Below are positions 1 through 64,000 of a DNA stretch of 64,000 nt, piece by piece. Within the stretch, counting starts at the first letter, position 1, and the number at the start of each line of letters is the position of its first letter. The stretch is taken from positions 115,876 to 179,875 of the forward strand of contig CAYFXV010000001.1 of the NCBI GenBank assembly GCA_964347265.1, read 5' to 3'. The stretch is from an uncultured archaeon (GTDB lineage: Archaea; Aenigmatarchaeota; Aenigmatarchaeia; Aenigmatarchaeales; Aenigmatarchaeaceae). The translations under genes and the position numbers were made by a program. Under the pieces are notes generated by a model. That model made no database searches. It was not told where the DNA came from and was given only the letters and a program-made list of their open reading frames with translations.

Positions 1-1
1 T

Positions 2-3000
2 TCAAATGATTCTAACTCAAGTATTACTGGAGATTTTATAGGAATACCTCAAACAACGGAGAAGAGCTTTCCAATAGAAGTTTTGGCTGACGTTTCTATT
101 AATCTTGAGGTTGGAGAAAATCTTGTTAGAGCTACTTTAATTCTGGATAATGGAGATTTGCTTGAAAACCAGCAAATAGACTTTTACTTGAATAATACTC
201 TTCTTGGTTCTGGTTTAACTAATTCTGAAGGTTTTGTTGATTTTCCTGTTTCTGATATGGGAATTCTAAAAGCTGTTTTTAGTGGTGATTCCTCTTTGTT
301 TTATAATCCTTCTGAGATTGAGAAGGAAATAAAGCCAGTTGAAATATTAACTACTAAACAAGAAGAAAACATAACTTTAACTTTAGAAGAATCAGAAGGA
401 ATAAAGTTTTATAGAAGACTAGATTGTGACAGATGTGGACAACACAAAACTCCTCCTTTAACAGAAGTTAATATGAGTATATGGGTTAATAATGAAACAG
501 GTAATTTAACAGATTATTATCCTACAGAATGGACAATTATGAATAATAACGGTGGAACAATAACTGTTCATAATGAAACTTATAATAAAATAGAATTTGA
601 TAAGCCTTCTAGTTGGTATATAATAGAAAGTCCTAATAGAACACTTCCACCAACAAAGTACTATTTCTTTTCTGAATTCGGTGGAATAATAAGTGATAGC
701 TGGTTTGTAATAGTGTCTGATCCTGCAGCAGAATGTGTCTGGAAGCAAGATACTATCAGTTATTCTTGTGTTGAGAGTGGTGGACAGGATTCAGATTGTG
801 ATAATGGAAATAAAACATGGAATGTTGGTACAAGCTGTACAGAAGCAGGTGGTCCAACAATTGGCTGCTATATAGCAAACATAACTGTTTTGTTTTTCAC
901 AAGCAATGCTGCAACATCTCAGAATCATGATGCACAATTTATAATATATAACTCAACAGCTGCTCATTATCCAGCAAGTTTTAACTATCCTTATGAAGGA
1001 TATTTAGGTCCTTTATATTCATGTGGTAGTGTAAATAATGCTACAACTCAACCAAACAGTCCTACAACATGTAATTTAACTGGTCGTGGATTTAATGAAA
1101 CAAGCTATAACATAACATCATATGTGCCTGCCAAAGGGGCTGTTTCAGTCACACAGATTAATTATCAGTGGTGCTGGGAGGACGAGTTTCCAAAATTAGA
1201 TAATCCTCTTGTAAATGATACACAATCAGGATTTACTGCAGGTTGGGGAAGTATATTTAATTTTTCAGTGGAAGTATGGGAACCCCAAGGTAATGAAACG
1301 AATATAAGTTTATGGTATACTCAAACCGCAGGACAAAATTGGATGTTTGCAGGATCAAAAAATGATACCTCACCCCCAAAAACTGCTCCAGGAAATTTGA
1401 CTAATTTTACTTTAAACTTTAGTTGTAGTGATGGCTCAATTACAGATAGTTTATCAAATGATTTAGGAGTTTTGGGAGCGACAAAATACTACAAATTCAA
1501 TGCTACTGATCCTTATTTTAATACAAACGATACTTATAATTATTATGGAAACATTTATTTCACACCTGTTAAAGATAATTTAACACTTTCAAATGCAACT
1601 CCTAATAATTCTGTAATCAACAGAACAGATAGTATCGATCTTTCTCAATTAGTTAATGATAGTATTAGAAGTGTTTCTTTAGGAGAAAATGAAGTTGGTG
1701 GTACTGTATACATACAAAGAGATGGCACTAACTTTAATGATTATTATATATCTGGAACTAATTCTACAGGTTATCTTAATTACAATTTAACCTCAACAAC
1801 AATGTGTACTGATAATTTTGATGTGGGACTACAGAAATGGTATATATCAACTGATGGAAGTGCTTGCTATAATGGTAACCAATCAGAAAATCTTACTTTA
1901 ACTATTCAAGGTATTCTAACTGCAACAGTAAAACAGCCTACTGGCAATCAAAATTATGATAGAGGCCAGACAGTAACAATAAAAGGTTATATTGAGGATG
2001 ATTGTGGTGCAAAAACCGGATGGGAAGATAAAATAAACTTTACTCTAATAACTGAAGGTGGTACATATTATTGTAACCCTATTACAGAAGTAATAGGAGA
2101 AGCAGGAAATTATTCTTGTAATTGGGATTCTAATGAAGGAGTTGCAGGAACTTATAACATTACAGTTAATACAAGCGATGGATATTATTATAACTCTACA
2201 GTTAATGAAACAGATGCATTCAGTTTAGTGACAACGCCAAGATATGACAACATAAGTATTAGTCCATCGTCGGGAAGTGGGTGGGGCAATGAATATAATT
2301 ATACTGTGGATATTGATGATGCGACTGGTGAAGAAGTAAATGTTAGTTTTTGGTTACAAGAGTCAGGAGAAAGTTGGACATATCAAGAAAGTAAGAATTG
2401 TACTGTTGGCACAAATTGTACAGATGTTTGGTTTGCTAAAAACTTTACTTGTAATGATCAAAATACATGGTTTTTTAAATTTAATGTTACTGATCCATAT
2501 GGAACATCCAATGAATCAAGTGATACTGCAAATTCTCATGTAATAGGAAAGGACAATGTAACTATTGAGTATATGGCTGGAAACAACACAACTGCTAGTT
2601 TAGATACGCCTGCAACATTTATTCTAAGAATTTATGACTTTGAAAAAGGAACATATAATCTTAGTGCTCCAATTACTTTTAATGTAACAAAACAAGGTGC
2701 TGGAAATGATTATTATTTTGTAGGTACAAACACGACAAATGAAACCGGATATGTTATATTTGATTTTTATGCAGATCCAAGTTTTGATTCAGTCAGACAA
2801 TATTGGAGAGGTTATGTTAACACTACACAATCTCCTCAATGTTATGATTTTAATCAGTCTAATGAATATAATGTTACTACTCGTTCTAATGTTCCAAAAT
2901 TAGAAAACGAATCAGTTAGTCCTATAACAGGAGGGTGGGGTGATTCTAGAAGATTTAACATATCAGTGTATGATCAGAATGATACTACCAATGTAAGCTT

Positions 3001-6000
3001 GTGGAGATCTACAAGTACTGGAGGTCCTTGGATATTTGTATACTCTGAGAATTATACTAGCGTTGATACTTGGCAAAATCTTAGCTTTTTGATAAACTTT
3101 ACTTGTAGCGAAGTAAGAACTGATCCATGGTATTATAAGTTTAATGCAACTAATGCAATTGGCAATAAAAATACAACAACAGCTGATAGTACCAGGAACT
3201 TTACTGTTAGTAAAAATGATGTTATATTCGTAGATTTTTATGGAAATAATACAATTGCTAACCGTTCTGGCAGTCAGGAAAATCTATTATTCTTAAGGTT
3301 AGTAGATGGTAATGGAACTAACCTTAGTGATTATAATGCAAGTTTTTATGTAACTACAGACGGTGAAAACTTTCCAGCTGTTGGTGTTAGTAATGATTCT
3401 AATTCTAGTGGATATGTTCATTATTATTTCAATCCTTCATGCTCACCAAAGAATCAAGTTGGTGATCAAATGTGGAAAGTTGAGGTTGGTGATGCTTGTT
3501 ATCAGACCAACAGTACTAATACTTCTGGAATATACTTGAATCTAACTGTTATGGGTAACATTCTAATAACACTATCAAACCCGGATGGTACTGAAAATGT
3601 AACGCAGAGAAGTAACATGTTGTTCCTTGGTTCTAGTGATGATGATTGTGGAGATTCTCTAACTCTAAATACAACTTCTGGTTATGAAGAAGTAGAATAT
3701 TATGCTAATAATTCTTCAACATATGGATTTTATTGTGATGGTTATACCCTCATAGGTGCTAACTCTTATAGATGTTACTGGAAAACCAATACTTCTACAC
3801 CAGTTGGTTCATACAACGGATCTATGTTTGTAAATAAGAATTATTATTATCCGAATAATACATTAGATGATGCAGATAGAGGTTGGTTGTTCTATGTTGA
3901 AGTGTTAAGAGAGTTTGTAAATGTGAGTGTTAATCCATCATCAGAGATGTGGGATTATGTGAACTGGAATTTCTCTGCAGTGGCTACTAGTGGTGATGAT
4001 GAGAATGAGACTATTAAATTGTTGTTGAAAAAAGGAGCTGGTGCATGGCGATTCTGTGAAGATGCTATAGCTCAATGTTCAAACATGACACCTACTAACT
4101 GTACTCATTGTGAAAATCAGACTTACTTCTGGTATGCTAACTTTACAGAGTCGAATGCTGGAACATGGTTCTATAAGTTCCAGATGAATAATACTAATAC
4201 TCTTGCTGCAGACCATGAGACAAGTGGAACTGATAGCTTTGATGTATTGACAAGTGCTATTAGAGTATACTTAGAGAATGTAACTGTGGGTTCATCATGT
4301 GGTGGTTATACGTGCAGCTGGGGTGGTGGTAACTTTACATTTAATGTTACTGTGAATACTACTGGGGTTAATAATGCTACAGTATTCTTGTGGTATTCTC
4401 CAACAAATAGTGAACCATGGACATTGATTGAACAAGATAATTATACAATTCCTGGTGATCAATGGCAACAATTGAACTTTAGCAAAAGATATAATTGTAG
4501 TGATATAGGAACTAACTATTATTTCTTCAATGCTACAAACTACAATGGAACAACTAATACAACTGCATCTCAAACGTTTACAGTAACAAGAGATAATGTA
4601 ACATTCAATTATATAGAAGGTCATAATTCTACTGCCAATAGAACCGGGATTCAGACTACGCTTTTGAGTTTTCAAGCAAAGGATTTGAATGGAACGAATC
4701 TATCGTCCTTTCCAATCAAATATTCTATAACAACAAATAACGTAACATATTATACAGATAATAATTTCATAGTTATTACTGATTCAAGTGGTTATGCTAA
4801 TTTGTCATTTAATGCAACCTGTGCCAATGATTATTCAGGTGCTCCTAAATTCTTGGTGGGAGATCAACAATGGAAAGCTGAAGTGAATGATACTGAATTG
4901 AGTTGTTATTACAATAATGACACATCTAATTTCTTGTATAGAAATCTAACTGTTATGGGTAACATTCTAATAACACTATCAAACCCGGATGGTACTGAAA
5001 ATGTAACGCAGAGAAGTAACATGTTGTTCCTTGGTTCTAGTGATGATGATTGTGGAGATTCTCTAACTCTAAATACAACTTCTGGTTATGAAGAAGTAGA
5101 ATATTATGCTAATAATTCTTCAACATATGGATTTTATTGTGATGGTTATACCCTCATAGGTGCTAACTCTTATAGATGTTACTGGAAAACCAATACTTCT
5201 ACACCAGTTGGTTCATACAACGGATCTATGTTTGTAAATAAGAATTATTATTATCCGAATAATACATTAGATGATGCAGATAGAGGTTGGTTGTTCTATG
5301 TTGAAGTGTTAAGAGAGTTTGTAAATGTGAGTGTTAATCCATCATCAGAGATGTGGGATTATGTGAACTGGAATTTCTCTGCAGTGGCTACTAGTGGTGA
5401 TGATGAGAATGAGACTATTAAATTGTTGTTGAAAAAAGGAGCTGGTGCATGGCGATTCTGTGAAGATGCTATAGCTCAATGTTCAAACATGACACCTACT
5501 AACTGTACTCATTGTGAAAATCAGACTTACTTCTGGTATGCTAACTTTACAGAGTCGAATGCTGGAACATGGTTCTATAAGTTCCAGATGAATAATACTA
5601 ATACTCTTGCTGCAGACCATGAGACAAGTGGAACTGATAGCTTTGATGTATTGACAAGTGCTATTAGAGTATACTTAGAGAATGTAACTGTGGGTTCATC
5701 ATGTGGTGGTTATACGTGCAGCTGGGGTGGTGGTAACTTTACATTTAATGTTACTGTGAATACTACTGGGGTTAATAATGCTACAGTATTCTTGTGGTAT
5801 TCTCCAACAAATAGTGAACCATGGACATTGATTGAACAAGATAATTATACAATTCCTGGTGATCAATGGCAACAATTGAACTTTAGCAAAAGATATAATT
5901 GTAGTGATATAGGAACTAACTATTATTTCTTCAATGCTACAAACTACAATGGAACAACTAATACAACTGCATCTCAAACGTTTACAGTAACAAGAGATAA

Positions 6001-9000
6001 TGTAACATTCAATTATATAGAAGGTCATAATTCTACTGCCAATAGAACCGGGATTCAGACTACGCTTTTGAGTTTTCAAGCAAAGGATTTGAATGGAACG
6101 AATCTATCGTCCTTTCCAATCAAATATTCTATAACAACAAATAACGTAACATATTATACAGATAATAATTTCATAGTTATTACTGATTCAAGTGGTTATG
6201 CTAATTTGTCATTTAATGCAACCTGTGCCAATGATTATTCAGGTGCTCCTAAATTCTTGGTGGGAGATCAACAATGGAAAGCTGAAGTGAATGATACTGA
6301 ATTGAGTTGTTATTACAATAATGACACATCTAATTTCTTGTATAGAAATCTAACTGTTATGGGTGATATAAATATTACATTTACCAAACCCGATGGAACT
6401 TCAAATTACACACAAGAAGATACTATGCTTTTCCAGGGTTATACCTATGATGATTGTCATGATGCTTTATTACCAACAGTGAAATTTTATGCAAACAATT
6501 CAAGTGATAATAGTTCCGAATGTACAAATGTAAATATTTTAGGTGAAAATGTATTTGAATGTGATTGGGAAACGACCATAGAAACGCAAAGGGGATGGTA
6601 TAATACAACAATGAAGGCAAATATAACAGGTCACTATAATAACTTTAGCATAAATTCTGGAGATCCTGGTTTATTCTATCTATTTCCAATATACAAACTA
6701 CAAAACGAGGGTGCTGTTCCAACAACAGAAGGTTGGGGTTATAAAAATTGGAACTTTTCAATAAACGCATCTTCCGGAGATCCTGATAATGTTTACAACG
6801 TAACTTTCCAAATCAATAAAGGTTCTCCGCCAGTAGGATCAACTCCATGTAATGATTCTGTATGTGTTAATCAAACATATAAGGAATGTAGTTATCCTGA
6901 TTGCGTAGGAAGAACAGTTTATTGGTATAGAAATTTCAGTTATAATGATCAGGGCACATGGTTCTATAAATTCTTATTAAACACTGAAGAAACATCTGGT
7001 AATGATATTATCATTGTTGAAGAGGATAATATTACTATAAATCGTTCATCTCCTCCAGACGAAACTATTGTTAATAGAAGTGGGAGTCAGAGTGTACTGT
7101 TTGTTGTATTTGTTAATGATACTGATGCAAACCATACAGCTGGTAACCTAACAGATGGTTTCCCATCAGCTACAATATATTTCAATGTTACTAACACTTC
7201 AGGAAATTATATAACTTATGGATCGAATCTAACAAATGATACTGGTCATTCTAATGTTAGTTTTAATCCAAATTGTACGTATCCAAATGGAACGCAGAAT
7301 TGGACTTCTTATACATTAAATGATCCCAATTATAAGAACTTTACTATGAATGTTCATAACATAACAATCTGGGGAGACTTAGAACCACAAGAAATCAGAA
7401 CATATAATACAACTGATGAATCAGATATCTTTTATTGGGACCAAACAATTAATGTTACCGGAGTTATAGAAGATGATTGTGGCAATAGAATTTCAAATGA
7501 AACTGGAATAAATGTAACTTTCAAGATTTATAAGAACGATACTTATCCATCAGAAGCAATTGCTCTATGTACAGATGTTGAGTATCTTGGTAATGGAGTG
7601 TATTCTTGTCAATGGTTTGCTAATACTTATGAAAATACAACTTACAAAATAACAATGAATGCGAGTAATGTAAGTCTTCATAATAACGGGACTTATACAA
7701 AACCCGGAGCATTTGGTTTAAATGTGCCTCCAAACACACCTCCTTTAGTCGAAGCAGGTAGTGTAACACCAAATCCTGGAGCTTGGGGCTCAAACTTTAA
7801 CTTTTCTGTTAATGTAACTGATGAAGATAATTATCAAAATGTTACTGTTTATTTGTGGTATTCTTCTGATGGAAACGAGCCATGGACTATAATTAATCAA
7901 ACCACTTGTGTTGAAAACTGCACTAATAATAATGAGACAACTATATACTTTAATAAAAGTGATTATAGTTGTCAAGATATAGGAACAAGGTATTTCAAGT
8001 TTAATGCTACTGATAATTCAACTAAAGAAAATGCGGGTTCTGAACAAGATGAAGGACCTTATATGCTTAATTTAACAAGAAATAATGTTGATTTCATTAA
8101 TGCTGTTGGTGATGGTGGAACTGTTAATAGAAGTGGAACTCAAAATATAACATTCTTTATTCAGATTAATGATACGATTAAAAATGTTTTAGTTACTTCA
8201 AATGTGACAAAAGGAAGATTCTGGGTAACTTATGATGAATTAAATTGGGATGATGGTAGTGACAATAGAACATCAAATGCTTCAAGTTATATAAACTACA
8301 CATTTAATCCTACCTGTACTCCAACAAGATACAATGCAAGTGGTTCACAAAAATGGAAAGCAGGAGTTTTAAATGATTCTTGTTATGCTGATAATAACAG
8401 CACTAATTACAGCTTAACAATAAAGGGCGATTTAGTTAATTCAATAATAGAACCTAATGGAGATGTTGTCTCTGACCCTAACAACGTTACAATAATAGGA
8501 AATGTTACAAGTGATTGTAGTGATGATTTCGTAACTGATGCTAATGTTACTTTCAGAATTTCACATGAATCCTTTACTTATTTTGCTGAACCTGATCCAG
8601 CAAATAACAATGGAACATACTACAATGCTACACGTAATGTAACTGTAACTGAAGGAGGAAATTATTCAGTAATAATGAATTCTTCAAGAAGTATTTACAA
8701 TCCTGATAATGATACAACTTCAAATGCATTCCACCATCAAATCAATCCTGAATTGACAAATGATTATGTAACTCCTAGCAGTAAAGCATGGGGAACAACC
8801 TTTTATTTTTATGTTAATGTAACTGATGATGATGATAATGTTACTGTTTATTTGTGGACGAGATGTACAGGAGGTAATACAACAGCGAATGATTGTTATG
8901 CAGGATCTGAATTCAAATTAAATGATACGCAAACCTGTTTTGATTGTGTAAATAATCAAACACAGTTTTCAGTAACAACTGTATCAAATAGTATAGGAAA

Positions 9001-12000
9001 TTATGAATGGTTCTTTAATTCATCTGATAGTAATGGAGGAATAAATAATACATCAATAAAAACTTTTAACATAACAAAAAGACCGATATATTTTGTCCAT
9101 CAACAAGGTAATGAAAGTAATGTTAGTAGAATAGGCAGTAACACAACAATACTTCAAGTAAAAGTTTACAGAGTTGGTGTTAATGGTGGTGCTGATGATG
9201 AATTAGATGGACTTCCAGTTAGGTTTTGGATAACCCTTAATGGAACTGATTGGTCTTCAACTATTAGACAGAACACATCAGGTCAAACAGGAGCCGGTTT
9301 AGTAGAACATTACTTTAATCCTACTTGTCCGACACCTGAGTTCTTCAAAACTGGTCAACAAAAATGGAATACTACATTTGCAGGTAATGCCATCTATTTC
9401 TCAAATACATCTGAAAACTTTAACTTAAATATCAATTCAACTTTTATTGGAATTATTAATGTTCCAAATGGTGACACCTTTGCTACTGGTTCAAATATTT
9501 TCACTTCAGGAAACTTAACAGATGAATGTGAAATCATAATTGGAGCTACAGTTACCTATGGTGTTGAAGGTGAGCCAACCGTAACTTGTTCTGGTACAGA
9601 TCACAGTAATGGTACTTATACGTGTACACTACCAACTTCAGGGTTGTTAACAGGTTGGTATAATGAAACAATGAATGCAAGTAAAGCATATTATGAGAAT
9701 TTGTATCATATAGATGAAAATAATTTTGAAATGAGAGGTGGTCCAACCCTATTTAGTGAACAAATCAATCCAGCAACAGAAGGTTGGGGCTATAACTTCA
9801 CTATAAATGTTACAGCTGAGGATACAGATCCAAGTGATTATATCAACATAAGCTTGTGGAAGAGTGTTGGTGGTGGAGAATGGATTGAAATAGCAACCCA
9901 AGATTGTGATCCAGGAGTCTGTATAACTCCACAACCATTTTTCTTTTATCCAGAATTCAATTGTACTGATTATTTAAATGGACCGAATATAAATTTCAAA
10001 TTCAATGCTACAGACTCTTATGGATTAACAGATGAAACCTCAAATTTCTCTGCAACTTTCCAAAAAGACAATGTAACATTCACAATAGTTCAAGGTCAGG
10101 GAATAAATATTGGCAGAGAAAACGAAACAAATAATTTCATTATAATAGTTAATGATTCTGATAGAAATAACAACCCTGTAAACGCTTCACAAGAAAGTGA
10201 TAATTCTATTAATGGTACATTCTGGTTTGGAACAGTCAGTGGTTCAGCAACTTTTGATGAGGGTCATAATGTGTCAATAGAAGATGCTTCTGGTCAAATG
10301 AATTATACTTTTGATCCAAATTGTAGTTACGAGGTTGGAAATGAATACTGGTATGCAGAAATTATTGATAATCAGTGTTATGATGATGAAAGCATGGATA
10401 CAACAAGTCAAACTTATAATCTCTTTGGCCAATTAAAAGTAAACCTTTATACACCCAGCGAATTTTCACAATGGAATGTAACAGATTTTATTAATTTTAG
10501 ATGGAATGTTTCTAGTGATTGTTATGCTCAAGAAGGAAATATTAGTGGGTTATCAAATACTTTTGAACTGAATAACTTTGATAATACTTCTAGCTGTACA
10601 GACATAACAGAACCTTTTGCTGGCAATTATAATTGTACTTGGAATTCTACATCTCAACCAGAAGGTAATTGGACTGTAAATATTACAGCCATTAATAACA
10701 CGCACTGGTGGAATAATTTCACTAGTTATGCAGATTGGTTCTTCTTAAATAACAGAAACGCAACTGGATCAAATCCAACAGTCAATCCTCCGAATGGAGG
10801 GTGGGGAGGATTTTATAGATATAATATAACAGTTAATGATTCGGAAAATGATACAGTAACTTGTAGGTTATATACAAATACAAATGGAACATGGGTATAC
10901 AAAGGTTCAGATACTATTTCCACTCCTGAAAATTGTTCAATTGTTGTTAATGATTTTAGTTGTGGTGATCAGGGTAGTGGAGAATTCTACTTTATGATAA
11001 ATGATACATACAATGTAGTAAACACATCTCAAACTCTTGGAATAACAGATGGCCCAAATTTAGGAACTGATGAAGTAACTGTTACTTTTATACAAGAAGG
11101 CGGAGCTCCTGATTTTTATGTGAATAGAAGTGGCAATCAATATACAACAATGGTATTATTAGTTAATGATACCATCAAAAGTGAACAGCCTAATAATACT
11201 AATGTAACATTCTGGGTAACTACTAATGAAACTGACTATGATTCTGGAAATGTAGTAACAACAAATTCAAGTGGATATGCAATTTATAAATTTAATCCAA
11301 ATTGTACTGGTCCGTTTTATGATGATGGAAATCAAACATGGATAGGAGGAACTACTGATGGTTGTTATAATGATACTAATACAACTACGAATTTCAGTTT
11401 GAAGATTTTTGGAGACTTGATAAACACGGTGATTGAACCAACAGGCGGGTTCACAGTTTTGCGTGGTAACAATACAACTATAAAGGTAAATGTAACTGAT
11501 GATTGTAATGCGTCAGTTAACATAAGCACAATTAATATAACATCAATACAAGATACAAATGAATATGAATGTTCACCGATTCTACAATACTTTGATGTAT
11601 CACCTACAGGATTCTATAATTGTACATTTAACACAAGTGATCCAGTTTTAATGCCAGCAAGATATTATAAAATAAAAGTTAACACGACCTTGGAGAACCA
11701 TACTTATGAAGAAGTGAACGAAACTAATGCATTCTTTATTGAGACAGAACCTGTTTTATCAAGTGAGACTGTAATGTTACCTGAAACAGGTTGGGGTTCA
11801 ACTAATACTTTTACTGTTAACTTTACAGACGAAGATTTGGATGCTAATAGTGAAGTAACAGTTTGGTTTAGAAAATGTACTGATGAAACATGTACTGCAT
11901 ATAGTCCTGATTGGACTTCTGCAAATTCAATAAGTAATAATTCAGTTTCTGGTATTGGAATAAATGTTTCATTCAATAAAACTTGGGGTTGTGGTGACAT

Positions 12001-15000
12001 AGGTTATTGGCAATACAAGTTTAATGCAAGTGATTCAAGAGGTTACACTAATGAAACATCTATTCATAGTTTTAATTTAACTAAAGATGATGTATCAATA
12101 GAATATTTCTGGGGCAACAATTCTGTTGTTAATAGAAGTATATCGGAAAATCAAGTCTTAAGTGTAAGAGTAAAAGATTTAAATAAAAATGTTTATGTTG
12201 GAGTACCAATCGTATCAGCAAGTGGAAAATTCTGGGTTACAAATGATACTTTAAATAATTTCCTTGAAGTCTTTTCTGATGTCAGCTCAGATAATAGTTA
12301 TTTAAACAGAACGTGGAGCCCAAATTGTACTTTTGCAATAGGGCCACAGAAATGGAAAGTCAACATATCAAATGATGGTTGTTATCAAGATAATACAAGT
12401 GATGAATTTAAGATAAACATAACAACCTATCCATTAGTTGTTAATATATTACAACCAACAGACAATACAACGTTCTTAAAAGGTATAGATAACATTTTGG
12501 TTAAGGGTAATGTTACTGATGATTGTTCTGCTACTTTAGGGAAGGGAATTGTAAATGCGACAGTAATATTTACTGCTGAAAAAATAGATGATGGCTTTTC
12601 TAGTTCAACACCAGCACTATGTACCGTGTATAATGAAAGTGATGGGGAGTATAATTGTACTATATTGAATACTACACATGAACAAGTAGATTGGAATTAT
12701 GGAATTTATAACATTACAATGAATGCTACTAAAAATTATTATAATAACTCAATAACAAAAACTGAGGAAGATGCATTCGTACTTGCAAGCGAACCTGAAC
12801 TAAAAACTATAACTGTTTCTTCAACTCAAGGTGGTTCAACAGGTGGATGGGGAGAAATATGGACATACTCTATTCAATTAAGAGATAATGACACTAATAC
12901 AGTAAATGTCAGTTTATGGGCTTACAATTTGAGTGGAACAGACGTATGGGAATTGCTTAACTCAACAACGTGTCCAGGAACATTATGTCCAAATCCTACA
13001 TCAAGTTTTCAAACAATTACATTTACTGGCCATAATTATAGTTGCTCTAACTTAGAAGGTTTGTATTCAAGAGGAATAACATACAAGTTTAATGCTTCAG
13101 ATAATCTTAATTATACTAATCAAAGTTCTAATGATACATTTACTTTAGAAAGGGATAATAGTTTTACTTTATATATTTCTGGGGGTGGAACAAGTGTAGA
13201 TAGAGAAGGAGATGCTACAACGAGACTCATTCTTCAAGTTCAAGATGAGGATAGGGGATATGTAATTGTTGAAGGCGGTGTTAGTGCAAAAATATTTGTC
13301 ACATATAATCAAACTCAATGGGATTCTGGAGCAGATTTAACAACTAACAGTTCACCAAATGGTGGTTATGTAAATTATGATTTCAATGCAACATGTAGTT
13401 ATGAAACTGGTTTGCAATGGTGGAGAGGAGGCCCTTATGATGATTCATGTTATAAACCAAGCAACAACACTCCAAACAGAAGTGTTTATGTTTGGGGCCA
13501 ATTAAAGAATAATTTAGAATTACCTAATTATGGTTCAATTTATTACACTGGTGATCCAATAACAGCAAGATATAATACAACTTCTGATTGTGCAGGAGAA
13601 AGTCTTATAGCTAATGCAACTCCTGCTTCAATAGAATTTAGTTTATCAGGTTCGACTTGGTTTAATTGTACATCATTTAACAATGAATATGATGGTTGGT
13701 ATAATTGCACTTGGACAGACACAATCCAAACACATGGACAATGGGATATAAGACTTAATTCTAGTAAATCGCCAGACTATTATAATTCTAATAGTACTAT
13801 TTATACTGATTGGTTTAATTTGACCGATTCGCCCCCAAGTTATAACAATCAAAATGTAAGTCCATCAAGTGGAGGATGGGGAACTTCATTTAATTTTAGT
13901 ATAAATGTTTCTGATATTGATGCAAATGATATAAATTGTACATTATTTACATATACAAATGGTGCTTGGACAAACAGAGGCACTACAACTGTTTCTCCAT
14001 CGTATCCAAAATTATGTTCAATTATTGTTGATAACTTCACTTGTAGTGATATTAACACATCATCATTAAACTGGTTTAAGTGGGAATTGGAAGATGTAAT
14101 AAATATAAATAATACTACTAACACTACTGGCCCGAATATAACTAAAGATTCGATACAAATAATTCATCTTTCAGGTGATGGCCAACCAGTAAATAGAACT
14201 TATGGTAGTTTAACCATTAAAGTTTTTGTAAATGATACTACCAAGAATCAGGGTGTTGGTAGCGGTAGTGATCCGACAGCTACAGTATACTTTAATATTA
14301 CAACTAATGGAACAAATTATATAACTGAAGATTCTGACACAACATCTAGTGGTAATGCAAGTATTGATTTTGCTCCAACATGTAGTAATTATTCGATTGG
14401 TCTGCAAGATTGGTTTGCTTATGTTTTAGGGGATAGTTGTTATATTGATCAAAATTCATCCACATTCAACTTAACAGTACTTGGTAGTTTAACACCTCTA
14501 ATCACTTTACCTACTGGAGATAAATATCTGAGAGGTGAAAACGATACAATAATAAGAGGTAATGTAACTGATGATTGTAGTCAGGCATTTAATACCTCAA
14601 TAGTTAATTTCACAGCCATACATCAAGACAGTTCTACTGAAAATTTATGCTCTCCTACAAATAATGAAAATGATGGTTGGTACAATTGTACTGTAAATAA
14701 TACTACACATGCTACTTGGACAGCGGGAGCTTATAGAATTAAGTTTAATGTTACTGCTAATAATTACAATTACAATGAGAGTATAGATAATTGTGCACCC
14801 GGAACAAATGATGAAAATGGTGGTTGGTGTACAAATAATTATAAAGGATTCTGGTTAGAAACCAAACCTAATCTAACTGCACCATCTGTCAGTCCATCAG
14901 GTGATGGTGGTTGGGGAGAGACATGGACATTCACTGTTAATTCTACTGATGAGGATTATGATAATCTAAGGGTTAGATTATGGATTAGGAAGTGTGATGA

Positions 15001-18000
15001 TGATTTGTGTGGTAGTCCTGGTGCATGGCAGTTAACAGGAAGTAACACTTCTGTATCTGGTATTAATACAACTGTCACATTCACCAAGAGTAATTTTGAT
15101 GAGGATGCTATAGATTCTGGTGGTAAGTGGCAGTATAAATTCAATGTTACTGATTATGTATCTGCTATTCCAAATTATGATGGATGGGATAATAACGAGA
15201 CTCTTATTTATAATTTCACCTTACAGCCAGATGATATTAACATCACATATTTCTGGGGTAATAATTCTGTTGTTAATAGAAGTATTGCACCTTCTCAGTC
15301 CAATGTTACTTTGAGTGTTAGGGTGTATGATACTGATAGGAATGCTTTATTAAGTGCTGGTGCTGGTGGTACAGGTAAGTTCTATGTTACAACTGACCCT
15401 TATGATACTAACAGTTTTATTGTTGATAAATCCGGAATATCTGTTACTGGTAACGGATTCATTAATGAAACATTTCCAAATACTCTTTACCCATCTAGTA
15501 GCGAACCTTGTAATTATTCTATTGGACCTCTTAGATGGAGAGCTGAATATTCTGGAAGCGCTTATGAAGCTACCAACTCTAGTGATTTCTTTGTTAATCT
15601 AACAACTTATCCATTACAAGTGAATCTATATAACCCAGATAATGATACATTCAGGAGGAATGTAGACCCGATTCCTTATATTGGTAATGTTACTGACGAT
15701 TGTACTGATGTATTGGGAACTGGTGTTAGTAATGTGACTACAGTCACGTTCCAAGGTTATTATGGTACTAACTATCCATCATGGGCTCTTTGTCAGGATG
15801 GTTCAGTCACTGATAATAATAATGGAACTTATAATTGTTCAGTAACATCATCAGCTGTTGCTGCTTTTAATAGGTATAATCTTACATTTAATGCTACCAA
15901 AGAGTATTATAATGATTCAAACACAACAGAGATAATTGATTCATTCTGGATTGTTACTAACCCAAGACTGGATGGTGAAGGTGTTACCACAGATGATCAA
16001 GGAAGTGTTCACCCTTATAGCTGGGGTGCTGTATGGACATTCTCTGTCACTGTCACTAATCCAGATGTGTCTCAGTATACATTTGATGATATGAATTTAT
16101 CATTATGGTTGAATCTAACTGGTGATTGGGAACTTGCTAATTCTACCATAGCTGATGCAGATGATAGTGACTATGCTACTGGTAAACAAGTTAGCTTTAT
16201 ACAGTATTTTGATTGCGGTGATGTTGGCAGTAAGCAGTATAAGTTCAATATCACTAGTTTCTGGAATTATAACAATACCACAGCTGCTAATGGATTTAGT
16301 ATAGACAAGGATGATGTTACTGCTGTGTTTGGTTCTGATCCTGATAACATCAATAGAGAATCTGGAAGTGAATTGTTTGTGTTCAGGATAAGAGACGATG
16401 ATAATTCATCTTCTTATGTGACTAACAGTAGTACTAATGTTACTATTTACTTTGCTTATGAGGAGAATCTTAATGAGTATAATATATCTTATACTGTTAA
16501 TCCTAATTCAACCGGATATTTGAATTACAGTCTGGATCCTGATTGTAATTATTCAACTGGGATACACTATTGGAAAGGTGGAATTGAAGAAGATGGTTGC
16601 TACTATGGTGACAATATATCTGCTGCGACTTACAATATCACTGGACAGTTGAAGAACAATTTGACATTACCTGTTTATAATTCCAATTATAATGTTACTG
16701 ACCAGATACCTGTTAACTTTTCAACATTAAGTGATTGTTCTAATGATAGAACAGATGAGAATCCTGTTATCAATGCTAGTGATTTTAGTATTGAAATGAG
16801 TCTGGATGGCAGTAGTTGGAGCGAATGTTCTTCAGATAATAGTTATCTGGGTTGGTATAATTGTACATGGAACTCTACTGATAAATCAGAAGGCCAGTGG
16901 GATGTTAGGGTCAATTCTTCTAAGGATGGATGGTTCTACTCTAACTCTTCTATATACACTGACTGGTTTAATTTGTTGAACTGGAATGTTACTAATACTT
17001 CTGTTCCTGCTGTATCTCCTACAGAGGATGGATGGACCAGAACTTATAACTATACTGTGAATGTTTCTGACCAGGAAGGAGATACAATCAATTGTTCATT
17101 GTTTATTAGTAAGGATGACCAAGCAACATGGACTTACAATGGTTCTTACATAGTTTCCGGTACACCTGGCATTGTTACTACTGGAACATGTTTTATAGAG
17201 ATTAATGACTTTACTTGTGCTAATATGGGAACGGATAATTGGTTCAAGTGGAGAATAGAGAATGGTGAGCCACAGAATGCTTGGAACACTTCAGCTATTC
17301 AAGGTCCTAATCTTACTGAGAGTAATGTTACTGTTATTCTTATAGAGGGTGATGATTATGTGTTTAATAGGAGTTATGGCGGTAATCAGGTTAGAAGGTT
17401 AGGTGTTAATGTTTATGACGATGATAACAACAGTTTTAATCCAAATATCTATGTTAGTTTCTGGATAACTAATGATACTTCTTCCTATAGACTTGAAACA
17501 AACAATACTACTGATTCCTCTGGAAATGCCAGTTATTATTTTGATCCTAATTGTACTCATTCAGTTGGCATGCAGTATTGGGTGGCTGGAGTTACTGATA
17601 ATTGTTATGAGGATATGAATGCTACTTCAACTAACTTCACTCTCAATGTCACTGGTGATTTGAAGTTCAACATAACATCTCCAGTTAATGATACTTATCA
17701 GGGAACCAAGTATATTAGAGGTGTTGATAACATTACATTCAGAGGTAATATTTCTGATGAGTGCGGTGCTGATATAACCAGCGCTGTGATTAACTTCACT
17801 GCTATACAATCTGGAGAAGAGCACATGTGTTCTTCTGTTAACAATGAGGGTGATGGATTCTATAATTGTACTGTTGATGGAAGCGATACATCTTCTTGGA
17901 GTCCATCCAATTATCAATCCAGTATTAGTTATTCTGTTAAATTCAATGCCACTGCTAGTTTCTATAATTATAATGAAACTATAGATACTTGTTCGCCTGC

Positions 18001-21000
18001 TACTTCTGGTTCTGGGTGTACTGATAGTAAGAGAGGATTCTTATTAGAGACCACGCCTAATCTCACCGATCCTGGTGTCAGTCCATCAGGTGATGGTGGT
18101 TGGGGAGAGACATGGACATTCACTGTTAATTCTACTGATGAGGATTATGATAATCTAAGGGTTAGATTATGGATTAGGAAGTGTGATGATGATTTGTGTG
18201 GTAGTCCTGGTGCATGGCAGTTAACAGGAAGTAACACTTCTGTATCTGGTATTAATACAACTGTCACATTCACCAAGAGTAATTTTGATGAGGATGCTAT
18301 AGATTCTGGTGGTAAGTGGCAGTATAAATTCAATGTTACTGATTATGTATCTGCTATTCCAAATTATGATGGATGGGATAATAACGAGACTCTTATTTAT
18401 AATTTCACCTTACAGCCAGATGATATTAACATCACATATTTCTGGGGTAATAATTCTGTTGTTAATAGAAGTATTGCACCTTCTCAGTCCAATGTTACTT
18501 TGAGTGTTAGGGTGTATGATACTGATAGGAATGCTTTATTAAGTGCTGGTGCTGGTGGTACAGGTAAGTTCTATGTTACAACTGACCCTTATGATACTAA
18601 TAGTTTTATTGTTGATAAATCTGGAGTATCTGTTACTGGTAACGGATTCATTAATGAGACATTTCCAAATAGTGGTGTTTGTAACTATTCTATAGGACCC
18701 CTTAGATGGAGAGCTGAATATAGTGGAACTGCTTATAATGATACAAATTCATCAGATTTTTATGATGATTTCTTTGTTAATCTAACAACTTATCCATTAC
18801 AAGTGAATCTATATAACCCAGATAATGATACATTCAGGAGGAATGTAGACCCGATTCCTTATATTGGTAATGTTACTGACGATTGTACTGATGTATTGGG
18901 AACTGGTGTTAGTAATGTGACTACAGTCACGTTCCAAGGTTATTATGGTACTAACTATCCATCATGGGCTCTTTGTCAGGATGGTTCAGTCACTGATAAT
19001 AATAATGGAACTTATAATTGTTCAGTAACATCATCAGCTGTTGCTGCTTTTAATAGGTATAATCTTACATTTAATGCTACCAAAGAGTATTATAATGATT
19101 CAAACACAACAGAGATAATTGATTCATTCTGGATTGTTACTAACCCAAGACTGGATGGTGAAGGTGTTACCACAGATGATCAAGGAAGCCTTAATCCTTA
19201 CAGTTGGGGTGCCACATGGACATTCTCTGTCACTGTTACTAATCCAGATGTAACTGGATATAGTTTTGATGATATGAACTTATCATTATGGTTGAATCTA
19301 ACTGGTGATTGGGAACTTGCTAATTCAACTACATGTGATGCAGATGATAGTGATTATGCTTCAGGAAAATCTGTTAGCTTTATACAGGACTTTGATTGTG
19401 GTGATGTTGGTAGTAAAGAGTACAAATTCAATATTACTAGTTTCTGGAATTATAATAATACAACGTCTGCCAATGGATTCAGTATTTTAAAGGATGATGT
19501 CACTATTATATCTGATTCTGACCCAGCTAACATCAATAGAGAATCTGGAAGTGGATTGTTTGTGTTCAGGATAAGGGATGATGATAATGCTTCATCTTAT
19601 GTGACTAACAGTAGTACTAATGCTGCTATTTACTTTAGTTATGAAAATGTTAGTGAGCACAATATATCTTATACTGTTAATCCTAATTCAACCGGATATT
19701 TGAATTACAGTCTGGATCCTGATTGTAATTATTCAACTGGAATACATTATTGGAAAGGAGGAACCACTACTGATGACTGTTATTATGCTGTTAATTTATC
19801 TTCCGATCCTACATTCAATGTTACTGGACAATTGAAAAACTCTATTATACAACCTTCAGAAGATTCTGAATTCGCGATGGGAACCTTAGTAAACATAACA
19901 TCAAATATAAGTTCTGATTGTCAAGAAAATGTAAGCAGTGCAACTGTAACGCACGAAGCAAGTTTATATGGATCAGGAACTTGGGAATGGGCCAACATAT
20001 CAGCAATAGAGAATGAAGAGTTTGGAAAATATAACAGTACTTGGAACACTACTTTCAATCAAGGAGGAAATTGGAGCTTTAAAATAAATGCAAGTAAATT
20101 AAATTACTATTCTAATTCAACAATATTTACTAATTGGACTTATTTGAATAATACGGCGCCAACAGCTGAAAATGCTTCTGTATCTCCAGAAACTGATGGT
20201 TGGGGATCTAATTATAGTTTTAGCATTAGTGTAGATGATATGCAGTATGATAATGTTACATGTAAGTTGTTTACTTATACTGCAGGTTCTTGGTCTTATA
20301 GGGGAAACGATACTGTCTATTTGGGAGTAGGAAATTGTACAGTTAATGTTACAGACTTTACATGTAGTGATATTAATACAACATCATTAAATTGGTTCAA
20401 ATGGGAAATAGATGATGCTACAAATGTATTCAATACTTCAAATGTTTCAGCACCGTCCATAACAAAAGATAATGTGACAATATATTATGAGTATGGTAAT
20501 AATAGCACAGCAAATAGAAACATGTCTCAAACAGATTTATTAATAGTAAGAATATTTGATAATAATTCTCAAAAATATGTTGGCTCACAAATTCCTAATG
20601 CAACTGGAAGAATATTTGTAACAACTAATGGAAATGATTTTGATTCTGGAACTCAGAATACAACTAATTCTTCAGGTTACTTAAATATTTATTTTGATGC
20701 CACTGGCGACTTTAGTGTTGGATTGCAGAATTGGACTGGAGGAACATATGGTGATAGCTGTTATTATGATGCTAACTTGACTCAAAACTATACTTTAATA
20801 GTTAAAGGAGATTTGGCAAACTCTATTAGTTCTTGGATTTCTCCAGGTGGAAAAGGCGAGTCTGTTGTTAAACCTGATAATGTTAGCTTCCAGATGCTAG
20901 TTAAAGATGATGAAGATTTGGGTATTACAGGAGCTTCTCTAAATGTTACTTTTATTAACAGTTTATATGGAAATAATTTTACTTGTGATACTATAATGGA

Positions 21001-24000
21001 AATTAGTAATGGTTATTACAATTGTACCATCAATACAACATTAATGAGTGCAGGTTGGTACAACATAACTATTGACTCAAATAAGACTTATTATAATGAT
21101 GGATATTATTTTGATTCTGATGTTTTCTATGTAGAAACTATACCAGCATTAATCACACCAATAATTTTATCTCATAACGGAAGTGATATTGGGGGTTGGG
21201 GAGAGACATGGACTGCAATAACAAATGTTACTGATGAAGATCAAGATAATGTTACATTGAAAGTTCAAGTAAAGAAATACACGGATCCTGATACTCCAGC
21301 TAATTGGTTAGATGAAAATCAGTCAAGTTATTTCGACAATCCAGATTTGAGAGGACCTGTAAATCAAACTATTAATTTAACTTTCCAAGATTTGGACTTC
21401 ATGGATGATCAAGTAGTTTGGCAAGTTAGATTCATGGTCAATGATACTGACGGTTATGGTTCTATTTCAAGTTACACTAATTTCACAATAGACAAAGATG
21501 ATATTCTTATTGAATTACTTTATGGAGATAATGAAGAGGTTTGGAGGAATGGAACAGAAACTCTATCCTTAATATTAAACGTAACAGATCTTGATCAAAA
21601 TCTACCAGCAGATCAAGTGAATATGACCTTTTATATAACAACAAACAGTAGTGATCCTGAAAGTTTTGATGGCGGAGCAACATATCAAACTAATACAAGT
21701 GGGATTTCTGAATATCCATTTCAGCCAGATTGTCTTTATTCAACAGGTGAGCAGACATGGTATGGAAAAAATAATCCTGACCCTTATTATAAATACAATT
21801 TCACACAAAATTACAGTTTAAATATAAAATCTTACATTGCTTTAGAAGTTAATTATCCAACTGGTCAAAGTTTTCTTATAGGTGCACAAATACCATTTAT
21901 TGGAAGAGTTTTTGATGAGTGCTTCAACATTTCTAATGCTGAAGTTAATTTTTATGACAGACGACCTGGAGCAACTGAAAGATTTTATACATGTTACGGT
22001 ACTACAGATTGGGGAAACGGAACTTACAACTGTACATGGGATTCTAGCAATAAGCCTCCTGGTTGGCATGGTGTAAAAATAGAAGCAAGAAAAGAGTATC
22101 ATGGAAACTATCCAAATTATAATCAAACAATACGTTATATTGATGGATACGAAACTCACCACCTTTCAACTCAACCTTCAATTTCACTTGGTTGGAGTAG
22201 CTATCCTTCTGTTGATCCAAAGGTTGATGGATGGGGTAAATTAAGAACTTTTCAAGCAAAAATAACTGATTTGGATGGAAGCTTAAATAACATAAGTTTA
22301 TGGAAAAGTTTCGATAATAATACTTGGTATTTGATTAATTCAACTAACATGTCACCTCAAGGTGTAGATGTACAGGTAAGATATAATTTAAGTGGTGTAT
22401 TAACAGATCCATTTAAAAACAGATTTAGTTGTGACGATCTTTCTAATTCAACAGGTGGAATAGTTTATTTCAAATTCAACACAACAGACATATTTGGATA
22501 CGGTGACGAAAGTGAGATTGATAACTTTACTGTACAAGTTGATAATGTTACTTTGACTCTGGACCCATTAAGTAATACGACTACAAGAAGAATAGCAGAT
22601 AATAAAGCATATCTTAGATTCACGATAAGAGATGATGACTATGGTAATTATTATCCTGATAATGTAAATGGTAGTGTATGGATTACATTAAATGGAACAA
22701 ATTATAGTTATAATATTACAAATAGTTCTTACTCTGGAAACCTTACAGTATATTATAACTCTACTTGTAATTCAGATGTAGGCATTCAATATTGGAAAGG
22801 TGGAACAATAGATTCTTGTTATGAGATGAAAAACACAACTAATGAAACTTTAACTGTTTATGGTCAATTGAATGTTTCTTTGATAAGTCCACCAAATGAA
22901 TCTGTAATAAATCGTGATAAAAATGTTAGTTTAAATTCAAGTGTAGAAGATGAATGCAGTCAAAGTATTTTCGATGCAACAGTTAATTGGTACAACTCTA
23001 GCTCATACTCATTAGGAAACGATTATAATGTAACTTGGCACATTCCTGTTGAGTATAAATTAGGTAATGAAACAATTATAACAAATGCAACAAGAACTTA
23101 TTATGACTACGACAGCAATAACACAACTGTATATGTTTATGGTTGGAGTGATGTTAGTTATATAGAACCATTAAATGAAACAACCTATGATTCAGGAGAT
23201 GGTGTTGATATAGCATGTCGTGTTATAGATAGTAATACCACGCAACCGATAGCAAATTATGCTGTGTTTATTTATGTAAATGATGAATCTCTAGAAAACT
23301 TAACCACTGATTCAAATGGTTGGATAAATACAAGTTGGGACACAAGTGGTAAATCAGCAGGATGGTATAACATAACTTGTTCAATAGAAGATAATTCAAC
23401 TCTGTATTATAATACTTCTGCCTCACAAAATGAAACTTGGATAATGTTAGAAAGGCCGCTTAAAATAAATATAATACGTATGGATGGTTCTGCATGTCAA
23501 CAAGGACTTGTATGTAAATGGATATACAGAAATGATACATTTAGTCCATATAAAGTAAACATAACTGTTCATGTTATGGATGCCAGCATCGGAAGCGCAC
23601 AAGATGCAAATGTGACATTTTATAATTCTACTAACTTTTTAGGAAATTGTACTACAAACTCTACAGGTTGGTGTTATTTAGAGAATTACAATCCTGCCAA
23701 CAACACAAACCCAGCCATTATTACAATTTATATTAATGCAACAAGACCTGAAAATGAAGACTCTGTCACAAATACTAGTTTGTTAAGAGTAAAAGGAATA
23801 TTAAATGTTACAGTTATATCACCACCTGACATAGTACGTTGTGGTGCAAGTGGTTATGATTGTTCAAAATCTGAAGCAATTAATTTAACTGTTGATGTTT
23901 TTAGTGAAAACGGAGAAAATGCATCAACATTAAATCCAACTGTCACTTGGTATAATGAAACCTCGCAAGTAACTTCTGGTGGTGTAAGTATATTATTGCC

Positions 24001-27000
24001 TCAAACAAAAGTTAAGGAGCAAGATACTGGAAATCATAATTTCATGGCTGTGGCAACTAAAGACAATTATGATGATGGAAGCGCTAATGTTACATTTAAC
24101 ATATCTGGTGTTGTTACTGTTACTTGGATTTCTCCAACTGTAGAAACTCCTTATCCCTATGATTTCTATCCTACTTGTTATGTAGAAGATGAAGATGCGG
24201 GAATAGGAGTTGATGAATATTTAGTTAATTTCTCTTATAAGTGGGAACCGACACCAGATTTCACATTTAATGGAACCTATTTAACAAACTCAAGTGGTTA
24301 TGCAAATTATACTTTCACACCAACACAAAAAGGAAATATATCATTTAACTGCACAATAGGAGATAATACAAGTAGATATTATTCAAAAAGTCCTACACAA
24401 TATTTTGACATAGAATACGATATTTGGGTAAAAGATTTAGATCCACCAGAATTTTATAATGTTTCTATAGTACCTAATGAAAGCATGGAAGCAAATCTTA
24501 ATTATACTAACATAACTGTTTTTGTTAATGATAATTATGAAATAAAAACCGTTAAGGTTTATATAGAGTATCCAAATACTACCACTGAAAACTTAACAAT
24601 GACAAATCTAACTCCAATACAAAGTGAATTTGGTTATTATAATGCAACTTATAATCTTACATTTACTCCTCCGATAGGAGGTATCTATAACATAACTATT
24701 TATGCTATAGACGGAGATACAGAAAACAATTATAATTCTACATCAAAATATAACATAAGTGTCTGGGGAGGAATAAATGGTTCTGTTAGTCAATGTGTTA
24801 ACAATACAAATGATGGTGATTTAACAGACTGTGATTCTGACATAACTGCACCATTTATTTCACAAACAAATAGCTTTACATTTGAAGTAAGATCAAACTT
24901 CACAAACTTAGGTCCAGCCGGTGCATATGAAATTAATTTAACTCATTCAGAAGATCCAGTTGGATCCTTAACATATGATGATCCATACCATGAATGTGGT
25001 CTTTTGTATCCAAATGAAACTTGTTCATGGAACTTTAATGTTACTGTTCCTGCAGCCAAACCTCCTGGATTATATTTAACTCATGTAAATTCAACATGGA
25101 AGAATCCTGATAATACATATCAAACAGTGTATAATACAACTTATATTAGTGTTGATTCCAACCCAATAATAAACATAACTGAAACTGAATTGATAAAAGA
25201 TATAGCACACAATCAAACAACATATATTGGAAACATAACTATTGTTTCTGCTGGTAATGATGAAGTAAGAAACATTACTTTATCTTGGTATGGTATTAGC
25301 GGAGTAATGGGTTATTATAATTTGGCACTTAATTGTCCGCTCTGTTCACTTGATATATCACCAAATCAAGAAACCGTTTTATTTGCAGCAGACAACTTTA
25401 CTTCGCATATAAATATAAGTGTACCTGCTGGCCAAGAACCTGGAAATTATCTTGCAGACTTAATTGTAATGAGTGAAAATGCTGGAAATGATACTGCATT
25501 GTTGAACTTAACAGTACCTTTAAATGATTCATGGATCAGAACACCATTATCAGGTACATTCGGTACAATTTTAGCTCCGCTAAACACAAGCAATTTAATA
25601 GGATATATAAATGTAACGAACATTGGAAATATTAAGATTGCTTTTGAAGTAATTAAATCTGGAGATATCTATTCATATACAAAAATAGATAATCAAAACT
25701 GGTTTAGTTTTGATTTAGAAAAATTGGTAACAAGGCCATTAAATCTAACATATTCTATACCAGCTGCTGCTAGTGTTGGTGTTTATGATATTACTATTTA
25801 TATAAGGAATTTTTCTTTAACTGTACCACAACAAACCGTTAATTTTAGCTTAAATGTTACTGATGTACCACCAAATATAACAGATATTCAGATTGTTCCA
25901 ACATCATTTGAACAAGGTTATGAAAATGTAACTATACAAGCTAATGTAACAGACAATTTCGCAGTTGACAAAGTCTGGACCAATATAACTCCACCAAATG
26001 GAAGTAGTTTTATATTATTGATGCAAAACTATACAGGTTTTATATATAACATTACATATGTTTATCCTGTAGCAGGAACTCATGAAATTATAATATGTGC
26101 AAATGATAGTGCATCTTTATTAGCATGTACTTCACCAATAAATATTACAAGTTCTGATACAACTCAATTAACAATAAGTACAAATGCTACCCTATTAAAT
26201 GCTACACAAATAAGAATTGATTCTGGACAAGGTTTTGCAATTAACTTTTCCGTAAATAACATTGGAGCTTCAAGAGCAAATAATACTAATGTATCTATTT
26301 CATATCCAAGTAATATAACTGTATCTTATGACTATTTCGATTTTGGAGAAGTCCTGAAAAATACTTCAGAATATAATATAACAACAATAACTGTAGAGAA
26401 TGCCACCGCACCTGGAATCTATGTAGTCAATCTTACTGTTAGTTGGACCAACCTTAATAACACATTTAATTCAAGTCTATTTAACATAACCATAAATGTT
26501 ACACCAAATGCTGAAATCGATATTTTAGAAAATGTTATAAATAAAATAATTGAAGAAGGTGATTCAGACAATGCTACACTCACATTAAGATCTATTGGTA
26601 ATGATAATGTTACAAATGTTAATATAAGCTGTTCTTCAGGAGAAATTTGTGATCCAGTTAATAACTTTATAATTGACATTGAGCCTTGGAACATATCCTT
26701 AATGCCAATAGGTAACATAACTTATGTTAATATAACATTCGGTGTACCTTCAGGTTATCCAACTGGAGATCATAGTGGATACATAAGAGTTGATTGGAAT
26801 GATAGCACATCTACACAAAACTTCTCAGAAGAAATTCCTGTTAACATCCTAGTACCAGCAAATGTTTCATGGATACATAATCCAAAAACGATAGAGAAAA
26901 GAGTTTATGATAATGAAACAGGAAGTTATGGACAAATAAATATAACGAATACTGGGAATGCTAATGCTACACTAAACTTAACAATCAACGGAACCGTAGC

Positions 27001-30000
27001 TGAATGGTTGACATTAAGCAAATACAATATAACATTACTTTATGGTGAAATACAAACAATTTATGTTAATTACTCGTCTCCAAATATAACTTACAACACG
27101 AATTACACTGGTTATATAACTAGCAATATCACTGGAAGTTTAAGAGAAAATGCAACTACAAAAGAAGTGTCAACATTTGTAAGCTTATTTGTAAGTCCTT
27201 ATGGCGTAAACATAACTTATCCAACACAAAACAATCCTATCTTAGATGTTAATCCAGCAGATACTGTACAAGCAAAGGTTAACATAACTGAAAATGGAAC
27301 CATAGTGTCTTCTGCTGCAATGTTTGAAGTTACATTATTCAATGAAACGATGTCGAGTTCAGCAAATATTACTAGTTATCCTTTCAATGCTTCAGAAGGT
27401 TTTTGGTTAGTCAATTTCACAGCTCCGAATATTAGCATAGGAAGAATTTATAATTTAAATATTAGTGCAAACCATACTGGAGTTTATAATAATACAAGAT
27501 ATGATATTGAGTATGACTCTATAGTTTATAATGATACTACAGCACCTATTATAGATGTTATTTTTCCTGTAAGAACGCCTGCAAATCAAACTGTAAATAT
27601 AAAAATAAATATAACTGAATATGGTGGTTTAAAAAATATAACTGCAAACATTACTCATCCTGACAATTCATCTGAAATTGTTAACTTAACTTTCTTATCA
27701 AGAGTTTCTAATGCTTATACATATGAAAATAACTTTTCTAATACATCTCAAATAGGTATTTATGTTTTAAATACAACAGCATGTGACATTTCAGACAATT
27801 GTAATTCAACATCTTCCTCTTTTGAAATTTATCCAACTGCATACTTTAGTGGTCATGCAGTAGATGTAGAATCAGTAGGTGAAGAACCTATATACATTAA
27901 TTTCACATTTTATGATTCTAACACAACTACTATAAGGTTTAATTTTGGTACAAACTTAACTGACGGCTATTATAATGAAACTATTGATGTTAAATCATAT
28001 GATTTGAAAGTGAAAACTGTAAATCAAAGCTTCAGACATACTATTGAATTTAATACTATTAGCATTAGCAGTAATTATTATAATCCTATAATACTTGGTA
28101 ATATTCCAAGTGCTAGAACTACTATAAGTGCATTCAAAGGTCTTTACATTTATAGTAATTTGTCATCTTCTGATATGAAAATTATAATGGACTTTTCAGA
28201 ATGTTTGAGTAATGGTTGTGGTCCCCCTATTTATGATCCTCAACACTTAGCAATATACAAATACGATAGTAGCTGGACACCTAAAGTCACTTCTTCACAA
28301 AATACTTTATGGACTAGAATAAATAATGAAAATGGTGATAATGCAGATAATTCTGTTAATTTAACTACTCTTTCTGTTAGTGCAACTGTTTCATCACTAA
28401 ATGGAGCTTACATATTAGCTGAATTCATTTGTGGCGATGAAGAATGTGAAAACAGCTTTGGAGAAAGTACGAACAATTGTCCTATAGATTGTCCTAGCTT
28501 ACCACCAACACCACCTACAGAACCAACAGAACCAACACCTGGAGGAGGTGGAGGAGGTGCTGGTATGGGTACTGGAATAGCAGGTGTAGCAGGTGCTGGA
28601 GGTGCAGCTGCAGCAATAACCCCTGCTCAACCGCTTCCTGTACCATTAGAAATAAAATCAACTTTATTAGAGACTACATTAGCTCCAGGTGAAGAAAAAA
28701 TATTTTCAGTAGATATAACAAACAATTTAGACAGTGGTGCCACAGCAACACTTTTTGTTGAAGGACCTGTATTTGCTTTGTTGACTGTTCAAAAACCATC
28801 AATGTCAATAAAAGCAAAATCAACAGAAGTTAGTGAAATAAGAGCAGCAGCACCAGTAGCTGCTGTACCTGGGATTTATACAGGTGATTTAGTTATTAAA
28901 TCTGGCAGTATTGTGCATAGAATTCCTGTAACTATAACAGTAGAACCTGTTGTGGAACCATTGTTGGATGTACAAGTAAAAGCCTTATCTAAGGAAATTA
29001 ATCCTGGCGCAAATGTCAGCTTTGAAATATCTTTAGTAAATATGGGTGAAACAGCAGAAGTAGAAGACATAACTGTTACATACTCTGTTAAACCAGTAGC
29101 GAATCAAACAAATATAATATCTACTAGTTCAGAAACTTTAGCAGTTGAGGATAAAGTCACATACAGAAGAACAATTGAAATTCCAGCAGACACTCCTGAA
29201 GAGAAATACATTATTGAAGCTAATGCAAGTTATTGGTATGGTACAAAGTTTGCTGTATCTGCTGATAATTTTGATGTAACCACATTGCCTTGGCCTTTGC
29301 TGTTATTAAAAGCAGCATTCATGAATTGGATAACTTATGTTATTTTACTTGGAGGGGTTCCTGCACTAATAATTGGTATAAGATGGTATTCTGCTTATAG
29401 AGCATCTAAAGCAGCTAAAGCAAGATATATAGCACCTCTTGACTTTAAAACATTGCCACAAAAAAGTCCAGATTCATTATTAGTTGGTAAAATTGCTGAA
29501 ACTGATGTAAAAGCTTATATGAGTATTCCTCAACTCTTGATGCACTCAATAGCTGCAGGTGGAACTGGATCTGGAAAGACAGTATCTGCTATGGTAGCTT
29601 CAGAAGAGTTACTAAAGAGAAAAGTTCCAATAATTGTTTTCGATCCAACAGCACAATGGACAGGTTTCATGAAACCATGCAGCCTAAAACCAATGCTTAA
29701 ATTATATTCAAGATTTGGATTAAAGCCAACTGACGCAACAAGGTTTAAGACAACTGTTATATTAGTTGAAAACCCAAATATGCCAATTAACATAAAAGAT
29801 TACATGAAACCTGGAGAAATGACTGTCTTTGTAATGAACAGATTGAAAGGAGAAGATTTGGATAGATTTGTTAGAAGAAGTATACAAGCAATATTTGACA
29901 TGAGACCAACAGAATCCAAGCAAATAAAATTACTTGTAGTCTATGACGAAGTTCACAGATTATTACCAAAATATGGAGGAAAGAAAGGATATATTGCAAT

Positions 30001-30505
30001 AGAAAGAGCATGTAGAGAATTCAGAAAGTGGGGAATTGGATTATTCTTAATATCTCAGGTTTTGTTAGACTTCAAAGGAGCAATAAGAGCTAATATAGCA
30101 AACGAGATACAATTAAGAACAAAATATGAAGGAGACATAGGAAGAGTAAAATCAAAATATGGTTCTGATTATGCATCAAAAGTAACAAGACTTACCATTG
30201 GTACAGGTTTATTCCAGAATCCAGAATTTAATCACGGAAGACCTTGGTTCTTAATGTTTAGACCTTTGTTGCATTCACCGTTTGCTTTAACTGACAAAGA
30301 GATTGATACGTATATGAAATTAGATAAGAAAGTAAAAGAGATTGAAGACAAAATTAAGAAACTAAAAGCAAAGAAAGTTGATACTTACGACATAGAAGTT
30401 GAACTAAACATTGCTAGAGATAAAGTTAAAACTGCTGCTTTCAGAATGGCTAAAACTTATTTAGAATCAATTGAGAAAAGACTCGAAAAAATGGGAGTTA
30501 AATGA
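2..30505 (+). CDS. Giant (>10,140 aa, 5' partial) repetitive N-glycosylation-sequon-rich cell-surface protein ending in a TM helix and a cytoplasmic HerA/FtsK-superfamily (DUF87-like) P-loop ATPase domain
   Basis: A 30.4-kb uninterrupted reading frame in a ~30% GC genome, where random ORFs are short. The frame is open back to nt 2 with no stop (SNDSNSSITGDFIGIPQTTEKSFPIEV precedes the TTG at 83) and there is no N-terminal signal peptide, so the gene continues upstream. It contains hundreds of N-x-S/T sequons. A ~350-aa module periodicity is marked by P.V.P..GGWG..F.F.V.V.D.D..V.V.LW, YKFNATD, NPTC, VTDDCG and GxYNCTW motifs. The C-terminus is a PTPPTEPTEPTP + GGGGGGAGMGTGIAGVAGAGGAAAA linker, then two small beta-rich domains, the TM helix WITYVILLGGVPALIIGI followed by RWYSAYRASKAAKAR (positive-inside), and then Walker A AAGGTGSGKT, IIVFDPT, Walker B LLVVYDEVHRLLP and WGIGLFLISQ..D......IANEIQLR. 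Confidence 0.85.
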   Translation, partial: SNDSNSSITGDFIGIPQTTEKSFPIEVLADVSINLEVGENLVRATLILDNGDLLENQQIDFYLNNTLLGSGLTNSEGFVDFPVSDMGILKAVFSGDSSLFYNPSEIEKEIKPVEILTTKQEENITLTLEESEGIKFYRRLDCDRCGQHKTPPLTEVNMSIWVNNETGNLTDYYPTEWTIMNNNGGTITVHNETYNKIEFDKPSSWYIIESPNRTLPPTKYYFFSEFGGIISDSWFVIVSDPAAECVWKQDTISYSCVESGGQDSDCDNGNKTWNVGTSCTEAGGPTIGCYIANITVLFFTSNAATSQNHDAQFIIYNSTAAHYPASFNYPYEGYLGPLYSCGSVNNATTQPNSPTTCNLTGRGFNETSYNITSYVPAKGAVSVTQINYQWCWEDEFPKLDNPLVNDTQSGFTAGWGSIFNFSVEVWEPQGNETNISLWYTQTAGQNWMFAGSKNDTSPPKTAPGNLTNFTLNFSCSDGSITDSLSNDLGVLGATKYYKFNATDPYFNTNDTYNYYGNIYFTPVKDNLTLSNATPNNSVINRTDSIDLSQLVNDSIRSVSLGENEVGGTVYIQRDGTNFNDYYISGTNSTGYLNYNLTSTTMCTDNFDVGLQKWYISTDGSACYNGNQSENLTLTIQGILTATVKQPTGNQNYDRGQTVTIKGYIEDDCGAKTGWEDKINFTLITEGGTYYCNPITEVIGEAGNYSCNWDSNEGVAGTYNITVNTSDGYYYNSTVNETDAFSLVTTPRYDNISISPSSGSGWGNEYNYTVDIDDATGEEVNVSFWLQESGESWTYQESKNCTVGTNCTDVWFAKNFTCNDQNTWFFKFNVTDPYGTSNESSDTANSHVIGKDNVTIEYMAGNNTTASLDTPATFILRIYDFEKGTYNLSAPITFNVTKQGAGNDYYFVGTNTTNETGYVIFDFYADPSFDSVRQYWRGYVNTTQSPQCYDFNQSNEYNVTTRSNVPKLENESVSPITGGWGDSRRFNISVYDQNDTTNVSLWRSTSTGGPWIFVYSENYTSVDTWQNLSFLINFTCSEVRTDPWYYKFNATNAIGNKNTTTADSTRNFTVSKNDVIFVDFYGNNTIANRSGSQENLLFLRLVDGNGTNLSDYNASFYVTTDGENFPAVGVSNDSNSSGYVHYYFNPSCSPKNQVGDQMWKVEVGDACYQTNSTNTSGIYLNLTVMGNILITLSNPDGTENVTQRSNMLFLGSSDDDCGDSLTLNTTSGYEEVEYYANNSSTYGFYCDGYTLIGANSYRCYWKTNTSTPVGSYNGSMFVNKNYYYPNNTLDDADRGWLFYVEVLREFVNVSVNPSSEMWDYVNWNFSAVATSGDDENETIKLLLKKGAGAWRFCEDAIAQCSNMTPTNCTHCENQTYFWYANFTESNAGTWFYKFQMNNTNTLAADHETSGTDSFDVLTSAIRVYLENVTVGSSCGGYTCSWGGGNFTFNVTVNTTGVNNATVFLWYSPTNSEPWTLIEQDNYTIPGDQWQQLNFSKRYNCSDIGTNYYFFNATNYNGTTNTTASQTFTVTRDNVTFNYIEGHNSTANRTGIQTTLLSFQAKDLNGTNLSSFPIKYSITTNNVTYYTDNNFIVITDSSGYANLSFNATCANDYSGAPKFLVGDQQWKAEVNDTELSCYYNNDTSNFLYRNLTVMGNILITLSNPDGTENVTQRSNMLFLGSSDDDCGDSLTLNTTSGYEEVEYYANNSSTYGFYCDGYTLIGANSYRCYWKTNTSTPVGSYNGSMFVNKNYYYPNNTLDDADRGWLFYVEVLREFVNVSVNPSSEMWDYVNWNFSAVATSGDDENETIKLLLKKGAGAWRFCEDAIAQCSNMTPTNCTHCENQTYFWYANFTESNAGTWFYKFQMNNTNTLAADHETSGTDSFDVLTSAIRVYLENVTVGSSCGGYTCSWGGGNFTFNVTVNTTGVNNATVFLWYSPTNSEPWTLIEQDNYTIPGDQWQQLNFSKRYNCSDIGTNYYFFNATNYNGTTNTTASQTFTVTRDNVTFNYIEGHNSTANRTGIQTTLLSFQAKDLNGTNLSSFPIKYSITTNNVTYYTDNNFIVITDSSGYANLSFNATCANDYSGAPKFLVGDQQWKAEVNDTELSCYYNNDTSNFLYRNLTVMGDINITFTKPDGTSNYTQEDTMLFQGYTYDDCHDALLPTVKFYANNSSDNSSECTNVNILGENVFECDWETTIETQRGWYNTTMKANITGHYNNFSINSGDPGLFYLFPIYKLQNEGAVPTTEGWGYKNWNFSINASSGDPDNVYNVTFQINKGSPPVGSTPCNDSVCVNQTYKECSYPDCVGRTVYWYRNFSYNDQGTWFYKFLLNTEETSGNDIIIVEEDNITINRSSPPDETIVNRSGSQSVLFVVFVNDTDANHTAGNLTDGFPSATIYFNVTNTSGNYITYGSNLTNDTGHSNVSFNPNCTYPNGTQNWTSYTLNDPNYKNFTMNVHNITIWGDLEPQEIRTYNTTDESDIFYWDQTINVTGVIEDDCGNRISNETGINVTFKIYKNDTYPSEAIALCTDVEYLGNGVYSCQWFANTYENTTYKITMNASNVSLHNNGTYTKPGAFGLNVPPNTPPLVEAGSVTPNPGAWGSNFNFSVNVTDEDNYQNVTVYLWYSSDGNEPWTIINQTTCVENCTNNNETTIYFNKSDYSCQDIGTRYFKFNATDNSTKENAGSEQDEGPYMLNLTRNNVDFINAVGDGGTVNRSGTQNITFFIQINDTIKNVLVTSNVTKGRFWVTYDELNWDDGSDNRTSNASSYINYTFNPTCTPTRYNASGSQKWKAGVLNDSCYADNNSTNYSLTIKGDLVNSIIEPNGDVVSDPNNVTIIGNVTSDCSDDFVTDANVTFRISHESFTYFAEPDPANNNGTYYNATRNVTVTEGGNYSVIMNSSRSIYNPDNDTTSNAFHHQINPELTNDYVTPSSKAWGTTFYFYVNVTDDDDNVTVYLWTRCTGGNTTANDCYAGSEFKLNDTQTCFDCVNNQTQFSVTTVSNSIGNYEWFFNSSDSNGGINNTSIKTFNITKRPIYFVHQQGNESNVSRIGSNTTILQVKVYRVGVNGGADDELDGLPVRFWITLNGTDWSSTIRQNTSGQTGAGLVEHYFNPTCPTPEFFKTGQQKWNTTFAGNAIYFSNTSENFNLNINSTFIGIINVPNGDTFATGSNIFTSGNLTDECEIIIGATVTYGVEGEPTVTCSGTDHSNGTYTCTLPTSGLLTGWYNETMNASKAYYENLYHIDENNFEMRGGPTLFSEQINPATEGWGYNFTINVTAEDTDPSDYINISLWKSVGGGEWIEIATQDCDPGVCITPQPFFFYPEFNCTDYLNGPNINFKFNATDSYGLTDETSNFSATFQKDNVTFTIVQGQGINIGRENETNNFIIIVNDSDRNNNPVNASQESDNSINGTFWFGTVSGSATFDEGHNVSIEDASGQMNYTFDPNCSYEVGNEYWYAEIIDNQCYDDESMDTTSQTYNLFGQLKVNLYTPSEFSQWNVTDFINFRWNVSSDCYAQEGNISGLSNTFELNNFDNTSSCTDITEPFAGNYNCTWNSTSQPEGNWTVNITAINNTHWWNNFTSYADWFFLNNRNATGSNPTVNPPNGGWGGFYRYNITVNDSENDTVTCRLYTNTNGTWVYKGSDTISTPENCSIVVNDFSCGDQGSGEFYFMINDTYNVVNTSQTLGITDGPNLGTDEVTVTFIQEGGAPDFYVNRSGNQYTTMVLLVNDTIKSEQPNNTNVTFWVTTNETDYDSGNVVTTNSSGYAIYKFNPNCTGPFYDDGNQTWIGGTTDGCYNDTNTTTNFSLKIFGDLINTVIEPTGGFTVLRGNNTTIKVNVTDDCNASVNISTINITSIQDTNEYECSPILQYFDVSPTGFYNCTFNTSDPVLMPARYYKIKVNTTLENHTYEEVNETNAFFIETEPVLSSETVMLPETGWGSTNTFTVNFTDEDLDANSEVTVWFRKCTDETCTAYSPDWTSANSISNNSVSGIGINVSFNKTWGCGDIGYWQYKFNASDSRGYTNETSIHSFNLTKDDVSIEYFWGNNSVVNRSISENQVLSVRVKDLNKNVYVGVPIVSASGKFWVTNDTLNNFLEVFSDVSSDNSYLNRTWSPNCTFAIGPQKWKVNISNDGCYQDNTSDEFKINITTYPLVVNILQPTDNTTFLKGIDNILVKGNVTDDCSATLGKGIVNATVIFTAEKIDDGFSSSTPALCTVYNESDGEYNCTILNTTHEQVDWNYGIYNITMNATKNYYNNSITKTEEDAFVLASEPELKTITVSSTQGGSTGGWGEIWTYSIQLRDNDTNTVNVSLWAYNLSGTDVWELLNSTTCPGTLCPNPTSSFQTITFTGHNYSCSNLEGLYSRGITYKFNASDNLNYTNQSSNDTFTLERDNSFTLYISGGGTSVDREGDATTRLILQVQDEDRGYVIVEGGVSAKIFVTYNQTQWDSGADLTTNSSPNGGYVNYDFNATCSYETGLQWWRGGPYDDSCYKPSNNTPNRSVYVWGQLKNNLELPNYGSIYYTGDPITARYNTTSDCAGESLIANATPASIEFSLSGSTWFNCTSFNNEYDGWYNCTWTDTIQTHGQWDIRLNSSKSPDYYNSNSTIYTDWFNLTDSPPSYNNQNVSPSSGGWGTSFNFSINVSDIDANDINCTLFTYTNGAWTNRGTTTVSPSYPKLCSIIVDNFTCSDINTSSLNWFKWELEDVININNTTNTTGPNITKDSIQIIHLSGDGQPVNRTYGSLTIKVFVNDTTKNQGVGSGSDPTATVYFNITTNGTNYITEDSDTTSSGNASIDFAPTCSNYSIGLQDWFAYVLGDSCYIDQNSSTFNLTVLGSLTPLITLPTGDKYLRGENDTIIRGNVTDDCSQAFNTSIVNFTAIHQDSSTENLCSPTNNENDGWYNCTVNNTTHATWTAGAYRIKFNVTANNYNYNESIDNCAPGTNDENGGWCTNNYKGFWLETKPNLTAPSVSPSGDGGWGETWTFTVNSTDEDYDNLRVRLWIRKCDDDLCGSPGAWQLTGSNTSVSGINTTVTFTKSNFDEDAIDSGGKWQYKFNVTDYVSAIPNYDGWDNNETLIYNFTLQPDDINITYFWGNNSVVNRSIAPSQSNVTLSVRVYDTDRNALLSAGAGGTGKFYVTTDPYDTNSFIVDKSGISVTGNGFINETFPNTLYPSSSEPCNYSIGPLRWRAEYSGSAYEATNSSDFFVNLTTYPLQVNLYNPDNDTFRRNVDPIPYIGNVTDDCTDVLGTGVSNVTTVTFQGYYGTNYPSWALCQDGSVTDNNNGTYNCSVTSSAVAAFNRYNLTFNATKEYYNDSNTTEIIDSFWIVTNPRLDGEGVTTDDQGSVHPYSWGAVWTFSVTVTNPDVSQYTFDDMNLSLWLNLTGDWELANSTIADADDSDYATGKQVSFIQYFDCGDVGSKQYKFNITSFWNYNNTTAANGFSIDKDDVTAVFGSDPDNINRESGSELFVFRIRDDDNSSSYVTNSSTNVTIYFAYEENLNEYNISYTVNPNSTGYLNYSLDPDCNYSTGIHYWKGGIEEDGCYYGDNISAATYNITGQLKNNLTLPVYNSNYNVTDQIPVNFSTLSDCSNDRTDENPVINASDFSIEMSLDGSSWSECSSDNSYLGWYNCTWNSTDKSEGQWDVRVNSSKDGWFYSNSSIYTDWFNLLNWNVTNTSVPAVSPTEDGWTRTYNYTVNVSDQEGDTINCSLFISKDDQATWTYNGSYIVSGTPGIVTTGTCFIEINDFTCANMGTDNWFKWRIENGEPQNAWNTSAIQGPNLTESNVTVILIEGDDYVFNRSYGGNQVRRLGVNVYDDDNNSFNPNIYVSFWITNDTSSYRLETNNTTDSSGNASYYFDPNCTHSVGMQYWVAGVTDNCYEDMNATSTNFTLNVTGDLKFNITSPVNDTYQGTKYIRGVDNITFRGNISDECGADITSAVINFTAIQSGEEHMCSSVNNEGDGFYNCTVDGSDTSSWSPSNYQSSISYSVKFNATASFYNYNETIDTCSPATSGSGCTDSKRGFLLETTPNLTDPGVSPSGDGGWGETWTFTVNSTDEDYDNLRVRLWIRKCDDDLCGSPGAWQLTGSNTSVSGINTTVTFTKSNFDEDAIDSGGKWQYKFNVTDYVSAIPNYDGWDNNETLIYNFTLQPDDINITYFWGNNSVVNRSIAPSQSNVTLSVRVYDTDRNALLSAGAGGTGKFYVTTDPYDTNSFIVDKSGVSVTGNGFINETFPNSGVCNYSIGPLRWRAEYSGTAYNDTNSSDFYDDFFVNLTTYPLQVNLYNPDNDTFRRNVDPIPYIGNVTDDCTDVLGTGVSNVTTVTFQGYYGTNYPSWALCQDGSVTDNNNGTYNCSVTSSAVAAFNRYNLTFNATKEYYNDSNTTEIIDSFWIVTNPRLDGEGVTTDDQGSLNPYSWGATWTFSVTVTNPDVTGYSFDDMNLSLWLNLTGDWELANSTTCDADDSDYASGKSVSFIQDFDCGDVGSKEYKFNITSFWNYNNTTSANGFSILKDDVTIISDSDPANINRESGSGLFVFRIRDDDNASSYVTNSSTNAAIYFSYENVSEHNISYTVNPNSTGYLNYSLDPDCNYSTGIHYWKGGTTTDDCYYAVNLSSDPTFNVTGQLKNSIIQPSEDSEFAMGTLVNITSNISSDCQENVSSATVTHEASLYGSGTWEWANISAIENEEFGKYNSTWNTTFNQGGNWSFKINASKLNYYSNSTIFTNWTYLNNTAPTAENASVSPETDGWGSNYSFSISVDDMQYDNVTCKLFTYTAGSWSYRGNDTVYLGVGNCTVNVTDFTCSDINTTSLNWFKWEIDDATNVFNTSNVSAPSITKDNVTIYYEYGNNSTANRNMSQTDLLIVRIFDNNSQKYVGSQIPNATGRIFVTTNGNDFDSGTQNTTNSSGYLNIYFDATGDFSVGLQNWTGGTYGDSCYYDANLTQNYTLIVKGDLANSISSWISPGGKGESVVKPDNVSFQMLVKDDEDLGITGASLNVTFINSLYGNNFTCDTIMEISNGYYNCTINTTLMSAGWYNITIDSNKTYYNDGYYFDSDVFYVETIPALITPIILSHNGSDIGGWGETWTAITNVTDEDQDNVTLKVQVKKYTDPDTPANWLDENQSSYFDNPDLRGPVNQTINLTFQDLDFMDDQVVWQVRFMVNDTDGYGSISSYTNFTIDKDDILIELLYGDNEEVWRNGTETLSLILNVTDLDQNLPADQVNMTFYITTNSSDPESFDGGATYQTNTSGISEYPFQPDCLYSTGEQTWYGKNNPDPYYKYNFTQNYSLNIKSYIALEVNYPTGQSFLIGAQIPFIGRVFDECFNISNAEVNFYDRRPGATERFYTCYGTTDWGNGTYNCTWDSSNKPPGWHGVKIEARKEYHGNYPNYNQTIRYIDGYETHHLSTQPSISLGWSSYPSVDPKVDGWGKLRTFQAKITDLDGSLNNISLWKSFDNNTWYLINSTNMSPQGVDVQVRYNLSGVLTDPFKNRFSCDDLSNSTGGIVYFKFNTTDIFGYGDESEIDNFTVQVDNVTLTLDPLSNTTTRRIADNKAYLRFTIRDDDYGNYYPDNVNGSVWITLNGTNYSYNITNSSYSGNLTVYYNSTCNSDVGIQYWKGGTIDSCYEMKNTTNETLTVYGQLNVSLISPPNESVINRDKNVSLNSSVEDECSQSIFDATVNWYNSSSYSLGNDYNVTWHIPVEYKLGNETIITNATRTYYDYDSNNTTVYVYGWSDVSYIEPLNETTYDSGDGVDIACRVIDSNTTQPIANYAVFIYVNDESLENLTTDSNGWINTSWDTSGKSAGWYNITCSIEDNSTLYYNTSASQNETWIMLERPLKINIIRMDGSACQQGLVCKWIYRNDTFSPYKVNITVHVMDASIGSAQDANVTFYNSTNFLGNCTTNSTGWCYLENYNPANNTNPAIITIYINATRPENEDSVTNTSLLRVKGILNVTVISPPDIVRCGASGYDCSKSEAINLTVDVFSENGENASTLNPTVTWYNETSQVTSGGVSILLPQTKVKEQDTGNHNFMAVATKDNYDDGSANVTFNISGVVTVTWISPTVETPYPYDFYPTCYVEDEDAGIGVDEYLVNFSYKWEPTPDFTFNGTYLTNSSGYANYTFTPTQKGNISFNCTIGDNTSRYYSKSPTQYFDIEYDIWVKDLDPPEFYNVSIVPNESMEANLNYTNITVFVNDNYEIKTVKVYIEYPNTTTENLTMTNLTPIQSEFGYYNATYNLTFTPPIGGIYNITIYAIDGDTENNYNSTSKYNISVWGGINGSVSQCVNNTNDGDLTDCDSDITAPFISQTNSFTFEVRSNFTNLGPAGAYEINLTHSEDPVGSLTYDDPYHECGLLYPNETCSWNFNVTVPAAKPPGLYLTHVNSTWKNPDNTYQTVYNTTYISVDSNPIINITETELIKDIAHNQTTYIGNITIVSAGNDEVRNITLSWYGISGVMGYYNLALNCPLCSLDISPNQETVLFAADNFTSHINISVPAGQEPGNYLADLIVMSENAGNDTALLNLTVPLNDSWIRTPLSGTFGTILAPLNTSNLIGYINVTNIGNIKIAFEVIKSGDIYSYTKIDNQNWFSFDLEKLVTRPLNLTYSIPAAASVGVYDITIYIRNFSLTVPQQTVNFSLNVTDVPPNITDIQIVPTSFEQGYENVTIQANVTDNFAVDKVWTNITPPNGSSFILLMQNYTGFIYNITYVYPVAGTHEIIICANDSASLLACTSPINITSSDTTQLTISTNATLLNATQIRIDSGQGFAINFSVNNIGASRANNTNVSISYPSNITVSYDYFDFGEVLKNTSEYNITTITVENATAPGIYVVNLTVSWTNLNNTFNSSLFNITINVTPNAEIDILENVINKIIEEGDSDNATLTLRSIGNDNVTNVNISCSSGEICDPVNNFIIDIEPWNISLMPIGNITYVNITFGVPSGYPTGDHSGYIRVDWNDSTSTQNFSEEIPVNILVPANVSWIHNPKTIEKRVYDNETGSYGQINITNTGNANATLNLTINGTVAEWLTLSKYNITLLYGEIQTIYVNYSSPNITYNTNYTGYITSNITGSLRENATTKEVSTFVSLFVSPYGVNITYPTQNNPILDVNPADTVQAKVNITENGTIVSSAAMFEVTLFNETMSSSANITSYPFNASEGFWLVNFTAPNISIGRIYNLNISANHTGVYNNTRYDIEYDSIVYNDTTAPIIDVIFPVRTPANQTVNIKINITEYGGLKNITANITHPDNSSEIVNLTFLSRVSNAYTYENNFSNTSQIGIYVLNTTACDISDNCNSTSSSFEIYPTAYFSGHAVDVESVGEEPIYINFTFYDSNTTTIRFNFGTNLTDGYYNETIDVKSYDLKVKTVNQSFRHTIEFNTISISSNYYNPIILGNIPSARTTISAFKGLYIYSNLSSSDMKIIMDFSECLSNGCGPPIYDPQHLAIYKYDSSWTPKVTSSQNTLWTRINNENGDNADNSVNLTTLSVSATVSSLNGAYILAEFICGDEECENSFGESTNNCPIDCPSLPPTPPTEPTEPTPGGGGGGAGMGTGIAGVAGAGGAAAAITPAQPLPVPLEIKSTLLETTLAPGEEKIFSVDITNNLDSGATATLFVEGPVFALLTVQKPSMSIKAKSTEVSEIRAAAPVAAVPGIYTGDLVIKSGSIVHRIPVTITVEPVVEPLLDVQVKALSKEINPGANVSFEISLVNMGETAEVEDITVTYSVKPVANQTNIISTSSETLAVEDKVTYRRTIEIPADTPEEKYIIEANASYWYGTKFAVSADNFDVTTLPWPLLLLKAAFMNWITYVILLGGVPALIIGIRWYSAYRASKAAKARYIAPLDFKTLPQKSPDSLLVGKIAETDVKAYMSIPQLLMHSIAAGGTGSGKTVSAMVASEELLKRKVPIIVFDPTAQWTGFMKPCSLKPMLKLYSRFGLKPTDATRFKTTVILVENPNMPINIKDYMKPGEMTVFVMNRLKGEDLDRFVRRSIQAIFDMRPTESKQIKLLVVYDEVHRLLPKYGGKKGYIAIERACREFRKWGIGLFLISQVLLDFKGAIRANIANEIQLRTKYEGDIGRVKSKYGSDYASKVTRLTIGTGLFQNPEFNHGRPWFLMFRPLLHSPFALTDKEIDTYMKLDKKVKEIEDKIKKLKAKKVDTYDIEVELNIARDKVKTAAFRMAKTYLESIEKRLEKMGVK
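3539..6346 (+). repeat. Perfect 2 × 1404-bp (468-codon) in-frame tandem duplication inside the giant gene (3539–4942 = 4943–6346). A diverged third unit starts at 6347
   Basis: Identical antisense shadow ORFs at 4295..4675 and 5699..6079 are offset by 1404. Direct comparison shows identity from aatctaactgttatgggtaacattc (3539 / 4943) to ...ttcttgtatagaa (4942 / 6346). Flanking bases differ (3538 g vs 4942 a). The third copy diverges after ...gttatgggt (gatataaat instead of aacattcta). Confidence 0.85.
14888..16580 (+). repeat. ~1.7-kb block, copy A, of a near-identical (>95%) intragenic duplication spaced 3189 bp apart
   Basis: Identical shadow ORFs 14956..15144 / 18145..18333 and 15120..15314 / 18309..18503. 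The protein block VSPSGDGGWGETWTFTVNSTDEDYDNLRVRLWIRKCDDDLCGSPGAWQLTG...YSLDPDCNYSTGIHYWKGG recurs with a few substitutions and small indels (TLYPSSSEPCNYSIGP vs SGVCNYSIGP). Confidence 0.75.
18077..19760 (+). repeat. ~1.7-kb block, copy B, of the same near-identical intragenic duplication
   Basis: See copy A. The offset is 3189 bp, equal to one ~1063-aa supermodule. Confidence 0.75.
29290..30505 (+). other. C-terminal single-pass TM segment (~29290–29385) plus cytoplasmic HerA/FtsK-like (DUF87-type) ATPase domain of the giant protein
   Basis: Walker A codons gcaggtggaactggatctggaaagaca lie at ~29555–29581. Walker B ttacttgtagtctatgacgaagttcac lies at ~29931–29957. The ordered motif set GTGSGKT / hhhFDP / hhhhDEVH / R.FRKWGhGhhhhSQ is typical of DUF87/HerA-branch ATPases (pattern recognition, not searched). 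Confidence 0.6.
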
Positions 30506-32241
30506 AGAATAAAAAGAAGAATAAAAAAAATAAAAAAAAGAGAAAGCGAGAAAGCGAGAAGGACATAAAAGATATGTTGCTTCACTTAGAAGATGAATAT
30601 AGAAAAGCAAGTATTTCAGAAAAAGATTATAAGGAGCTAAAAGAAAAATATTCAAAGAGACTTAATAAGATGAACAACGTGGCTAAGAAAGATCCTCCTA
30701 AAGAAAAGAAGAAAGATACATTAGAAGTCGGAGAAATAGAAGAAGTTACGCCAGAAGTAATAGAAAAACTAGCAACGCAACTAAGTGAGCAGCCTGAAGT
30801 TGAAGAAGAAGTGAAAGAAAAAAAACCAGGTTTCTTTGGTAGATTGTTTGGGGGAAAGAAAAAGGGGAAGAAAGTCGAAGAGATTGAAACTACCACAGCA
30901 CAAGAAACTTCAGCTCCACCGACTTTTGAAGAATCAATGGATGAACCTCAAACATTAAGAGAGCCTTCAGAAGTTTATCAAACTTCTCAACCTTCACCTC
31001 GTTTTCCTGAATTAAACAAAAAAATTGGGTTGTTTGAAGTAGAAGTCGAGAAAGTAAAAGCAATGTTAGAAGCTGTAAAGGAAACTGGTCATGTTACAGA
31101 TGAAAGTATACAAGCGATTTCTGAAAGTATTGGAGAATTGAGATCTTTAATATTCCAAACTGATGCTAGTTTAAAAGAAACTATGGTGAAAATGGAAAAA
31201 ATAGAAGATGAGATTTCTGAAGTTAAACCTAAAGAGATTGTAAAAAAATTTAGAGTATTCGATACAAAAATTGAAAAAGATGACTTAGAAATTGAAAAAC
31301 TTCAGAAAAAATCAGAAAGTGCTAATGAAAAATTAAATAAAATGTATGAGATGCTTAAAAGTATAGATGGTATAGAAAATCTAGTTAATGTAAACGAAAA
31401 AATACAAGAAAAATTAAAAGAGGTTGAGGAAGCTGTAAAATATATAGGGAGGATAGGAGCTAAAACAGAGAAACAGTTTATGGATTTGAGTAGGGGTTTA
31501 GAAGATTTGGTTCTATTCAAAGCTAAACAAGAAGATTTTGATGAAGGTTTAAAAGACATAATGAAATCTATTGATGCTCTAAATGTTAAATTTGAAAGTT
31601 ATGTTAGTAAAAAGGATTTGGGTGTTTTTAGAGAGGATATATTAATAATTAAGAAACAATTAGAAAACATAAATAAAATTTTGCCATTAGCAGAAGTTAA
31701 ATTGCCTGAAAACATAATTGATTTGAGAAAAGAAAGGGAAGACATATTGTTGCTTCTTGATTCTCTTCAAGAACAATATGAAAACAAAAAAATTACTAGA
31801 GCTGAATATAAAAACTTCAAAGAAGGTAATGAGACGAGATTAAAAGAAATTGAAAAGCAATTGGCAAGTGAATGGAAAAAAATTGAAAGGATTATAAAAG
31901 TTTCTGGGAAAGAAAAGTCAGTTGAACAAGCACCAGAACAAGCAAAAGAAATTGAAACTAAAGAAGAGAGAATAACAGAACTTAAAACTAGCGGAAAAAA
32001 AGGAGAGGAGATGAAAGAAGAGATTGAAAAAATTGAACCAGAAGAGAAGGAAAAGGAAGAAGAACCTGAATTAGAAGAGATGAAAAAAGAGGAAGAAGAA
32101 ATTAAACCTGAAGAAAAAGCTGGGAAAGTTAAAAAAGAGGTAAAGAAAAAGGTAAATTTGAAGAAAAAAATTAAGAAAACGAAAAAAAAGAAAAAAGAAT
32201 CAGAAAAATCAAAAATTTTAAGTGAAATTAAAAAAATGTAA
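30502..32241 (+). CDS. Highly charged K/E-rich coiled-coil protein with basic poly-Lys N- and C-termini, function unknown; start overlaps the giant gene stop (ATGA)
   Basis: 579-aa ORF. The ATG at 30502 overlaps the TGA at 30503–30505. The N-terminus KNKKKNKKNKKKRKR and the C-terminus KKKIKKTKKKKK are basic. There is a long heptad-like E/K/L/I-rich stretch and no TM segment. Confidence 0.6.
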   Translation: MKNKKKNKKNKKKRKRESEKDIKDMLLHLEDEYRKASISEKDYKELKEKYSKRLNKMNNVAKKDPPKEKKKDTLEVGEIEEVTPEVIEKLATQLSEQPEVEEEVKEKKPGFFGRLFGGKKKGKKVEEIETTTAQETSAPPTFEESMDEPQTLREPSEVYQTSQPSPRFPELNKKIGLFEVEVEKVKAMLEAVKETGHVTDESIQAISESIGELRSLIFQTDASLKETMVKMEKIEDEISEVKPKEIVKKFRVFDTKIEKDDLEIEKLQKKSESANEKLNKMYEMLKSIDGIENLVNVNEKIQEKLKEVEEAVKYIGRIGAKTEKQFMDLSRGLEDLVLFKAKQEDFDEGLKDIMKSIDALNVKFESYVSKKDLGVFREDILIIKKQLENINKILPLAEVKLPENIIDLRKEREDILLLLDSLQEQYENKKITRAEYKNFKEGNETRLKEIEKQLASEWKKIERIIKVSGKEKSVEQAPEQAKEIETKEERITELKTSGKKGEEMKEEIEKIEPEEKEKEEEPELEEMKKEEEEIKPEEKAGKVKKEVKKKVNLKKKIKKTKKKKKESEKSKILSEIKKM

Positions 32242-32287
32242 ATAAAGTAGACAAATCTTTAATAATTAATTAAGGAGAATCTTTATT

Positions 32288-32725
32288 ATGGCAAAAATAA
32301 TTAAGTTAGAAAATGTACAAAAAAATACAAAGAAATTCTATGAAATTTGTTCTGACATAAGTGTTTTACAAAGAGAACTAGATCAAATGTTGACTGCTAT
32401 AGAAAAAAATTCTGTAGATTTTGAAAAAGGAAAAATTTCAAGAGAATTATTTAAATACAATGACGATAGAATGAAAAAAGAAAGTGCAAAAATAATTAAA
32501 AAAATTAATAGTTTTGCCGACTTGGGAATTGCTTTGATTAATAAAGTTAATAAAGAAATTGCATCTCAAAAAACAGAAACAAAAGAAAAGCAAGGAAAGA
32601 AAAAAATAAAAGAGATAAAGAAAAGTTTAGAAGAAAAGAAACCTAAAACTGTAAAGAAAAAGAAAGAAACAACTCCCAGTCCGCCACCAGTACAGACGCC
32701 TCCAGAAACATCTCCTGCTCAATAA
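32288..32725 (+). CDS. Small lysine-rich hypothetical protein with a Pro-rich C-terminus (PSPPPVQTPPETSPAQ)
   Basis: 145-aa ORF. An SD-like AAGGAG sits ~10 nt upstream (32271–32276). Confidence 0.5.
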   Translation: MAKIIKLENVQKNTKKFYEICSDISVLQRELDQMLTAIEKNSVDFEKGKISRELFKYNDDRMKKESAKIIKKINSFADLGIALINKVNKEIASQKTETKEKQGKKKIKEIKKSLEEKKPKTVKKKKETTPSPPPVQTPPETSPAQ

Positions 32726-32745
32726 AATAGAATAAGGTAGTTAAA

Positions 32746-33042
32746 ATGGGGATAATAAAAAGAATAAATTTAAATTCAATTGAAGATAGTTTAGAAGAAA
32801 TAGCTGGTTTATCATTTCAAGCAAAGTTTTTTCAAGAACAGCAGAAAGTTATAATGGAGCAAATAAAACTCAATAAATCTAGTTTTTCTTCTGGTAGCAT
32901 TTCTAAATATGTTTACAATAAAAACAAAATTATCTTAGAAGATGAGGAAAAAAAAATGATTGGAAAGATAAATAAAACTATTAGTAAAATTCAGAGAGTC
33001 AATGATAATTTGCAAAAGATTATAAAAGAGTATAGAATTTAG
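32746..33042 (+). CDS. Hypothetical small protein
   Basis: 98-aa ORF in an operon-like run; no recognisable motifs. Confidence 0.4.
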   Translation: MGIIKRINLNSIEDSLEEIAGLSFQAKFFQEQQKVIMEQIKLNKSSFSSGSISKYVYNKNKIILEDEEKKMIGKINKTISKIQRVNDNLQKIIKEYRI

Positions 33043-33049
33043 TGAGAAT

Positions 33050-33532
33050 TTGAAAAAAACATTTTTGAGTATTGTATTAGTAAATATTATGATTTTTTTT
33101 GCTTTAATTGCTATTCATGAAATTAGTCATATCTTTGTGGGTTACTGTTTAGGTTGTGAATATGAAAAAGCTGTTCTCTTTGACAGTAATTTTAATGGTC
33201 CGCACACTGAACTTATTTGCAATAACAGTATAAATGAGTTTTTTGTTTATATTGGAGGTTTGATAATTACATCGATCTTTAGTTTAAGTTTTCTGTTAGT
33301 GAACACCATTGAAAAAAATATGTCTTTTCTATCATTAGGTGTCTCAATAATTTTAAGCTCTTTAGATATTAGTTTTGTTTTAAATTCACAAACAATATTT
33401 TATCCTTTGCTAATTCTTGGGTTTTTCTTCATTACACTTGGAGAGTATTTTTTGACTTCTTCTTATATTAAAGAAGGTTTTTCTTTCAATTTTTTAAAAA
33501 ATAAGAAGCTTCCATTAGAAGAGGAAATGTAG
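33050..33532 (+). CDS. Small polytopic membrane protein with an HExxH motif (HEISH) in its first predicted TM helix; candidate intramembrane zinc metalloprotease-like protein
   Basis: 160 aa with about four hydrophobic segments. IAIHEISHIFVGY carries HExxH. The start is TTG at 33050, or ATG at 33089. Confidence 0.45.
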   Translation: MKKTFLSIVLVNIMIFFALIAIHEISHIFVGYCLGCEYEKAVLFDSNFNGPHTELICNNSINEFFVYIGGLIITSIFSLSFLLVNTIEKNMSFLSLGVSIILSSLDISFVLNSQTIFYPLLILGFFFITLGEYFLTSSYIKEGFSFNFLKNKKLPLEEEM

Positions 33533-33568
33533 TTCAGCATATTTTAATATAACTTCTATAAATTTATT

Positions 33569-36500
33569 ATGGAAAAAGTAATGATTTTATTAGTTTTACT
33601 TATCTCGTTCGTATTAATTTCTAGCTTATACTTCTTGAATTTAACAAGACTTACAGGAATGTTTATCGGATTTGGACAACCACAAAGTGCTGAATGGTGG
33701 AATATTTCTTGGCAATATAGATTTAGATTTGAAATTAATTCCACTCAATATAATAGAACAGATTGGCCAATAGAACAACAAATAAATTTTACAGACTTAT
33801 TACCTTCTGGAACATTTGATATAAATTCTACCAGAGTTTTTGAATATTCTTCTGGCTCAATATTATATGAAATCCCAAGCCAATTTGAAGTAGATGAAAA
33901 TTATAATGCAACAAACAATGCAATAGGCACTTTAGTTTTTCTCATGAATGGAACAACTAATGCTAACACTAATAGAACTTTTTATGTTTATTATGATTCC
34001 ATAGAAAATGGTGCTAAAGAAAATCCAAATTATACAATTAATATTAACTATAATTGGGATGGAGAAGAAATTAATGTTAATAATTCATTCTTATCAATTA
34101 ACATTGATACCAATAGATCGGAAAATACTTCTGGTATTTACCGTGTTTATAGTGGTGAAGATTATTTGCTTGACGTAGCAGACGAATCTAATAGAACTGC
34201 AGAATATCTTGAATACTCTAATGGAACATATAATTTCAGTTTTGATTTGATAGGTAATGCTAGTTTCACAAATGGTTCTGTAAGACTTATAATAGAACAG
34301 GTGGGAGATGAAATTATATTTGGATATCCTAGCCAAAAGACAAATGAAGGTCAAATAATTAAAAGATATTATATATATGATAAAGCTGGGCCTCAGAGCC
34401 AAGGAATTTTTATTAAAATCTGGCAAAGATTTTCAAACAATGCAGGTTATTCTATAGATAGAAATTCTACTTTTTCGGGTGCTTTAGCATTTGATGTTGA
34501 AAGAACTTTTGATTCTGGCAATGTATATAGTCATGAATCTAATACAACAAATCCCTACTCTTGGTCTAGAACTACTGGTGGAACTACTGGAGCTTGGGAA
34601 ACTCTAGGTATAATTAATTTAAATCAAACCGGAACCTCAAACTACTTTGCCAATTATACTTCAGAGTGGGGTAGGGTAGGACTCCAACTTAATAATACTA
34701 CTATAACGTCTGGATCTTACATAGAACAAACTTCTGTGGTTTATCTTGCTCCTACTGGTGGAGGTTTGGCTATTGACGAATTTGAAAACATAAGAGACAG
34801 ATTCATTAATCCTATAAGTATTACTCAATATCTTCCAGAAGTATGGTATGTGGATATTGATCCATCAACAAATGAAACGATTTACAATAAAAATGAAACG
34901 ATTTTGATTACAGGTAATATTTCAGATGGAGATAGCTATAATCTTACAGAATATATGAATGCTACTCTAGATATGGGCACAATTGATAGTGGTGATGATC
35001 AAACAATAATTCTTTATGATGATGGAAATCATGAGGATGGAGCTGCCAATGATAGTGTTTTTGCTAATAGTTTTCAAATACCAAATAATGGTGAACTTGG
35101 TATATGGACAATAAACTTTACTACATATTCAAATAATTCAGAGTTTCTAAATTCAACAAATTATACTTTTAATGTAACTGATATTTTAAATGTTAGTGTG
35201 AATATAAACAACCCTACAGGATTAACAGGAAGAACAGTTTTTGCAAATATTAGTGTTAAAAATTATAGAACTGATATTTGGATTCCCGGATCTACTTTAA
35301 ATTGTAGTTACGATTCTACTGAAGTTACTAATAAAACTGATTGGGGAGATGGAAATTATTCTGTTAACTTTACTGCTCCTATTGAAGAAGGGGATTATAA
35401 CCTTAGTTGTAATGCAACATGGAACAATAATACGGGTAATGATACTGACAGTTTTATCACAGAATCTGCAAAAATTAATGTAAGTATAACTGCTCAACCA
35501 TCTAATTTTACGTTAAATAATGTTGGATTATATGAAAATGAAAGTTTTGTAACTGCAATTAATGCTACAAATTTAGGAAATGGTACTGCATATAATTCTA
35601 ACATAAGTTTAAATCTTTTAGGTGGATGGGATGCAAATGAAACAATTGAACAGTGTGGAAATATAAACAAGACTGAATTCTGTATAAAGGGCTTTAATAT
35701 TACAGCGCCCAATGCAACTAGTCCTGGGAATTATTATATAAATGTTAGTGTGAATTGGACTAATCCTGACGATAGTTTTGGAACGAATCAAACTACTTTA
35801 AATGTAACTATTTCTTCGAATCCAAAAGTCAATGTATCTGAAGAAACTTTAACAGCAGAAGCCGGTGATGGAGTAAATATTTATGTTTTTAATTTCACTG
35901 TCATATCCATAGGTAATGATGCACTACAAAATATTACATTTAACTGTTCTGAAGGCGATGTTTGTAATAATTTTGTTGTTAATTTTACTCCACAGAATAT
36001 TTCAAGTTTAAATGTAGATGAGAATTATTCTGTAGCTGTAAATGTGACAGTACCGTTAGGATATACTGTTGGTACTTATAATGGTACTGTTAATGTATCT
36101 GCTGAGAATGATGATTATAAGAATTTGACTTTGAATATAAGTGTAGCTGCAAAAACTAATGCCAGCATAACGTTTGACCCTTCAAATTATACTTCACAAA
36201 ATTTAACTCAGCTTGCTAATGAAAGTTTTATTCTTAATATTACTATTATGGATATAAGTAATGGAAGTGCGAGATATACAAACATAAGTTTAAATGTTCC
36301 TTCTAATTTATCATCAAACTCAACATTCGAAAATTGTAATAATTTAACAAAAGGTGAAGTTTGTCTTAAAGCTTTCAATATAACAATACTAAAGGGGGCT
36401 AATCCTGGAAATTATTATATAAATGTTAGTGTGAATTGGACTAATCCTGATAATAGTTTGGGAGTGAATCAAACTAGTTTTAATGTTACAGTAGAGAGCA

Positions 36501-39463
36501 ATCCTTTGGTTAATGTAAGTGAGACTGTTTTATCACAAAATGTTAGCGATGCTACAAATGTTTATATAGGAAACTTTACTGTCTTATCCATAGGTATTGG
36601 TGCACTACAAAATATTACATTTAACTGTTCTGAAGGCGATGTTTGCAATAATTTTGTTATTAATTTCACGCCACAAAACATTTCAACTCTAGACATGAAT
36701 GAAAATTATTCTGTAGCTGTAAATGTGACAGTACCGTTAGGATATACTGTTGGTACTTATAATGGTACTGTTAATGTATCTGCTGAGAATGATGATTATA
36801 AGAATTTGACTTTGAATATAACAGTACCTTCTAACAGAACTTGGACAATGATTCCATCATCATGCGATAAAAGTGAAAGTTCTGATGAAGGAACTGTTTG
36901 TGAAGTATTAGTAAGAAACTTAGGAAATGATATAATAAACTTTACAATAACACCCGAAGAAGGCAACTATACAAAAGTTAATGTAACTAACTTTTCAATA
37001 AGTGATTGGACAAACTATACTTTTAATGTAACTTACAATATAACTCCTGTTGGTCAAGGTGTTTATAATTCTATCTTTATTGTAGATGCTAACCAAACAA
37101 ACGCCAATCCTGACAATATGACCTTGAATGTAACTCTTTATCCCTTTTTAGCACCTTTAATTAACTTTACAGTAACACCAAATTTAACTGAACAAAATAG
37201 TTCTATATTAATTTTAGCTAATGTAACAGAAAGATCTGGAACTGGCATACAATGGGTTAACATAACTGTTATTAAGCCAGATGAATCAACTAATGAAACA
37301 AACATGACTCTAATTAATTTGAACGGTAGTTTTTCTCAATGGAACTTTACTTACCCTGATTATGGTTTAGGAAACACTACTCTTAGAGGTAATTACAGTG
37401 TAAGAATAACAGCAATAGACAACATAGGCAATATTGATAATTCAACTAAAAACTTTTCAATTCATTCAAAACTTTTAATAACGTCTGCAACATTATCAGG
37501 TACTTATTTGCAAGGAGATAGTGGTTCTATATACCATATAGTAAAAAATGATAGTGGAATTGGTGTAAGTGGAATCAATGTAACATTTACTATAAGAGAT
37601 TCTAATAATAATGTTACATATTCTGCAACAGGACAAACAGATAGTGAAGGAACAATTTATCCATTACCTACTTTTTCTTTAGCGTCTGATGCTCCTACAG
37701 GTACTTACACTTTATTCTCAAACTCTACTTACTTTGATGATGCTTTAAATCATAGCATAGTATTTCAAAGGAATAGCACGTTCCTAGTTAATGCAAGGAC
37801 AATAACTGTTACTGGTTTGTTTGCTGATATAGAAACTGCTGTTACTTGGTATCCAAATAATATAATGAGATTTGGAATTTTAATTTACAATGGAGAAGGC
37901 AGACCTGTAGATCCTGATGACATGAATTTAACTGTTTACGATCCTGCTGACAATGTTTACTTTTTTACTGGTTTGTCTAATATGATAAAAGAGGCAACTG
38001 GATTCTATACTTATTCATATGCTATGGGAGCTGGCACTGCTACTGGCATGTATTTAGCTGTATTAAATGTATCACAGGATACTTTTGAGACAAAGAAACT
38101 AAAAGCCTTTAGAGTTTCTCAAGGAGGACCATATGATGTTGAAATAGTTTTATTTGAAAATGAGGTACCACAAGGCGATTATCTAGATTTTGCAATAAAT
38201 GTTGAAAACAAAGGAGAGGTCGGTCAAGATGTTTCTATTAATTTTTGGGTTTCTGATGCCAATAATGTGACTTATTATAATTATTCACATGACGTATATA
38301 CACCAGCAGTTAGCAATCAAAGTGTTACAGAACAGGCATTTATTTATTCTGATCAGCCTCTTGGTAATTATTATCTAAATGTGAAAGTAAGTTATTCTAC
38401 TATACAACCTCCTATTATTGCATATACAAGTTTTGTAGTAGTGACAGGAGAAGGTTTTATTTTTCCACCTCCATTACCTCCTCCACCCCCAATATATTAC
38501 TATGGACCTGTTGGAGGTTTTGTAACAACATACCCACCAGAACCAACTGCAAAAATAAGAGCAAGTATTATAATAACAAACTATAAAACTAACATAAGTT
38601 TAGCTAGAGGTTTTACTAAAATAGAGAGCGTAACTGTTAAAAACAATGGAATATCTAATTTAACTAATGTAAGTCTTTTCGTAATAGGAGTACCAACTAA
38701 TTGGTTTAACATAACTCCAGAAAAATATGCAGAACTTGAACCAGATAATTCTTCAATCTTCTTAATCGAGTTTAACATTCCTAAAAATACTAAAGTAGAT
38801 GAATACGATGCAAACATAATAGCAAGTTCTGGTGTTGTTACTGATCAAAAGGCAATTAAAATAACGATTTTTGAAAGTTTAGAGGATTTGATAAGAGATG
38901 ATATCAGAAAACTGAAAAGAGATTTAGAGGATTTAAAAGTCGATACTAGAATAGCAGAAATGGAAGGTAAGAATGTTTCAGCTGTTCTTTTAGTTATTAA
39001 TGAGACTGAGAATCAAATTTATGGGGCTGAAATTGACCTTGAAAACAATGATACAGAAGCTGCTATGGATAAAATTCAAAACGCTATTGATCTGATTAAA
39101 AAAGCTAGAGACCTATTAGAAGGTTTAAAGGTTGAAAAAGTTCCTGAAATTTTCCCGATTTGGATAATTTTTGTTATTTTAATTATAATAGCTGCAATCG
39201 TGTTCATTATTATGTATTTGTGGAAGAAAAAGAAATTAGAAAAAATAAGACCTTATATAATACCATTAAGTAAACTTGTAAAAACTGTTAAAAGAAGGAA
39301 AGTTAGTATAGAAAAATTAAAAGGGGAAAGGGATAAAATAAATAGAATGCTAAGAGTCTTAGAAAGGGAGAAAAGACAAGGAATAATAAGTGCTAGAACG
39401 TATGAAAAAATGAAGAAAAGTTTAGAAGAAAAACTAGAAAAAATTGAGAAAAAACTGGAATAA
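33569..39463 (+). CDS. Large (1964 aa) type-I membrane-anchored, sequon-rich surface protein with internal tandem repeats, a poly-Pro segment, a C-terminal TM helix and a charged coiled-coil tail
   Basis: N-terminal signal/anchor MEKVMILLVLLISFVLISSLYFL. N-x-S/T is abundant. PPLPPPPPIYYYGP occurs. TM helix IFPIWIIFVILIIIAAIVFIIMYLW is followed by KKKKLEK and K/E-rich heptads. Confidence 0.8.
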   Translation: MEKVMILLVLLISFVLISSLYFLNLTRLTGMFIGFGQPQSAEWWNISWQYRFRFEINSTQYNRTDWPIEQQINFTDLLPSGTFDINSTRVFEYSSGSILYEIPSQFEVDENYNATNNAIGTLVFLMNGTTNANTNRTFYVYYDSIENGAKENPNYTININYNWDGEEINVNNSFLSINIDTNRSENTSGIYRVYSGEDYLLDVADESNRTAEYLEYSNGTYNFSFDLIGNASFTNGSVRLIIEQVGDEIIFGYPSQKTNEGQIIKRYYIYDKAGPQSQGIFIKIWQRFSNNAGYSIDRNSTFSGALAFDVERTFDSGNVYSHESNTTNPYSWSRTTGGTTGAWETLGIINLNQTGTSNYFANYTSEWGRVGLQLNNTTITSGSYIEQTSVVYLAPTGGGLAIDEFENIRDRFINPISITQYLPEVWYVDIDPSTNETIYNKNETILITGNISDGDSYNLTEYMNATLDMGTIDSGDDQTIILYDDGNHEDGAANDSVFANSFQIPNNGELGIWTINFTTYSNNSEFLNSTNYTFNVTDILNVSVNINNPTGLTGRTVFANISVKNYRTDIWIPGSTLNCSYDSTEVTNKTDWGDGNYSVNFTAPIEEGDYNLSCNATWNNNTGNDTDSFITESAKINVSITAQPSNFTLNNVGLYENESFVTAINATNLGNGTAYNSNISLNLLGGWDANETIEQCGNINKTEFCIKGFNITAPNATSPGNYYINVSVNWTNPDDSFGTNQTTLNVTISSNPKVNVSEETLTAEAGDGVNIYVFNFTVISIGNDALQNITFNCSEGDVCNNFVVNFTPQNISSLNVDENYSVAVNVTVPLGYTVGTYNGTVNVSAENDDYKNLTLNISVAAKTNASITFDPSNYTSQNLTQLANESFILNITIMDISNGSARYTNISLNVPSNLSSNSTFENCNNLTKGEVCLKAFNITILKGANPGNYYINVSVNWTNPDNSLGVNQTSFNVTVESNPLVNVSETVLSQNVSDATNVYIGNFTVLSIGIGALQNITFNCSEGDVCNNFVINFTPQNISTLDMNENYSVAVNVTVPLGYTVGTYNGTVNVSAENDDYKNLTLNITVPSNRTWTMIPSSCDKSESSDEGTVCEVLVRNLGNDIINFTITPEEGNYTKVNVTNFSISDWTNYTFNVTYNITPVGQGVYNSIFIVDANQTNANPDNMTLNVTLYPFLAPLINFTVTPNLTEQNSSILILANVTERSGTGIQWVNITVIKPDESTNETNMTLINLNGSFSQWNFTYPDYGLGNTTLRGNYSVRITAIDNIGNIDNSTKNFSIHSKLLITSATLSGTYLQGDSGSIYHIVKNDSGIGVSGINVTFTIRDSNNNVTYSATGQTDSEGTIYPLPTFSLASDAPTGTYTLFSNSTYFDDALNHSIVFQRNSTFLVNARTITVTGLFADIETAVTWYPNNIMRFGILIYNGEGRPVDPDDMNLTVYDPADNVYFFTGLSNMIKEATGFYTYSYAMGAGTATGMYLAVLNVSQDTFETKKLKAFRVSQGGPYDVEIVLFENEVPQGDYLDFAINVENKGEVGQDVSINFWVSDANNVTYYNYSHDVYTPAVSNQSVTEQAFIYSDQPLGNYYLNVKVSYSTIQPPIIAYTSFVVVTGEGFIFPPPLPPPPPIYYYGPVGGFVTTYPPEPTAKIRASIIITNYKTNISLARGFTKIESVTVKNNGISNLTNVSLFVIGVPTNWFNITPEKYAELEPDNSSIFLIEFNIPKNTKVDEYDANIIASSGVVTDQKAIKITIFESLEDLIRDDIRKLKRDLEDLKVDTRIAEMEGKNVSAVLLVINETENQIYGAEIDLENNDTEAAMDKIQNAIDLIKKARDLLEGLKVEKVPEIFPIWIIFVILIIIAAIVFIIMYLWKKKKLEKIRPYIIPLSKLVKTVKRRKVSIEKLKGERDKINRMLRVLEREKRQGIISARTYEKMKKSLEEKLEKIEKKLE
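35470..36835 (+). repeat. Internal tandem repeat of ~227 codons (681 bp) within the 1964-aa gene
   Basis: PGNYYINVSVNWTNPD...NITFNCSEGDVCNNFV.NFTPQNIS...YSVAVNVTVPLGYTVGTYNGTVNVSAENDDYKNLTLNI occurs twice. cctggGaattatt at 35723 matches cctggAaattatt at 36404. Confidence 0.75.
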
Positions 39464-39472
39464 TTAATAGTT

Positions 39473-41225
39473 TTTATGAAACTGCATAAATTGTTAGTGT
39501 TGCTTGACTCATGTTCCCGCTGGGAATTCCATTTGGAACCCATGAATCAACTCTAATTGTGTATGAATTTCCAGGAGTTAAATCGTCGTTATAAAAGTAT
39601 TCTGTGTTTGCGCAATCTGTATAATTGGCTGTTCTATCGTATTTGATTATGTATATCTTTGTACAACTAACATCTGCTGCTACACAATGTCCGCTTAATG
39701 TGCCAGTAGTAACAGCACCATATGCCCACCCTGAACTGCCAGTACTTGTAGTCAAACTAATAGCATTAATTGGTGTTCTTGTTGCCGTTGTACCTAAATC
39801 TTCGTCAGTTTCTATAGCAAATTGGGCTGAGTTATTACAATATATACCATTGGGGTCACCAACAGGAGGTGTTCCGTTTCCTAATACCCATACATAATCA
39901 TTGCTAGTGTTTCTATGGTATCCCCATGATACAGGACTTGTTACAGCACTCCAGTCATGATCAGCTATGTCTTCTGTCCAGTTCCATTCTATTCTTCCAA
40001 CAAAGTAGTAATTGGTGGTGTCATTTGACAGTGTTATAACGCCACCTGCTGCAAAGTCTGATGGATCACCGCTTTGATAAGGTCTTGTTGTCTCATCAGT
40101 TAGTGAATCTACATATGCTGAGAGATTTGATACATTTAAGGATCCTGCATTTTTTATGGTTAAGTTCCTATAGCCTCCCGTACTTCCTGTAGCAACCTGT
40201 GTCCAATTTATATATGAGGGAATTACTGATATTGATGCTGTTTCTGAAACATTAACATCTAATGCTGTTGTGTCAGTTGTATCTGCAGTAGCTAGTTGAG
40301 TAATTAGTATAGAAGAAACTAAAAGAAAAAACACTAATAATGCAAACCGAAAATACATTTGTTTGGAAATTTTTTTAACCCTTTTTTTTAAAATAACAAA
40401 TTTTTTTAAAATATTTAATATTTTGGGCTATATTTATGAAACTGCATAAATTGTTAGTGTTGCTTGACTCATGTTCCCGCTGGGAATTCCATTTGGAACC
40501 CATGAATCAACTCTAATTGTGTATGAATTTCCAGGAGTTAAATCGTCGTTATAAAAGTATTCTGTGTTTGCGCAATCTGTATAATTGGCTGTTCTATCGT
40601 ATTTGATTATGTATATCTTTGTACAACTAACATCTGCTGCTACACAATGTCCGCTTAATGTGCCAGTAGTAACAGCACCATATGCCCACCCTGAACTGCC
40701 AGTACTTGTAGTCAAACTAATAGCATTAATTGGTGTTCTTGTTGCCGTTGTACCTAAATCTTCGTCAGTTTCTATAGCAAATTGGGCTGAGTTATTACAA
40801 TATATACCATTGGGGTCACCAACAGGAGGTGTTCCGTTTCCTAATACCCATACATAATCATTGCTAGTGTTTCTATGGTATCCCCATGATACAGGACTTG
40901 TTACAGCACTCCAGTCATGATCAGCTATGTCTTCTGTCCAGTTCCATTCTATTCTTCCAACAAAGTAGTAATTGGTGGTGTCATTTGACAGTGTTATAAC
41001 GCCACCTGCTGCAAAGTCTGATGGATCACCGCTTTGATAAGGTCTTGTTGTCTCATCAGTTAGTGAATCTACATATGCTGAGAGATTTGATACATTTAAG
41101 GATCCTGCATTTTTTATGGTTAAGTTCCTATAGCCTCCCGTACTTCCTGTAGCAACCTGTGTCCAATTTATATATGAGGGAATTACTGATATTGATGCTG
41201 TTTCTGAAACATTAACATCTAATGT
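39473..41225 (-). repeat. Tandem gene duplication: a 793-bp perfectly identical block (39473–40265 = 40433–41225) covering the mature-protein region and 3' ends of two adjacent genes, 960-bp period
   Basis: Direct base comparison. Divergence begins at 40266 / 41226, in the signal-peptide coding part, and at 39472 / 40432. Confidence 0.85.
39474..40358 (-). CDS. Secreted/surface protein, tandem paralog A (294 aa), Sec-type signal peptide
   Basis: N-terminus MYFRFALLVFFLLVSSILITQLATA, then TALDVNVSETASISVIPSYINWTQVATGSTGGYRNLTIKNAGSLNVSNLS. The mature region is 100% identical to paralog B. Confidence 0.75.
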   Translation of the reverse strand: MYFRFALLVFFLLVSSILITQLATADTTDTTALDVNVSETASISVIPSYINWTQVATGSTGGYRNLTIKNAGSLNVSNLSAYVDSLTDETTRPYQSGDPSDFAAGGVITLSNDTTNYYFVGRIEWNWTEDIADHDWSAVTSPVSWGYHRNTSNDYVWVLGNGTPPVGDPNGIYCNNSAQFAIETDEDLGTTATRTPINAISLTTSTGSSGWAYGAVTTGTLSGHCVAADVSCTKIYIIKYDRTANYTDCANTEYFYNDDLTPGNSYTIRVDSWVPNGIPSGNMSQATLTIYAVS

Positions 41226-41321
41226 TACTGTATCACTTGTATCTGCTATAGTAATTGTTACACTCAAAAAAATTGCTAAAAATACAAAAACTATCCCCAA
41301 AACTAACAAATTCCGGTTCAC
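40434..41321 (-). CDS. Secreted/surface protein, tandem paralog B (295 aa), with a divergent signal peptide
   Basis: N-terminus MNRNLLVLGIVFVFLAIFLSVTITIA. The rest is identical to paralog A. Confidence 0.75.
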   Translation of the reverse strand: MNRNLLVLGIVFVFLAIFLSVTITIADTSDTVTLDVNVSETASISVIPSYINWTQVATGSTGGYRNLTIKNAGSLNVSNLSAYVDSLTDETTRPYQSGDPSDFAAGGVITLSNDTTNYYFVGRIEWNWTEDIADHDWSAVTSPVSWGYHRNTSNDYVWVLGNGTPPVGDPNGIYCNNSAQFAIETDEDLGTTATRTPINAISLTTSTGSSGWAYGAVTTGTLSGHCVAADVSCTKIYIIKYDRTANYTDCANTEYFYNDDLTPGNSYTIRVDSWVPNGIPSGNMSQATLTIYAVS

Positions 41322-41408
41322 TTATATTCCTCCTTATAAGAGTAATTATATTTGAATTTTATGGATATATAAATATTATTATATTTTTGTAACTATAATA
41401 AAAATAAT
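41322..41408. promoter_or_regulatory. AT-rich divergent intergenic region with TATA-like elements (e.g. attattatattttt ~41376–41388, ~25 nt before the ATG at 41409); candidate promoters for both flanking genes
   Basis: Archaeal TATA-like motifs at appropriate spacing for short-leader or leaderless transcripts; not verified. Confidence 0.3.
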
Positions 41409-42347
41409 ATGAAATTCAGATTTCTAATCATATTTTTTATTATATTCTTTGTAATTTTTTCTATTCCTTCTCTATCACAAAGTGTTGGCGTATCTCCTGT
41501 AAGAATAAACCTAGGAGAATTAAAAGGTGGCTCGACAAAATTAGTAAGTTTTTATGTAATAAGTCCTTCAGAAAAAACTTTATTAGTTAAATTAGAGCCT
41601 GAAAGATCTAATTTAGACTCTATTGGAAAAAATCTTATCACTAACTTATCTGAAGAGGACATAAGCTCTTGGATAAAAATAATAAATAATCCAGTAGAGC
41701 TTAGGCCTACTAATGAAACTCTAAAAACAACAGGCGGATTAATAAGGGGTCAAAGAGAAATAAGTTTTCTAGTTGAAATTCCAAATAATAGTGAACCTGG
41801 ATATCATGCAATAGATATAAAACCTGTACCTTTAGAATCTCCAGAAGCAACAGCTCCTGTAGGTGGTAGAGTTGTTGCAATAGTTTCTGTTAAAGTTTTA
41901 TTTGATATTATTGGAAATGCTTTAAGAAGAGGAATAATTTTAGATACAGAAACTGGGAAGTATGTTGGTGATAAATTGGAAATAAACAATTATTTTCAAA
42001 ATACTGGCACAGTTACTATTTCTGCAAGTGGTACTCAAAAAATTTATGATAAAGAAGGGAACTTAAAAGAAGTGCTTTTTTTGAGTAAACAATACTTAAA
42101 ACCCAAAGAAATAAAAGTTTTCAGAGGACTCTTACCAACAACAGGACTTTCTTTAGAAGACTATAATGTTTATACAGTTATTGACTATACGACTGGCAAA
42201 GCAGAAAAAAGTTCAACCATAACATTAACTGCTCCTCCACCAACAGCCCTAGCTGCAAAAGCAGAAGAAGAGATATTTATTCCTTTATTGATCATTATTA
42301 TAATTGTTATTTTTGTTATCTCAGTAATAATTTACAGGAGAACTTAA
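41409..42347 (+). CDS. Type-I membrane protein (signal peptide + C-terminal TM), hypothetical
   Basis: 312 aa. N-terminus MKFRFLIIFFIIFFVIFSIPSLSQS; C-terminal TM IFIPLLIIIIIVIFVISVIIY followed by RRT. Confidence 0.6.
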   Translation: MKFRFLIIFFIIFFVIFSIPSLSQSVGVSPVRINLGELKGGSTKLVSFYVISPSEKTLLVKLEPERSNLDSIGKNLITNLSEEDISSWIKIINNPVELRPTNETLKTTGGLIRGQREISFLVEIPNNSEPGYHAIDIKPVPLESPEATAPVGGRVVAIVSVKVLFDIIGNALRRGIILDTETGKYVGDKLEINNYFQNTGTVTISASGTQKIYDKEGNLKEVLFLSKQYLKPKEIKVFRGLLPTTGLSLEDYNVYTVIDYTTGKAEKSSTITLTAPPPTALAAKAEEEIFIPLLIIIIIVIFVISVIIYRRT

Positions 42348-42865
42348 TGAAAATAAAAACATGGATAATTTTAATGATCTCATTGTTTTTTGTTATCTTC
42401 TTATTTATTCTTATCAATATTCAAGAACCTCCAGAACCTAAAGAATTTGTAAAAAATCAGAGCTCTGCCACGTATTCTACTTTATTTTTTACCTATGAAA
42501 TAAAAAGATATCCATCCAACGTTGAAATAAAACTAACAGAACAGACAAACCAAACAGCAGTCTTAGGTTTTGTTACCGAACCTTGGAACATTAATTTTGG
42601 GATAATTCCTGGTAATGAAAGTTTTGTAACAAGAAATATTGAAATAGCTAATTTGGGAGAGAAAAATAACAAAATAATCTTAAAGGTTTATGGAAATATA
42701 TCTCCCTTAGTTACCTTTAGCAAAAACAATTTTATTTTAAAACCTGGAGAAAAGACTTCAATCGATATCTTTTTATATAGCAAAAAATTTGATCCTGGAA
42801 ACTATTCTGGAGAAATTGACGTGATTGCTCGAAAAGATATTTATAATTTTCTATCTATAACATGA
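42347..42865 (+). CDS. N-terminally anchored hypothetical protein
   Basis: 172 aa. TAATG overlap with the upstream gene. N-terminal TM WIILMISLFFVIFLFILI. Confidence 0.5.
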   Translation: MKIKTWIILMISLFFVIFLFILINIQEPPEPKEFVKNQSSATYSTLFFTYEIKRYPSNVEIKLTEQTNQTAVLGFVTEPWNINFGIIPGNESFVTRNIEIANLGEKNNKIILKVYGNISPLVTFSKNNFILKPGEKTSIDIFLYSKKFDPGNYSGEIDVIARKDIYNFLSIT

Positions 42866-42868
42866 TTA

Positions 42869-43615
42869 ATGAAAATATTAATAATCTGTATAATTTGTTT
42901 CTTAATTCTAATAGGAGTTGTTCACTCTTCAATAATAGAAGTTGGCATAATGGAAGAGGTGAAAGGAAAAATTAGTTCAATAAGTTATGATAATTCTACA
43001 AATATTATGAAGTTTTTAATAGAATTCTACAATACTGGTAGTGTTCCATACAAAGCTAGAATTAAGAGTGAGATTTTTAAGGAAGATAAATTGATTTTTA
43101 GTGGTTGGACTCAAGAAAACGAGCTTATGCCTGGAAATAAAAAACTCTCTGATATTTATTGGTTTACTAATTATACTGGAGAATATTTTGTAAAACTAAA
43201 AGCATATTTTGGTAATGAAATCAAGAAATATAAAAAATTTGGAATTTCAATTAATAAATCTATTTTATCTGAAAATGTTTTTGAAATTAAAAATCTTAGA
43301 ACTTATGATAAGTATATTATATTTGATGTTCAAAGCAAAGAAGATGTGGAAAATGTAATAATTATGCCTAATAATTATGTTTCTGGTTGGATATTTGAAC
43401 AAAAGAAAATAGATAACATAACCAAAGATGGTTCAAAACTTGTTTTAATTCCTTATTATTCAACTTTATGGAAACCAACCAATATTACTCTAGCAATAGC
43501 TTCAAATAATGGAAAATATTACACAGAAAAAACTATAGAAATGAAAAAAAGTGAAGGTTTAATTGGATTCTTTTATTATATAATAGATGGTCTAAGAATA
43601 GCTTTCTTTAAGTGA
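42869..43615 (+). CDS. N-terminally anchored/secreted hypothetical protein
   Basis: 248 aa, 3 nt after the upstream stop. N-terminus MKILIICIICFLILIGVVHS. Confidence 0.5.
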   Translation: MKILIICIICFLILIGVVHSSIIEVGIMEEVKGKISSISYDNSTNIMKFLIEFYNTGSVPYKARIKSEIFKEDKLIFSGWTQENELMPGNKKLSDIYWFTNYTGEYFVKLKAYFGNEIKKYKKFGISINKSILSENVFEIKNLRTYDKYIIFDVQSKEDVENVIIMPNNYVSGWIFEQKKIDNITKDGSKLVLIPYYSTLWKPTNITLAIASNNGKYYTEKTIEMKKSEGLIGFFYYIIDGLRIAFFK

Positions 43616-43722
43616 TTAGCCCTTCAATATTGATACTATATTGTATCTATATTTATACAGAAAGATATAAATATGAGATTTATGTGATATCTATATAGCT
43701 GCAATATGAAAAGAGGGATTAT
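43616..43722. promoter_or_regulatory. Intergenic region with several palindromes upstream of the wHTH regulator gene (GATACtatattGTATC 43622–43637; TCTATATTTATA..8 nt..TATAAATATgAG 43636–43667; CTATATAG 43691–43698); candidate operator and promoter
   Basis: Inverted repeats read directly in the sequence. Their position immediately upstream of a DNA-binding regulator gene suggests autoregulation. Confidence 0.35.
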
Positions 43723-43941
43723 TTGGTTGAAAATGGAATAACAAGCAATGATTTGGAGAAAAAAATTCTAGATATGTTAAGCAAGGAATTATTATCTGTT
43801 TCTCAAATTGCTAAAAGACTAGGAATAAGAAGGGATGTTGCAACAGGATATTTAGAAGCATTAAAAAATCAAGGGAAATTAGAATTCCACAAAGTGGGTA
43901 GATCTAATATCTATACAATTCCTAGGAGGACAAAAAAATGA
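43723..43941 (+). CDS. Small winged-helix-turn-helix transcriptional regulator
   Basis: 72 aa. LSVSQIAKRLGIRRDVATGYLEALKNQGKLEF matches a helix–turn–helix plus wing pattern (ArsR/TrmB/MarR-like). It overlaps the downstream surface-protein gene by 4 nt. The start is TTG at 43723 (alternative ATG at 43774). Confidence 0.6.
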   Translation: MVENGITSNDLEKKILDMLSKELLSVSQIAKRLGIRRDVATGYLEALKNQGKLEFHKVGRSNIYTIPRRTKK

Positions 43942-46331
43942 AGAAATTTATATTTTTATCAGTGATTTTATTTTTAATTACAATTCCTTTAGCTTCAGCT
44001 ATGCCTACAATTGAAAATTTTTCTGTCCAACCTCCATCTCTTTGGTTAGGAGAGGGTGCATTTATTTCTCTAAATTGTCTTGATGAAAATTATACAATAG
44101 AACAGGTCTATGCTGATATAATAGGCCCTTCAATTACTCTTCCTACAATGTACTTCACAAAATCTGGTGAAAATTACAGCTTATCTGTTGATAAAGAGTA
44201 CCTTGACAGAACTGGAAATTTTGATGTAACAATATCTTGTGAAAATAATAATAGTGAAATAAGTTATACTTCTACAAATTTCACGATCTCAGAACTTACA
44301 GGTTATATCAATAAAATTAGTCCTAGTCCTGCTTACATTGGAGATACATTAGAAATAGATTTTATAGTCAAAAAAGATGATACAAAATTATCTTCTGGTG
44401 TTGTCTTCAATGTTACATTAAACGATGATCTAAAGAATTTGAAAGTTCTTCCAGCTTATGATATTAACAAAGGTTGGATACTAAAAATAAATTCTCCTAC
44501 CAAATCCAATCTTTATGATTTAGAAGTAACAGCATTTTATGACAGAACAAGTGTAACAGATTATGATACGATTGATGTTAGAAACAAAATTGAATTTGAA
44601 ATCGTTTCTATAGATAGAAATTGGATTAAAACTAATGACAATATAACTGTTAGAGTAAAAGCCTTAGAAAGGGGTAGTGTCATTGAGTTAAATAAAAATA
44701 ATGTTGACATTAACATAGGTTCTACTACTGCTGAAATAACTAGCGTATCTAGAGAAGGTGATTTATTTAATGTAAAAATTATTGCACCAAGTCTTTCTTC
44801 TGGAAGATATAATTTAGAAGCTTATCTCAACTATGAAAGTTCTTCTTATTCAGATAGTGAACCAATAGATTATATTGTAACAGTTGAGGGAGTTTTTGTT
44901 GATGAAAAAAACAAAGCAATGAATGTTAAGATAATTTTTATTCAGGACGATATTACAAAATTAAGCATAACAACAGATGCTTACGGTCACTATTCTGGTT
45001 CGTTGCCTCCTGATATTTATGATGTTAAAATTATTTTCCCGAGATCTGAAGTTATTTTGTATGATGTCTCAGTTAGTAGTTTTGATGATCCTATAAAACA
45101 TTTTTACTCAACTGGTTTTAGTGTTTCTGGAATAAGAAATGCTGGTTTATATAGTTTTGAAATAGATTTATCTTACTTTGATGCTGATATAGAAATGAAA
45201 TATGAGGAAAGGAATGTTATAAGCGAAAATAATTTGAGGGTTTTCAGATGTTCAAGTTGGAGTTCTGGAAGAGGAACATGTAATGGTGAGTGGGAAGAAG
45301 TAGTTGGTGAAATTGATGTTATAAGAAACAAAGTAAAAATAACTTCTTCCACACTTTCAGCTTTTGTTATAGGTGAAATAAAGGCTTTAAGTGCAGATTT
45401 CAGCTTAGATAAAGAAAGATATTATCTTAACGATGATATCACAATAACAGGAATATTAAAAGATGAAGACAGAGGTAGTGTTAGTAATGCTACCATAGAT
45501 GTAAATATTAAAAATACAGGTATAAATTCTAAAACTACTACAGATGAAAATGGTGTATTTTCTGTAGAAATTCCAGCACCTGAAATTGAAGGAGAATATG
45601 GTTTAGTTTTAAAGGCAAAAAAGCATCCTTATAAAGAATTTAGTGCTGAAAAGTATTTTGAAATTATTAAAAGCAGATCAGTCTACATAGATTTTCCAGA
45701 CACGATAAAAATAGCTAGAGGGAATAATCTTACTCAAGAATTTAGTTTAACAAATAATGGACAAGCAGATCTTTCTGATTTAAAAATTTCTTTAGAGGGC
45801 ATACCTGAAAATTATTATAGTATCACTTCAGATAGTACAGATTTGAAAATTGAAGAAAAGAAAACTTTTTATATAGATTTCTTTATTCCTGTTTATGCTG
45901 ATACTGGAATCTCCAGTACTACCTTAAAAATTGAAGATAGTAATGTATCCGAAGAAAAAATTTTCGGATTAAATATATTTGAAAAAATCGAAGAAAATGA
46001 AACTACAGCTGCTCCCACAGGTCTTGTTACAGGTTTTGTTTTCCCAGAAATTAGTTATTTAGAGGTACTCTATATTGTATTGTTTGCAGTAGCTTGTTTT
46101 TCTGTAACAATTATTTTAAAGAAAAGAAAAGTCAGAAAAGGAAGCAGAGGTAATATTAAAAATTTTTTATTTGATATTAAAAACTTTATTGAAAAAGAAG
46201 AACCTCAAACTCAAAAAATTAAAGTTCAGAAAAAATCTAAAAAAAATAATTATGATAAGATAATTGCAACAGAATTTCCTAATTTTCTTAAATTATCTGA
46301 AAATTTGAAAAAAATAAAAGGTGGTGAATAA
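43938..46331 (+). CDS. Type-I membrane-anchored surface protein (797 aa) with CarboxypepD_reg-like beta-sandwich segments
   Basis: Signal MKKFIFLSVILFLITIPLASA. Motifs TDAYGHYSGSLPPDIYDVKIIF and TDENGVFSVEIPAPEIEGEYGLVL. C-terminal TM YIVLFAVACFSVTIIL followed by KKRKVRK. Lysine-rich cytoplasmic tail. Confidence 0.7.
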   Translation: MKKFIFLSVILFLITIPLASAMPTIENFSVQPPSLWLGEGAFISLNCLDENYTIEQVYADIIGPSITLPTMYFTKSGENYSLSVDKEYLDRTGNFDVTISCENNNSEISYTSTNFTISELTGYINKISPSPAYIGDTLEIDFIVKKDDTKLSSGVVFNVTLNDDLKNLKVLPAYDINKGWILKINSPTKSNLYDLEVTAFYDRTSVTDYDTIDVRNKIEFEIVSIDRNWIKTNDNITVRVKALERGSVIELNKNNVDINIGSTTAEITSVSREGDLFNVKIIAPSLSSGRYNLEAYLNYESSSYSDSEPIDYIVTVEGVFVDEKNKAMNVKIIFIQDDITKLSITTDAYGHYSGSLPPDIYDVKIIFPRSEVILYDVSVSSFDDPIKHFYSTGFSVSGIRNAGLYSFEIDLSYFDADIEMKYEERNVISENNLRVFRCSSWSSGRGTCNGEWEEVVGEIDVIRNKVKITSSTLSAFVIGEIKALSADFSLDKERYYLNDDITITGILKDEDRGSVSNATIDVNIKNTGINSKTTTDENGVFSVEIPAPEIEGEYGLVLKAKKHPYKEFSAEKYFEIIKSRSVYIDFPDTIKIARGNNLTQEFSLTNNGQADLSDLKISLEGIPENYYSITSDSTDLKIEEKKTFYIDFFIPVYADTGISSTTLKIEDSNVSEEKIFGLNIFEKIEENETTAAPTGLVTGFVFPEISYLEVLYIVLFAVACFSVTIILKKRKVRKGSRGNIKNFLFDIKNFIEKEEPQTQKIKVQKKSKKNNYDKIIATEFPNFLKLSENLKKIKGGE

Positions 46332-47107
46332 TGGTAAGGATAATTGCTGTATGTTCTGGTAAAGGTGGTGTTGGAAAAACTATTGTGGCTTCCAATTTAG
46401 GAGTAGCCCTTCAGAAATTTTATAAAAAAGCTGCAGTTATTGACTTTAATTTTACAACATCACATTTAAGTCTATATTTTGGTATACATTCTCATCCAAT
46501 AACTTTAAACCACGTCTTAAGAAATGAAGCAAGATTAGAAGATGCTATTTATAATCATCATTCAGGTTTAAAAATTGTTCCTGGATCTTTAAAACTCAGA
46601 GATATTATTGATGTTGATGTTAATAATTTAAGAAATACATTAAAACAAGCATTTTCTAGCTTTGACGTTGTTTTTCTTGATTCTGCACCAGGATTAGGTA
46701 AAGAAGCTTTAATAGCTTTGCAAGCAAGTGATGAGGTTTTATACATTGCAAACCCTCACCTACCTTCTTTAATTGATATAACAAAGTGTAATCAAGTAAT
46801 TAATAAACTGGAAAACAAACCAATTCCAATAGGTATAATTGTTAACAGGGTTAAAAACAAAGGTTATGAAATTAAAAACGATGAAATAAGACAATTTACA
46901 GAACTACCAATTATTGGAGTTATTCCTGAAGATGAAAATATATTATCAGGTTTCAATAGAAGAGATTTGGTAATGCTTTCTAAAAAAAGATCTTCATCTA
47001 AAAAAGAGTTTTTTAAAATTGCTGCAAAACTTGTTGGAATGAAATATGAATACAGTTTTTGGGATAGAATCAAGAGTATTTTCGGAAAAGAAAAAGAATT
47101 TTTTTAA
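46331..47107 (+). CDS. minD: MinD/ParA-family (SIMIBI class) ATPase, paralog 1
   Basis: Deviant Walker A CSGKGGVGKT at residues 8–17. Motifs DFNFTTSHLSLYFG and VVFLDSAPGLG. Its ATG shares a base with the upstream stop (TAATGG). Confidence 0.8.
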   Translation: MVRIIAVCSGKGGVGKTIVASNLGVALQKFYKKAAVIDFNFTTSHLSLYFGIHSHPITLNHVLRNEARLEDAIYNHHSGLKIVPGSLKLRDIIDVDVNNLRNTLKQAFSSFDVVFLDSAPGLGKEALIALQASDEVLYIANPHLPSLIDITKCNQVINKLENKPIPIGIIVNRVKNKGYEIKNDEIRQFTELPIIGVIPEDENILSGFNRRDLVMLSKKRSSSKKEFFKIAAKLVGMKYEYSFWDRIKSIFGKEKEFF

Positions 47108-47131
47108 CAGAATTCATTATCACGATAAATC

Positions 47132-50100
47132 GTGGAATATATGGCTAAATCATTAACAAAAATGAGTTTAACTTTATTTTCTTTATTCTTACTAATAATA
47201 GGTTTATATATAACACAGATAGTTTTAGCTGACCCAGATGAAACAACAATCACATTAACAACTGCTGCTTCAAATACTTATAATGGTGGTGATGCAAACG
47301 GTGGATTGACAGGAGATATTAATTGTGAATATACGATTGATACAATAACTGCACCAACAGGAACTATAGATCAAATAAATTGTTCAGTTTATATAAACTC
47401 TTTTAATAACAAAAAAACTCCAAACAATACTATAAAATGTTTGGAATGTTCAGATGTTTCTTGCACTGGTTATAATCAGATTGGAACAACACAAACCCCT
47501 GCTGAAACGGGATGGATAAATTTTCCAAATGAAGTTCCTTCATATTGTGATACTTCTGGGGAGACATGTTATTTTGCTGTTGAAGTATGTGAATTAGGTC
47601 ATGCACTTGACGATATTGCATTATCTGATGCTTGGGCTGGTTTTAATTTTACCCCACCAGATGACAGCACTCCACCCAATTGGTTTGACAATACTACTTC
47701 TGTTGTTAATGGGTCGCAGTACTCGCCTGGAAAAAATTATCAATTTAATGTAACTTGGAATGATAGTCAAACTGATGTTAATACTGTTTTAATAGAACAT
47801 AATTTTACTGGAGGTGCTGTTCCTCACAATGATAGTGTGAGTAATGAAAGTGATATTTATTATTTTTACCTTAGTGATTTGCCAGCTGGAACTTACGCAT
47901 GGAGAGAACATGCAAATAACACGGATGATTATTGGAATGTTACTAATGATGGAGTTTATTGGGAATATGTTGTAGATCAGAATCAAAGTAATTCTGTTGA
48001 TATGTATATCAATAATGGAACTGTATACAAGAATGAGAATGTTACAATAGATTACAGTACACAGACAAATACTAATGGAACCGCTGTTTACAGTAATAGT
48101 GGAACTGTGAATTTGTATAGAAATGAAAGTCCTGTTAGTAATCCTGACATTGTCACTCTAGGCGCTAGTACATATGTATATAAGGCAAATATAACGGGGA
48201 ACAATAATTACACTGATAATTCAACTGGTGCGACCTATTATTTGTTTGTTAAAAAGGCTGACCCAACAGCAAATTTGAAATTAGCTTTAAATGGAACTGA
48301 GAGTGACTGGACCTATACATATCCTGAGACTGTTAATGCAACTGGTTGGTGTGATTTAACTGATAATCAAGATCTGAGTTTCACTTTGTATAGGAATTAT
48401 GTTTCTACTGGACAGACAGGAGATCCATCAACAGAAGAGATATTACTTGGTAATGCGACTTATGTTTATGAATATAATACAACAGGTGGAAGTAACTATA
48501 GTTCAGGAACTATTACTAGAACAGCTTATGTTAACAAAGGAACAGTTTCACCTAGTTTGTCAATAAATACAACCTGGACAGAGATGTATCCAACAGCAAC
48601 GAGTGTTAGCTGTTCAGTCACTTCTGTGAATAATGAGGTTAATTGTAATTTGTATAGGAATGATACTGGTTCTGTTGTTAGTCCGGATGAAGTATTACTT
48701 GGAGTAGGAGGTTATAATTATTCAACTAACACATCTGAGACAGCTAACTATTCAGCAAATACTACGGGAACATTTAATGTTTTAGGAATTAATCTAGGTA
48801 CTCCGAATGTTAAGACATTTATAGATACTTTACCTTTAAATAAAACTATTAATTATTCTACCAGCGTAACCATAGAAGGAAATTCTACTACCACAACAAC
48901 TCCACCAACTTTTGATTTATTTGTATTTAATGTAACACCATCTTCACCAGCTGTTAGTTTGTCGAACACTTCGAATAATCCTGCGACCTTAATATTAACA
49001 CTGGGAAATGGAACTTATCAAATAATTTACAATACCTCTGGGAATGCTAACTGGTCTTCTACTCAGAATAACACCTTATATTTAATGGTTAATAAAGGTA
49101 GTGCTAATTTGGTTTTAAGCTCTAATGTGACATGGAGTACGATTTACCCGAATGCTAGCAATGTTACTGGTTCTGGATGTCCAACAAATGGCGCATCAGA
49201 TTTTACATGTAATTTATATAGAAATACTTCAGTTACGAATCCTGTCGGTTCTGGTGAACCCATGACAAATGAAACTATTTTACTTGGAGCAGGTAGTCAT
49301 GAATATGTATGGAATATGAGTATTAGTAATCCTGCTAACTGGACTTTTAATACAACTAATGATATTTTAGTTATATCTCCAAATAGTTCTACTCAAAATT
49401 ATATGAATCTAACTTTAGGAACTGGAGCAACTGGAACAGAAGATAATAAAACATATAGTTATCCTACAACTACTAATGCAACTGGATGGTTTGACGCTAA
49501 TGCATTCGTAGGTTCTGCTCCTACATTTAATTTATACAGAAATGATACACCAATCGTAGATGGTAATCCTGTTAGCAATGTTATAGAACTTGGGGCTGAT
49601 TATTATCAATATGTTTATAACACATCTGGTAATACTAACTATTCATCGGCATCAAAAACATTTTTCTTGAACATAACTAAGGCTGACCCAACAGCAAATT
49701 TGAAATTAGCTTTAAATGGAACTGAGAGTGACTGGACCTATACATATCCTGAGACTGTTAATGCAACTGGTTGGTGTGATTTAACTGATAATCAAGATCT
49801 GAGTTTCACTTTGTATAGGAATTATGTTTCTACTGGACAGACAGGAGATCCATCAACAGAAGAGATATTACTTGGTAATGCGACTTATGTTTATGAATAT
49901 AATACAACAGGTGGAAGTAACTATAGTTCAGGAACTATTACTAGAACAGCTTATGTTAACAAAGGAACAGTTTCACCTAGTTTGTCAATAAATACAACCT
50001 GGACAGAGATGTATCCAACAGCAACGAGTGTTAGCTGTTCAGTCACTTCTGTGAATAATGAGGTTAATTGTAATTTGTATAGGAATGATACTGGTTCTGT

Positions 50101-52405
50101 TGTTAGTCCGGATGAAGTATTATTAGGTGCTGGATATTATAACTATACTACAAATACATCACAAACTGCTAATTATTCTGCTAATACTACGGGAGAGGGT
50201 CAAATATTAACCATACAAGCAAATACATCATCTAGTATTGATTTGTTCTTGAATAATTCACAAGCTAATTTTGATATGGATGCTCATACCGCCTTGAATA
50301 CAACAGCAGTTCTTGTTATTCCTCCTTCTAGTAATATAGAAATATGGACAAATTATTCTGATGGAGGATGGAATCTTTGGGATTCATGTTCAGATTGTCC
50401 TTCACTGGAGAATGTAACTGTCTTAACACAATCTGGTATTTGGAATTTCACTGCTAATCTTACAAATGCTAATTATACTTCTGCTTATGAGAGTTGGTAT
50501 GCTAATATGACAGGAGATACAACTTCACCACAATGGAGTCAACAAGGATCCAACGCCACATTAATTGGAGTTGGAGAACCAATCAAACTCTATGCAAATT
50601 GGTCTGATAATATTGATTTAGACTATGCTTGGCTTTCTACAAATGAAAGTGGTGAATGGAAAAATAAATCTGGGGTTTATAATTCGCCTATAGATATAAA
50701 CCTAAGTGTAGGTGAAACATGGTCAAACTTCACTTGGCAAAATACTTCTACTCCAGCAGGAACAGCTGTTAGTTGGAGAATCTATGCTAATGATTCTAAT
50801 AGCAATGAGAATGTTACAAACATTCAAACTTTCACCTTAAATGTTACTGAACTTTGGAATTTTTCAACTAATGGTTCAATATTTTCATCTGCAGCAATAG
50901 CAGATATAAATGATGATACATTCATAGATGTGATAATAGGTTCTGATGATTTCAATGTTTATGCACTGAATGGTACTAATGGTAGTAAATTATGGAATTA
51001 TTCAACTGAAGGTGCAGTTGCATCATCTCCTTCTTTGGCTAATGTTACTGGCGGTGATGATTTAGAAGTTATAGTTGGGTCCTTTGATGATAGTGTTTAT
51101 GTATTAAATGGAACTAATGGGAGTAAGATATGGAACGTTTCGCTTGGAGGGGATGTTTGGTCATCTGCGGCAATTGAAGACATAGATAATGATAATTATT
51201 TAGATATAGTTATAGGCTCTGATAATTGGACTGTCTATGCTTTTAATGGAACAGGAGATTTAATCTGGAGTTTTTCAGCTGAAGATTCTATATGGTCTTC
51301 TCCAGTAATCGCAAATATAACTCAAGATGAGTTTATAGAAGTAATTTTTACATCTTATGATTATAATGTCTATGCCCTTAATGGGAGCAATGGAAGTAAA
51401 TTATGGAACTATTCAGTTTTGGATATGATTGAATCGTCTCCAGCAGTTGGTGATATTAATAATGATAATTTATTAGAAGTTGTTTTTGGGTCTTATGATA
51501 ACAGAACATATGCTATTAATGGAACCAATGGAGAAGAGCTTTGGAATTTCTCAACTAACGAATGGATAATATCTTCTCCTGTAATAGCTAATATCACAGG
51601 AGGTAATTCATTAAAAATTGTTGTTGGGTCTGATGATGGTACTGTTTATGCTCTGAATGGAGATGGTACATCTTTTTGGAATTTTACTGTACCTACTGGA
51701 GGAAGAATTGAATCTTCACCAGCTATTGCTGATATGAATGATGATGGAATTAATGATGTTATTGTAGCTTCTACTGATAATAGAGTATATGCTTTAAATG
51801 GCTCTACTGGCACACAAATATGGAGCTATAATACACGTGGCTATCTCTTTTCATCTCCATCTGTTGAAGACATAAATGGTGATGGACGTTTAGACATTGT
51901 AATTGGTTCATTTAATGAAAAGATTTATTCTCTTGATCCTCCAAGTGGTTGGAATATGTTTGGTGGTAATCAAAAACGCACAAGAGTTGTGGATAGGTCT
52001 CCACCAATTAACTTAAAATATGGAGTATATCTAATCAATGGTTCTGCAATAATTTATTCCTATTGGAGAGATTTGTATAGTAACTTGGCTTTTGGAATAA
52101 TAGAAGAAAACTCAAATGGAATGTTTACTGATCACAATATTAATATTTTTGGAACAACTAGTTGGATTAATTATACTATTGACAATTGTTTAAGTTCTCC
52201 TGAAAAAAACATGCGTAATTGTATAAAACAATGTACAGAAACGTGGAAAACATGTGAAGAAACAAAAGATGAATGTCATGAAGAGATGAAACACTGTAAA
52301 AACAATTGTAGAAATTCTGAAAAAATAGTCGAATATAAAATTCATGCTTTTGACACATTCAACAATGAAGGTATCGTAGAAGATGTGTTTATATGTGGTG
52401 GATGA
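47132..52405 (+). CDS. Large (1757 aa) N-terminally anchored surface protein: sequon-rich repeats, an 8-bladed PQQ-like/FG-GAP-like beta-propeller region (~50850–51990) and a Cys-rich C-terminal tail
   Basis: N-terminus MAKSLTKMSLTLFSLFLLIIGLYITQIVLA. Eight repeats of SSPAIADI.DD...DVIVGS.D..VYALNGTNGSKLWN. C-terminus CLSSPEKNMRNCIKQCTETWKTCEETKDECHEEMKHCKNNC. Confidence 0.8.
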   Translation: MEYMAKSLTKMSLTLFSLFLLIIGLYITQIVLADPDETTITLTTAASNTYNGGDANGGLTGDINCEYTIDTITAPTGTIDQINCSVYINSFNNKKTPNNTIKCLECSDVSCTGYNQIGTTQTPAETGWINFPNEVPSYCDTSGETCYFAVEVCELGHALDDIALSDAWAGFNFTPPDDSTPPNWFDNTTSVVNGSQYSPGKNYQFNVTWNDSQTDVNTVLIEHNFTGGAVPHNDSVSNESDIYYFYLSDLPAGTYAWREHANNTDDYWNVTNDGVYWEYVVDQNQSNSVDMYINNGTVYKNENVTIDYSTQTNTNGTAVYSNSGTVNLYRNESPVSNPDIVTLGASTYVYKANITGNNNYTDNSTGATYYLFVKKADPTANLKLALNGTESDWTYTYPETVNATGWCDLTDNQDLSFTLYRNYVSTGQTGDPSTEEILLGNATYVYEYNTTGGSNYSSGTITRTAYVNKGTVSPSLSINTTWTEMYPTATSVSCSVTSVNNEVNCNLYRNDTGSVVSPDEVLLGVGGYNYSTNTSETANYSANTTGTFNVLGINLGTPNVKTFIDTLPLNKTINYSTSVTIEGNSTTTTTPPTFDLFVFNVTPSSPAVSLSNTSNNPATLILTLGNGTYQIIYNTSGNANWSSTQNNTLYLMVNKGSANLVLSSNVTWSTIYPNASNVTGSGCPTNGASDFTCNLYRNTSVTNPVGSGEPMTNETILLGAGSHEYVWNMSISNPANWTFNTTNDILVISPNSSTQNYMNLTLGTGATGTEDNKTYSYPTTTNATGWFDANAFVGSAPTFNLYRNDTPIVDGNPVSNVIELGADYYQYVYNTSGNTNYSSASKTFFLNITKADPTANLKLALNGTESDWTYTYPETVNATGWCDLTDNQDLSFTLYRNYVSTGQTGDPSTEEILLGNATYVYEYNTTGGSNYSSGTITRTAYVNKGTVSPSLSINTTWTEMYPTATSVSCSVTSVNNEVNCNLYRNDTGSVVSPDEVLLGAGYYNYTTNTSQTANYSANTTGEGQILTIQANTSSSIDLFLNNSQANFDMDAHTALNTTAVLVIPPSSNIEIWTNYSDGGWNLWDSCSDCPSLENVTVLTQSGIWNFTANLTNANYTSAYESWYANMTGDTTSPQWSQQGSNATLIGVGEPIKLYANWSDNIDLDYAWLSTNESGEWKNKSGVYNSPIDINLSVGETWSNFTWQNTSTPAGTAVSWRIYANDSNSNENVTNIQTFTLNVTELWNFSTNGSIFSSAAIADINDDTFIDVIIGSDDFNVYALNGTNGSKLWNYSTEGAVASSPSLANVTGGDDLEVIVGSFDDSVYVLNGTNGSKIWNVSLGGDVWSSAAIEDIDNDNYLDIVIGSDNWTVYAFNGTGDLIWSFSAEDSIWSSPVIANITQDEFIEVIFTSYDYNVYALNGSNGSKLWNYSVLDMIESSPAVGDINNDNLLEVVFGSYDNRTYAINGTNGEELWNFSTNEWIISSPVIANITGGNSLKIVVGSDDGTVYALNGDGTSFWNFTVPTGGRIESSPAIADMNDDGINDVIVASTDNRVYALNGSTGTQIWSYNTRGYLFSSPSVEDINGDGRLDIVIGSFNEKIYSLDPPSGWNMFGGNQKRTRVVDRSPPINLKYGVYLINGSAIIYSYWRDLYSNLAFGIIEENSNGMFTDHNINIFGTTSWINYTIDNCLSSPEKNMRNCIKQCTETWKTCEETKDECHEEMKHCKNNCRNSEKIVEYKIHAFDTFNNEGIVEDVFICGG
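48254..48699 (+). repeat. Exact ~446-bp intragenic repeat, copy 1 (copy 2 at 49679–50124, offset 1425 bp)
   Basis: ADPTANLKLALNGTESDWTYTYPETVNATGWCDLTDNQDLSFTLYRNY...NCNLYRNDTGSVVSPDEVLLG is identical at both sites. ggctgaccc appears at 48256 and 49681. Confidence 0.8.
49679..50124 (+). repeat. Exact ~446-bp intragenic repeat, copy 2
   Basis: See copy 1. Confidence 0.8.
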
Positions 52406-52937
52406 GATGAATAAAAATAAATTAATGTTATTGTTCGTATTGTCAGTATGCTTTATTGTTTTAATGTTTTTTGTAATGCCCGCATCATCTAATGTAATAC
52501 ATTTAACACCTATTGAAGCAAAAGATTCTGATGGCAATCCATCATCTGATATAATCCAAAGAATAATTTTAGAAAATGATTTTGAAGATGTTATTTTAAA
52601 GGTAAGACCGTTTGGCTACATTACAGTAAAAGAATGGGATAATGGAATGTCTGACATATCAAAGATAGAAAAAGCTATCATAAATGTTAAGTGGAAAACT
52701 GATGTGAATAAAGGAGCTGGTAATATCTACATAGGATATTCAACAGATGAAGGTAAATCTTTTGTGGAAAAAGGGCCTTTCAATGAAAGTGAGATTATAC
52801 AAAATAGCGTGATTGAACTCCCAAAACCTTTTACATATGATTTAAAGAAAGTTCAGGTTAGATGGAGAGGAGAAGATCTTGATTACAGATTAGCTGCTAG
52901 GGGATATGTTAATTTCACAATGGATGTTTATGTTTGA
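52383..52937 (+). CDS. Small secreted/anchored protein with one copy of the GKGAGNIY(I/V)GY...VR.RGEDLD domain shared with the next gene
   Basis: 184 aa. Hydrophobic N-terminus LMLLFVLSVCFIVLMFFVMPASS. KGAGNIYIGYSTDEG...VRWRGEDLDYRLAARGYVNF parallels the duplicated domain of the downstream gene. Confidence 0.55.
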   Translation: MCLYVVDEMNKNKLMLLFVLSVCFIVLMFFVMPASSNVIHLTPIEAKDSDGNPSSDIIQRIILENDFEDVILKVRPFGYITVKEWDNGMSDISKIEKAIINVKWKTDVNKGAGNIYIGYSTDEGKSFVEKGPFNESEIIQNSVIELPKPFTYDLKKVQVRWRGEDLDYRLAARGYVNFTMDVYV

Positions 52938-52947
52938 GGATGAAAAT

Positions 52948-55056
52948 ATGATGACTGTTAATAAAATAAAAAATAATTTTGTGTATTCATTCTTATTGAT
53001 TTTATTAATTTGGTTTTTATTTTTTGTTATTTTTGTAATTGCAACACAGCCTAGCATAAACAGAGTACCGACTGCATGTGTAGATTCAGATGGTGATTGT
53101 GATGTTGAGAACATTAATCTAAGTGATAATATCTATGAGAGTGTTAACTTGAAGACATCTCCCTTTGGTTGGATTAATGCAACTGATTGGGATCAAGATG
53201 TGCCTGCTGGAAATACAATAGATAATGCGACATTGTATGTTGAATGGTACACTGATACTGGTAAAGGTGCTGGTAATATCTATGTAGGATATTATAACAG
53301 TACTGATTGGGTTAATTGTACAAGTCCTTTGAGTGAAAGTGGAGGTGAAGTAGATACAACATGTGATGTTTCTAGTCTGTCTCTTTCACAGTTGAATAAT
53401 ATAAAAGTTAGATTTAGGGGTGAGGATTTAGATCAACGTAACCCTGCTTATGCTTATGTTGATTATATTTACATTGAGGTTAATTATTCTGCTCCACCTT
53501 TGTGGGCAAATCAAACAACAAATGACACAAATAATGTTATACTTTCCAAAAAAGCCATAAATTTATCAGCACAAGGATATGATGATGTAGGTTTAGACTA
53601 TGCTTGGCTTTCTACAAATGAAAGTGGTGAATGGAAAAATTATACTGATGGAACTTATGGATCACCAATGTATTTGAATGGTGTATCGGAAACTTGGACT
53701 TGGAGTAATTTCACTTGGAAGAATGATTCATTTTCTTATGGACTGGTTGGATGGAAAATTTATTACAACGATACATGGGGAAAAGAAAATGTTACAGATA
53801 ATTCTACATTTTTTGTTCAATTAGGAAGAATACCGACTGGATGTGTAGATTCAGATGGTGATTGTGATGTTGAGAACATTAATCTAAGTGATAATATCTA
53901 TGAGAGTGTTAACTTGAAGACATCTCCCTTTGGTTGGATTAATGCAACTGATTGGGATCAAGATGTGCCTGCTGGAAATACAATAGATAATGCGACATTG
54001 TATGTTGAATGGTACACTGATACTGGTAAAGGTGCTGGTAATATCTATGTAGGATATTATAACAGTACTGATTGGGTTAATTGTACAAGTCCTTTGAGTG
54101 AAAGTGGAGGTGAAGTAGATACAACATGTGATGTTTCTAGTCTGTCTCTTTCACAGTTGAATAATATAAAAGTTAGATTTAGGGGTGAGGATTTAGATCA
54201 ACGTAACCCTGCTTATGCTTATGTTGATTATATTTACATTGAGGTTAATTATTCTATGGCTGGCATGGGTTATTTAGAAGTTAATCTTTCATTGCCACCT
54301 GATCCATACAATGTTATTCAAAATAATACTTTTACTATTAATGCAACTGTTTATTGTAGAAGTGGGAATTGTCAAAATGTTAATGGAACTGCTAGATATA
54401 ATCTCTCATCTGCAACGCCAGACACTCCGATGAATGTTACACCAGGAGAAGAACCATTTTACGTGAATGAAACTCCTGCTCTAGCAATGAAGTCTTGCCC
54501 AACAAACCCATTAAATGTTGATGATTTTTGCAATTTAACTTGGACCATTAATGCAACAGGTAATATTAACACTTATTGGGAAATCGATGTCTTATTTAAT
54601 TCATCTGATGGTGGTATTACAGACAATCATACAGATGATACAACAATATCAATACTTGATTGCACTGTGGATATTACTGCACAATGGTCTTCTATAAAAT
54701 TTGGTTTATTGTATCCGAGTACAGGACCACATGCAGCTCCTGACAATTCAAATGATAAATATAACATAACTGTTAATCCGGGAAGTTGTAATCTAGATCT
54801 TTACATAAATGGAACAGATTTAACAAACATAACTTACAATTCTCAAATCGGTGTTGATAATGTAACATGGAGTAACACAAGTGAAGTAGCTGGTGAATTT
54901 AATCTATCATCCACAGTTGATGTTATTAAGTTAGATGTTCCTCAAAATACAAATGTTACAACTTGGTATTGGATAAATGTTCCAGCTGTTTATGCCGGCT
55001 ACTATAATGGAACAATTTATATATATGGTGTTGAAAATGGTGAAAATCCTCCTTAA
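52948..55056 (+). CDS. Secreted/anchored protein (~703 aa) with two near-identical ~141-aa domains and a sequon-rich C-terminal region
   Basis: Likely start is the ATG at 52948 (MMTVNKIKNNFVYSFLLILLIWFLFFVIFVIA), just after the upstream stop at 52937; the ORF track extends to 52906. PT(A/G)CVDSDGDCDVENINLSD...VRFRGEDLDQRNPAYAYVDYIYIEVNYS occurs twice. Confidence 0.7.
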   Translation: MMTVNKIKNNFVYSFLLILLIWFLFFVIFVIATQPSINRVPTACVDSDGDCDVENINLSDNIYESVNLKTSPFGWINATDWDQDVPAGNTIDNATLYVEWYTDTGKGAGNIYVGYYNSTDWVNCTSPLSESGGEVDTTCDVSSLSLSQLNNIKVRFRGEDLDQRNPAYAYVDYIYIEVNYSAPPLWANQTTNDTNNVILSKKAINLSAQGYDDVGLDYAWLSTNESGEWKNYTDGTYGSPMYLNGVSETWTWSNFTWKNDSFSYGLVGWKIYYNDTWGKENVTDNSTFFVQLGRIPTGCVDSDGDCDVENINLSDNIYESVNLKTSPFGWINATDWDQDVPAGNTIDNATLYVEWYTDTGKGAGNIYVGYYNSTDWVNCTSPLSESGGEVDTTCDVSSLSLSQLNNIKVRFRGEDLDQRNPAYAYVDYIYIEVNYSMAGMGYLEVNLSLPPDPYNVIQNNTFTINATVYCRSGNCQNVNGTARYNLSSATPDTPMNVTPGEEPFYVNETPALAMKSCPTNPLNVDDFCNLTWTINATGNINTYWEIDVLFNSSDGGITDNHTDDTTISILDCTVDITAQWSSIKFGLLYPSTGPHAAPDNSNDKYNITVNPGSCNLDLYINGTDLTNITYNSQIGVDNVTWSNTSEVAGEFNLSSTVDVIKLDVPQNTNVTTWYWINVPAVYAGYYNGTIYIYGVENGENPP
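53068..54255 (+). repeat. Near-perfect 423-bp intragenic duplication (53068–53490 = 53833–54255, 765-bp offset; a single gca/gga difference noted)
   Basis: Direct base comparison. Confidence 0.8.
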
Positions 55057-55690
55057 AATATTGATTATTATTTTATTTTCCATTTTGCTATCGTCAGAAG
55101 TACATGCAATAAATCTTGGAAGCGTTGCAAAAAATAAATTTGCCGAGATATCAAATGATGAATCAGTAAAATTCAAAATGCTTTTTTGGAACGTTGAAAA
55201 CGAATCTTATACTATGAAATTATCAGTAAAAGAGGCTCCAAAAGATTGGGTAATAATAATTGATCCTAACGAGTTTATTTTAAATAAGTCAATTGGTGAA
55301 GAATATATTAAATTACCACATATAAAAGAAAACATAAAAGCAAAAGTTGTTAATCTTTTTGTTAAAGCTGATAGCAATAGCAAACCTGGTAAATATTTTG
55401 TTATGATTGAAGCAGAAATTAAAATATTTAAAAATGAAACGACCGATATAACAATCGTTCCTAGAAAATTATTCAAATTTGAAATTGAATTAATGGATTT
55501 TGATACTAACTTGAATAATGTAATTAAAAATAAGGAAACCATGATAGAATTTTCTGGTAATAGTTTTGATCATAATGATGAAATTCTAATAAGTAATGGA
55601 AAAAATGGAAAGCAAATAGATAGAAAATATTTTTATTCTATTGTTATATTTCTAATTGTCCTAATTTCAATAATAATATATAAAAAATGA
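55037..55690 (+). CDS. Type-I membrane protein (signal peptide + C-terminal TM), hypothetical
   Basis: The ATG at 55037 gives MVKILLKILIIILFSILLSSEVHA and overlaps the upstream stop. The ORF-track start 54977 lies inside the upstream gene. C-terminal TM SIVIFLIVLISIIIY followed by KK. Confidence 0.6.
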   Translation: MVKILLKILIIILFSILLSSEVHAINLGSVAKNKFAEISNDESVKFKMLFWNVENESYTMKLSVKEAPKDWVIIIDPNEFILNKSIGEEYIKLPHIKENIKAKVVNLFVKADSNSKPGKYFVMIEAEIKIFKNETTDITIVPRKLFKFEIELMDFDTNLNNVIKNKETMIEFSGNSFDHNDEILISNGKNGKQIDRKYFYSIVIFLIVLISIIIYKK

Positions 55691-56970
55691 TAACTATGTT
55701 CAAAATTAGTATAACAAATAAAATCTTTTTAATTAGTATTTTTTCGATAATAGTTGCATTTTTAATGTTTTATTATAATCTGAGTGGAATTACTGGTTTT
55801 GTTGGGGCTGATGTAGCCATAAAATCAAAAACAGATGGAAATATATTTTTAAATTATAATTATAGTGTTAATTTAACATCAATTCAAAATATAACAGTAG
55901 AATTTATTAATACGGGAAGTACAAATTACACTGCAAGAATAGAAATAGCACTATATTTTTATAACAATACTACTGGTAACTTAGATGAATTAGCAACTTA
56001 TTATGACGCTTCTGTTTTTCTATTTCCTGGAGAAAGAAAAAATTTTAAAATATCTTTTCTGCCAAACAGAGTAGGGATTTATTATATTAAAGCAAGAGTT
56101 ATCTATGGTGCTAAAGTAGGAGAGCAATGGGGTAGTTTTTTTGTCTATTATCGATATACACAAATACCAGAAATAATTCATGTAGCAACATATCCTGGAG
56201 GTGGGACAATACCTAGGAAAGGAGAAGGAGGAATCACTAATTTAGATTTGGAATATAGAGATAAGGTCGAATTGTATCCTGGACAAGAGATTTTGTTAAG
56301 TGTAACTGTAAATAACACTGGGACAATTAATTTACACAACATGAAATTTTATTCTTCGACAACAGAATATATAGACTTTGAAGTGAATCCAAAAGAAATT
56401 TATGAATTGGGACTCGGTGAGCATAGCATATTCTTAATTTCTTTAAAACTATCAGAAGATATCCCACCAGGAGAGTATGACTTCTTTTTTGAAGTATTGT
56501 GTCTAGAAATAAAAAGGACAGGAAATATAAAATTAAACATAACGCCTTTTGCTAAACCTCCATTAAAAGATGAAATTTATGATACAATATTAAATTATGA
56601 ATATCTTATCACAGAACTAGACTATGAAATATATCTAACATCTTCAAAAGGATTTAATACTTCAAGAGCTGAAAGGTATTTAGATAATGCCAAAAGAAAT
56701 TTACAAAGAGCGAGAGAGCGTTTTGATGAAGAAGATTATGAAGATGCGAGAGATGTTTTAGATAGAGTTAAAAGAGATTTAGAAAACGTTGTTTTTGAAC
56801 TAGCTGCTATTTCATTTAGAGTTTATGTTTATCCAGCCTACAGTCCTTTTTTAATATCGATATTATTATTAATGGTTTTAATTAGTATAATAATCGCTAT
56901 TTATTTGTATAAGAAAAGAAAGAAGAAAAAACCAAAGTTAATAAAAGAATTTACTGAAGAGGAGACATAA
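55687..56970 (+). CDS. Membrane-anchored hypothetical surface protein (N- and C-terminal TM; charged helical juxtamembrane region)
   Basis: 427 aa. ATGA overlap with the upstream gene. N-terminus ISITNKIFLISIFSIIVAFLMF. C-terminal TM SPFLISILLLMVLISIIIAIYLY followed by KKRKKKK. Confidence 0.6.
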   Translation: MITMFKISITNKIFLISIFSIIVAFLMFYYNLSGITGFVGADVAIKSKTDGNIFLNYNYSVNLTSIQNITVEFINTGSTNYTARIEIALYFYNNTTGNLDELATYYDASVFLFPGERKNFKISFLPNRVGIYYIKARVIYGAKVGEQWGSFFVYYRYTQIPEIIHVATYPGGGTIPRKGEGGITNLDLEYRDKVELYPGQEILLSVTVNNTGTINLHNMKFYSSTTEYIDFEVNPKEIYELGLGEHSIFLISLKLSEDIPPGEYDFFFEVLCLEIKRTGNIKLNITPFAKPPLKDEIYDTILNYEYLITELDYEIYLTSSKGFNTSRAERYLDNAKRNLQRARERFDEEDYEDARDVLDRVKRDLENVVFELAAISFRVYVYPAYSPFLISILLLMVLISIIIAIYLYKKRKKKKPKLIKEFTEEET

Positions 56971-57000
56971 GTTTAAAAATATTATAAATGGGATATAATT

Positions 57001-57288
57001 ATGGGATTATTTGGTCCTTATATATACACAAACAAAAAAGGTAAGAAATTTTGGCTTCACATGAGAAAAAAAGGGAAATCTACTATATACTTTTTTTCAA
57101 AAGATCCTAGAGGAGCTATTAATAGCTTGCCAAGAGGTTTTACAGTTGTGGAAAACCCAAAAACAGGACTACCCTTCGTAAAAAGAAAAACAGGTGGACT
57201 ATTGGGTGGTCTATTTAAAAAGGTTACTGAGAAAAAATTAACAGAAGAAAAGACTACAGAAACATCACAAAAAACTGAAGGTGAATAA
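57001..57288 (+). CDS. Small basic hypothetical protein (95 aa) immediately preceding MinD paralog 2
   Basis: K/R-rich with no TM. Its stop abuts the MinD start (TAAATGG). Confidence 0.45.
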   Translation: MGLFGPYIYTNKKGKKFWLHMRKKGKSTIYFFSKDPRGAINSLPRGFTVVENPKTGLPFVKRKTGGLLGGLFKKVTEKKLTEEKTTETSQKTEGE

Positions 57289-58053
57289 ATGGTAAGAATA
57301 ATAGGAATTGTATCAGGAAAGGGCGGTGTTGGAAAAACTACTGTAGGTCTAAACCTTGGAGCAGCTTTAGCTCATCACTTTAAAAAGAATGTTACTATTG
57401 TTGACTGTAATGTTACAACATCACATTTAGGACTTTATTTAGGAATGTATTACTGTCCTATTACATTAAATAAGGTTTTAAGAGGAGAATATACTGTTGA
57501 AGAAGCTGTTCAACAACACCACACAGGATTAAAAGTAATACCAGCCTCTCTATCTTTAACAGATTTAGAAGGAATAGATATAACAGAAATAAGAAACAGT
57601 TTAAAATCAATCTTTGATAAAAATGATATCATATTATTAGATGCAAGTCCTGGTTTAGGAAGGGAAGCAGTAGCAACATTAAGAGCAAGCGATGAGGTAT
57701 TGTACATTACAAATCCTTATATTCCTTTTGCGATGGATATTGTAAGAAATCAAGAAATTGTTAATGAGATTGGAGTAAAACCTATAGGAATTGCTCTTAA
57801 CATGGTTCATGACAAAAAATATGAAATGAATAAAAAAGAAATAGAAGAATTAACAAGATTACCTGTTATAGCTAAAATACCTTTTGACAGAAATATTCAT
57901 AAGAGTCTTGCTTTAAAAACTCCAGTCGTAACTTATAAGCCTTATACTGCTGCAAGTAAAGAAATCATAAATCTTGCTTCTAATTTAATTGGAGAAACTT
58001 ATAATTTTGAGGGTGCACTACAAAGATTTTTAAGAAAATTAAGATTAAGATAA
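57289..58053 (+). CDS. minD: MinD/ParA-family ATPase, paralog 2
   Basis: MVRIIGIVSGKGGVGKTTVGLNLG has the deviant Walker A. DCNVTTSHLGLYLG and ILLDASPGLG. Colinear with paralog 1 at roughly 35–40% identity by eye. Confidence 0.8.
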   Translation: MVRIIGIVSGKGGVGKTTVGLNLGAALAHHFKKNVTIVDCNVTTSHLGLYLGMYYCPITLNKVLRGEYTVEEAVQQHHTGLKVIPASLSLTDLEGIDITEIRNSLKSIFDKNDIILLDASPGLGREAVATLRASDEVLYITNPYIPFAMDIVRNQEIVNEIGVKPIGIALNMVHDKKYEMNKKEIEELTRLPVIAKIPFDRNIHKSLALKTPVVTYKPYTAASKEIINLASNLIGETYNFEGALQRFLRKLRLR

Positions 58054-58084
58054 GCTTAAATTTTTTCATTTAAACAATATTCTC

Positions 58085-58573
58085 ATGTATAAAAAAGTTT
58101 TTTGGTTCTTGCTTGTATGGACAGTGTTCTCTTTAATATTACAAATGTTTGGTTATGAAATTTTAGATTCCATTATAATTGTTCTCATAATTGATTTAAT
58201 AGCACTAGGAGTAATTGTAGAAATTGGTAGGAAAAAACCATTAAAAGAAATTAATGAAAAAATTGCATCAAAAATTGAAAACATAGAAAATGTTTGCCAA
58301 AGCATACTTAAAAGTTCTGATGAAAATCCAATAATGGAAAAAATAGAAGGAAGAATAAATAAACAAAAAGAAGATGTAAATTATCTTTTAGATAAAATGT
58401 CTAGAAAAGCTCTAGAATTAGAAGAGAAAATAAATAAGTTCGGATTAAATTTAGCTGAACATGTAGAAGATTTTACTGATAGGCTAGAAAAACTTGAAAA
58501 TCCTGAAGAAACAGAAGAAACAGAAAGTTTTCCTATTGGAGAAACCGTATACATAGAAGAAGAAAAAACTTAA
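58085..58573 (+). CDS. N-terminally membrane-anchored coiled-coil hypothetical protein
   Basis: 162 aa. Two hydrophobic segments, then an E/K-rich helical region. Confidence 0.45.
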   Translation: MYKKVFWFLLVWTVFSLILQMFGYEILDSIIIVLIIDLIALGVIVEIGRKKPLKEINEKIASKIENIENVCQSILKSSDENPIMEKIEGRINKQKEDVNYLLDKMSRKALELEEKINKFGLNLAEHVEDFTDRLEKLENPEETEETESFPIGETVYIEEEKT

Positions 58574-58598
58574 ATATATATTAAAATAATTAATCTAC

Positions 58599-58612
58599 AC
58601 TGCTTAAGCAGT
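58599..58612. promoter_or_regulatory. Perfect 14-bp palindrome ACTGCTTAAGCAGT, 29 nt upstream of the L1 ATG
   Basis: Read directly. Possible hairpin (terminator or attenuator for the upstream gene, or an L1 translational feedback element) or a protein-binding site. Confidence 0.25.
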
Positions 58613-58640
58613 AGCATTGTGCGTTGACGAGTTGTTGAAA

Positions 58641-59279
58641 ATGGTTAATGAAAAAATAATTGAAGTTTTGAAAAAGACTAGAGACACAAAGAAAAGAAAC
58701 TTTAAACAAAGTTTTGATCTAGCCATTAATTTAAAAAATATAGATTTAAGAAAACCTGAAAATAGAATTAAAACTGAAATAAAATTACCAAATGGTTTGG
58801 GAAAAGAAACTAAAATAGGAGTTATTGTTGATTCTCTTTTACCTCAAACAAATAACATAGAAAATATTGTTATTATTAAAAAAGATCAATTATCAGGATT
58901 CGGAAAAAATAAAAAAGAAGCAAAAAAAATTGTAAGGCAATGCAGATATTTTTTGGCTGAAGCTCCTTTAATGCCTTTAGTTGGAAAAAACTTAGGTCCT
59001 GTCTTAGCTCCTAGGAATCTTATGCCATTACCAATACCTCCAAATGCTAATTTAGGGGCAATGGTGAATGAAAAAAGAAATGTTTTAAAAATCCAGTTAA
59101 AAGAATCTCCAACAATTCATGTAGGTATTGGAACAGAAGATATGGATGATCAAAAAATTGCTGAAAATGTTGATGTTGTTATTAAAAATGTTATATCAAA
59201 ACTTCCAAAAGGTAGAGAACAGGTTAAAAATTATGTTATTAAATTAACAATGGGTAAACCTGTTAAGTTTAAGTTGTGA
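58641..59279 (+). CDS. rpl1: Ribosomal protein L1 (uL1)
   Basis: MVNEKIIEVLKKTRDTKKRNFKQSFDLAINLKNIDLRKPENRIK... fits the archaeal L1 pattern. ATG at 58641; the ORF track's TTG at 58617 is less likely. Confidence 0.8.
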   Translation: MVNEKIIEVLKKTRDTKKRNFKQSFDLAINLKNIDLRKPENRIKTEIKLPNGLGKETKIGVIVDSLLPQTNNIENIVIIKKDQLSGFGKNKKEAKKIVRQCRYFLAEAPLMPLVGKNLGPVLAPRNLMPLPIPPNANLGAMVNEKRNVLKIQLKESPTIHVGIGTEDMDDQKIAENVDVVIKNVISKLPKGREQVKNYVIKLTMGKPVKFKL

Positions 59280-59283
59280 TTAT

Positions 59284-59742
59284 ATGACTGTAAATTGGGA
59301 TTCATTTGAAAAGGGAGTTTTCCTAGTTAATTGTCTAGCTATAATTTATAAAGATGGAAAAATTCTAATTGGAAGAATAGGAAAAGATCCTCATATAAAA
59401 GAATTAACTTGGCGTTTCCCTGGAGGAAGACCTAGATATGATAAACCTTTGGAAAAATCATTAAAAGAAGAAGTTAAGAAAAAAACTAATATTGATGTTA
59501 AAGTAAAGAAACTAATCTTTGCAAGAATTTATCCAGAAAAAAAAGAATTTTTATCTTTATATTATCTTTGTGAGTTTTATTTGTGTGAACCTATTGGTGG
59601 AATTGAAAAACCAGGAGAAAAATTTAAAGAATTAAAATGGATAAAACCAACAGAAGTTACTAAATATTTTACAACATCAATAGACCCTTTCATTTTAGAG
59701 TTTTTGAAAAAATTAGAGAGTGGAGAATATGAAAAAAGGTAG
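59284..59742 (+). CDS. Nudix-fold protein with a degenerate Nudix box (catalytic Glu positions replaced by Lys), inserted between the L1 and P0 genes
   Basis: WRFPGGRPRYDKPLEKSLKEEVKKKTNIDV aligns with the Nudix consensus WEFPGGK.E.GE...AL.RELKEELGI but reads EEVKKK where REuxEE is expected. Overlaps the P0 start by 14 nt. Confidence 0.5.
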   Translation: MTVNWDSFEKGVFLVNCLAIIYKDGKILIGRIGKDPHIKELTWRFPGGRPRYDKPLEKSLKEEVKKKTNIDVKVKKLIFARIYPEKKEFLSLYYLCEFYLCEPIGGIEKPGEKFKELKWIKPTEVTKYFTTSIDPFILEFLKKLESGEYEKR

Positions 59743-60571
59743 GGAAGAGGTAAAACCTAAGAAAATAAAAGCTGTAGAAGATTTAGCTAATTTAATTAAT
59801 AGTTATAGTGTTGTAGGTATCTTAGATCTTTATAAAACTCCTGCTTCAGTTCTACAAACAACAAAAACAATTCTTAGAGGAAGAGCTCTTATAAAGGTTG
59901 CTAAAAAGAACATCATGGTACGTGCTTTAGAAAATGCTGGTAAAGAGAGTTTAAAAGAATTCACTGAAGGCTATCCTGCATTAATACTAACAAAAGAAGA
60001 TCCTTTCAAGATATATAATTTCTTGCAAAGAAAAAAAGTTTCTGCACCTGCAAAGCCAGGCGATATTCCAGAAGAAGATATAGAAATTAAAGCTGGTCCT
60101 ACAGATCTTATGCCTGGTCCTGCTATTTCAACTCTAACAAAAGTTAAAATTCCTGCAAAAGTTGAAGCTGGGAAAATTGCTGTTATTAGAGATAAGGTTG
60201 TTGCTAAAGCTGGTGAAAAAATTTCTTTGGATTTGGCATCTGCTTTACAATTATTAAAATTAAAACCAATGGAAGTTGGATTGAATGTTGTTGTTTTAGA
60301 AGAAAAAGGAATACTCTATAAAGGAGAACAATTGTTTATAGACGAGGAAAAAGTATTTAATGATTTTCGAACTGCAATACAAAATGCATTTAATTTGTCA
60401 ATAAATTCTGCATATCCAACAAAAGTAACTATTAGTTTAATAATTACTAAAGCATTTTTGAATGCAAAACAATTGGGATTGGAAGCTGGAATAATTGAAC
60501 CTGGAATTATTGAAGATTTAATAGCAAAAGCGAAAGTGCAGGCTGAGGCTTTGAAAGCAAAGGTTGGTTAA
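59729..60571 (+). CDS. rplP0: Ribosomal stalk protein P0 (uL10), short form lacking the C-terminal acidic tail
   Basis: KIKAVEDLANLINSYSVVGILDLYKTPASVLQTTKTILRGRALIKVAKKNIMVRALENAG fits the archaeal P0 N-domain. Ends ...AKAKVQAEALKAKVG without the EE...GLFG tail. ATG at 59729. Confidence 0.75.
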   Translation: MKKGREEVKPKKIKAVEDLANLINSYSVVGILDLYKTPASVLQTTKTILRGRALIKVAKKNIMVRALENAGKESLKEFTEGYPALILTKEDPFKIYNFLQRKKVSAPAKPGDIPEEDIEIKAGPTDLMPGPAISTLTKVKIPAKVEAGKIAVIRDKVVAKAGEKISLDLASALQLLKLKPMEVGLNVVVLEEKGILYKGEQLFIDEEKVFNDFRTAIQNAFNLSINSAYPTKVTISLIITKAFLNAKQLGLEAGIIEPGIIEDLIAKAKVQAEALKAKVG

Positions 60572-60572
60572 C

Positions 60573-61007
60573 ATGATTGAAATAGTCGAAACTAAAGATT
60601 ATGAAAAAATTTGCAAATTAGCAAAAGCTGGTGGAGCAGATATGCATGATTTAGAGAAACTTGATTTAGTATGGATGGCTCTAGTTGACAAAGAAGAGGT
60701 TGGTGTATCTGGAATAAGGAATTTTGAAAAATATTATGTTGTTGATATGTTGGCTGTAAAGCCAGAATTTCATAAAAAAGGCATAGAAAAGAAATTATTA
60801 GAAGCAATCATAGAACATGCCAAAAAAAACAAAATTAAAACTCTTTATACTATGTTTAAGAAAAGTCATAGAGAGTTTGGTTTAGAGGTTGGTTTTAAAC
60901 TTATTAATTTTGATGAACTGCCAAAAGATTATGATGGTGCATGTTTAACATGTGATCAAAGAGGTGAAACATGTTTTCCTGAACCTATGGAATTAAATTT
61001 GAGGTGA
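60573..61007 (+). CDS. GNAT-family N-acetyltransferase located between the P0 and P1 genes
   Basis: LAVKPEFHKKGIEKKLLEAIIEHAKKN matches GNAT motif A (h.V.P..+G.GIG..LL). 145 aa, typical GNAT size. ATG at 60573, 2 nt after the P0 stop. Confidence 0.6.
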   Translation: MIEIVETKDYEKICKLAKAGGADMHDLEKLDLVWMALVDKEEVGVSGIRNFEKYYVVDMLAVKPEFHKKGIEKKLLEAIIEHAKKNKIKTLYTMFKKSHREFGLEVGFKLINFDELPKDYDGACLTCDQRGETCFPEPMELNLR

Positions 61008-61011
61008 TAAA

Positions 61012-61677
61012 ATGCCAATATTGTTTAACTTCAAAGTGTGTGACAATGCGTCTGCGTGTAATGGAATAGGTGCTTGTCCAGTAAAAGCAATAACTTGGAA
61101 TGATGAACAAAAAACTTTAGTTGTTGATAATTCAAAATGTACTAGTTGTGGACTTTGTGCAAAAGCTTGCCCTGTTCCAGAAGCTATTTTAGTTGTAAAA
61201 ACAGAGGAAGATTTTGAAAAAATAAAAAATCAAGTAGAAGATGATCCAAGAACTAGAGCAGAACTATTAAAAGATAGATATGGTGTTGCACCGACAGATC
61301 TTAATCTAGTTTTAACTATGGCAAATTTCAATAAAGAAGTGTTAGAAACTGATAGAATTGTTATTGTTGATTTTTGGGATGAACCACATGTATCTTGCAG
61401 ATTATTTTCTATACCGTTTGAAAACATATTACCAAAAAAAACATTTATTTCAGAAATAATGAAAATGGGAAATCTCGAAGATTTGAAGTTCAGATTTAGA
61501 AAAGTTGATGTAGAAAAAAATCCTGAAATTGCTACAAGATATAATGTAAAAGAAATTCCTTCACTATTAATATTTTGGAAAGGAAAATCAATAGGAAGAA
61601 TTGAAGGTAAATTTAAAGTCGAAAAGGAGAAAGAACTCAGAAAGAAAATAGCAGAAGTACTAAAACAAATAAGGTGA
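61012..61677 (+). CDS. Fusion of an N-terminal ferredoxin-like Cys-cluster module and a C-terminal thioredoxin-fold domain with the CxxC active site lost
   Basis: [14 protein letters not shown] (C-x5-C-x5-CP) and [12 protein letters not shown] (C-x2-C-x2-C-x3-CP) give 7 Cys. The C-terminus [17 protein letters not shown]...[54 protein letters not shown] parallels thioredoxin hhVDFWA.WCGPCK...NP..A..Y.I..IPTLLLFKNGE... but has DEPH in place of CGPC. Confidence 0.6.
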
Positions 61678-61681
61678 TGTT

Positions 61682-61987
61682 ATGGAATACATATATTCAG
61701 CACTTTTGCTTCACTCTGCTAAACAAGAAGTGAATGCTGAAAACGTAACAAAGGTGTTACAAGCAGCTGGTATAACACCAGATGAAACACGAGTAAAGGC
61801 AATGGTAGCATCTTTAGATGGAGTTAATATTGAAGAAGCAATAAGCAAAGCAGCAATGCCAGTGGCAGCAGCTGCACCAGCAGCAGAAGCAAAAGGAAAA
61901 GAGGAAAATAAAGAAAAGGAAAAAGAAGAAGATGTTGAAAAAAGAGCAGAACAGGCTGTAGAAGGTTTGGCTGGTTTGTTTGGTTAA
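61682..61987 (+). CDS. rpl12: Ribosomal stalk protein P1 (archaeal L12 / aP1)
   Basis: [35 protein letters not shown]...[39 protein letters not shown] is the canonical archaeal P1 N-terminus with an Ala-rich hinge and acidic GLFG tail. Confidence 0.85.
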
Positions 61988-61999
61988 TATTTTTAAGAA

Positions 62000-63064
62000 C
62001 TAGCCTAACTTTCCTATAGCTTCTCCTCTAACTGTTTTTCTAAAATCACTACTCTCTTTAGCTAATCTCTCTCTATTTTCTTCTGTTATCATTTCAGCTT
62101 GAGGAAAATATTTTGGATTTTGTTTAACTCTTCCTCCATAAGGTGCTAGTGAATTCAATTTATCAACCCAAGTGAAAACACCCGCTTTTCCATCTCTACT
62201 AAAAACATCTGCAATATAAGATGTTATTTGAGTATTTGGTGAAAGGACTGCAATTTCTGCTTCTCTAACAGCATAATCATTACCATTAAAGGAAACTGTT
62301 AATCCTCCAGCATTTCTAACCAATCGGTAAGCGTAAACATCTGTAATACTATCTCCAACATATATTGTATTTTCAAGTTCTCCGTTACGTTTTGAAACAA
62401 AATCTTTAACTGCATTTGCTTTTTCAATTCCTCCTATTGGGTTAACATCTTTTAGCATTTCACCAACTTTCATCTTAGCAATTTTTTCCCAAATTATTTC
62501 ATCTATTGCTTTTACTTTTAGTCTATCTATTTCAGAAAGATCTTTTAGAGACTTAGCTCCTTTAGGAATAGAAATATTAGACATATCTAGTATATCTCTT
62601 CTAAATTCTTCTAGTTTTGATTTTTCTCTATCAGTTATACCATACTTATCAATATTCATCTTTGTACAATAAGCATTTTCATAAGAAAAACTAACAAGAT
62701 CACAAACAGAACTTACATAGTGTTCGTAACTTGTACTAATAACAGCTGAGGGCATTATTCCACTAACAAACTTTAATGTTTCAGCTGCTCCTGGAACTAA
62801 CAAAACGTTTTTAGGATTTGAAGAATAATTAACAATTTCTTCATTTGTCACTCCAACTGCCTTAAAGAATGGAAGTATTAATTTTAAAGTGTCTCCAGCT
62901 TTATACCCCTTCCTTTTAACAATGTCTGCTTGGACATCATCGTATGCACTTAATACAGAAAATAATGTATCCCCATCTTCTATAAAACGATCTGCTAATT
63001 CAAAAGCATTGTCATTTTTTGAAAAAGGACCTTCTAAATCACTTGTAAAAATCATTTGTTGCAT
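62000..63064 (-). CDS. HAD-superfamily-like (Cof-type) hydrolase with an unusual D-x-E motif I
   Basis: MQQMIFTSDLEGPF is motif I-like (DLEG instead of DxDG). TIYVGDSITDVYAYRLVRNAGGLTVSFNGNDYAVREAEIAV fits motif IV and the Cof-like C-terminal pattern. 354 aa. Convergent with the P1 gene, 12 bp apart. Confidence 0.4.
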   Translation of the reverse strand: MQQMIFTSDLEGPFSKNDNAFELADRFIEDGDTLFSVLSAYDDVQADIVKRKGYKAGDTLKLILPFFKAVGVTNEEIVNYSSNPKNVLLVPGAAETLKFVSGIMPSAVISTSYEHYVSSVCDLVSFSYENAYCTKMNIDKYGITDREKSKLEEFRRDILDMSNISIPKGAKSLKDLSEIDRLKVKAIDEIIWEKIAKMKVGEMLKDVNPIGGIEKANAVKDFVSKRNGELENTIYVGDSITDVYAYRLVRNAGGLTVSFNGNDYAVREAEIAVLSPNTQITSYIADVFSRDGKAGVFTWVDKLNSLAPYGGRVKQNPKYFPQAEMITEENRERLAKESSDFRKTVRGEAIGKLG

Positions 63065-63170
63065 GAAAAAAATACTAATTTTAAAAATTTATAGTCAATT
63101 TTGTAATGCGTAGCAATTACATAGTAAAATTCAACAAAGCTTAAATCTTTTTACTATATTAATACTTAGT

Positions 63171-64000
63171 ATGGGATTAATGAAATTATTACCAATAACA
63201 CTTTTAGCATTAGTTCTTGCAGCAACACTAGTTAGAGCTGCCCATATACCAGAAGTTTTACTAAATCCTTCTGAATGGGCTGCTAACACTGAAAAAGAAC
63301 TTTATTTGTCAGTAAAGAATTCAGACGAAGATAACATAATAAAAGTAGAAATAGAAGTTCCGGAAGCTTTAGACGAAACACCAATATATGAGATAGTTGA
63401 TGTAGGGATGCCTGCAGGATGGACATACCAGCAATTTTCTAAAAAGATAGTATGGACAGCAACTGGAGTAGGAATTGGAGTCGGGGAAACTGTAGAATTT
63501 GGTTTTATAGCTGTATCACCAGAATCAGGGGAATATGAATGGACTTGGAGAACACATGACAGCGTGGACACATACGCAGGAACATCCACAACAAGAGTTT
63601 CAGCAGCTCCAGTATCTTATTTCAAGATATTTGGTGTTTCAGAAAAAACAAAGGCCGGAAATCTTCTTAGAATAACAGTTAAAGCATATGCAGAAGATGA
63701 TACAGTAAAAACAGATTATACTGGAATAGTTAGTTTTACTTCAACAGATTCAAGAGCAATATTGCCTTCTGATTACATATTCACCAGTTTAGACAAAGGT
63801 TCTAGAGAATTCTTAGTAACTTACAAAACAATAGGAGACCAAACATTTACTATTACTGATTGGACTTCAAAAATTACAAAACAATCAATTATAACAAATG
63901 TTGAACCTGGACCTGCAATATCAATAACTATAAGTCCTGAAGGTTCTGAAGTAAGTCCAGGAAGTTCAATAACATTTGAAGCAGAAGGAAAAGACAAATT
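63171..64000 (+). CDS. Secreted protein with a Sec signal peptide and Ig-like (Big-type) beta-sandwich repeats; 3' partial, runs off the window end
   Basis: ATG at 63171 gives MGLMKLLPITLLALVLAATLVRAAHIPEV... The frame stays open to nt 64000 (translated by hand; no in-frame stop). Absent from the ORF track, probably because it has no stop. The listed antisense ORF 63302..63589 is its shadow. Confidence 0.55.
   Translation, partial: MGLMKLLPITLLALVLAATLVRAAHIPEVLLNPSEWAANTEKELYLSVKNSDEDNIIKVEIEVPEALDETPIYEIVDVGMPAGWTYQQFSKKIVWTATGVGIGVGETVEFGFIAVSPESGEYEWTWRTHDSVDTYAGTSTTRVSAAPVSYFKIFGVSEKTKAGNLLRITVKAYAEDDTVKTDYTGIVSFTSTDSRAILPSDYIFTSLDKGSREFLVTYKTIGDQTFTITDWTSKITKQSIITNVEPGPAISITISPEGSEVSPGSSITFEAEGKDK

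Follow-up and report, generated by a model that had tools for sequence, protein, structure and literature searches.

One way in which the members of a gene pair come to share their sequence is concerted evolution by gene conversion, as in the tufA/tufB genes of enterobacteria and the tandem archaellin genes flaB/flgA of methanogens and haloarchaea. The locus described here may join this process to the biology of cell-surface assembly, where several better-known systems invite comparison. Donor-strand fibres of the TasA superfamily include TasA of B. subtilis, AbpA of Pyrobaculum, the CanA/CanX cannulae of Pyrodictium and the 0406 thread of Sulfolobus (PMC12518558). The WxL/WxLIP surface complexes of Enterococcus and the Lactobacillales (PMC10599100; PDB 9i25, 9i1y) employ an anchored protein of DUF916-DUF3324-TMH architecture; in WxL clusters, the partner of this WxLIP protein is secreted and anchorless, and is bound by insertion of a beta-strand. 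Two-component archaeal S-layers, for example SlaA/SlaB of the Sulfolobales, combine an anchorless outer protein with a membrane-anchored stalk (PMC5744192).

The window (the whole 64-kb stretch analysed here, from an uncultured archaeon of the Aenigmatarchaeota) carries two tandem paralogs on its minus strand, designated U for upstream and D for downstream. Taken overall, the evidence makes it probable that these are an old tandem pair in concerted evolution and that both supply the same putative surface subunit, for which a divergently transcribed neighbour, p312, would be the holder or assembler. The features of the pair are as follows.

39473..40264, minus strand: D copy of the repeat block, an exact 792-nt run against 40433-41224 with zero mismatches
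39474..40358, minus strand: D, the downstream paralog, an ORF of 294 aa with an ATG start
40265..40283, minus strand: first mature codons of D, the putative decay zone of the conversion tract, ~70% identical to U
40284..40358, minus strand: coding region of the predicted 25-aa signal peptide of D, MYFRFALLVFFLLVSSILITQLATA; mature start DTTDTTALDVNV
40359..40433, minus strand: U–D spacer of 75 nt, AT-rich, with T-runs after the U stop and TATA-like A/T boxes
40433..41224, minus strand: U copy of the repeat block, exact against 39473-40264
40434..41321, minus strand: U, the upstream paralog, an ORF of 295 aa with a GTG start
41244..41321, minus strand: coding region of the predicted 26-aa signal peptide of U, MNRNLLVLGIVFVFLAIFLSVTITIA; mature start DTSDTVTLDVNV
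41322..41408, no strand assigned: putative divergent promoter region of U and p312, with TTTATATA at 41366-41373 and AGGAGG at 41329-41334 on the minus strand

Both ORFs are as the first-pass annotation had described them. It had also reported a perfectly identical block of 793 bp, running from the mature N-terminus to 1 nt beyond the stop. Compared position by position at offset 960, the two genes share an exact direct repeat with that same 3' limit, but the length is 792 nt (262 codons and 2 nt, then the stop codon with 1 nt after it) and identity begins only at the eighth mature residue; in D the repeat covers residues 33-294, the stop codon and 1 nt 3' of it. An exact repeat of this length cannot have arisen by chance in 64 kb of DNA at 32% GC. 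On the 5' side the correspondence falls away quickly: three positions differ in the first eight mature residues (DTTDTTAL vs DTSDTVTL), some 30 nt at the mature N-terminus are ~70% identical, and farther upstream similarity is at noise level. The divergence of signal peptides and promoters that had been claimed is thus borne out; the signal peptides, whose sequences were quoted correctly, share 16% identity, and the 5' modules as a whole 51% in a forced alignment. At the predicted cleavage site of each signal peptide (…LATA|D in D, …ITIA|D in U), small residues occupy positions -1 and -3.

Each copy has a 5' module of its own. That of U consists of its promoter and the ‘MNRNLLVL…ITIA’ signal peptide; that of D, of the intergenic spacer and the ‘…LITQLATA’ signal peptide; both have orthologues in other Aenigmatarchaeota. 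A GTG start with a U-type signal recurs at loci L005, L006, L007 and L023, and the U promoter region with its signal peptide is 88% identical in nucleotides to that of L005 and 78% to that of L023. D-type signal peptides (…LITQLVTA|D) occur in proteins P0005 (L024), P0007 (L025) and P0008; the spacer with the D signal peptide is 69% identical to the matching region of L025, whereas its identity to the U promoter and signal peptide of the window itself is 51%. Signal-region identities cluster by type, U or D, across genomes. As read from the sequence, AGGAGG lies 7 nt upstream of the U GTG, and 41322..41408 would contain the promoters of U and p312. The spacer carries a conserved motif, AAGG(G)T(T)AAAAAAAT, and is probably the terminator of U together with the promoter and leader of D. 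U thus has a strong Shine-Dalgarno (SD) sequence and a GTG start; D has an ATG start and no obvious SD. As the codon aligned with the D start is, in addition, ATA in L024 and L025, expression of D could be low in some lineages. A copying of the D signal peptide from p312 (‘MKFRF…’ vs ‘MYFRF…’) was considered and rejected: nucleotide similarity stops after the first codons, and the D signal peptide has its own orthologues.

The mature regions behave differently from the signal regions: they cluster by genome. Identity within a genome is 100% in the window, 83-85% in L025, 85% in L003, 79% in L011 and 75% in L014; between genomes it is 47-75%. U/D-type paralogs of one genome are accordingly closer to each other than orthologues of different genomes, as in the known cases of concerted evolution, and they share with those cases a mosaic of exact tracts with sharp borders and position-specific flanks. 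Tandem pairs were found in 7 loci. The 80-88% identical pairs of L003, L011 and L014 contain exact tracts of 139, 277 and 112 nt, longer than the divergence of these pairs predicts (reached by 0/2000 codon shuffles); the exact tract of the partial pair in L025 was not significant (227/2000 codon shuffles). The orthology of the 5' modules between genomes dates the duplication before the species split. Comparison with relatives therefore leaves gene conversion between the bodies of U and D well supported, and with it the central idea of the first-pass annotation, conversion of the mature part with distinct 5' modules. The pair departs from the known cases in that conversion has left out the entire export signal together with the regulatory region, so that two different pre-proteins yield a near-identical mature protein, and in that the family is uncharacterised and mostly confined to one DPANN phylum. 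The process itself, the copying of gene bodies in an old pair, is a known one.

That is, each copy would have retained its own 5' module (promoter, SD, GTG and ‘MNRNLLVL…ITIA’ for U; spacer, ATG and ‘…LITQLATA’ for D); homologous recombination between the directly repeated bodies would have copied one mature-coding region onto the other, repeatedly; beginning at the eighth mature codon, the latest tract here would extend as far as the paralogy does, to 1 nt past the stop, with no difference acquired as yet. Its 3' limit would be the edge of the original duplication, and its 5' limit the point where homology ends. Conversion would then be a by-product of tandem homology. As the diverged 5' regions lack the homology that conversion needs, the 5' boundary can maintain itself without selection.

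A different account supposes a very recent duplication and no conversion at all, with D then gaining a foreign 5' end by illegitimate recombination. The perfect identity of 792 nt suits it, as does the single copy in the nearest relatives, L005, L007 and L006 (86-88% identity); on the conversion account, these require either secondary loss by pop-out or assembly collapse. However, in L024 and L025 a conserved D spacer and signal peptide likewise follow a U copy, although the mature parts of these loci are only 67-73% identical to those of the window; P0008 shares the D signal type; and the partial mosaic identity in the pairs of other clades is the intermediate state that conversion predicts. 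The orthology of the D module already largely refutes a recent origin, which is left with a very slight probability. Scarcely better are the chances of an assembly artefact, in which two strain alleles of one single-copy gene, unlike in their 5' ends, were strung in tandem, or one de Bruijn node was traversed twice, and the differences erased. The contig is metagenome-assembled; many assemblies break at the subunit gene (L004, L012, L015, L019, L020, L022, L023 and L027); the junction of spacer and D signal peptide had 0 exact matches in a scan of JGI metagenomes, where a degenerate D-type signal-peptide pattern recovered L024 again and nothing else. Yet the junction of the U 3' end, spacer and D signal peptide is present in independent assemblies of six relatives (L024, L025, L003, L004, L011 and L014), and graph collapse cannot yield diverged tandem pairs. 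The window's contig, moreover, keeps apart other repeats of 429-1517 nt at 96-99.5% identity, so that the perfect identity of U and D is probably not simple graph collapse. An independent read-set assembly bears on the same point: Logan contig L027 (run ERR2564004) corresponds to window positions 41195-42875 and ends 30 nt inside the 5' edge of the U block, that is, k-1 inside the repeat boundary, as predicted if two 5' contexts enter one shared block. The exact identity and tandem order of U and D rest on one assembly and this one indirect read-level clue.

The third alternative concerns the purpose of the arrangement rather than its origin, and is compatible with conversion: selection might keep the 5' modules distinct for a function (for example condition-specific promoters, differing export kinetics or alternative N-terminal donor strands), the pair being a regulated switch rather than a matter of dosage. 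Both signal types are conserved across species, the two genes differ in SD and start codon as described, and the mature N-termini, the sole part in which the products differ, fall in a conserved strand-like segment. On the other hand, 5' ends that have lost their homology stay different even without selection; in the D orthologues of L024 and L025 the position aligned with the start lacks a canonical codon, which points to relaxed constraint or an atypical mode of initiation; and the single-copy state appears viable in relatives. A selected switch is possible but somewhat doubtful. Under the preferred reading, conversion in an old pair, the two copies may mainly boost or diversify expression.

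What the pair encodes can be described in some detail. The mature subunit is acidic, of 28.9 kDa, with 12 N-glycosylation sequons in 269 aa, 7 of which are kept in at least 39 of 43 members; four cysteines are invariant in the family. The family comprises 353 clusters, nearly all of ~300 aa, and identity across Aenigmatarchaeota is 40-57%. On inspection of the sequence, the C-terminus has neither a TM segment nor PGF-CTERM. The N-terminal part includes a conserved strand-like segment, (D)TVTIDVNV, that the monomer model shows as unstructured (pLDDT 51-67). Neither Pfam nor NCBIfam gave a match to the subunit; the 43 relatives hit no consistent Pfam family at E up to 10; a sequence-profile search of PDB returned nothing relevant. 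A structure model, which the first-pass annotation had proposed as a check for a jelly-roll or pilin-like fold, was obtained, but Foldseek found no significant match to it in PDB or in the viral BFVD, which counts against a viral capsid or jelly-roll protein. The top PDB matches were weak ones to the TasA fibre (the best, E 0.037, TM 0.24-0.29), a cannula and type 1 pilins. By hhalign, the subunit family has no homology to p312, p172, p248 or the p312 family; the sole feature common to subunit and neighbours is a generic Ig-like motif, ‘xLxFGxVxxGxxxxxxLxIxNxG’.

The neighbourhood is a surface-protein locus of ~25 kb, present throughout Aenigmatarchaeota and of invariant synteny, of which the subunit is the most conserved small product. 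Its other parts in the window are these.

33569..39463, plus strand: p1964, the convergent neighbour, a giant N-glycosylated surface protein
41409..42347, plus strand: p312, the divergent neighbour, with signal peptide, two Ig-like beta-sandwich domains and a C-terminal TM helix
42347..47107, plus strand: remainder of the divergent operon, always linked, comprising p172, p248, a wHTH protein, p797 and an ATPase (Pfam, synteny)

The stop of p1964, which has MG2 and NPCBM_assoc domains, a C-terminal TM helix and a cytoplasmic coiled-coil tail, lies 10 nt away from that of D. In the divergent operon, p172 and p248 are Ig-like and secreted or membrane-bound, the wHTH protein has 72 aa, p797 has a CarboxypepD_reg domain and a C-terminal TM, and the ATPase is of the MinD/ParA type. 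The subunit gene always sits between a surface protein of ~1,950 aa and a membrane-anchored protein with two Ig domains; p312 adjoins it in every locus with enough flanking sequence. Scans of the 64-kb window for tRNAs and Rfam families gave no matches.

The AF2 model of p312 (pLDDT 84.7) has helices at residues 2-17 and 278-311 and two beta-sandwich domains. Its best Foldseek match in PDB is WxLIP (9i25_C or 9i1y, E 1e-10; TM 0.47/0.56 for 9i25_C), and it reaches TM ~0.4 against the chaperones FimC and CfaA. To judge by the model, p312 resembles WxLIP in its whole architecture: signal peptide, two Ig-like domains and C-terminal TM helix. It differs in that neither DUF916 nor DUF3324 was matched by Pfam in p312 or 49 relatives, and a sequence-profile search of PDB did not recover WxLIP; Pfam scans of 43 subunit relatives found no WxL domain in the partner, and the hosts are archaea without peptidoglycan. 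Chaperone-usher pili were considered and set aside: p312 is only moderately chaperone-like and is membrane-anchored, Pfam scans of the locus proteins found no usher, and archaea have no outer membrane. With its WxLIP-like and PapD-like modelled architecture, p312 is proposed as an anchor or chaperone for the subunit; their linkage would fit a WxL-like interaction.

The subunit itself can be set against the other systems. It has the Sec-type signal peptide, the all-beta mature protein of ~25-29 kDa and the conserved N-terminal strand-like segment of the TasA superfamily, in which paralogs are often encoded adjacently too. It is unlike that superfamily in that neither its fold nor its sequence gave a significant match (E 0.037, TM below 0.3; Peptidase_M73, PF12389, was absent from 43 members, and TasA, AbpA, CanA and the thread from the PDB profile search), and the U/D locus has no dedicated signal peptidase. 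Like SlaA/SlaB, the locus encodes, phylum-wide, an anchorless and heavily N-glycosylated subunit beside membrane-anchored surface proteins; with its signal peptides and 12 sequons, the subunit has the secreted and heavily N-glycosylated character of archaeal S-layer proteins. It differs from these in its size, just 29 kDa, and its unusual conservation (40-57% across the phylum). The first-pass suggestion of a major envelope or filament subunit remains plausible for a protein that is secreted, without anchor, rich in sequons and encoded in a conserved locus with an Ig-like partner. We infer that it is a surface or fibre subunit with no anchor of its own, which p312 holds or assembles. U and D would both export near-identical forms of this 28.9-kDa acidic, N-glycosylated, disulfide-containing, all-beta protein via Sec and signal peptidase I; in high copy, it may form a coat component or short fibre; beta-strand augmentation, possibly via (D)TVTIDVNV, may be how p312 holds or assembles it.

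A further step, which we regard as unlikely, would make U, D and p312 a previously unrecognised archaeal surface-assembly system, in which p312 captures the N-terminal strand of the subunit and displays it or primes donor-strand polymerisation. If so, the three would build the main coat or attachment fibre of Aenigmatarchaeota; the 25-kb locus, with its giant adhesin-like proteins and two MinD-type ATPases, could build the DPANN host-contact apparatus; and with two 5' modules the cell could switch the supply of one subunit or increase it.

Whatever the subunit builds, U and D offer a clean natural example of conversion halting at a homology boundary: two unrelated pre-sequences lead to one mature protein, and sister lineages preserve the intermediate stages. 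The exact repeat also has a practical consequence, in that assemblies of Aenigmatarchaeota genomes break or collapse at the subunit gene; copy number in MAGs of this phylum is therefore likely under-called. To our knowledge, this DPANN lineage has neither a representative in culture nor any known envelope component. Among the small products of a surface locus present across the phylum, that of the gene pair is the most conserved, and the subunit makes a suitable starting point for metaproteomics, for antibody or cryo-ET labelling, and for the prediction of complexes. The mature N-terminal peptides would distinguish the two products (DTSDTVTLDVNVSETASISVIPSYINWTQVATGSTGGYR for U, DTTDTTALDVNV for D). 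In the databases, the U translation is identical to protein P0001, and D is P0370, in the same 90% cluster; P0371 is a strain variant of U whose sole differences are 4 substitutions within 8 residues.

The two minus-strand ORFs reported by the first-pass annotation are correctly placed:

39474–40358, minus strand: D, the downstream paralog, 294 aa, ATG start
40434–41321, minus strand: U, the upstream paralog, 295 aa, GTG start

The long exact block claimed for them is real as well, at 792 nt rather than 793: 39473–40264 equals 40433–41224 without interruption, each base matching the base 960 nt away, and the run takes in residues 33–294, the stop codon and 1 nt past it. Its 3′ limit was as described; its 5′ limit was not, as identity begins eight residues into the mature protein instead of at the mature N-terminus. 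That N-terminus lies outside the run (predicted signal-peptidase sites LATA↓D and ITIA↓D, the arrow marking cleavage), and roughly 70% of the ~30 nt at the start of the mature region are identical. Farther upstream, resemblance falls to noise: the signal peptides SP_U and SP_D share 16% of their amino acids, and forced alignment of their codons with the upstream DNA gives 51% nucleotide identity. The products differ nowhere but in the signal peptide and at three positions among the first eight of the mature protein.

The history of the pair can be read from its relatives. In 26 related loci, tandem pairs were sought by profile search of six-frame ORFs; they are found in L003/L004, L011, L012, L014, L024 and L025, as well as in the window. 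Two kinds of 5′ module (promoter or spacer plus signal peptide) recur. The U-type, MNR(N/K)LLVL…ITIA↓D with a GTG start, adjoins the divergent gene for a 312-aa protein, p312 (41409–42347, plus strand), and is also present in L005, L006, L007, L023 and the database protein P0003. The D-type, …FR.ALL…LITQL(A/V)TA↓D, is also present in P0005/L024, P0007/L025 and P0008; in L024 and L025 it follows immediately on the 3′ end of another copy, behind spacers that align with the 75-nt spacer of the window, motif AAGG(G)T(T)AAAAAAAT included.

Identity of 5′ modules (nucleotide) and of mature regions
Window spacer plus SP_D, against L025: 69%
Window spacer plus SP_D, against the window's own U module: 51%
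Window U module, against L005: 88%
Window U module, against L023: 78%
Mature region, window U against D: 100%
Mature region, L023/L025, U against D: 84–85%
Mature region, within pair: L003 85%; L011 79%; L014 75%
Mature region, window against L023/L025: 67–68%, U–U and D–D alike

On these comparisons both 5′ modules are old; the mature regions cluster by genome rather than by U or D type. Other pairs, otherwise 80–88% identical, are mosaics with exact tracts of 139, 277 and 112 nt, lengths reached by none of 2000 codon shuffles; for the partial L025 pair the same test gives no significance, as 227 of 2000 shuffles reach the length of its exact tract. Patchiness extends to strains: P0371, a U-type protein of the same 90% cluster on three other NCBI contigs, differs from U by just four substitutions, all inside a stretch of eight residues (~261–268, DDLSTGNTF vs DDLTPGNSY), which looks like a small recombination patch. 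Old modules, grouping by genome, mosaics and strain patchiness together show an old pair under recurrent conversion, and these four lines agree with the gene conversion over the mature part proposed at first pass. The window is the extreme case, in which the last conversion tract covers nearly the whole shared region: identity ends on the 3′ side where paralogy itself ends, and on the 5′ side where homology stops.

The U/D pair is a case of concerted evolution between duplicated genes, a process familiar from textbooks. Less ordinary are the border of conversion, which falls between export signal and mature protein; the survival of intermediate stages across the phylum; and the placement of an unannotated family within a conserved DPANN surface locus, which as a whole may merit closer study than the repeat does. 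Internal repeats also occur in further surface-protein genes of this locus (48254–48769 vs 49679–50194, 96.3%; 53062–53490 vs 53827–54255, 99.5%; 35466–36148 vs 36147–36829, 75.5%); from the near-identical ones, homogenising recombination seems general in the region.

An exact tandem repeat might be made by the assembler, yet we consider this very improbable here. Independent assemblies of relatives have the same tandem order with diverged copies, which collapse cannot create, and the window contig keeps apart other repeats of 429–1517 nt that are 96–99.5% identical. A Logan contig (run ERR2564004) is identical to window 41195–42875 and ends exactly 30 nt inside the 5′ edge of the repeat; Logan uses k = 31, and a unitig end at k−1 nt is the graph output expected when two different sequences lead into a single shared block. 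Like this Logan contig (L027), contigs of many other assemblies break inside or beside the subunit gene (L004, L012, L015, L019, L020, L022, L023), in several cases close to where the mature region begins. These are likely repeat-induced breaks, so that MAGs probably under-report the number of subunit copies. The nearest relatives, L005, L007 and L006, have one U-type copy directly abutting the gene for p1964, the convergent 1,964-aa neighbour (33569–39463, plus strand); in L005 (10001–10900) and L007 (5130–6032) the stop codons of this copy and of p1964 lie side by side, the arrangement that D has in the window. Exactly that structure would be expected whether the repeats had recombined in a pop-out deletion or the assembler had collapsed them.

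The simplest reading of the two copies is dosage, with conversion a passive consequence of tandem homology; a regulated switch is a possible, less likely reading. A TATA-like box precedes U, and an AGGAGG stands 7 nt ahead of its GTG; no Shine–Dalgarno sequence is obvious for D. In the D-type orthologues of L024 (130–1050) and L025 (499–1419), ATA aligns with the ATG of D, and no canonical in-frame start lies upstream for a full signal peptide; gene callers begin both at an internal Met (MLITQL…), leaving no signal peptide. The ATA could reflect decay of these copies or a non-standard mode of initiation. Similar N-terminal truncation affects many members of the family in the databases.

The subunit (the shared secreted product) has 102 relatives by word-indexed search and 353 clusters at 50% identity by exhaustive profile search, nearly all single-domain and ~300 aa. 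It has no sequence relative in Pfam, NCBIfam or PDB, and Pfam searched with all 43 aligned members at E up to 10 gave none. In the family alignment, mean column identity is 54%, four cysteines are invariant, and a segment directly after the cleavage site, (D)TVTIDVNV, is conserved. The mature protein (28.9 kDa, pI 4.1) lacks a C-terminal anchor and has 12 N-glycosylation sequons, seven of them kept in at least 39 of the 43 members. AF2 gives a confident all-beta model of ~14 strands (pLDDT 82, pTM 0.71), in which the conserved segment is unstructured (pLDDT 51–67). Foldseek against PDB and BFVD gave no significant neighbour: the highest-ranking hit, a weak one, is the TasA fibre (E 0.037, TM 0.24/0.29), followed by cannula and type 1/CFA pilins (E above 0.1) and one PapD-like ASH domain. 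Such weak hits to donor-strand fibre subunits hint at a kind of fold without being a match.

The neighbour p312 (49 sequences aligned) is confidently modelled (pLDDT 84.7): a signal peptide is followed by two beta-sandwich domains, and a transmembrane helix lies at the C-terminus. Among PDB structures it comes closest to enterococcal WxLIP, alone and WxL-bound (9i25_C, 9i1y; E 1e-10, TM 0.47–0.56), then to PapD-like/ASH domains, to the pilus chaperones FimC and CfaA (TM ~0.4) and to RbmA. WxLIP, of DUF916-DUF3324-TMH architecture, has been proposed to retain at the surface, via beta-strand insertion, WxL proteins that lack an anchor (PMC10599100). p312 is like it in fold match but not in sequence: there is no DUF916, DUF3324 or WxL match, and no PDB sequence match. 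Profile comparison of the subunit with neighbour proteins found no homology beyond a generic Ig-like motif. As a working model, an anchorless, abundant glycoprotein subunit would be held or assembled by the tethered two-Ig-domain p312, possibly through the conserved N-terminal strand of the subunit, the same element that TasA-superfamily fibres use (PMC12518558). We place at about even the view that the subunit is a surface structural protein dependent on p312, as a fibre or coat component.

The host is a DPANN archaeon, because named relatives of U and D are almost all Candidatus Aenigmatarchaeota MAGs; among the genes of the window (31.7% GC) are those for archaeal ribosomal proteins L1, P1 and L10/P0, the last with the archaeal/eukaryotic insertion domain. 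Wherever a locus has sufficient flanking sequence (at least 17 genomes, 40–88% identity), the subunit gene or pair lies between the same two neighbours: convergent p1964 and a divergent operon led by p312. The ~25 kb locus (30502–58573) has the same gene order and orientation in every Aenigmatarchaeota contig that extends far enough (L001, L003, L005, L007, L010, L011, L013, L014, L016, L018 and others): p579, p145, p160, p1964, one or two subunit copies, then p312, p172, p248, wHTH, p797, MinD, (p1757), p716, p237, p427, MinD (p, length in aa). Surface proteins make up the rest of the region: a 10,140-aa ORF, p1964 (MG2 and NPCBM_assoc domains, C-terminal membrane anchor), a 1,757-aa beta-propeller/FG-GAP protein and several Ig-like secreted proteins, beside the small wHTH and two MinD/ParA-type ATPases. 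The latter are the ATPases of the ~25 kb locus, which contains no secretion ATPase.

The 10,140-aa protein is a single NxS/T-rich ORF (83–30505, plus strand) with internal repeats at 3539–5053 vs 4943–6457 (98.0% over 1517 nt) and 14739–16657 vs 17937–19840 (89.2% over ~1.9 kb). Near its C-terminus, NPCBM_assoc precedes a HerA/DUF87 P-loop ATPase match (~29483–29695, E 3e-7); the ORF would then encode a HerA-like cytoplasmic ATPase joined to a giant surface protein. Elsewhere, 61012–61677 (plus strand) encodes 221 aa with an N-terminal 2x[4Fe-4S] ferredoxin and a C-terminal thioredoxin domain. In one clade, p312 and the subunit gene are separated by a further small HTH gene, paralogous to the 72-aa wHTH:

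L012, 2036–2242: extra HTH gene
L017, 2815–3030: extra HTH gene
L018, 9528–9737: extra HTH gene
L020, 9614–9820: extra HTH gene

Follow-up and report, generated by a model that had tools for sequence, protein, structure and literature searches.

Two MinD-family ATPases within a conserved surface-protein gene cluster of Aenigmatarchaeota as candidate organizers of a cell-surface assembly

FlhG/FleN, TadZ/CpaE, and BcsQ are MinD/ParA ATPases whose genes belong to the operon of the very envelope machine that these proteins position or count. In archaea, MinD4 of Haloferax positions archaella and chemosensory arrays and requires a membrane-targeting sequence (10.1101/2020.04.03.021790), and MinD2 of Haloferax volcanii has a conserved small operon partner, HVO_0596 (10.1101/2020.04.03.021790; PMC11588486). 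Placement of the divisome in Haloferax is the task of an unrelated GTPase system, Dip/Arco (PMC13228585; 10.64898/2026.07.23.738820).

We analyzed a 64,000-nt window, which here means the whole stretch of DNA under study, from an uncultured Aenigmatarchaeota archaeon (contig CAYFXV010000001.1, positions 115,876 to 179,875, forward strand). Aenigmatarchaeota are tiny DPANN archaea. An array of 14 genes at 41409..58573, all on the + strand, holds the genes of two archaeal MinD-family ATPases, MinD1 (46331..47107, 258 aa, P-loop CSGKGGVGKT) and MinD2 (57289..58053, 254 aa, P-loop VSGKGGVGKT), with coordinates and motifs exactly as given in an earlier note on this DNA. The conserved cluster consists of two modules and was seen in ~70 related loci. 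Module A encodes, in this order, three secreted or anchored Ig-like proteins, a small winged-helix protein, a type-I membrane protein of ~800 aa, and MinD1, and module B encodes two surface proteins, a type-I membrane protein of ~420 aa, a 95-aa protein, and MinD2.

The deviant Walker A motif (SGKGGVGKT) is intact in both ATPases, and a Walker-A motif scan of the 64-kb window found no P-loops other than these two; the "ATPase complex" that had been considered as a cargo is not evident. With 112 of 242 residues identical (46%, E 1e-79), the similarity of MinD1 and MinD2 is far beyond chance, and their description as colinear paralogs is confirmed. Both proteins pass TIGR01969, the NCBIfam model for archaeal MinD (210.2 bits for MinD1 and 212.2 bits for MinD2, cut-off 201.75), and their closest PDB relatives are archaeal MinDs, namely 1HYQ (E 1e-44 and 5e-42), 1G3Q, and 1ION. 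Clear sequence similarity was also found to the bacterial MinD structures 3Q9L and 4V02, and FleN antiactivators are among the solved relatives as well (5J1J, E about 1e-15). Several other families were rejected by their models, which gave, for MinD1 and MinD2, 55 and 47 bits with ParA_partition (cut-off 180), 118 and 84 bits with TIGR01968 for bacterial MinD (cut-off 212.9), 59 and 53 bits with TIGR03371 for BcsQ (cut-off 157.85), 35 and 26 with CpaE_hom_Actino (cut-off 154), and 20.7 and 16.1 bits with the Get3 model (cut-off 135). The Pfam family CBP_BcsQ was weakly passed (27.6 and 30.2 bits versus 21.3). The assignment as archaeal MinD-like proteins thus holds, based on the passed TIGR01969 model, the failed ParA_partition model, and the best solved relatives. 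In a rough tree, both genes fall in the large archaeal MinD radiation, within which they appear to be old paralogs and not the result of a recent local duplication. MinD2 is the slowest-evolving gene of the cluster (58-94% identity versus 27-77% for its neighbors). Such high conservation would also be expected of a housekeeping protein with many partners and in this respect counts against the explanation that we favor below.

In switch I, the second Asp is replaced by Asn in both proteins (D38-F-N40 in MinD1, Asn codon 46448-46450; D39-C-N41 in MinD2, Asn codon 57409-57411), and slow intrinsic hydrolysis is therefore predicted. All MinD1 and MinD2 orthologs end in a basic amphipathic helix, which lies at about 47048-47104 in MinD1 and at 58012-58050 in MinD2 (GALQRFLRKLRLR). 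Its hydrophobic moment is mostly 0.6-0.9 and usually the highest of the protein, and AF2 predicts the segment as helix. Judged by its sequence, this conserved C-terminal helix resembles a membrane-targeting sequence.

The window MinDs thus have the archaeal MinD family and the deviant Walker A motif in common with MinD4 and MinD2 of Haloferax volcanii, and the need of MinD4 for a C-terminal membrane-targeting helix is a further likeness, as is the fact that the targets of the Haloferax proteins are envelope machines (archaellum, chemosensory arrays) rather than the divisome. [quoted passage not shown] Bacterial MinD of the MinCDE system shares the fold, the signature-lysine Walker A motif, and ATP-dependent membrane binding via a C-terminal amphipathic helix, which is predicted for the window proteins, whereas the latter have Asn at the D40 equivalent and stay below the TIGR01968 cut-off, and neither MinC nor MinE was found in the ORFs scanned. 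With FlhG/FleN, TadZ/CpaE, and BcsQ, the window shares the genomic logic of a MinD-like ATPase inside a surface-structure operon, together with membrane or landmark binding (again predicted for the window), but the window MinDs belong to different subfamilies and their cargo is unrelated; flagellar, Tad, and cellulose genes are missing from the window. ParABS and SegAB resemble the locus in the P-loop class and in that a small basic gene is coupled to that of the ATPase, whereas the window MinDs fail the ParA models, are not accompanied by centromere repeats, and carry a putative membrane helix rather than a DNA-binding surface.

The product of the first module A gene, A_312 (41409..42347), combines a signal peptide with Ig-like domains and is anchored by a C-terminal transmembrane segment, which is followed by a tail of 2-6 aa. 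Homology links the second domain of A_312 to the N-terminal domain of B_427 from module B (hhalign 94.6%, E 7e-8), and A_312 orthologs hold the same position in related loci. A_172 (42347..42865) and A_248 (42869..43615) both have an N-terminal hydrophobic segment, followed by one Ig-like domain in A_172 and by a domain related to the B_427 N-terminal domain in A_248 (blastp E 1.7e-5 against B_427), whose position is likewise conserved across related loci. A_72 (43723..43941, TTG start) is a basic 72-aa winged-helix-turn-helix protein (pI 10.1), assigned by sub-threshold matches to many HTH families and conserved at 50-88%; this small gene was absent from the earlier note. Its stop overlaps by 4 nt with the start of A_797 (43938..46331), a type-I membrane protein and at most a putative adhesin, with a signal peptide, Ig-like domains (CarboxypepD_reg, NEW3-like), and a single C-terminal transmembrane segment near residues 700-727. 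The predicted cytosolic tail comprises 70 aa (residues 728-797, nt 46119-46328) and contains the conserved motifs KKRK..IKNFLFD(I/V)K and YDKLIxTEFPN.

MinD1 is followed by B_1757 (47132..52405), a giant secreted beta-propeller/FG-GAP protein whose gene is itself a variable insert in the cluster, and by B_184 (52383..52937), a small secreted protein that consists of a single copy of the B_716 repeat. B_1757 is present in L001, L008, L023-26, and L031 and absent from L004, L017, L022, L027, L036, L037, and most metagenome loci, and the presence or absence of B_184 tracks that of B_1757. Both genes are absent from many relatives, L004 for example. The giant adhesins, which the MinDs had been proposed to organize, are thus not the conserved MinD partners; these are rather the mid-size type-I membrane proteins of 797 and 427 aa, together with the 95-aa protein. 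Module B begins with B_716 (52906..55056), a surface protein that is secreted or anchored and shares a conserved C-terminal part with relatives 430-1100 aa long. The second protein, B_237 (54977..55690), combines a signal peptide with a C-terminal transmembrane anchor and likely starts at the invariant Met21 (nt 55037). B_427 (55687..56970), whose family has matches in Aenigmatarchaeota only, is a type-I membrane protein. A hydrophobic segment at its N-terminus precedes two Ig-like domains of the CARDB/NEW3-like kind; a helical stalk then leads to the transmembrane segment, and the last 20 aa form the cytosolic tail (YKKRKKKKPKLIKEFTEEET, nt 56908-56967). Within this tail, the motif [KR]n-RPKLLR-acidic occurs in 27 of 29 loci, and a degenerate form persists without B_95 or an adjacent MinD in L138 and L140. 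Profile searches of the surface proteins against the PDB gave no relatives.

B_95 (57001..57288) is a cytoplasmic protein that is indeed basic (pI 10.2). A conserved MGLFGP motif at its N-terminus is followed by a beta domain of five strands (residues 8-62), then by a GGxLGGLF motif and a charged tail that is disordered. It is an orphan beta domain with MinD-context-specific extensions; no relatives were found in Pfam, PHROG, or the PDB. When AF2 was run on a B_95-MinD2 fusion, the pLDDT of the B_95 domain dropped from above 90 to 55-67, and the run yielded no sign of a complex. Downstream of MinD2, the window's sub-lineage has B_162 (58085..58573), a small membrane protein that has hydrophobic segments at its N-terminus and also a coiled coil, and its orthologs follow MinD2 in L004, L007-10, L027, L036, L037, L097-102, L114, and L131.

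The MinD genes had been described as translationally coupled to the preceding gene, and the close junctions are real. The A_797 stop (TAA, 46329-46331) shares one base with the MinD1 ATG (46331-46333) in the sequence TAATG, and the MinD2 ATG (57289-57291) directly adjoins the B_95 stop (57286-57288). In both cases, the preceding ORF contains a Shine-Dalgarno-like GGTGA (46323-46327 and 57280-57284), which is why A_797 and B_95 both end in G-E. However, tight or overlapping junctions are the rule in the 14-gene array (42347/42347, 43938/43941, 55687/55690), and coupling is thus not special to the MinD genes. In relatives, the overlap or near-abutment of the A_797 homolog and MinD1 is kept (-26 to +4 nt); the B_95/MinD2 junction measures 0-1 nt in close relatives only and 10-82 nt in others.

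The order 427-95-MinD2 recurs across Aenigmatarchaeota genomes at 27-90% identity and with different flanks (L1/L10/L12, CDC48, KaiC-like), so that the flanking genes vary while the cluster order stays. Among 29 non-redundant loci carrying the 95-aa gene, B_427 is directly upstream of it in 27, and a MinD gene is found no more than 120 nt away in 20 and no more than 3 kb downstream in 27. A few genomes (L031, L034, L035, L055) have a broken triad. An independent scan seeded with A_72 yielded 80 metagenome loci. It revealed the full order from A_312 through MinD2 on 11 contigs, and a MinD gene adjoined the A_797 homolog in 28 of 29 assessable loci. In L090 there are three MinD genes, of which two flank the A_797 homolog and one comes directly after the B_427 homolog, an example indicating that the number of MinD paralogs tracks the membrane-protein genes. 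Another MinD (48% identical) precedes a protein of >2051 aa related to B_1757, and a related MinD in L088 (47% identical) has purely cytoplasmic neighbors.

We propose that MinD1 and MinD2 are membrane-binding, dimerizing ATPases that form the cytoplasmic components of a two-module, operon-like cluster encoding a surface assembly, a sequence-based model for which belief and doubt are about evenly balanced. ATP-bound dimers would be held at the inner face of the membrane by the C-terminal helix and would interact with the short tails that A_797 and B_427 extend into the cytosol, in module B possibly with B_95 as mediator or regulator. Slow hydrolysis would result in a long-lived membrane-bound state, for whose release a partner would be needed. 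In this way, the MinDs may cluster, position, or license the assembly of the surface complex at a defined site, by the same logic that FlhG, TadZ, BcsQ, and Haloferax MinD4 apply to other envelope machines. Besides the strong conservation of MinD2, several observations speak against the model, namely the AF2 result for the fusion, the cytoplasmic neighbors of the L088 MinD, the broken triads, and the degenerate tail motifs of L138 and L140.

MinD2, and perhaps MinD1, could instead belong to a housekeeping Min-like system for division-site or cell-shape control, with the surface genes as neighbors merely by gene order inherited within the phylum. The slow evolution of MinD2 (here put at 63-94% identity versus 27-77% for its neighbors), its location immediately before the L1/L10/L12 ribosomal genes both in L004 and in the window, and the annotation of the whole family as "cell division ATPase MinD" agree with this view. 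We nevertheless regard it as unlikely, as the cluster order is kept despite changing flanks, how many MinD copies there are and where they lie goes with the membrane-protein genes (L090, L012-14, type II loci), MinC and MinE were not found, and in the one archaeon where this was tested the divisome is not positioned by MinDs (10.1101/2020.04.03.021790; PMC13228585). It is quite improbable that a MinD paralog binds A_72 in a FleN/FlhG-like manner and controls the number or timing of surface-operon transcription, instead of or besides positioning. A conserved winged-helix protein does sit inside module A, a DxD-type MinD begins 4-8 nt inside the A_72 stop in type II loci, a winged-helix gene is also found near the remote MinD of L088, and the FleN similarity fits as well; but in the window the 2.4-kb A_797 gene separates A_72 from MinD1, MinD2 has no HTH neighbor, operator-like repeats were not seen, and the conserved membrane helix, like the conserved tails of the membrane proteins, suggests that the MinDs act at the membrane.

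The small size and basic character of A_72 and B_95, the winged-helix fold of the former, and the coupling of a small gene to the ATPase gene, which is the classic partition layout of ParA/MinD-type ATPases, led us to retain a ParA/SegA-type DNA segregation system with one of the two as DNA-binding adaptor. We consider this very unlikely, given that the MinD model was passed and ParA_partition by far was not, that the helix is of the membrane-targeting kind and not a nucleoid-binding surface, that B_95 has no detectable DNA-binding fold, and that standalone B_95-like proteins as a rule have no ParA neighbor. As the earlier note had stated, no ParB domain was found in the ORFs scanned, and there are no centromere-like repeat arrays, all repeats lying within surface-protein genes. 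Its second option, a Get3/ArsA-like factor that chaperones or inserts C-terminally anchored neighbors, is disfavored and hardly credible. Four neighbors have a C-terminal transmembrane anchor, and Get3 belongs to the same SIMIBI P-loop class, but these neighbors also have N-terminal signal peptides and large extracellular parts and are thus Sec-type type-I proteins rather than tail-anchored ones; moreover, the Get3 model fails, and 254-258 aa leave no room for the client-binding helical subdomain of Get3.

The earlier interpretation is therefore supported in part, and strongly so in its link of the MinDs to envelope proteins, for which the synteny over ~70 loci with different flanks argues. 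As judged solely from this synteny, MinD1 and MinD2 are most likely cargo-dedicated positioning or assembly ATPases of a surface complex, which suggests that they organize cell-surface assembly in these archaea, rather than cell division or DNA partition.

At both sites where MinD/ParA-type ATPases had been suspected from the sequence, open reading frames were present, namely MinD1 (46331–47107, 258 aa) and MinD2 (57289–58053, 254 aa), and their description as colinear paralogues held, with an end-to-end alignment of 46% identity (112/242, E 1e-79). Both contain the deviant Walker A motif with the signature lysine (xKGGxGK[ST]) in the form SGKGGVGKT, which is kept in the orthologues, and theirs are the only two Walker A P-loops in the 64-kb window. 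They passed the archaeal MinD model (NCBIfam TIGR01969 minD_arch) with 210.2 and 212.2 bits at a cut-off of 201.75, and the closest solved structure was 1HYQ, the archaeal MinD of Archaeoglobus (E 1e-44 and 5e-42, residues 1–236), followed by the Pyrococcus archaeal MinDs 1G3Q and 1ION and then by bacterial MinD and FleN/FlhG. Scores with the bacterial MinD equivalog TIGR01968 were 118.5 and 83.5 bits (cut-off 212.9), scores with the BcsQ equivalog TIGR03371 were 59.3 and 52.6 bits (cut-off 157.85), and both proteins scored far below the cut-off of the CpaE/Ssd model; Pfam PF06564 was passed weakly by both. Neither MinC or MinE domains nor cellulose-synthase genes were found among the ORFs scanned. 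Judged by their sequences, MinD1 and MinD2 are ordinary members of the known archaeal MinD family. Haloferax volcanii has four MinD paralogues, and several per genome were thus already known.

In a rough neighbour-joining tree, calculated without support values and with an E. coli outgroup sequence entered by hand, the MinD1 and MinD2 orthologues formed two separate clades within a large archaeal MinD radiation that includes 1HYQ, which suggests that the two are old paralogues rather than products of a local duplication. Homologues with 60–94% identity carry the source-record names Candidatus Aenigmatarchaeota or Aenigmarchaeota. The window has a G+C content of 30–35% and archaeal L1, L10, and L12 genes, and Rfam and tRNA scans of it were both empty. 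Taken together with an ORF of 10,140 aa, the homologue names, base composition, and ribosomal genes assign the window to a DPANN archaeon of this phylum.

The earlier note had described each ATPase gene as translationally coupled to the gene in front of it. The overlap and the abutment are real: the ATG of MinD1 shares one base with the stop codon of the 797-aa gene (TAATG, 46329–46333), the ATG of MinD2 abuts the stop codon of the 95-aa gene (57286–57291), and at both junctions the upstream ORF contains, at its 3' end, a Shine-Dalgarno-like GGTGA. However, the two junctions belong to a 14-gene same-strand array that extends from 41409 to 58573 and in which overlaps or few-base gaps are usual throughout, so that the tightness characterises the whole array and is nothing particular to the MinD genes.

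We name the proteins of this array by module and length in amino acids: module A comprises A_312, A_172, A_248, A_72, and A_797, followed by MinD1, and module B comprises B_716, B_237, B_427, and B_95, followed by MinD2. An alignment of the 95-aa protein B_95 was used to retrieve 80 genome loci, and all proteins of the window were compared with all ORFs of these loci; the B_95 counts refer to the 29 non-redundant Aenigmatarchaeota loci with the full-length small protein. B_427 was encoded directly upstream of B_95 in 27 of the 29 loci, and an orthologue of MinD2 followed B_95 within at most 120 nt in 20 and within at most 3 kb in 27 of them, the exceptions at B_95 loci being local rearrangements. 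At a distant B_95 relative (58% identical), the downstream half of the interval covered by the earlier note was kept, in the order giant beta-propeller protein, proteins of 170, 691, 196, 412, and 83 aa, and MinD. The upstream half was present as well in L004, L017, L022, L027, L030, L036, and L037, resulting in one supercluster with the order A_312, A_172, A_248, A_72, A_797, MinD1, B_716, B_237, B_427, B_95, MinD2, and sometimes B_162. The flanks of the cluster vary: ribosomal genes were found both in the window and in L004, CDC48 in L001 and L006, and KaiC-like genes in L005. The window's genes for the 1757-aa and 184-aa proteins form an insert that is variable among the related loci.

Some further features of these loci deserve mention. 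Two MAGs each carry two B_427–B_95–MinD2 triads on separate scaffolds (L016 with L019, and L023 with L029), which reflects either a true duplication of module B or bins of mixed strains. Downstream of the MinD2 orthologue of L001, which is from a hot-spring Aenigmatarchaeota MAG, lies a gene for a 1814-aa CDC48-type AAA ATPase (9446–14890 of that locus) with two intein insertions (splicing and LAGLIDADG). In the window, genes for a Nudix protein, a GNAT acetyltransferase, and a ferredoxin-thioredoxin fusion (59284–61677) interrupt the L1–L10–L12 ribosomal cluster, whereas these three ribosomal genes are contiguous in L004.

A_72, a basic winged-helix protein of 72 aa encoded with a TTG start between A_248 and A_797 (43723–43941, + strand) and 50–88% conserved, had been missing from the earlier description. 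A metagenome scan seeded with A_72 served as an independent test, and the full order from A_312 to MinD2 was found on 11 contigs. A MinD gene abutted the A_797 homologue in 28 of 29 assessable loci. It was directly downstream in 20 loci, with stop-to-start distances of −26 to +4 nt, and in a second arrangement (type II), seen in nine loci including one with both, it was directly upstream of A_797 and after A_72; there, 4–8 nt are shared between its start and the A_72 stop, and this paralogue retains the D-x-D pair of switch I. The divergent contig L090, from which B_95 is absent, has three cluster MinDs, two of them flanking the A_797 homologue and one overlapping the stop of the B_427 homologue. 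Another MinD, 48% identical, precedes a giant protein of >2051 aa related to the variable 1757-aa protein, and one MinD at 47% identity has solely cytoplasmic neighbours.

Upstream of module A, two tandem genes on the minus strand (39474–40358 and 40434–41321) encode secreted proteins (294 and 295 aa) with 93% identity to each other and without a Pfam domain. Most related loci have homologues in the corresponding position, immediately before module A and on the strand opposite to it, so that these genes belong to the extended conserved neighbourhood. In many loci (L012–L014, L093–L133), synteny with the cluster extends to U_160 (33050–33532), an M50B-like membrane protein, and to U_1964 (33569–39463), a protein of 1964 aa in which MG2/NEW3 domains are combined with a C-terminal transmembrane segment; in L012–L014 the U_160 homologue is placed between B_95 and MinD2. 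In different lineages, a pair of genes for a wHTH protein (86–93 aa) and a PqqD-like protein (87–91 aa) recurs near MinD loci, namely at 4595–5147 of L088 and between the homologues of M_295 and A_312 in L138, L140, and L149.

All module proteins save A_72, B_95, and the MinDs have an N-terminal hydrophobic signal or anchor, which in A_312, A_797, B_237, and B_427 is combined with a transmembrane segment at the C-terminus. The recognisable domains are exclusively Ig-like (CarboxypepD_reg, CARDB, NEW3), and one domain family is common to both modules, as the N-terminal domain of B_427 is matched both by A_312, through its second domain (hhalign 94.6%, E 7e-8), and by A_248 (blastp E 1.7e-5). 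No significant match in PDB sequences resulted from profile searches with A_312, B_237, and B_427, and homologues of B_427 were found in Aenigmatarchaeota only. The cytosolic tails of A_312 and B_237 comprise only 2–6 residues; conserved tails are present on the two proteins encoded immediately before cytoplasmic genes, B_427 and A_797. The C-terminal end of B_427, with the tail peptide YKKRKKKKPKLIKEFTEEET, follows the pattern [KR]n-RPKLLR-acidic in 27 loci, and the tail of A_797 (residues 728–797) bears KKRK..IKNFLFD(I/V)K. A strict co-occurrence of the RPKLLR tail with B_95 is weakened by L138 and L140, which have PKLR/PRLR-like tails without B_95; in L171, B_95 is present and the tail is divergent, and L090 and L149 have neither. 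As degenerate PKLR/PRLR tails persist at loci without B_95, any partner named as the reader of the tail is a candidate only.

About half of the window is taken up by a single ORF of 10,140 aa (83–30505, + strand), presumably encoding a giant surface protein. Internal repeats of at least 300 nt were found in the 1757-aa gene, where 48254–48553 and 49679–49978 are 100% identical, and in the 716-aa gene, where 53062–53361 and 53827–54126 are 99% identical. These repeats indicate very recent intragenic duplications, or possibly assembly collapse or expansion.

B_95 (57001–57288, + strand) is basic, with a pI of 10.2, and belongs to a family without a Pfam domain, for which we found no fold or family relatives. 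The AF2 model shows a confident five-strand beta domain (residues 8–62) followed by a disordered tail. Its core also occurs as standalone basic proteins of 55–66 aa in Aenigmatarchaeota, Micrarchaeota, and Bacteroidota (Flavobacteriaceae, Chitinophagales; L038–L086); no MinD gene was detected near these within the fetched loci, and no conserved neighbours were found in any of the three phyla. What distinguishes the MinD-linked B_95 is an almost invariant MGLFGP at the N-terminus together with a GGxLGGLF motif. When B_95 and MinD2 were fused as letters for AF2, using a block-diagonal alignment and with pLDDT rather than contacts as output, the pLDDT of B_95 dropped.

In switch I, both ATPases keep the first Asp of the D-x-D pair and have Asn as the second residue (D38-F-N40 in MinD1, codon 46448–46450; D39-C-N41 in MinD2, codon 57409–57411). 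The switch-I Asp pair of E. coli MinD is D38 and D40, with D40 being catalytic according to established mutant work, and N40 and N41 correspond to this residue. D-x-D is present in the solved archaeal MinDs and in the module-A "a" paralogue. D-[CS]-N was found in 118 of the 120 closest homologues, and among the best 150 cluster representatives from 1.8 billion proteins, the second residue was Asn in 104 and Asp in 12. The substitution would predict a long-lived ATP state. All MinD1 and MinD2 orthologues end in a basic amphipathic helix, e.g., GALQRFLRKLRLR or FWDRIKSIFGK, which is also helical in the AF2 model. Its hydrophobic moment is 0.44–0.89, mostly 0.6–0.9, and usually the maximum of the protein; the helices of E. 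coli and B. subtilis gave 0.38–0.40, calculated from reference sequences entered by hand. The segment resembles the membrane-targeting sequence of MinD4 and is a putative membrane-targeting sequence itself. Haloferax MinD4 requires this sequence for its function (10.1101/2020.04.03.021790).

The best-supported reading is that MinD1 and MinD2 would be the ATPases of a system for surface-protein assembly, acting in the cytoplasm in association with the membrane; for this system we infer all physical interactions from family membership, motifs, and synteny. ATP-bound MinD dimers would be held at the membrane by the C-terminal helix and, by contacting the conserved tails of both A_797 and B_427, would themselves cluster, position, or license the surface complex; in module B, the adaptor or regulator would be B_95. 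The same logic applies to FlhG/FleN, TadZ, BcsQ, and Haloferax MinD4, and with their conserved synteny and the conserved cytosolic tails, MinD1 and MinD2 would be candidates for the class of cargo-dedicated positioning ATPases (FlhG, TadZ, ParC/PpfA, MinD4). The earlier note had proposed that the ATPases organise the giant adhesin or an ATPase complex; its direction, a link to the envelope, was right, but the partners were wrongly named.

The assembly role also fits the current evidence on archaeal MinDs: those investigated to date do not determine where the divisome forms, and in Haloferax its position is set by the unrelated Dip/Arco GTPase system (PMC13228585; 10.64898/2026.07.23.738820). 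That the MinDs have a housekeeping, Min-like role and owe their synteny simply to inheritance would agree with the high conservation of MinD2, but number and position of the MinDs track the membrane proteins, and we regard such a role as unlikely. The type II loci hint at a FleN-like regulatory pairing of MinD with the winged-helix protein A_72, which we consider rather improbable and which could coexist with the assembly role. That a DNA partition system is encoded is very improbable: the ParA_partition model NF041546 gave 55.2 and 46.8 bits at a cut-off of 180, the proteins have the membrane helix, no ParB domain was present among the ORFs scanned, and a search for centromeres or operators found repeat arrays solely as coding repeats, all of which bears out what had been said against plasmid partition before. 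The idea that the ATPases assist insertion of their partner proteins did not stand up, as these are Sec-type clients with N-terminal signal peptides and the Get3/ArsA/TRC40 model TIGR00345 yielded only 20.7 and 16.1 bits (cut-off 135), leaving a Get3-like role with hardly any likelihood.

What makes the finding valuable is its conserved context and not the MinD genes themselves. In the literature searched, the two-module, phylum-wide surface-protein cluster with embedded MinD paralogues, the family of the 95-aa partner, and the conserved tail motif are all apparently undescribed. Archaeal MinD proteins are widespread, and to our knowledge, their cargos are known for the Haloferax motility machinery only, while we know of almost no cell biology of DPANN archaea. 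The cluster now yields concrete candidate MinD partners, namely two membrane-protein tails and one small protein, and the large archaeal MinD subclade with a natural change of the catalytic Asp to Asn bears on the turnover of the switch. Aenigmatarchaeota are presumed episymbionts with very small cells, and it is probably through the surface proteins of the cluster that they contact other cells. Tentatively, and with more doubt than confidence, we suggest that a dedicated MinD system may place a multi-protein surface organelle at a defined spot, possibly the site of host attachment; its parts may be two to three MinD paralogues with a naturally hydrolysis-impaired switch, the new protein of 95 aa as adaptor or regulator, and type-I membrane proteins marked by an RPKLLR tail code. 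Such a system would, if true, have no precedent among MinD/ParA cargo systems, in that its cargo is an extracellular protein assembly addressed via the tails of single-pass membrane proteins. Drawn from comparative genomics only, the cluster offers a testable lead for the cell biology of archaea and of DPANN archaea in particular.

Follow-up and report, generated by a model that had tools for sequence, protein, structure and literature searches.

Few gene arrangements of prokaryotes are normally as rigid as ribosomal-protein operons, which serve as phylogenetic and synteny anchors. In Methanococcus, Halobacterium and Sulfolobus the canonical archaeal stalk cluster reads L11 / L1-L10(P0)-L12(P1). 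Why, then, does an Aenigmarchaeota (DPANN) archaeon carry three non-ribosomal genes inside this operon, and are they new components of the stalk or passengers? With moderate confidence, we favour a single stalk transcription unit whose junctions serve as cassette-like slots for passenger genes, which would not be new stalk components.

Gene order of the interrupted stalk operon

The window, the whole stretch of 64,000 nucleotides analysed here, holds at 58641-61987 six genes on one strand (+): L1, Nudix-like, P0, GNAT, FdTrx and P1, FdTrx being the name we use for a ferredoxin/thioredoxin-fold fusion. Pfam and NCBIfam matches place all six where the preliminary description had put them. We found that rpl1 (ribosomal protein L1/uL1, 58641-59279) scores 236 bits on NF003244 (cutoff 203) and 1e-44 on PF00687, while rpl12 (P1 stalk protein, 61682-61987), which ends in the canonical C-terminal GLAGLFG tail, reaches 125 bits on TIGR03685 (cutoff 100). 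Between them, rpl10 (P0/uL10, 59729-60571) is recognised by PF00466 (Ribosomal_L10) and PF17777 (RL10P_insert). The L1|P0 slot is taken by a Nudix-fold protein with a degenerate Nudix box (59284-59742; PF00293, 26.7 bits vs cutoff 21.1), and the P0|P1 slot by a hypervariable GNAT acetyltransferase (60573-61007; three Pfam GNAT models) and by FdTrx (61012-61677; Pfam Fer4 and Thioredoxin), the commonest passenger.

L1, P0 and P1 keep the order and strand of the archaeal stalk operon but are not contiguous, with a distance of 453 nt from L1 to P0 and of about 1.1 kb (1110-1114 nt) from P0 to P1; the three other genes lie in these gaps. The earlier claim of a stalk operon interrupted by three non-ribosomal genes is upheld. 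So are the 14-nt overlap of Nudix with P0 and the gaps of at most 5 nt, as the measured spacings run from -14 to +4 nt (L1/Nudix +4, Nudix/P0 -14, P0/GNAT +1, GNAT/FdTrx +4, FdTrx/P1 +4).

The P0 start at 59729 is backed by locus L090, in which the same ATGAAAAAAGGTAGG stands directly 3' of the L1 stop. This P0 is a short form without C-terminal hinge and tail, covering positions 5-281 of the 336 in the NCBIfam L10 profile and aligning to residues 8-273 of Pyrococcus P0; it scores under the NCBIfam equivalog cutoff (289 vs 331) because the tail is missing. Compared with the canonical cluster, the locus is alike in the order and strand of its ribosomal genes, in a putative promoter of its own, in a structured leader before L1 and in the P1 tail. 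On the other hand, it differs in its three inserted cistrons, its unlinked L11, its tailless P0 and in slot contents that vary among close relatives.

Upstream of L1, the preliminary description had seen MinD and a membrane coiled-coil protein, and no L11. MinD was confirmed (TIGR01969, 212 bits vs cutoff 201.75). The other gene encodes a 162-aa protein with a hydrophobic-looking N-terminus, no significant family match, and neither a predicted transmembrane segment nor a predicted coiled coil. An ORF scan, which covered the window short of its final 2 kb except for the giant ORFs and a few short ones, likewise found no L11 gene upstream of L1 or elsewhere. Among relatives, the distant L115 (L11-L1-P0-P1) is the sole locus with L11 adjacent, and in the nearer L110, L096 and L124 genes are wedged between L11 and L1. 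Judging by gene order, the unlinked L11 is a trait of the whole clade and not peculiar to the window genome.

Putative promoter, leader and translational signals

A TATA-like box (TTAAATATATAT, 58570-58581, +) is the putative promoter of the stalk operon. Twenty related loci keep its clade consensus, TTTAAATAT, at a distance of about 25 nt before the leader hairpin, and the box was found once in the 5.2 kb scanned (56.9-62.1 kb of the window), at 58570, just upstream of L1. The 5' leader (58599-58623, +), defined by conservation and covariation, opens with a 5-bp hairpin (58599-58612) and closes with the invariant AGCAUUGUGCG (58613-58623). Over the 20 loci, 95% of cells are paired and three of the five pairs show compensatory changes; this covariation lies above 500/500 shuffles and every slide control, and the stem was recovered by RNAalifold. 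For the leader motif the expected number of matches in the window is 0, and one was found.

Translational autoregulation by L1 through an mRNA mimic of its 23S rRNA site has been described in M. vannielii and M. jannaschii (PMC2175363). By analogy with Methanococcus, we propose that the leader may be an L1 autoregulatory site. In both systems the L1 operon mRNA carries at its 5' end an RNA element that is conserved and covaries, although that of the window lies upstream of the start codon and matched no Rfam family. The window itself contains no 23S rRNA.

SD-like motifs stand just upstream of every cistron but L1. Those of P0, FdTrx and P1 are clear and those of Nudix and GNAT weaker; that of P1 (AGGTGAT, 4 nt upstream) lies within the FdTrx 3' end. 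The P1 ATG is preceded by roughly 15 nt that read (A/T)GGAGGTGTAAAAA irrespective of the cargo, and in loci with an empty junction the P0 3' end provides this same element. No tract of six or more Ts occurs at any gene junction. Right after the P1 stop codon there is a T5 run (61990-61994, +), a candidate archaeal terminator, and a convergent HAD-like gene ends at 62000. The claimed co-transcription with the stalk proteins can be kept as plausible, not as an observation: from the spacing, the SD-like motifs, the single promoter box, the leader and the lack of oligo-T, we infer that all six genes may share one transcript.

Could the passengers instead be expressed from promoters of their own, their tight packing being mere genome compaction without regulatory meaning? 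The dense packing of DPANN genomes would agree with this, as would the fact that in archaea a promoter may be located within the coding sequence of the gene before. We nevertheless consider it very unlikely, since in the 56.9-62.1 kb scan the clade promoter box has no copy inside the operon, the cistrons overlap or nearly touch, the SD-like motifs are embedded in the preceding gene (most clearly before P0, FdTrx and P1) and the P1 initiation region is kept whatever the cargo. The chance that an assembly or binning chimera made the arrangement is negligible. It is true that the window comes from a metagenome-assembled genome (MAG), that assemblies of relatives break at the P0/FdTrx region (L090 stops right after P0) and that a related MAG holds FdTrx fragments of 116-119 aa. 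However, P0-GNAT-FdTrx-P1 is reproduced at 99.9% nucleotide identity in three short contigs of independent origin, two from Logan assemblies and one from NCBI GCA_012975005.1, L1-Nudix-P0 recurs in the independent loci L088 and L091, where Nudix is directly upstream of P0, and passenger composition is native-like (GC3 0.13-0.18). An assembly artefact is not the source of this gene order.

Turnover of the passengers among close relatives

We surveyed 23 unique related stalk loci, which come from a few related sediment metagenomes and are phylogenetically non-independent. Ten of them have nothing between P0 and P1, and the other 13 carry cargo at this junction, of eight kinds in all. FdTrx fills this slot in 10 of the 23, and also in three partial loci; its sequences fall into two divergent subtypes, at about 70% and about 40% identity. 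Among the other cargo are a SAM methyltransferase, FMN reductases, phosphoribosyltransferases, a PNPOx-like protein and LAGLIDADG/HTH genes. Nudix occupies the L1|P0 slot at only three loci (window, L088 and L091). Nudix, GNAT and FdTrx each have a different, patchy distribution, from which we conclude that the three inserts are neither one event nor a fixed feature. The preliminary description had considered that the insertions might prove universal in the lineage; the gene order of relatives shows them to be variable. The stalk operon of the most distant relatives is uninterrupted, which we take as the probable ancestral state.

The exchange extends to very similar genomes. L092 and L094 are 96% identical in L1 and P0 but carry different cargo, an FMN reductase with a LAGLIDADG/HTH gene in the former and FdTrx type B in the latter, and at 90-91% identity the slot of L093 is empty. 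The closest relative, L090, is 92% identical to the window and lacks Nudix. The difference is a clean indel of exactly 445 nt, between L1 stop +4 nt and the P0 ATG, and both its junctions read (A/T)ATATGA. Divergence of the GNAT gene is similarly bounded: identity between the window and L122 is about 83-97% in the flanks and 37-73% (mostly <0.67) in the GNAT core, the drop occurring over roughly 30 nt at each gene border. At the protein level, a GNAT allele in the same slot is 40% identical (BLASTP), with flanks 88-90% identical.

We propose that the six genes would form a single stalk-operon transcription unit, with its own promoter and structured leader upstream of L1, in which the L1|P0 and P0|P1 junctions would act as cassette-like insertion slots. 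Small accessory genes would be spliced in as translationally coupled cistrons, each with an SD-like motif lying within the 3' end of the gene before it, and would be gained, exchanged and lost fast among close relatives. The ribosomal promoter could give them strong constitutive expression, in a genome that probably has few regulators. The passengers of the window would have three separate origins, as a degenerate Nudix-fold protein, a fast-evolving Cys-motif GNAT and the FdTrx fusion.

Passengers in ribosomal operons have a precedent in secY, adk and map, which are ancient and fixed in the bacterial spc operon. In both cases unrelated genes sit in a highly expressed ribosomal operon and are presumably co-expressed, but in the clade of the window genomes whose flanking ribosomal proteins are 90-96% identical carry different cargo. 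With regard to the mechanism, LAGLIDADG-type genes in or beside the slot of L092, L104 and L124 are a possible vector of turnover. The situation resembles intronless homing in T-even phages, where free-standing homing endonucleases are inserted between conserved genes, in that conserved essential genes have LAGLIDADG-type genes between or next to them, and in that insertions are polymorphic for presence or absence and cleanly bounded. It differs in that the LAGLIDADG-type genes of the relatives are putative endonucleases, and that the stalk-slot cargo consists mostly of metabolic or redox genes. Because the window holds no homing-endonuclease (LAGLIDADG) gene, we only infer this mechanism.

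Altogether, these findings suggest that, in a DPANN lineage, unrelated cistrons can be rapidly gained, swapped and lost at the junctions of an essential operon. They offer a natural system for asking how small, promoter-poor genomes recruit expression for accessory genes, how translational coupling gets rebuilt after each insertion and whether homing-endonuclease-like genes drive turnover. Likewise, position in a ribosomal operon should be read by annotators as weak evidence of ribosomal function in these lineages. Three uncharacterised protein families deserve attention, the FdTrx fusion, the Cys-motif GNAT subfamily and the KKK-box Nudix family, and a fourth candidate is the putative regulatory RNA leader of an archaeal L1 operon.

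The passenger proteins and possible ties to translation

The GNAT belongs to a rare subfamily with a C-terminal C-x2-C-x6-C-F-P motif whose cysteines are invariant across the subfamily; its nearest representative is 43% identical (phmmer), with 17 matches at E<1e-10 among 1.84e9 representatives. Bacterial RimL acts on L7/L12, and the GNAT might similarly be a dedicated ribosomal-protein acetyltransferase that modifies P1 or P0 and is hence encoded beside them. Its place directly between P0 and P1 would fit, as would its confident AF2 model (pLDDT 95.9, generic GNAT fold), the protein N-acetyltransferases RimI, Naa50 and GCN5 among its structural neighbours, and weak rimI matches. Such a role is highly improbable, however, when one considers that the rimI match reaches 23 bits against a cutoff of 86.4, that the NCBIfam search gave no RimL match and that the best matches there, ArsN2-like and NAGS-like, are all far under their cutoffs. 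Moreover, the GNAT was found in the slot in only two lineages, and its hypervariability between conserved flanks is unlike an enzyme tracking a conserved substrate. A Cys-motif subfamily member without ribosomal neighbours is found in locus L009, where it clusters with FdTrx and with a methyltransferase homologous to that of L001 and lies in no ribosomal operon. Because of this cluster, we propose that GNAT, FdTrx and the UbiE-type methyltransferase of relatives probably form a small redox or modification module.

In FdTrx an N-terminal ferredoxin-like domain with 7 Cys precedes a thioredoxin-fold domain of monothiol type, a fusion not found in any solved structure by Foldseek and sequence comparison. 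Compared with 2x[4Fe-4S] / 7Fe ferredoxins, the N-terminal domain has matches among polyferredoxin modules (FwdF and MvhB, for example); of its two motifs, as read from the sequence, the second is canonical (CxxCxxCxxxCP) whereas the first is C-x5-C-x5-C-P. The C-terminal domain shares with thioredoxin the cis-Pro and the fold (Foldseek probability 1.0 to many thioredoxins), but CxxC is cut to a single invariant Cys: the window reads HVSC and only the second position (C129) is conserved. By these residues, the term "thioredoxin" overstates FdTrx.

A functional tie of FdTrx (perhaps with GNAT) to translation, in which the P0/P1 position would reflect co-regulation with a partner, is unlikely but deserves weighing. 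As a redox sensor or a factor for Fe-S maintenance, FdTrx could have its target in the stalk, in the GTPase-associated centre or in ABCE1, the Fe-S protein recruited by the stalk. Its recurrence in the same slot as two divergent subtypes could reflect selection for P0/P1 linkage and not neutral hitch-hiking, and the protein is under strong constraint, because eight cysteines (C10/16/22, C43/46/49/53 and C129) and the cis-Pro P183 are invariant. What keeps the link in play is the vicinity of FdTrx to ABCE1 in two other, unrelated lineages: in L007 its neighbours on either side are S7 and S6e and ABCE1 is 1.2 kb away, and in L008 (Nanohalarchaeota) ABCE1/RLI (495 bits vs cutoff 469) is 2 kb upstream on the same strand. 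Translation genes are, however, expected to form a large share of such small genomes, and therefore this proximity is weak evidence. Furthermore, 13 of the 23 loci have either nothing or unrelated cargo in the slot, FdTrx occurs in unrelated contexts in L002, L003, L004, L009 and L010, and it has no structural or sequence similarity to known ribosome-binding factors. It is quite unlikely that DPANN archaea have in FdTrx a translation-associated iron-sulfur/thioredoxin-fold factor that had escaped notice, working on or with the P-stalk and its client ABCE1, where it may for instance sense redox state or protect the ABCE1 Fe-S clusters. If true, such a role would explain its recurrence between P0 and P1, beside ABCE1 and among other ribosomal genes; in archaea, the P1 tail binds and activates ABCE1 (PMC6125642).

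Returning to the passenger of the L1|P0 slot, its Nudix fold is supported by PF00293 and by a match of the family profile to the solved entry 3EES at 7e-10. Compared with MutT/RppH-type Nudix hydrolases, of which 3EES is the closest solved entry, it has the fold and the GG...E part of the box, but the full GX5EX7REUXEEXGU pattern is not kept. REUxEE aligns with xEVKKK, so that two metal-binding/catalytic glutamates are lysines conserved family-wide (K67 is invariant). With these two residues missing, "Nudix hydrolase" overstates the gene. PADLOC matched this protein to the candidate model PDC-S07 at 1e-11 and returned no defence-model match for GNAT or FdTrx. The KKK-box family is widespread in DPANN and Patescibacteria (CPR).

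The interrupted stalk operon and its leader

We found six open reading frames (ORFs), all co-oriented, at 58641-61987 (+) of the window, arranged as named in the preliminary description, namely as a ribosomal stalk operon interrupted by three non-ribosomal genes. The ribosomal members are securely identified: in the NCBIfam profile search L1 reaches 236 bits on NF003244 (cutoff 203) and P1 125 bits on TIGR03685 (cutoff 100), and P0 is matched by both Ribosomal_L10 and RL10P_insert of Pfam. A Nudix-fold ORF of 152 aa separates L1 from P0, while a GNAT gene (144 aa) and FdTrx (221 aa, 61012-61677), in which a thioredoxin-fold domain is fused to a ferredoxin domain of the 4Fe-4S type, separate P0 from P1. 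The intergenic spacings of +4, -14, +1, +4 and +4 nt are as close as had been reported. On the 5' side of L1, the MinD gene was recovered as described, and the second upstream neighbour, previously taken for a membrane coiled-coil protein, is a 162-aa protein without significant family match. L11 had been described as missing upstream and indeed was found neither 5' of L1 nor among the scanned window ORFs, a set excluding the giant and some short ones. No tRNA and no Rfam match were found in the window, whose GC content is about 31%.

The order P0-GNAT-FdTrx-P1 was seen again in three independent contigs at 99.9% identity, and Nudix lies directly 5' of P0 in two further contigs. Independent contigs with matching gene order rule out an assembly artefact.

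Aligning the L1 leaders (alignment A4) revealed a TATA-like box, TTTAAATAT, common to 20 related loci and followed after about 25 nt by a 5-bp hairpin and an invariant AGCAUNGUGCG; the whole element lies at 58570-58623 in the window. In the hairpin, 95% of the cells are paired and three of the five pairs show compensatory changes. Its covariation exceeds that of 500/500 shuffles and of every slide control, and RNAalifold also recovers it. The leader has no family match in Rfam, and its motif is unique within the window. Between 56.9 and 62.1 kb the promoter box occurs a single time, at 58570; oligo-T tracts of at least six Ts are found at no gene junction, and beyond the P1 stop lies a T5 run. 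Shine-Dalgarno (SD)-like motifs precede all cistrons but L1, being clear before FdTrx (GAGGTGAT), P1 (AGGTGAT) and P0 (GGAG) and weaker before Nudix and GNAT. Judged from these sequence features, the stalk genes and their passengers are probably co-transcribed, which is the best reading of the locus. In archaea, L1 is known to repress translation from its own operon (PMC2175363). By analogy, this candidate regulatory leader may be the target of L1 and the site of autoregulation, and the passengers would in that case come under L1 control.

Cargo turnover at two junctions

Homologous loci from related genomes and metagenome contigs (L numbers) were gathered by inspecting the gene neighbourhoods of homologs of FdTrx, Nudix and GNAT and by scanning metagenomes with an alignment of P0. 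Classifying the junctions from tblastn coordinates left 23 unique loci that show P0 as well as P1. The comparison of gene order with related genomes, suggested in the preliminary description, showed that slot contents vary: in 10 of these loci nothing lies at the P0|P1 junction, the other 13 carry cargo there, and Nudix occupies the L1|P0 junction in the window, L088 and L091 alone. FdTrx is the sole cargo of P0|P1 in six loci, four with subtype A (about 70% identity to the window FdTrx) and two with subtype B (about 40%). It is accompanied by GNAT in the window, by a UbiE-type methyltransferase in L001, by a phosphoribosyltransferase in L099 and by a LAGLIDADG/HTH gene in L104. Cargo without FdTrx consists of an FMN reductase and a LAGLIDADG/HTH-like gene (L092), a phosphoribosyltransferase and an FMN reductase (L098) or a PNPOx-like protein (L107). 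In three further loci, which are partial, FdTrx comes after P0, with or without GNAT in between.

The stalk cluster is uninterrupted in the four most distant relatives (P0 identity of 57% or less). The position of L11 differs across the clade, the order being L11-L1-P0-P1 in L115 and L11-TM162-L1-P0-P1 in L110, while in L124 NusG-L11 lies about 4 kb 5' of L1 with six genes intervening. The uninterrupted distant relatives and the varied L11 placement therefore indicate a canonical ancestral cluster, into which other genes have entered step by step within this clade. The interruption described earlier is real and probably co-transcribed. Rather than being fixed and coordinated with the stalk, it represents the present state of two cassette-like slots in an operon that is conserved otherwise. 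That ribosomal operons can carry passenger genes is known; what is unusual here is the speed of cargo turnover.

That speed is seen among close relatives. L092 and L094 share 96% identity over L1 and P0 and carry wholly different cargo, the slot is empty in L093 at 90-91% identity, and L090, 92% identical to the window, lacks Nudix. The presence or absence of Nudix amounts to a clean 445-nt indel, running from 4 nt past the L1 stop to the P0 ATG, and both of its junctions read (A/T)ATATGA. Likewise, the roughly 15 nt 5' of the P1 ATG read (A/T)GGAGGTGTAAAAA irrespective of cargo. This element comprises an SD motif and the stop of the gene before P1, and in empty loci it comes from the 3' end of P0. 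Since it stays constant whatever the cargo, each passenger would have been installed as a translationally coupled cistron, with a copy of the initiation region on either side.

The GNAT gene itself also differs among relatives. At the same position, the GNAT protein of L122 and L123 is 40% identical to that of the window by BLASTP (43% by phmmer), and the flanking P0 and FdTrx are 88% and 90% identical. At the nucleotide level, the flanks of the window and L122 share about 83-97% identity versus 37-73% in the GNAT core (mostly below 0.67), with identity tapering over about 30 nt at either gene border. This pattern reflects either very rapid evolution or allele replacement via recombination.

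LAGLIDADG-type genes lie within the slot in L092 (6335-7453) and L104 (1629-2786) and beside it in L124 (7960-9120, reverse strand); none was found in the window. A related HTH family sits directly 5' of L1 in about eight loci (L001, 1918-2730, and homologs). Genes of both kinds are candidate drivers of cargo turnover, possibly in the manner of homing endonucleases. A foreign origin of the passengers was rejected on composition, their GC3 of 0.13-0.18 being similar to that of neighbouring genes. Furthermore, related MAG assemblies break exactly in the P0/GNAT/FdTrx region: L090 ends just past P0, and two FdTrx protein fragments of 116-119 aa (P0048 and P0049) come from such assemblies. These breaks fit strain-level heterogeneity of the slot in natural populations.

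The passenger proteins and a possible link to translation

The Nudix-like protein (59284-59742) belongs to a large family whose members in DPANN archaea and Patescibacteria are 55-85% identical. In this family the metal-binding REUxEE of the Nudix box has become xEVKKK with invariant Lys, and the protein is unlikely to be a standard pyrophosphohydrolase. A match was obtained to the PADLOC candidate model PDC-S07, and a family member at L089 has no stalk linkage. In the family alignment (A5), DPANN archaea and Patescibacteria (CPR) share about 55-65% identity; because this is unusually high across domains, it suggests horizontal transfer between these two episymbiont groups.

The GNAT belongs to a rare subfamily, with 17 matches at E<1e-10 in an exhaustive search of 1.84 billion representatives, and a word-indexed homolog search returned the query alone. 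Its signature is an invariant C-terminal C-x2-C-x5-7-C, usually followed by Phe-Pro. The AlphaFold2 model is confident (pLDDT 95.9) and has a generic GNAT fold, and a fold search with it gave generic matches and no substrate clue. The protein fails to qualify as RimI or RimL in the NCBIfam profile search. Arsenic resistance, which would pair an ArsN2-like GNAT with an ArsM-like methyltransferase, was rejected as every score fell far below the family cutoffs. Small unannotated ORFs 5' of distant FdTrx genes (L002 and L004), checked as hidden GNATs, are not GNATs.

We regard the FdTrx family, together with the L1 leader, as the best lead. The family is small, with about 29 full-length members; among the matches listed in a reference-genome scan with the FdTrx alignment most were generic ferredoxins, and at least three distant full-length relatives were usable. 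Eight cysteines are invariant, arranged as C-x5-C-x5-C-P, C-x2-C-x2-C-x3-C-P and a single Cys (C129), the second position of a former CxxC. The thioredoxin fold was confirmed and its cis-Pro is also invariant. Fold and sequence searches of the PDB matched the domains separately and gave no solved structure with the fusion. Such a number of cysteines is compatible with two arrangements, a 7Fe ferredoxin plus a monothiol thioredoxin domain, or a pair of 4Fe-4S clusters in which C129 is the eighth ligand.

A cluster in L009, outside the stalk operon, brings together FdTrx, a GNAT with the Cys motif and a methyltransferase that shares 34% identity with the FdTrx-adjacent one of L001, which suggests that these three proteins act jointly. 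Redox-active proteins (FdTrx, FMN reductases, PNPOx-like) and nucleotide-related ones (Nudix-like, phosphoribosyltransferases) make up much of the slot cargo, which fits, without proving, a house-keeping or stress-protection role profiting from constitutive expression. Directly 5' of the L009 cluster, which also includes a cupin, stands a toxin-antitoxin pair (542-1165) with a HigB(Gp49)-like toxin and an HTH antitoxin; the MAG is labelled Paceibacterota.

The main alternative would be a link of FdTrx to translation itself, as its occurrence in the P0|P1 slot in the form of two divergent subtypes could suggest. FdTrx also lies between S7 and S6e in L007, 1.2 kb from the gene for the Fe-S protein ABCE1, and in the nanohalarchaeal L008 ABCE1 (495 bits, cutoff 469) is found 2 kb 5' of FdTrx; the P1 tail recruits and activates ABCE1 (PMC6125642), which also speaks for this link. 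However, in 13 of the 23 loci the P0|P1 slot is either vacant or taken by other genes, and FdTrx is found in unrelated contexts as well, so we consider a link to translation unlikely. In L007, a canonical MutT-like Nudix gene and ABCE1 (7868-10023, reverse strand) overlap by 4 nt at the ABCE1 start, and the two look like an operon; the pair adjoins S6e and S7, 1.2 kb from FdTrx.

P0 and further genes in the window and its relatives

Canonical archaeal and eukaryotic P0 carry a flexible hinge and a C-terminal factor-binding tail. The window P0 (59729-60571) aligns to Pyrococcus P0 residues 8-273 only and lacks both, as do L001, L006 and others. In several relatives P0 is shorter still (254-257 aa); because the last ~26 residues (IIEPGIIEDL...KVG) are missing, these proteins may bind one fewer P1 dimer.

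Almost half of the window is taken up by a single ORF of 10,140 aa (83-30505, +), and further large ORFs encode 1,964 aa (33569-39463) and 1,757 aa (47132-52405). Giant proteins are typical of DPANN/CPR genomes, and the 10,140-aa ORF and the low GC content are compatible with a DPANN archaeon. A P0 with at least 90% identity carries the label Candidatus Aenigmarchaeota archaeon. For the majority of ORFs in the 30-47 kb interval, Pfam gave no match. In addition to MinD (57289-58053), the window encodes a second ATPase of the MinD/ParA type at 46331-47107 (+). The 716-aa ORF at 52906-55056 (+) contains an exact internal duplication of about 145 aa, in which the stretch from ...CVDSDGDCDVENINLSD to ...YIEVNYS occurs twice. 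Because N-x-S/T sequons are abundant in it, its product is probably a surface glycoprotein.

Just 3' of P1, L005 (a relative at 81% identity) carries a formylmethanofuran:tetrahydromethanopterin formyltransferase (FTR) gene (6983-7933, reverse strand), which adjoins a HAD-like gene; in the window, the HAD-like gene is convergent with P1. FTR is unexpected in a DPANN genome with reduced metabolism.
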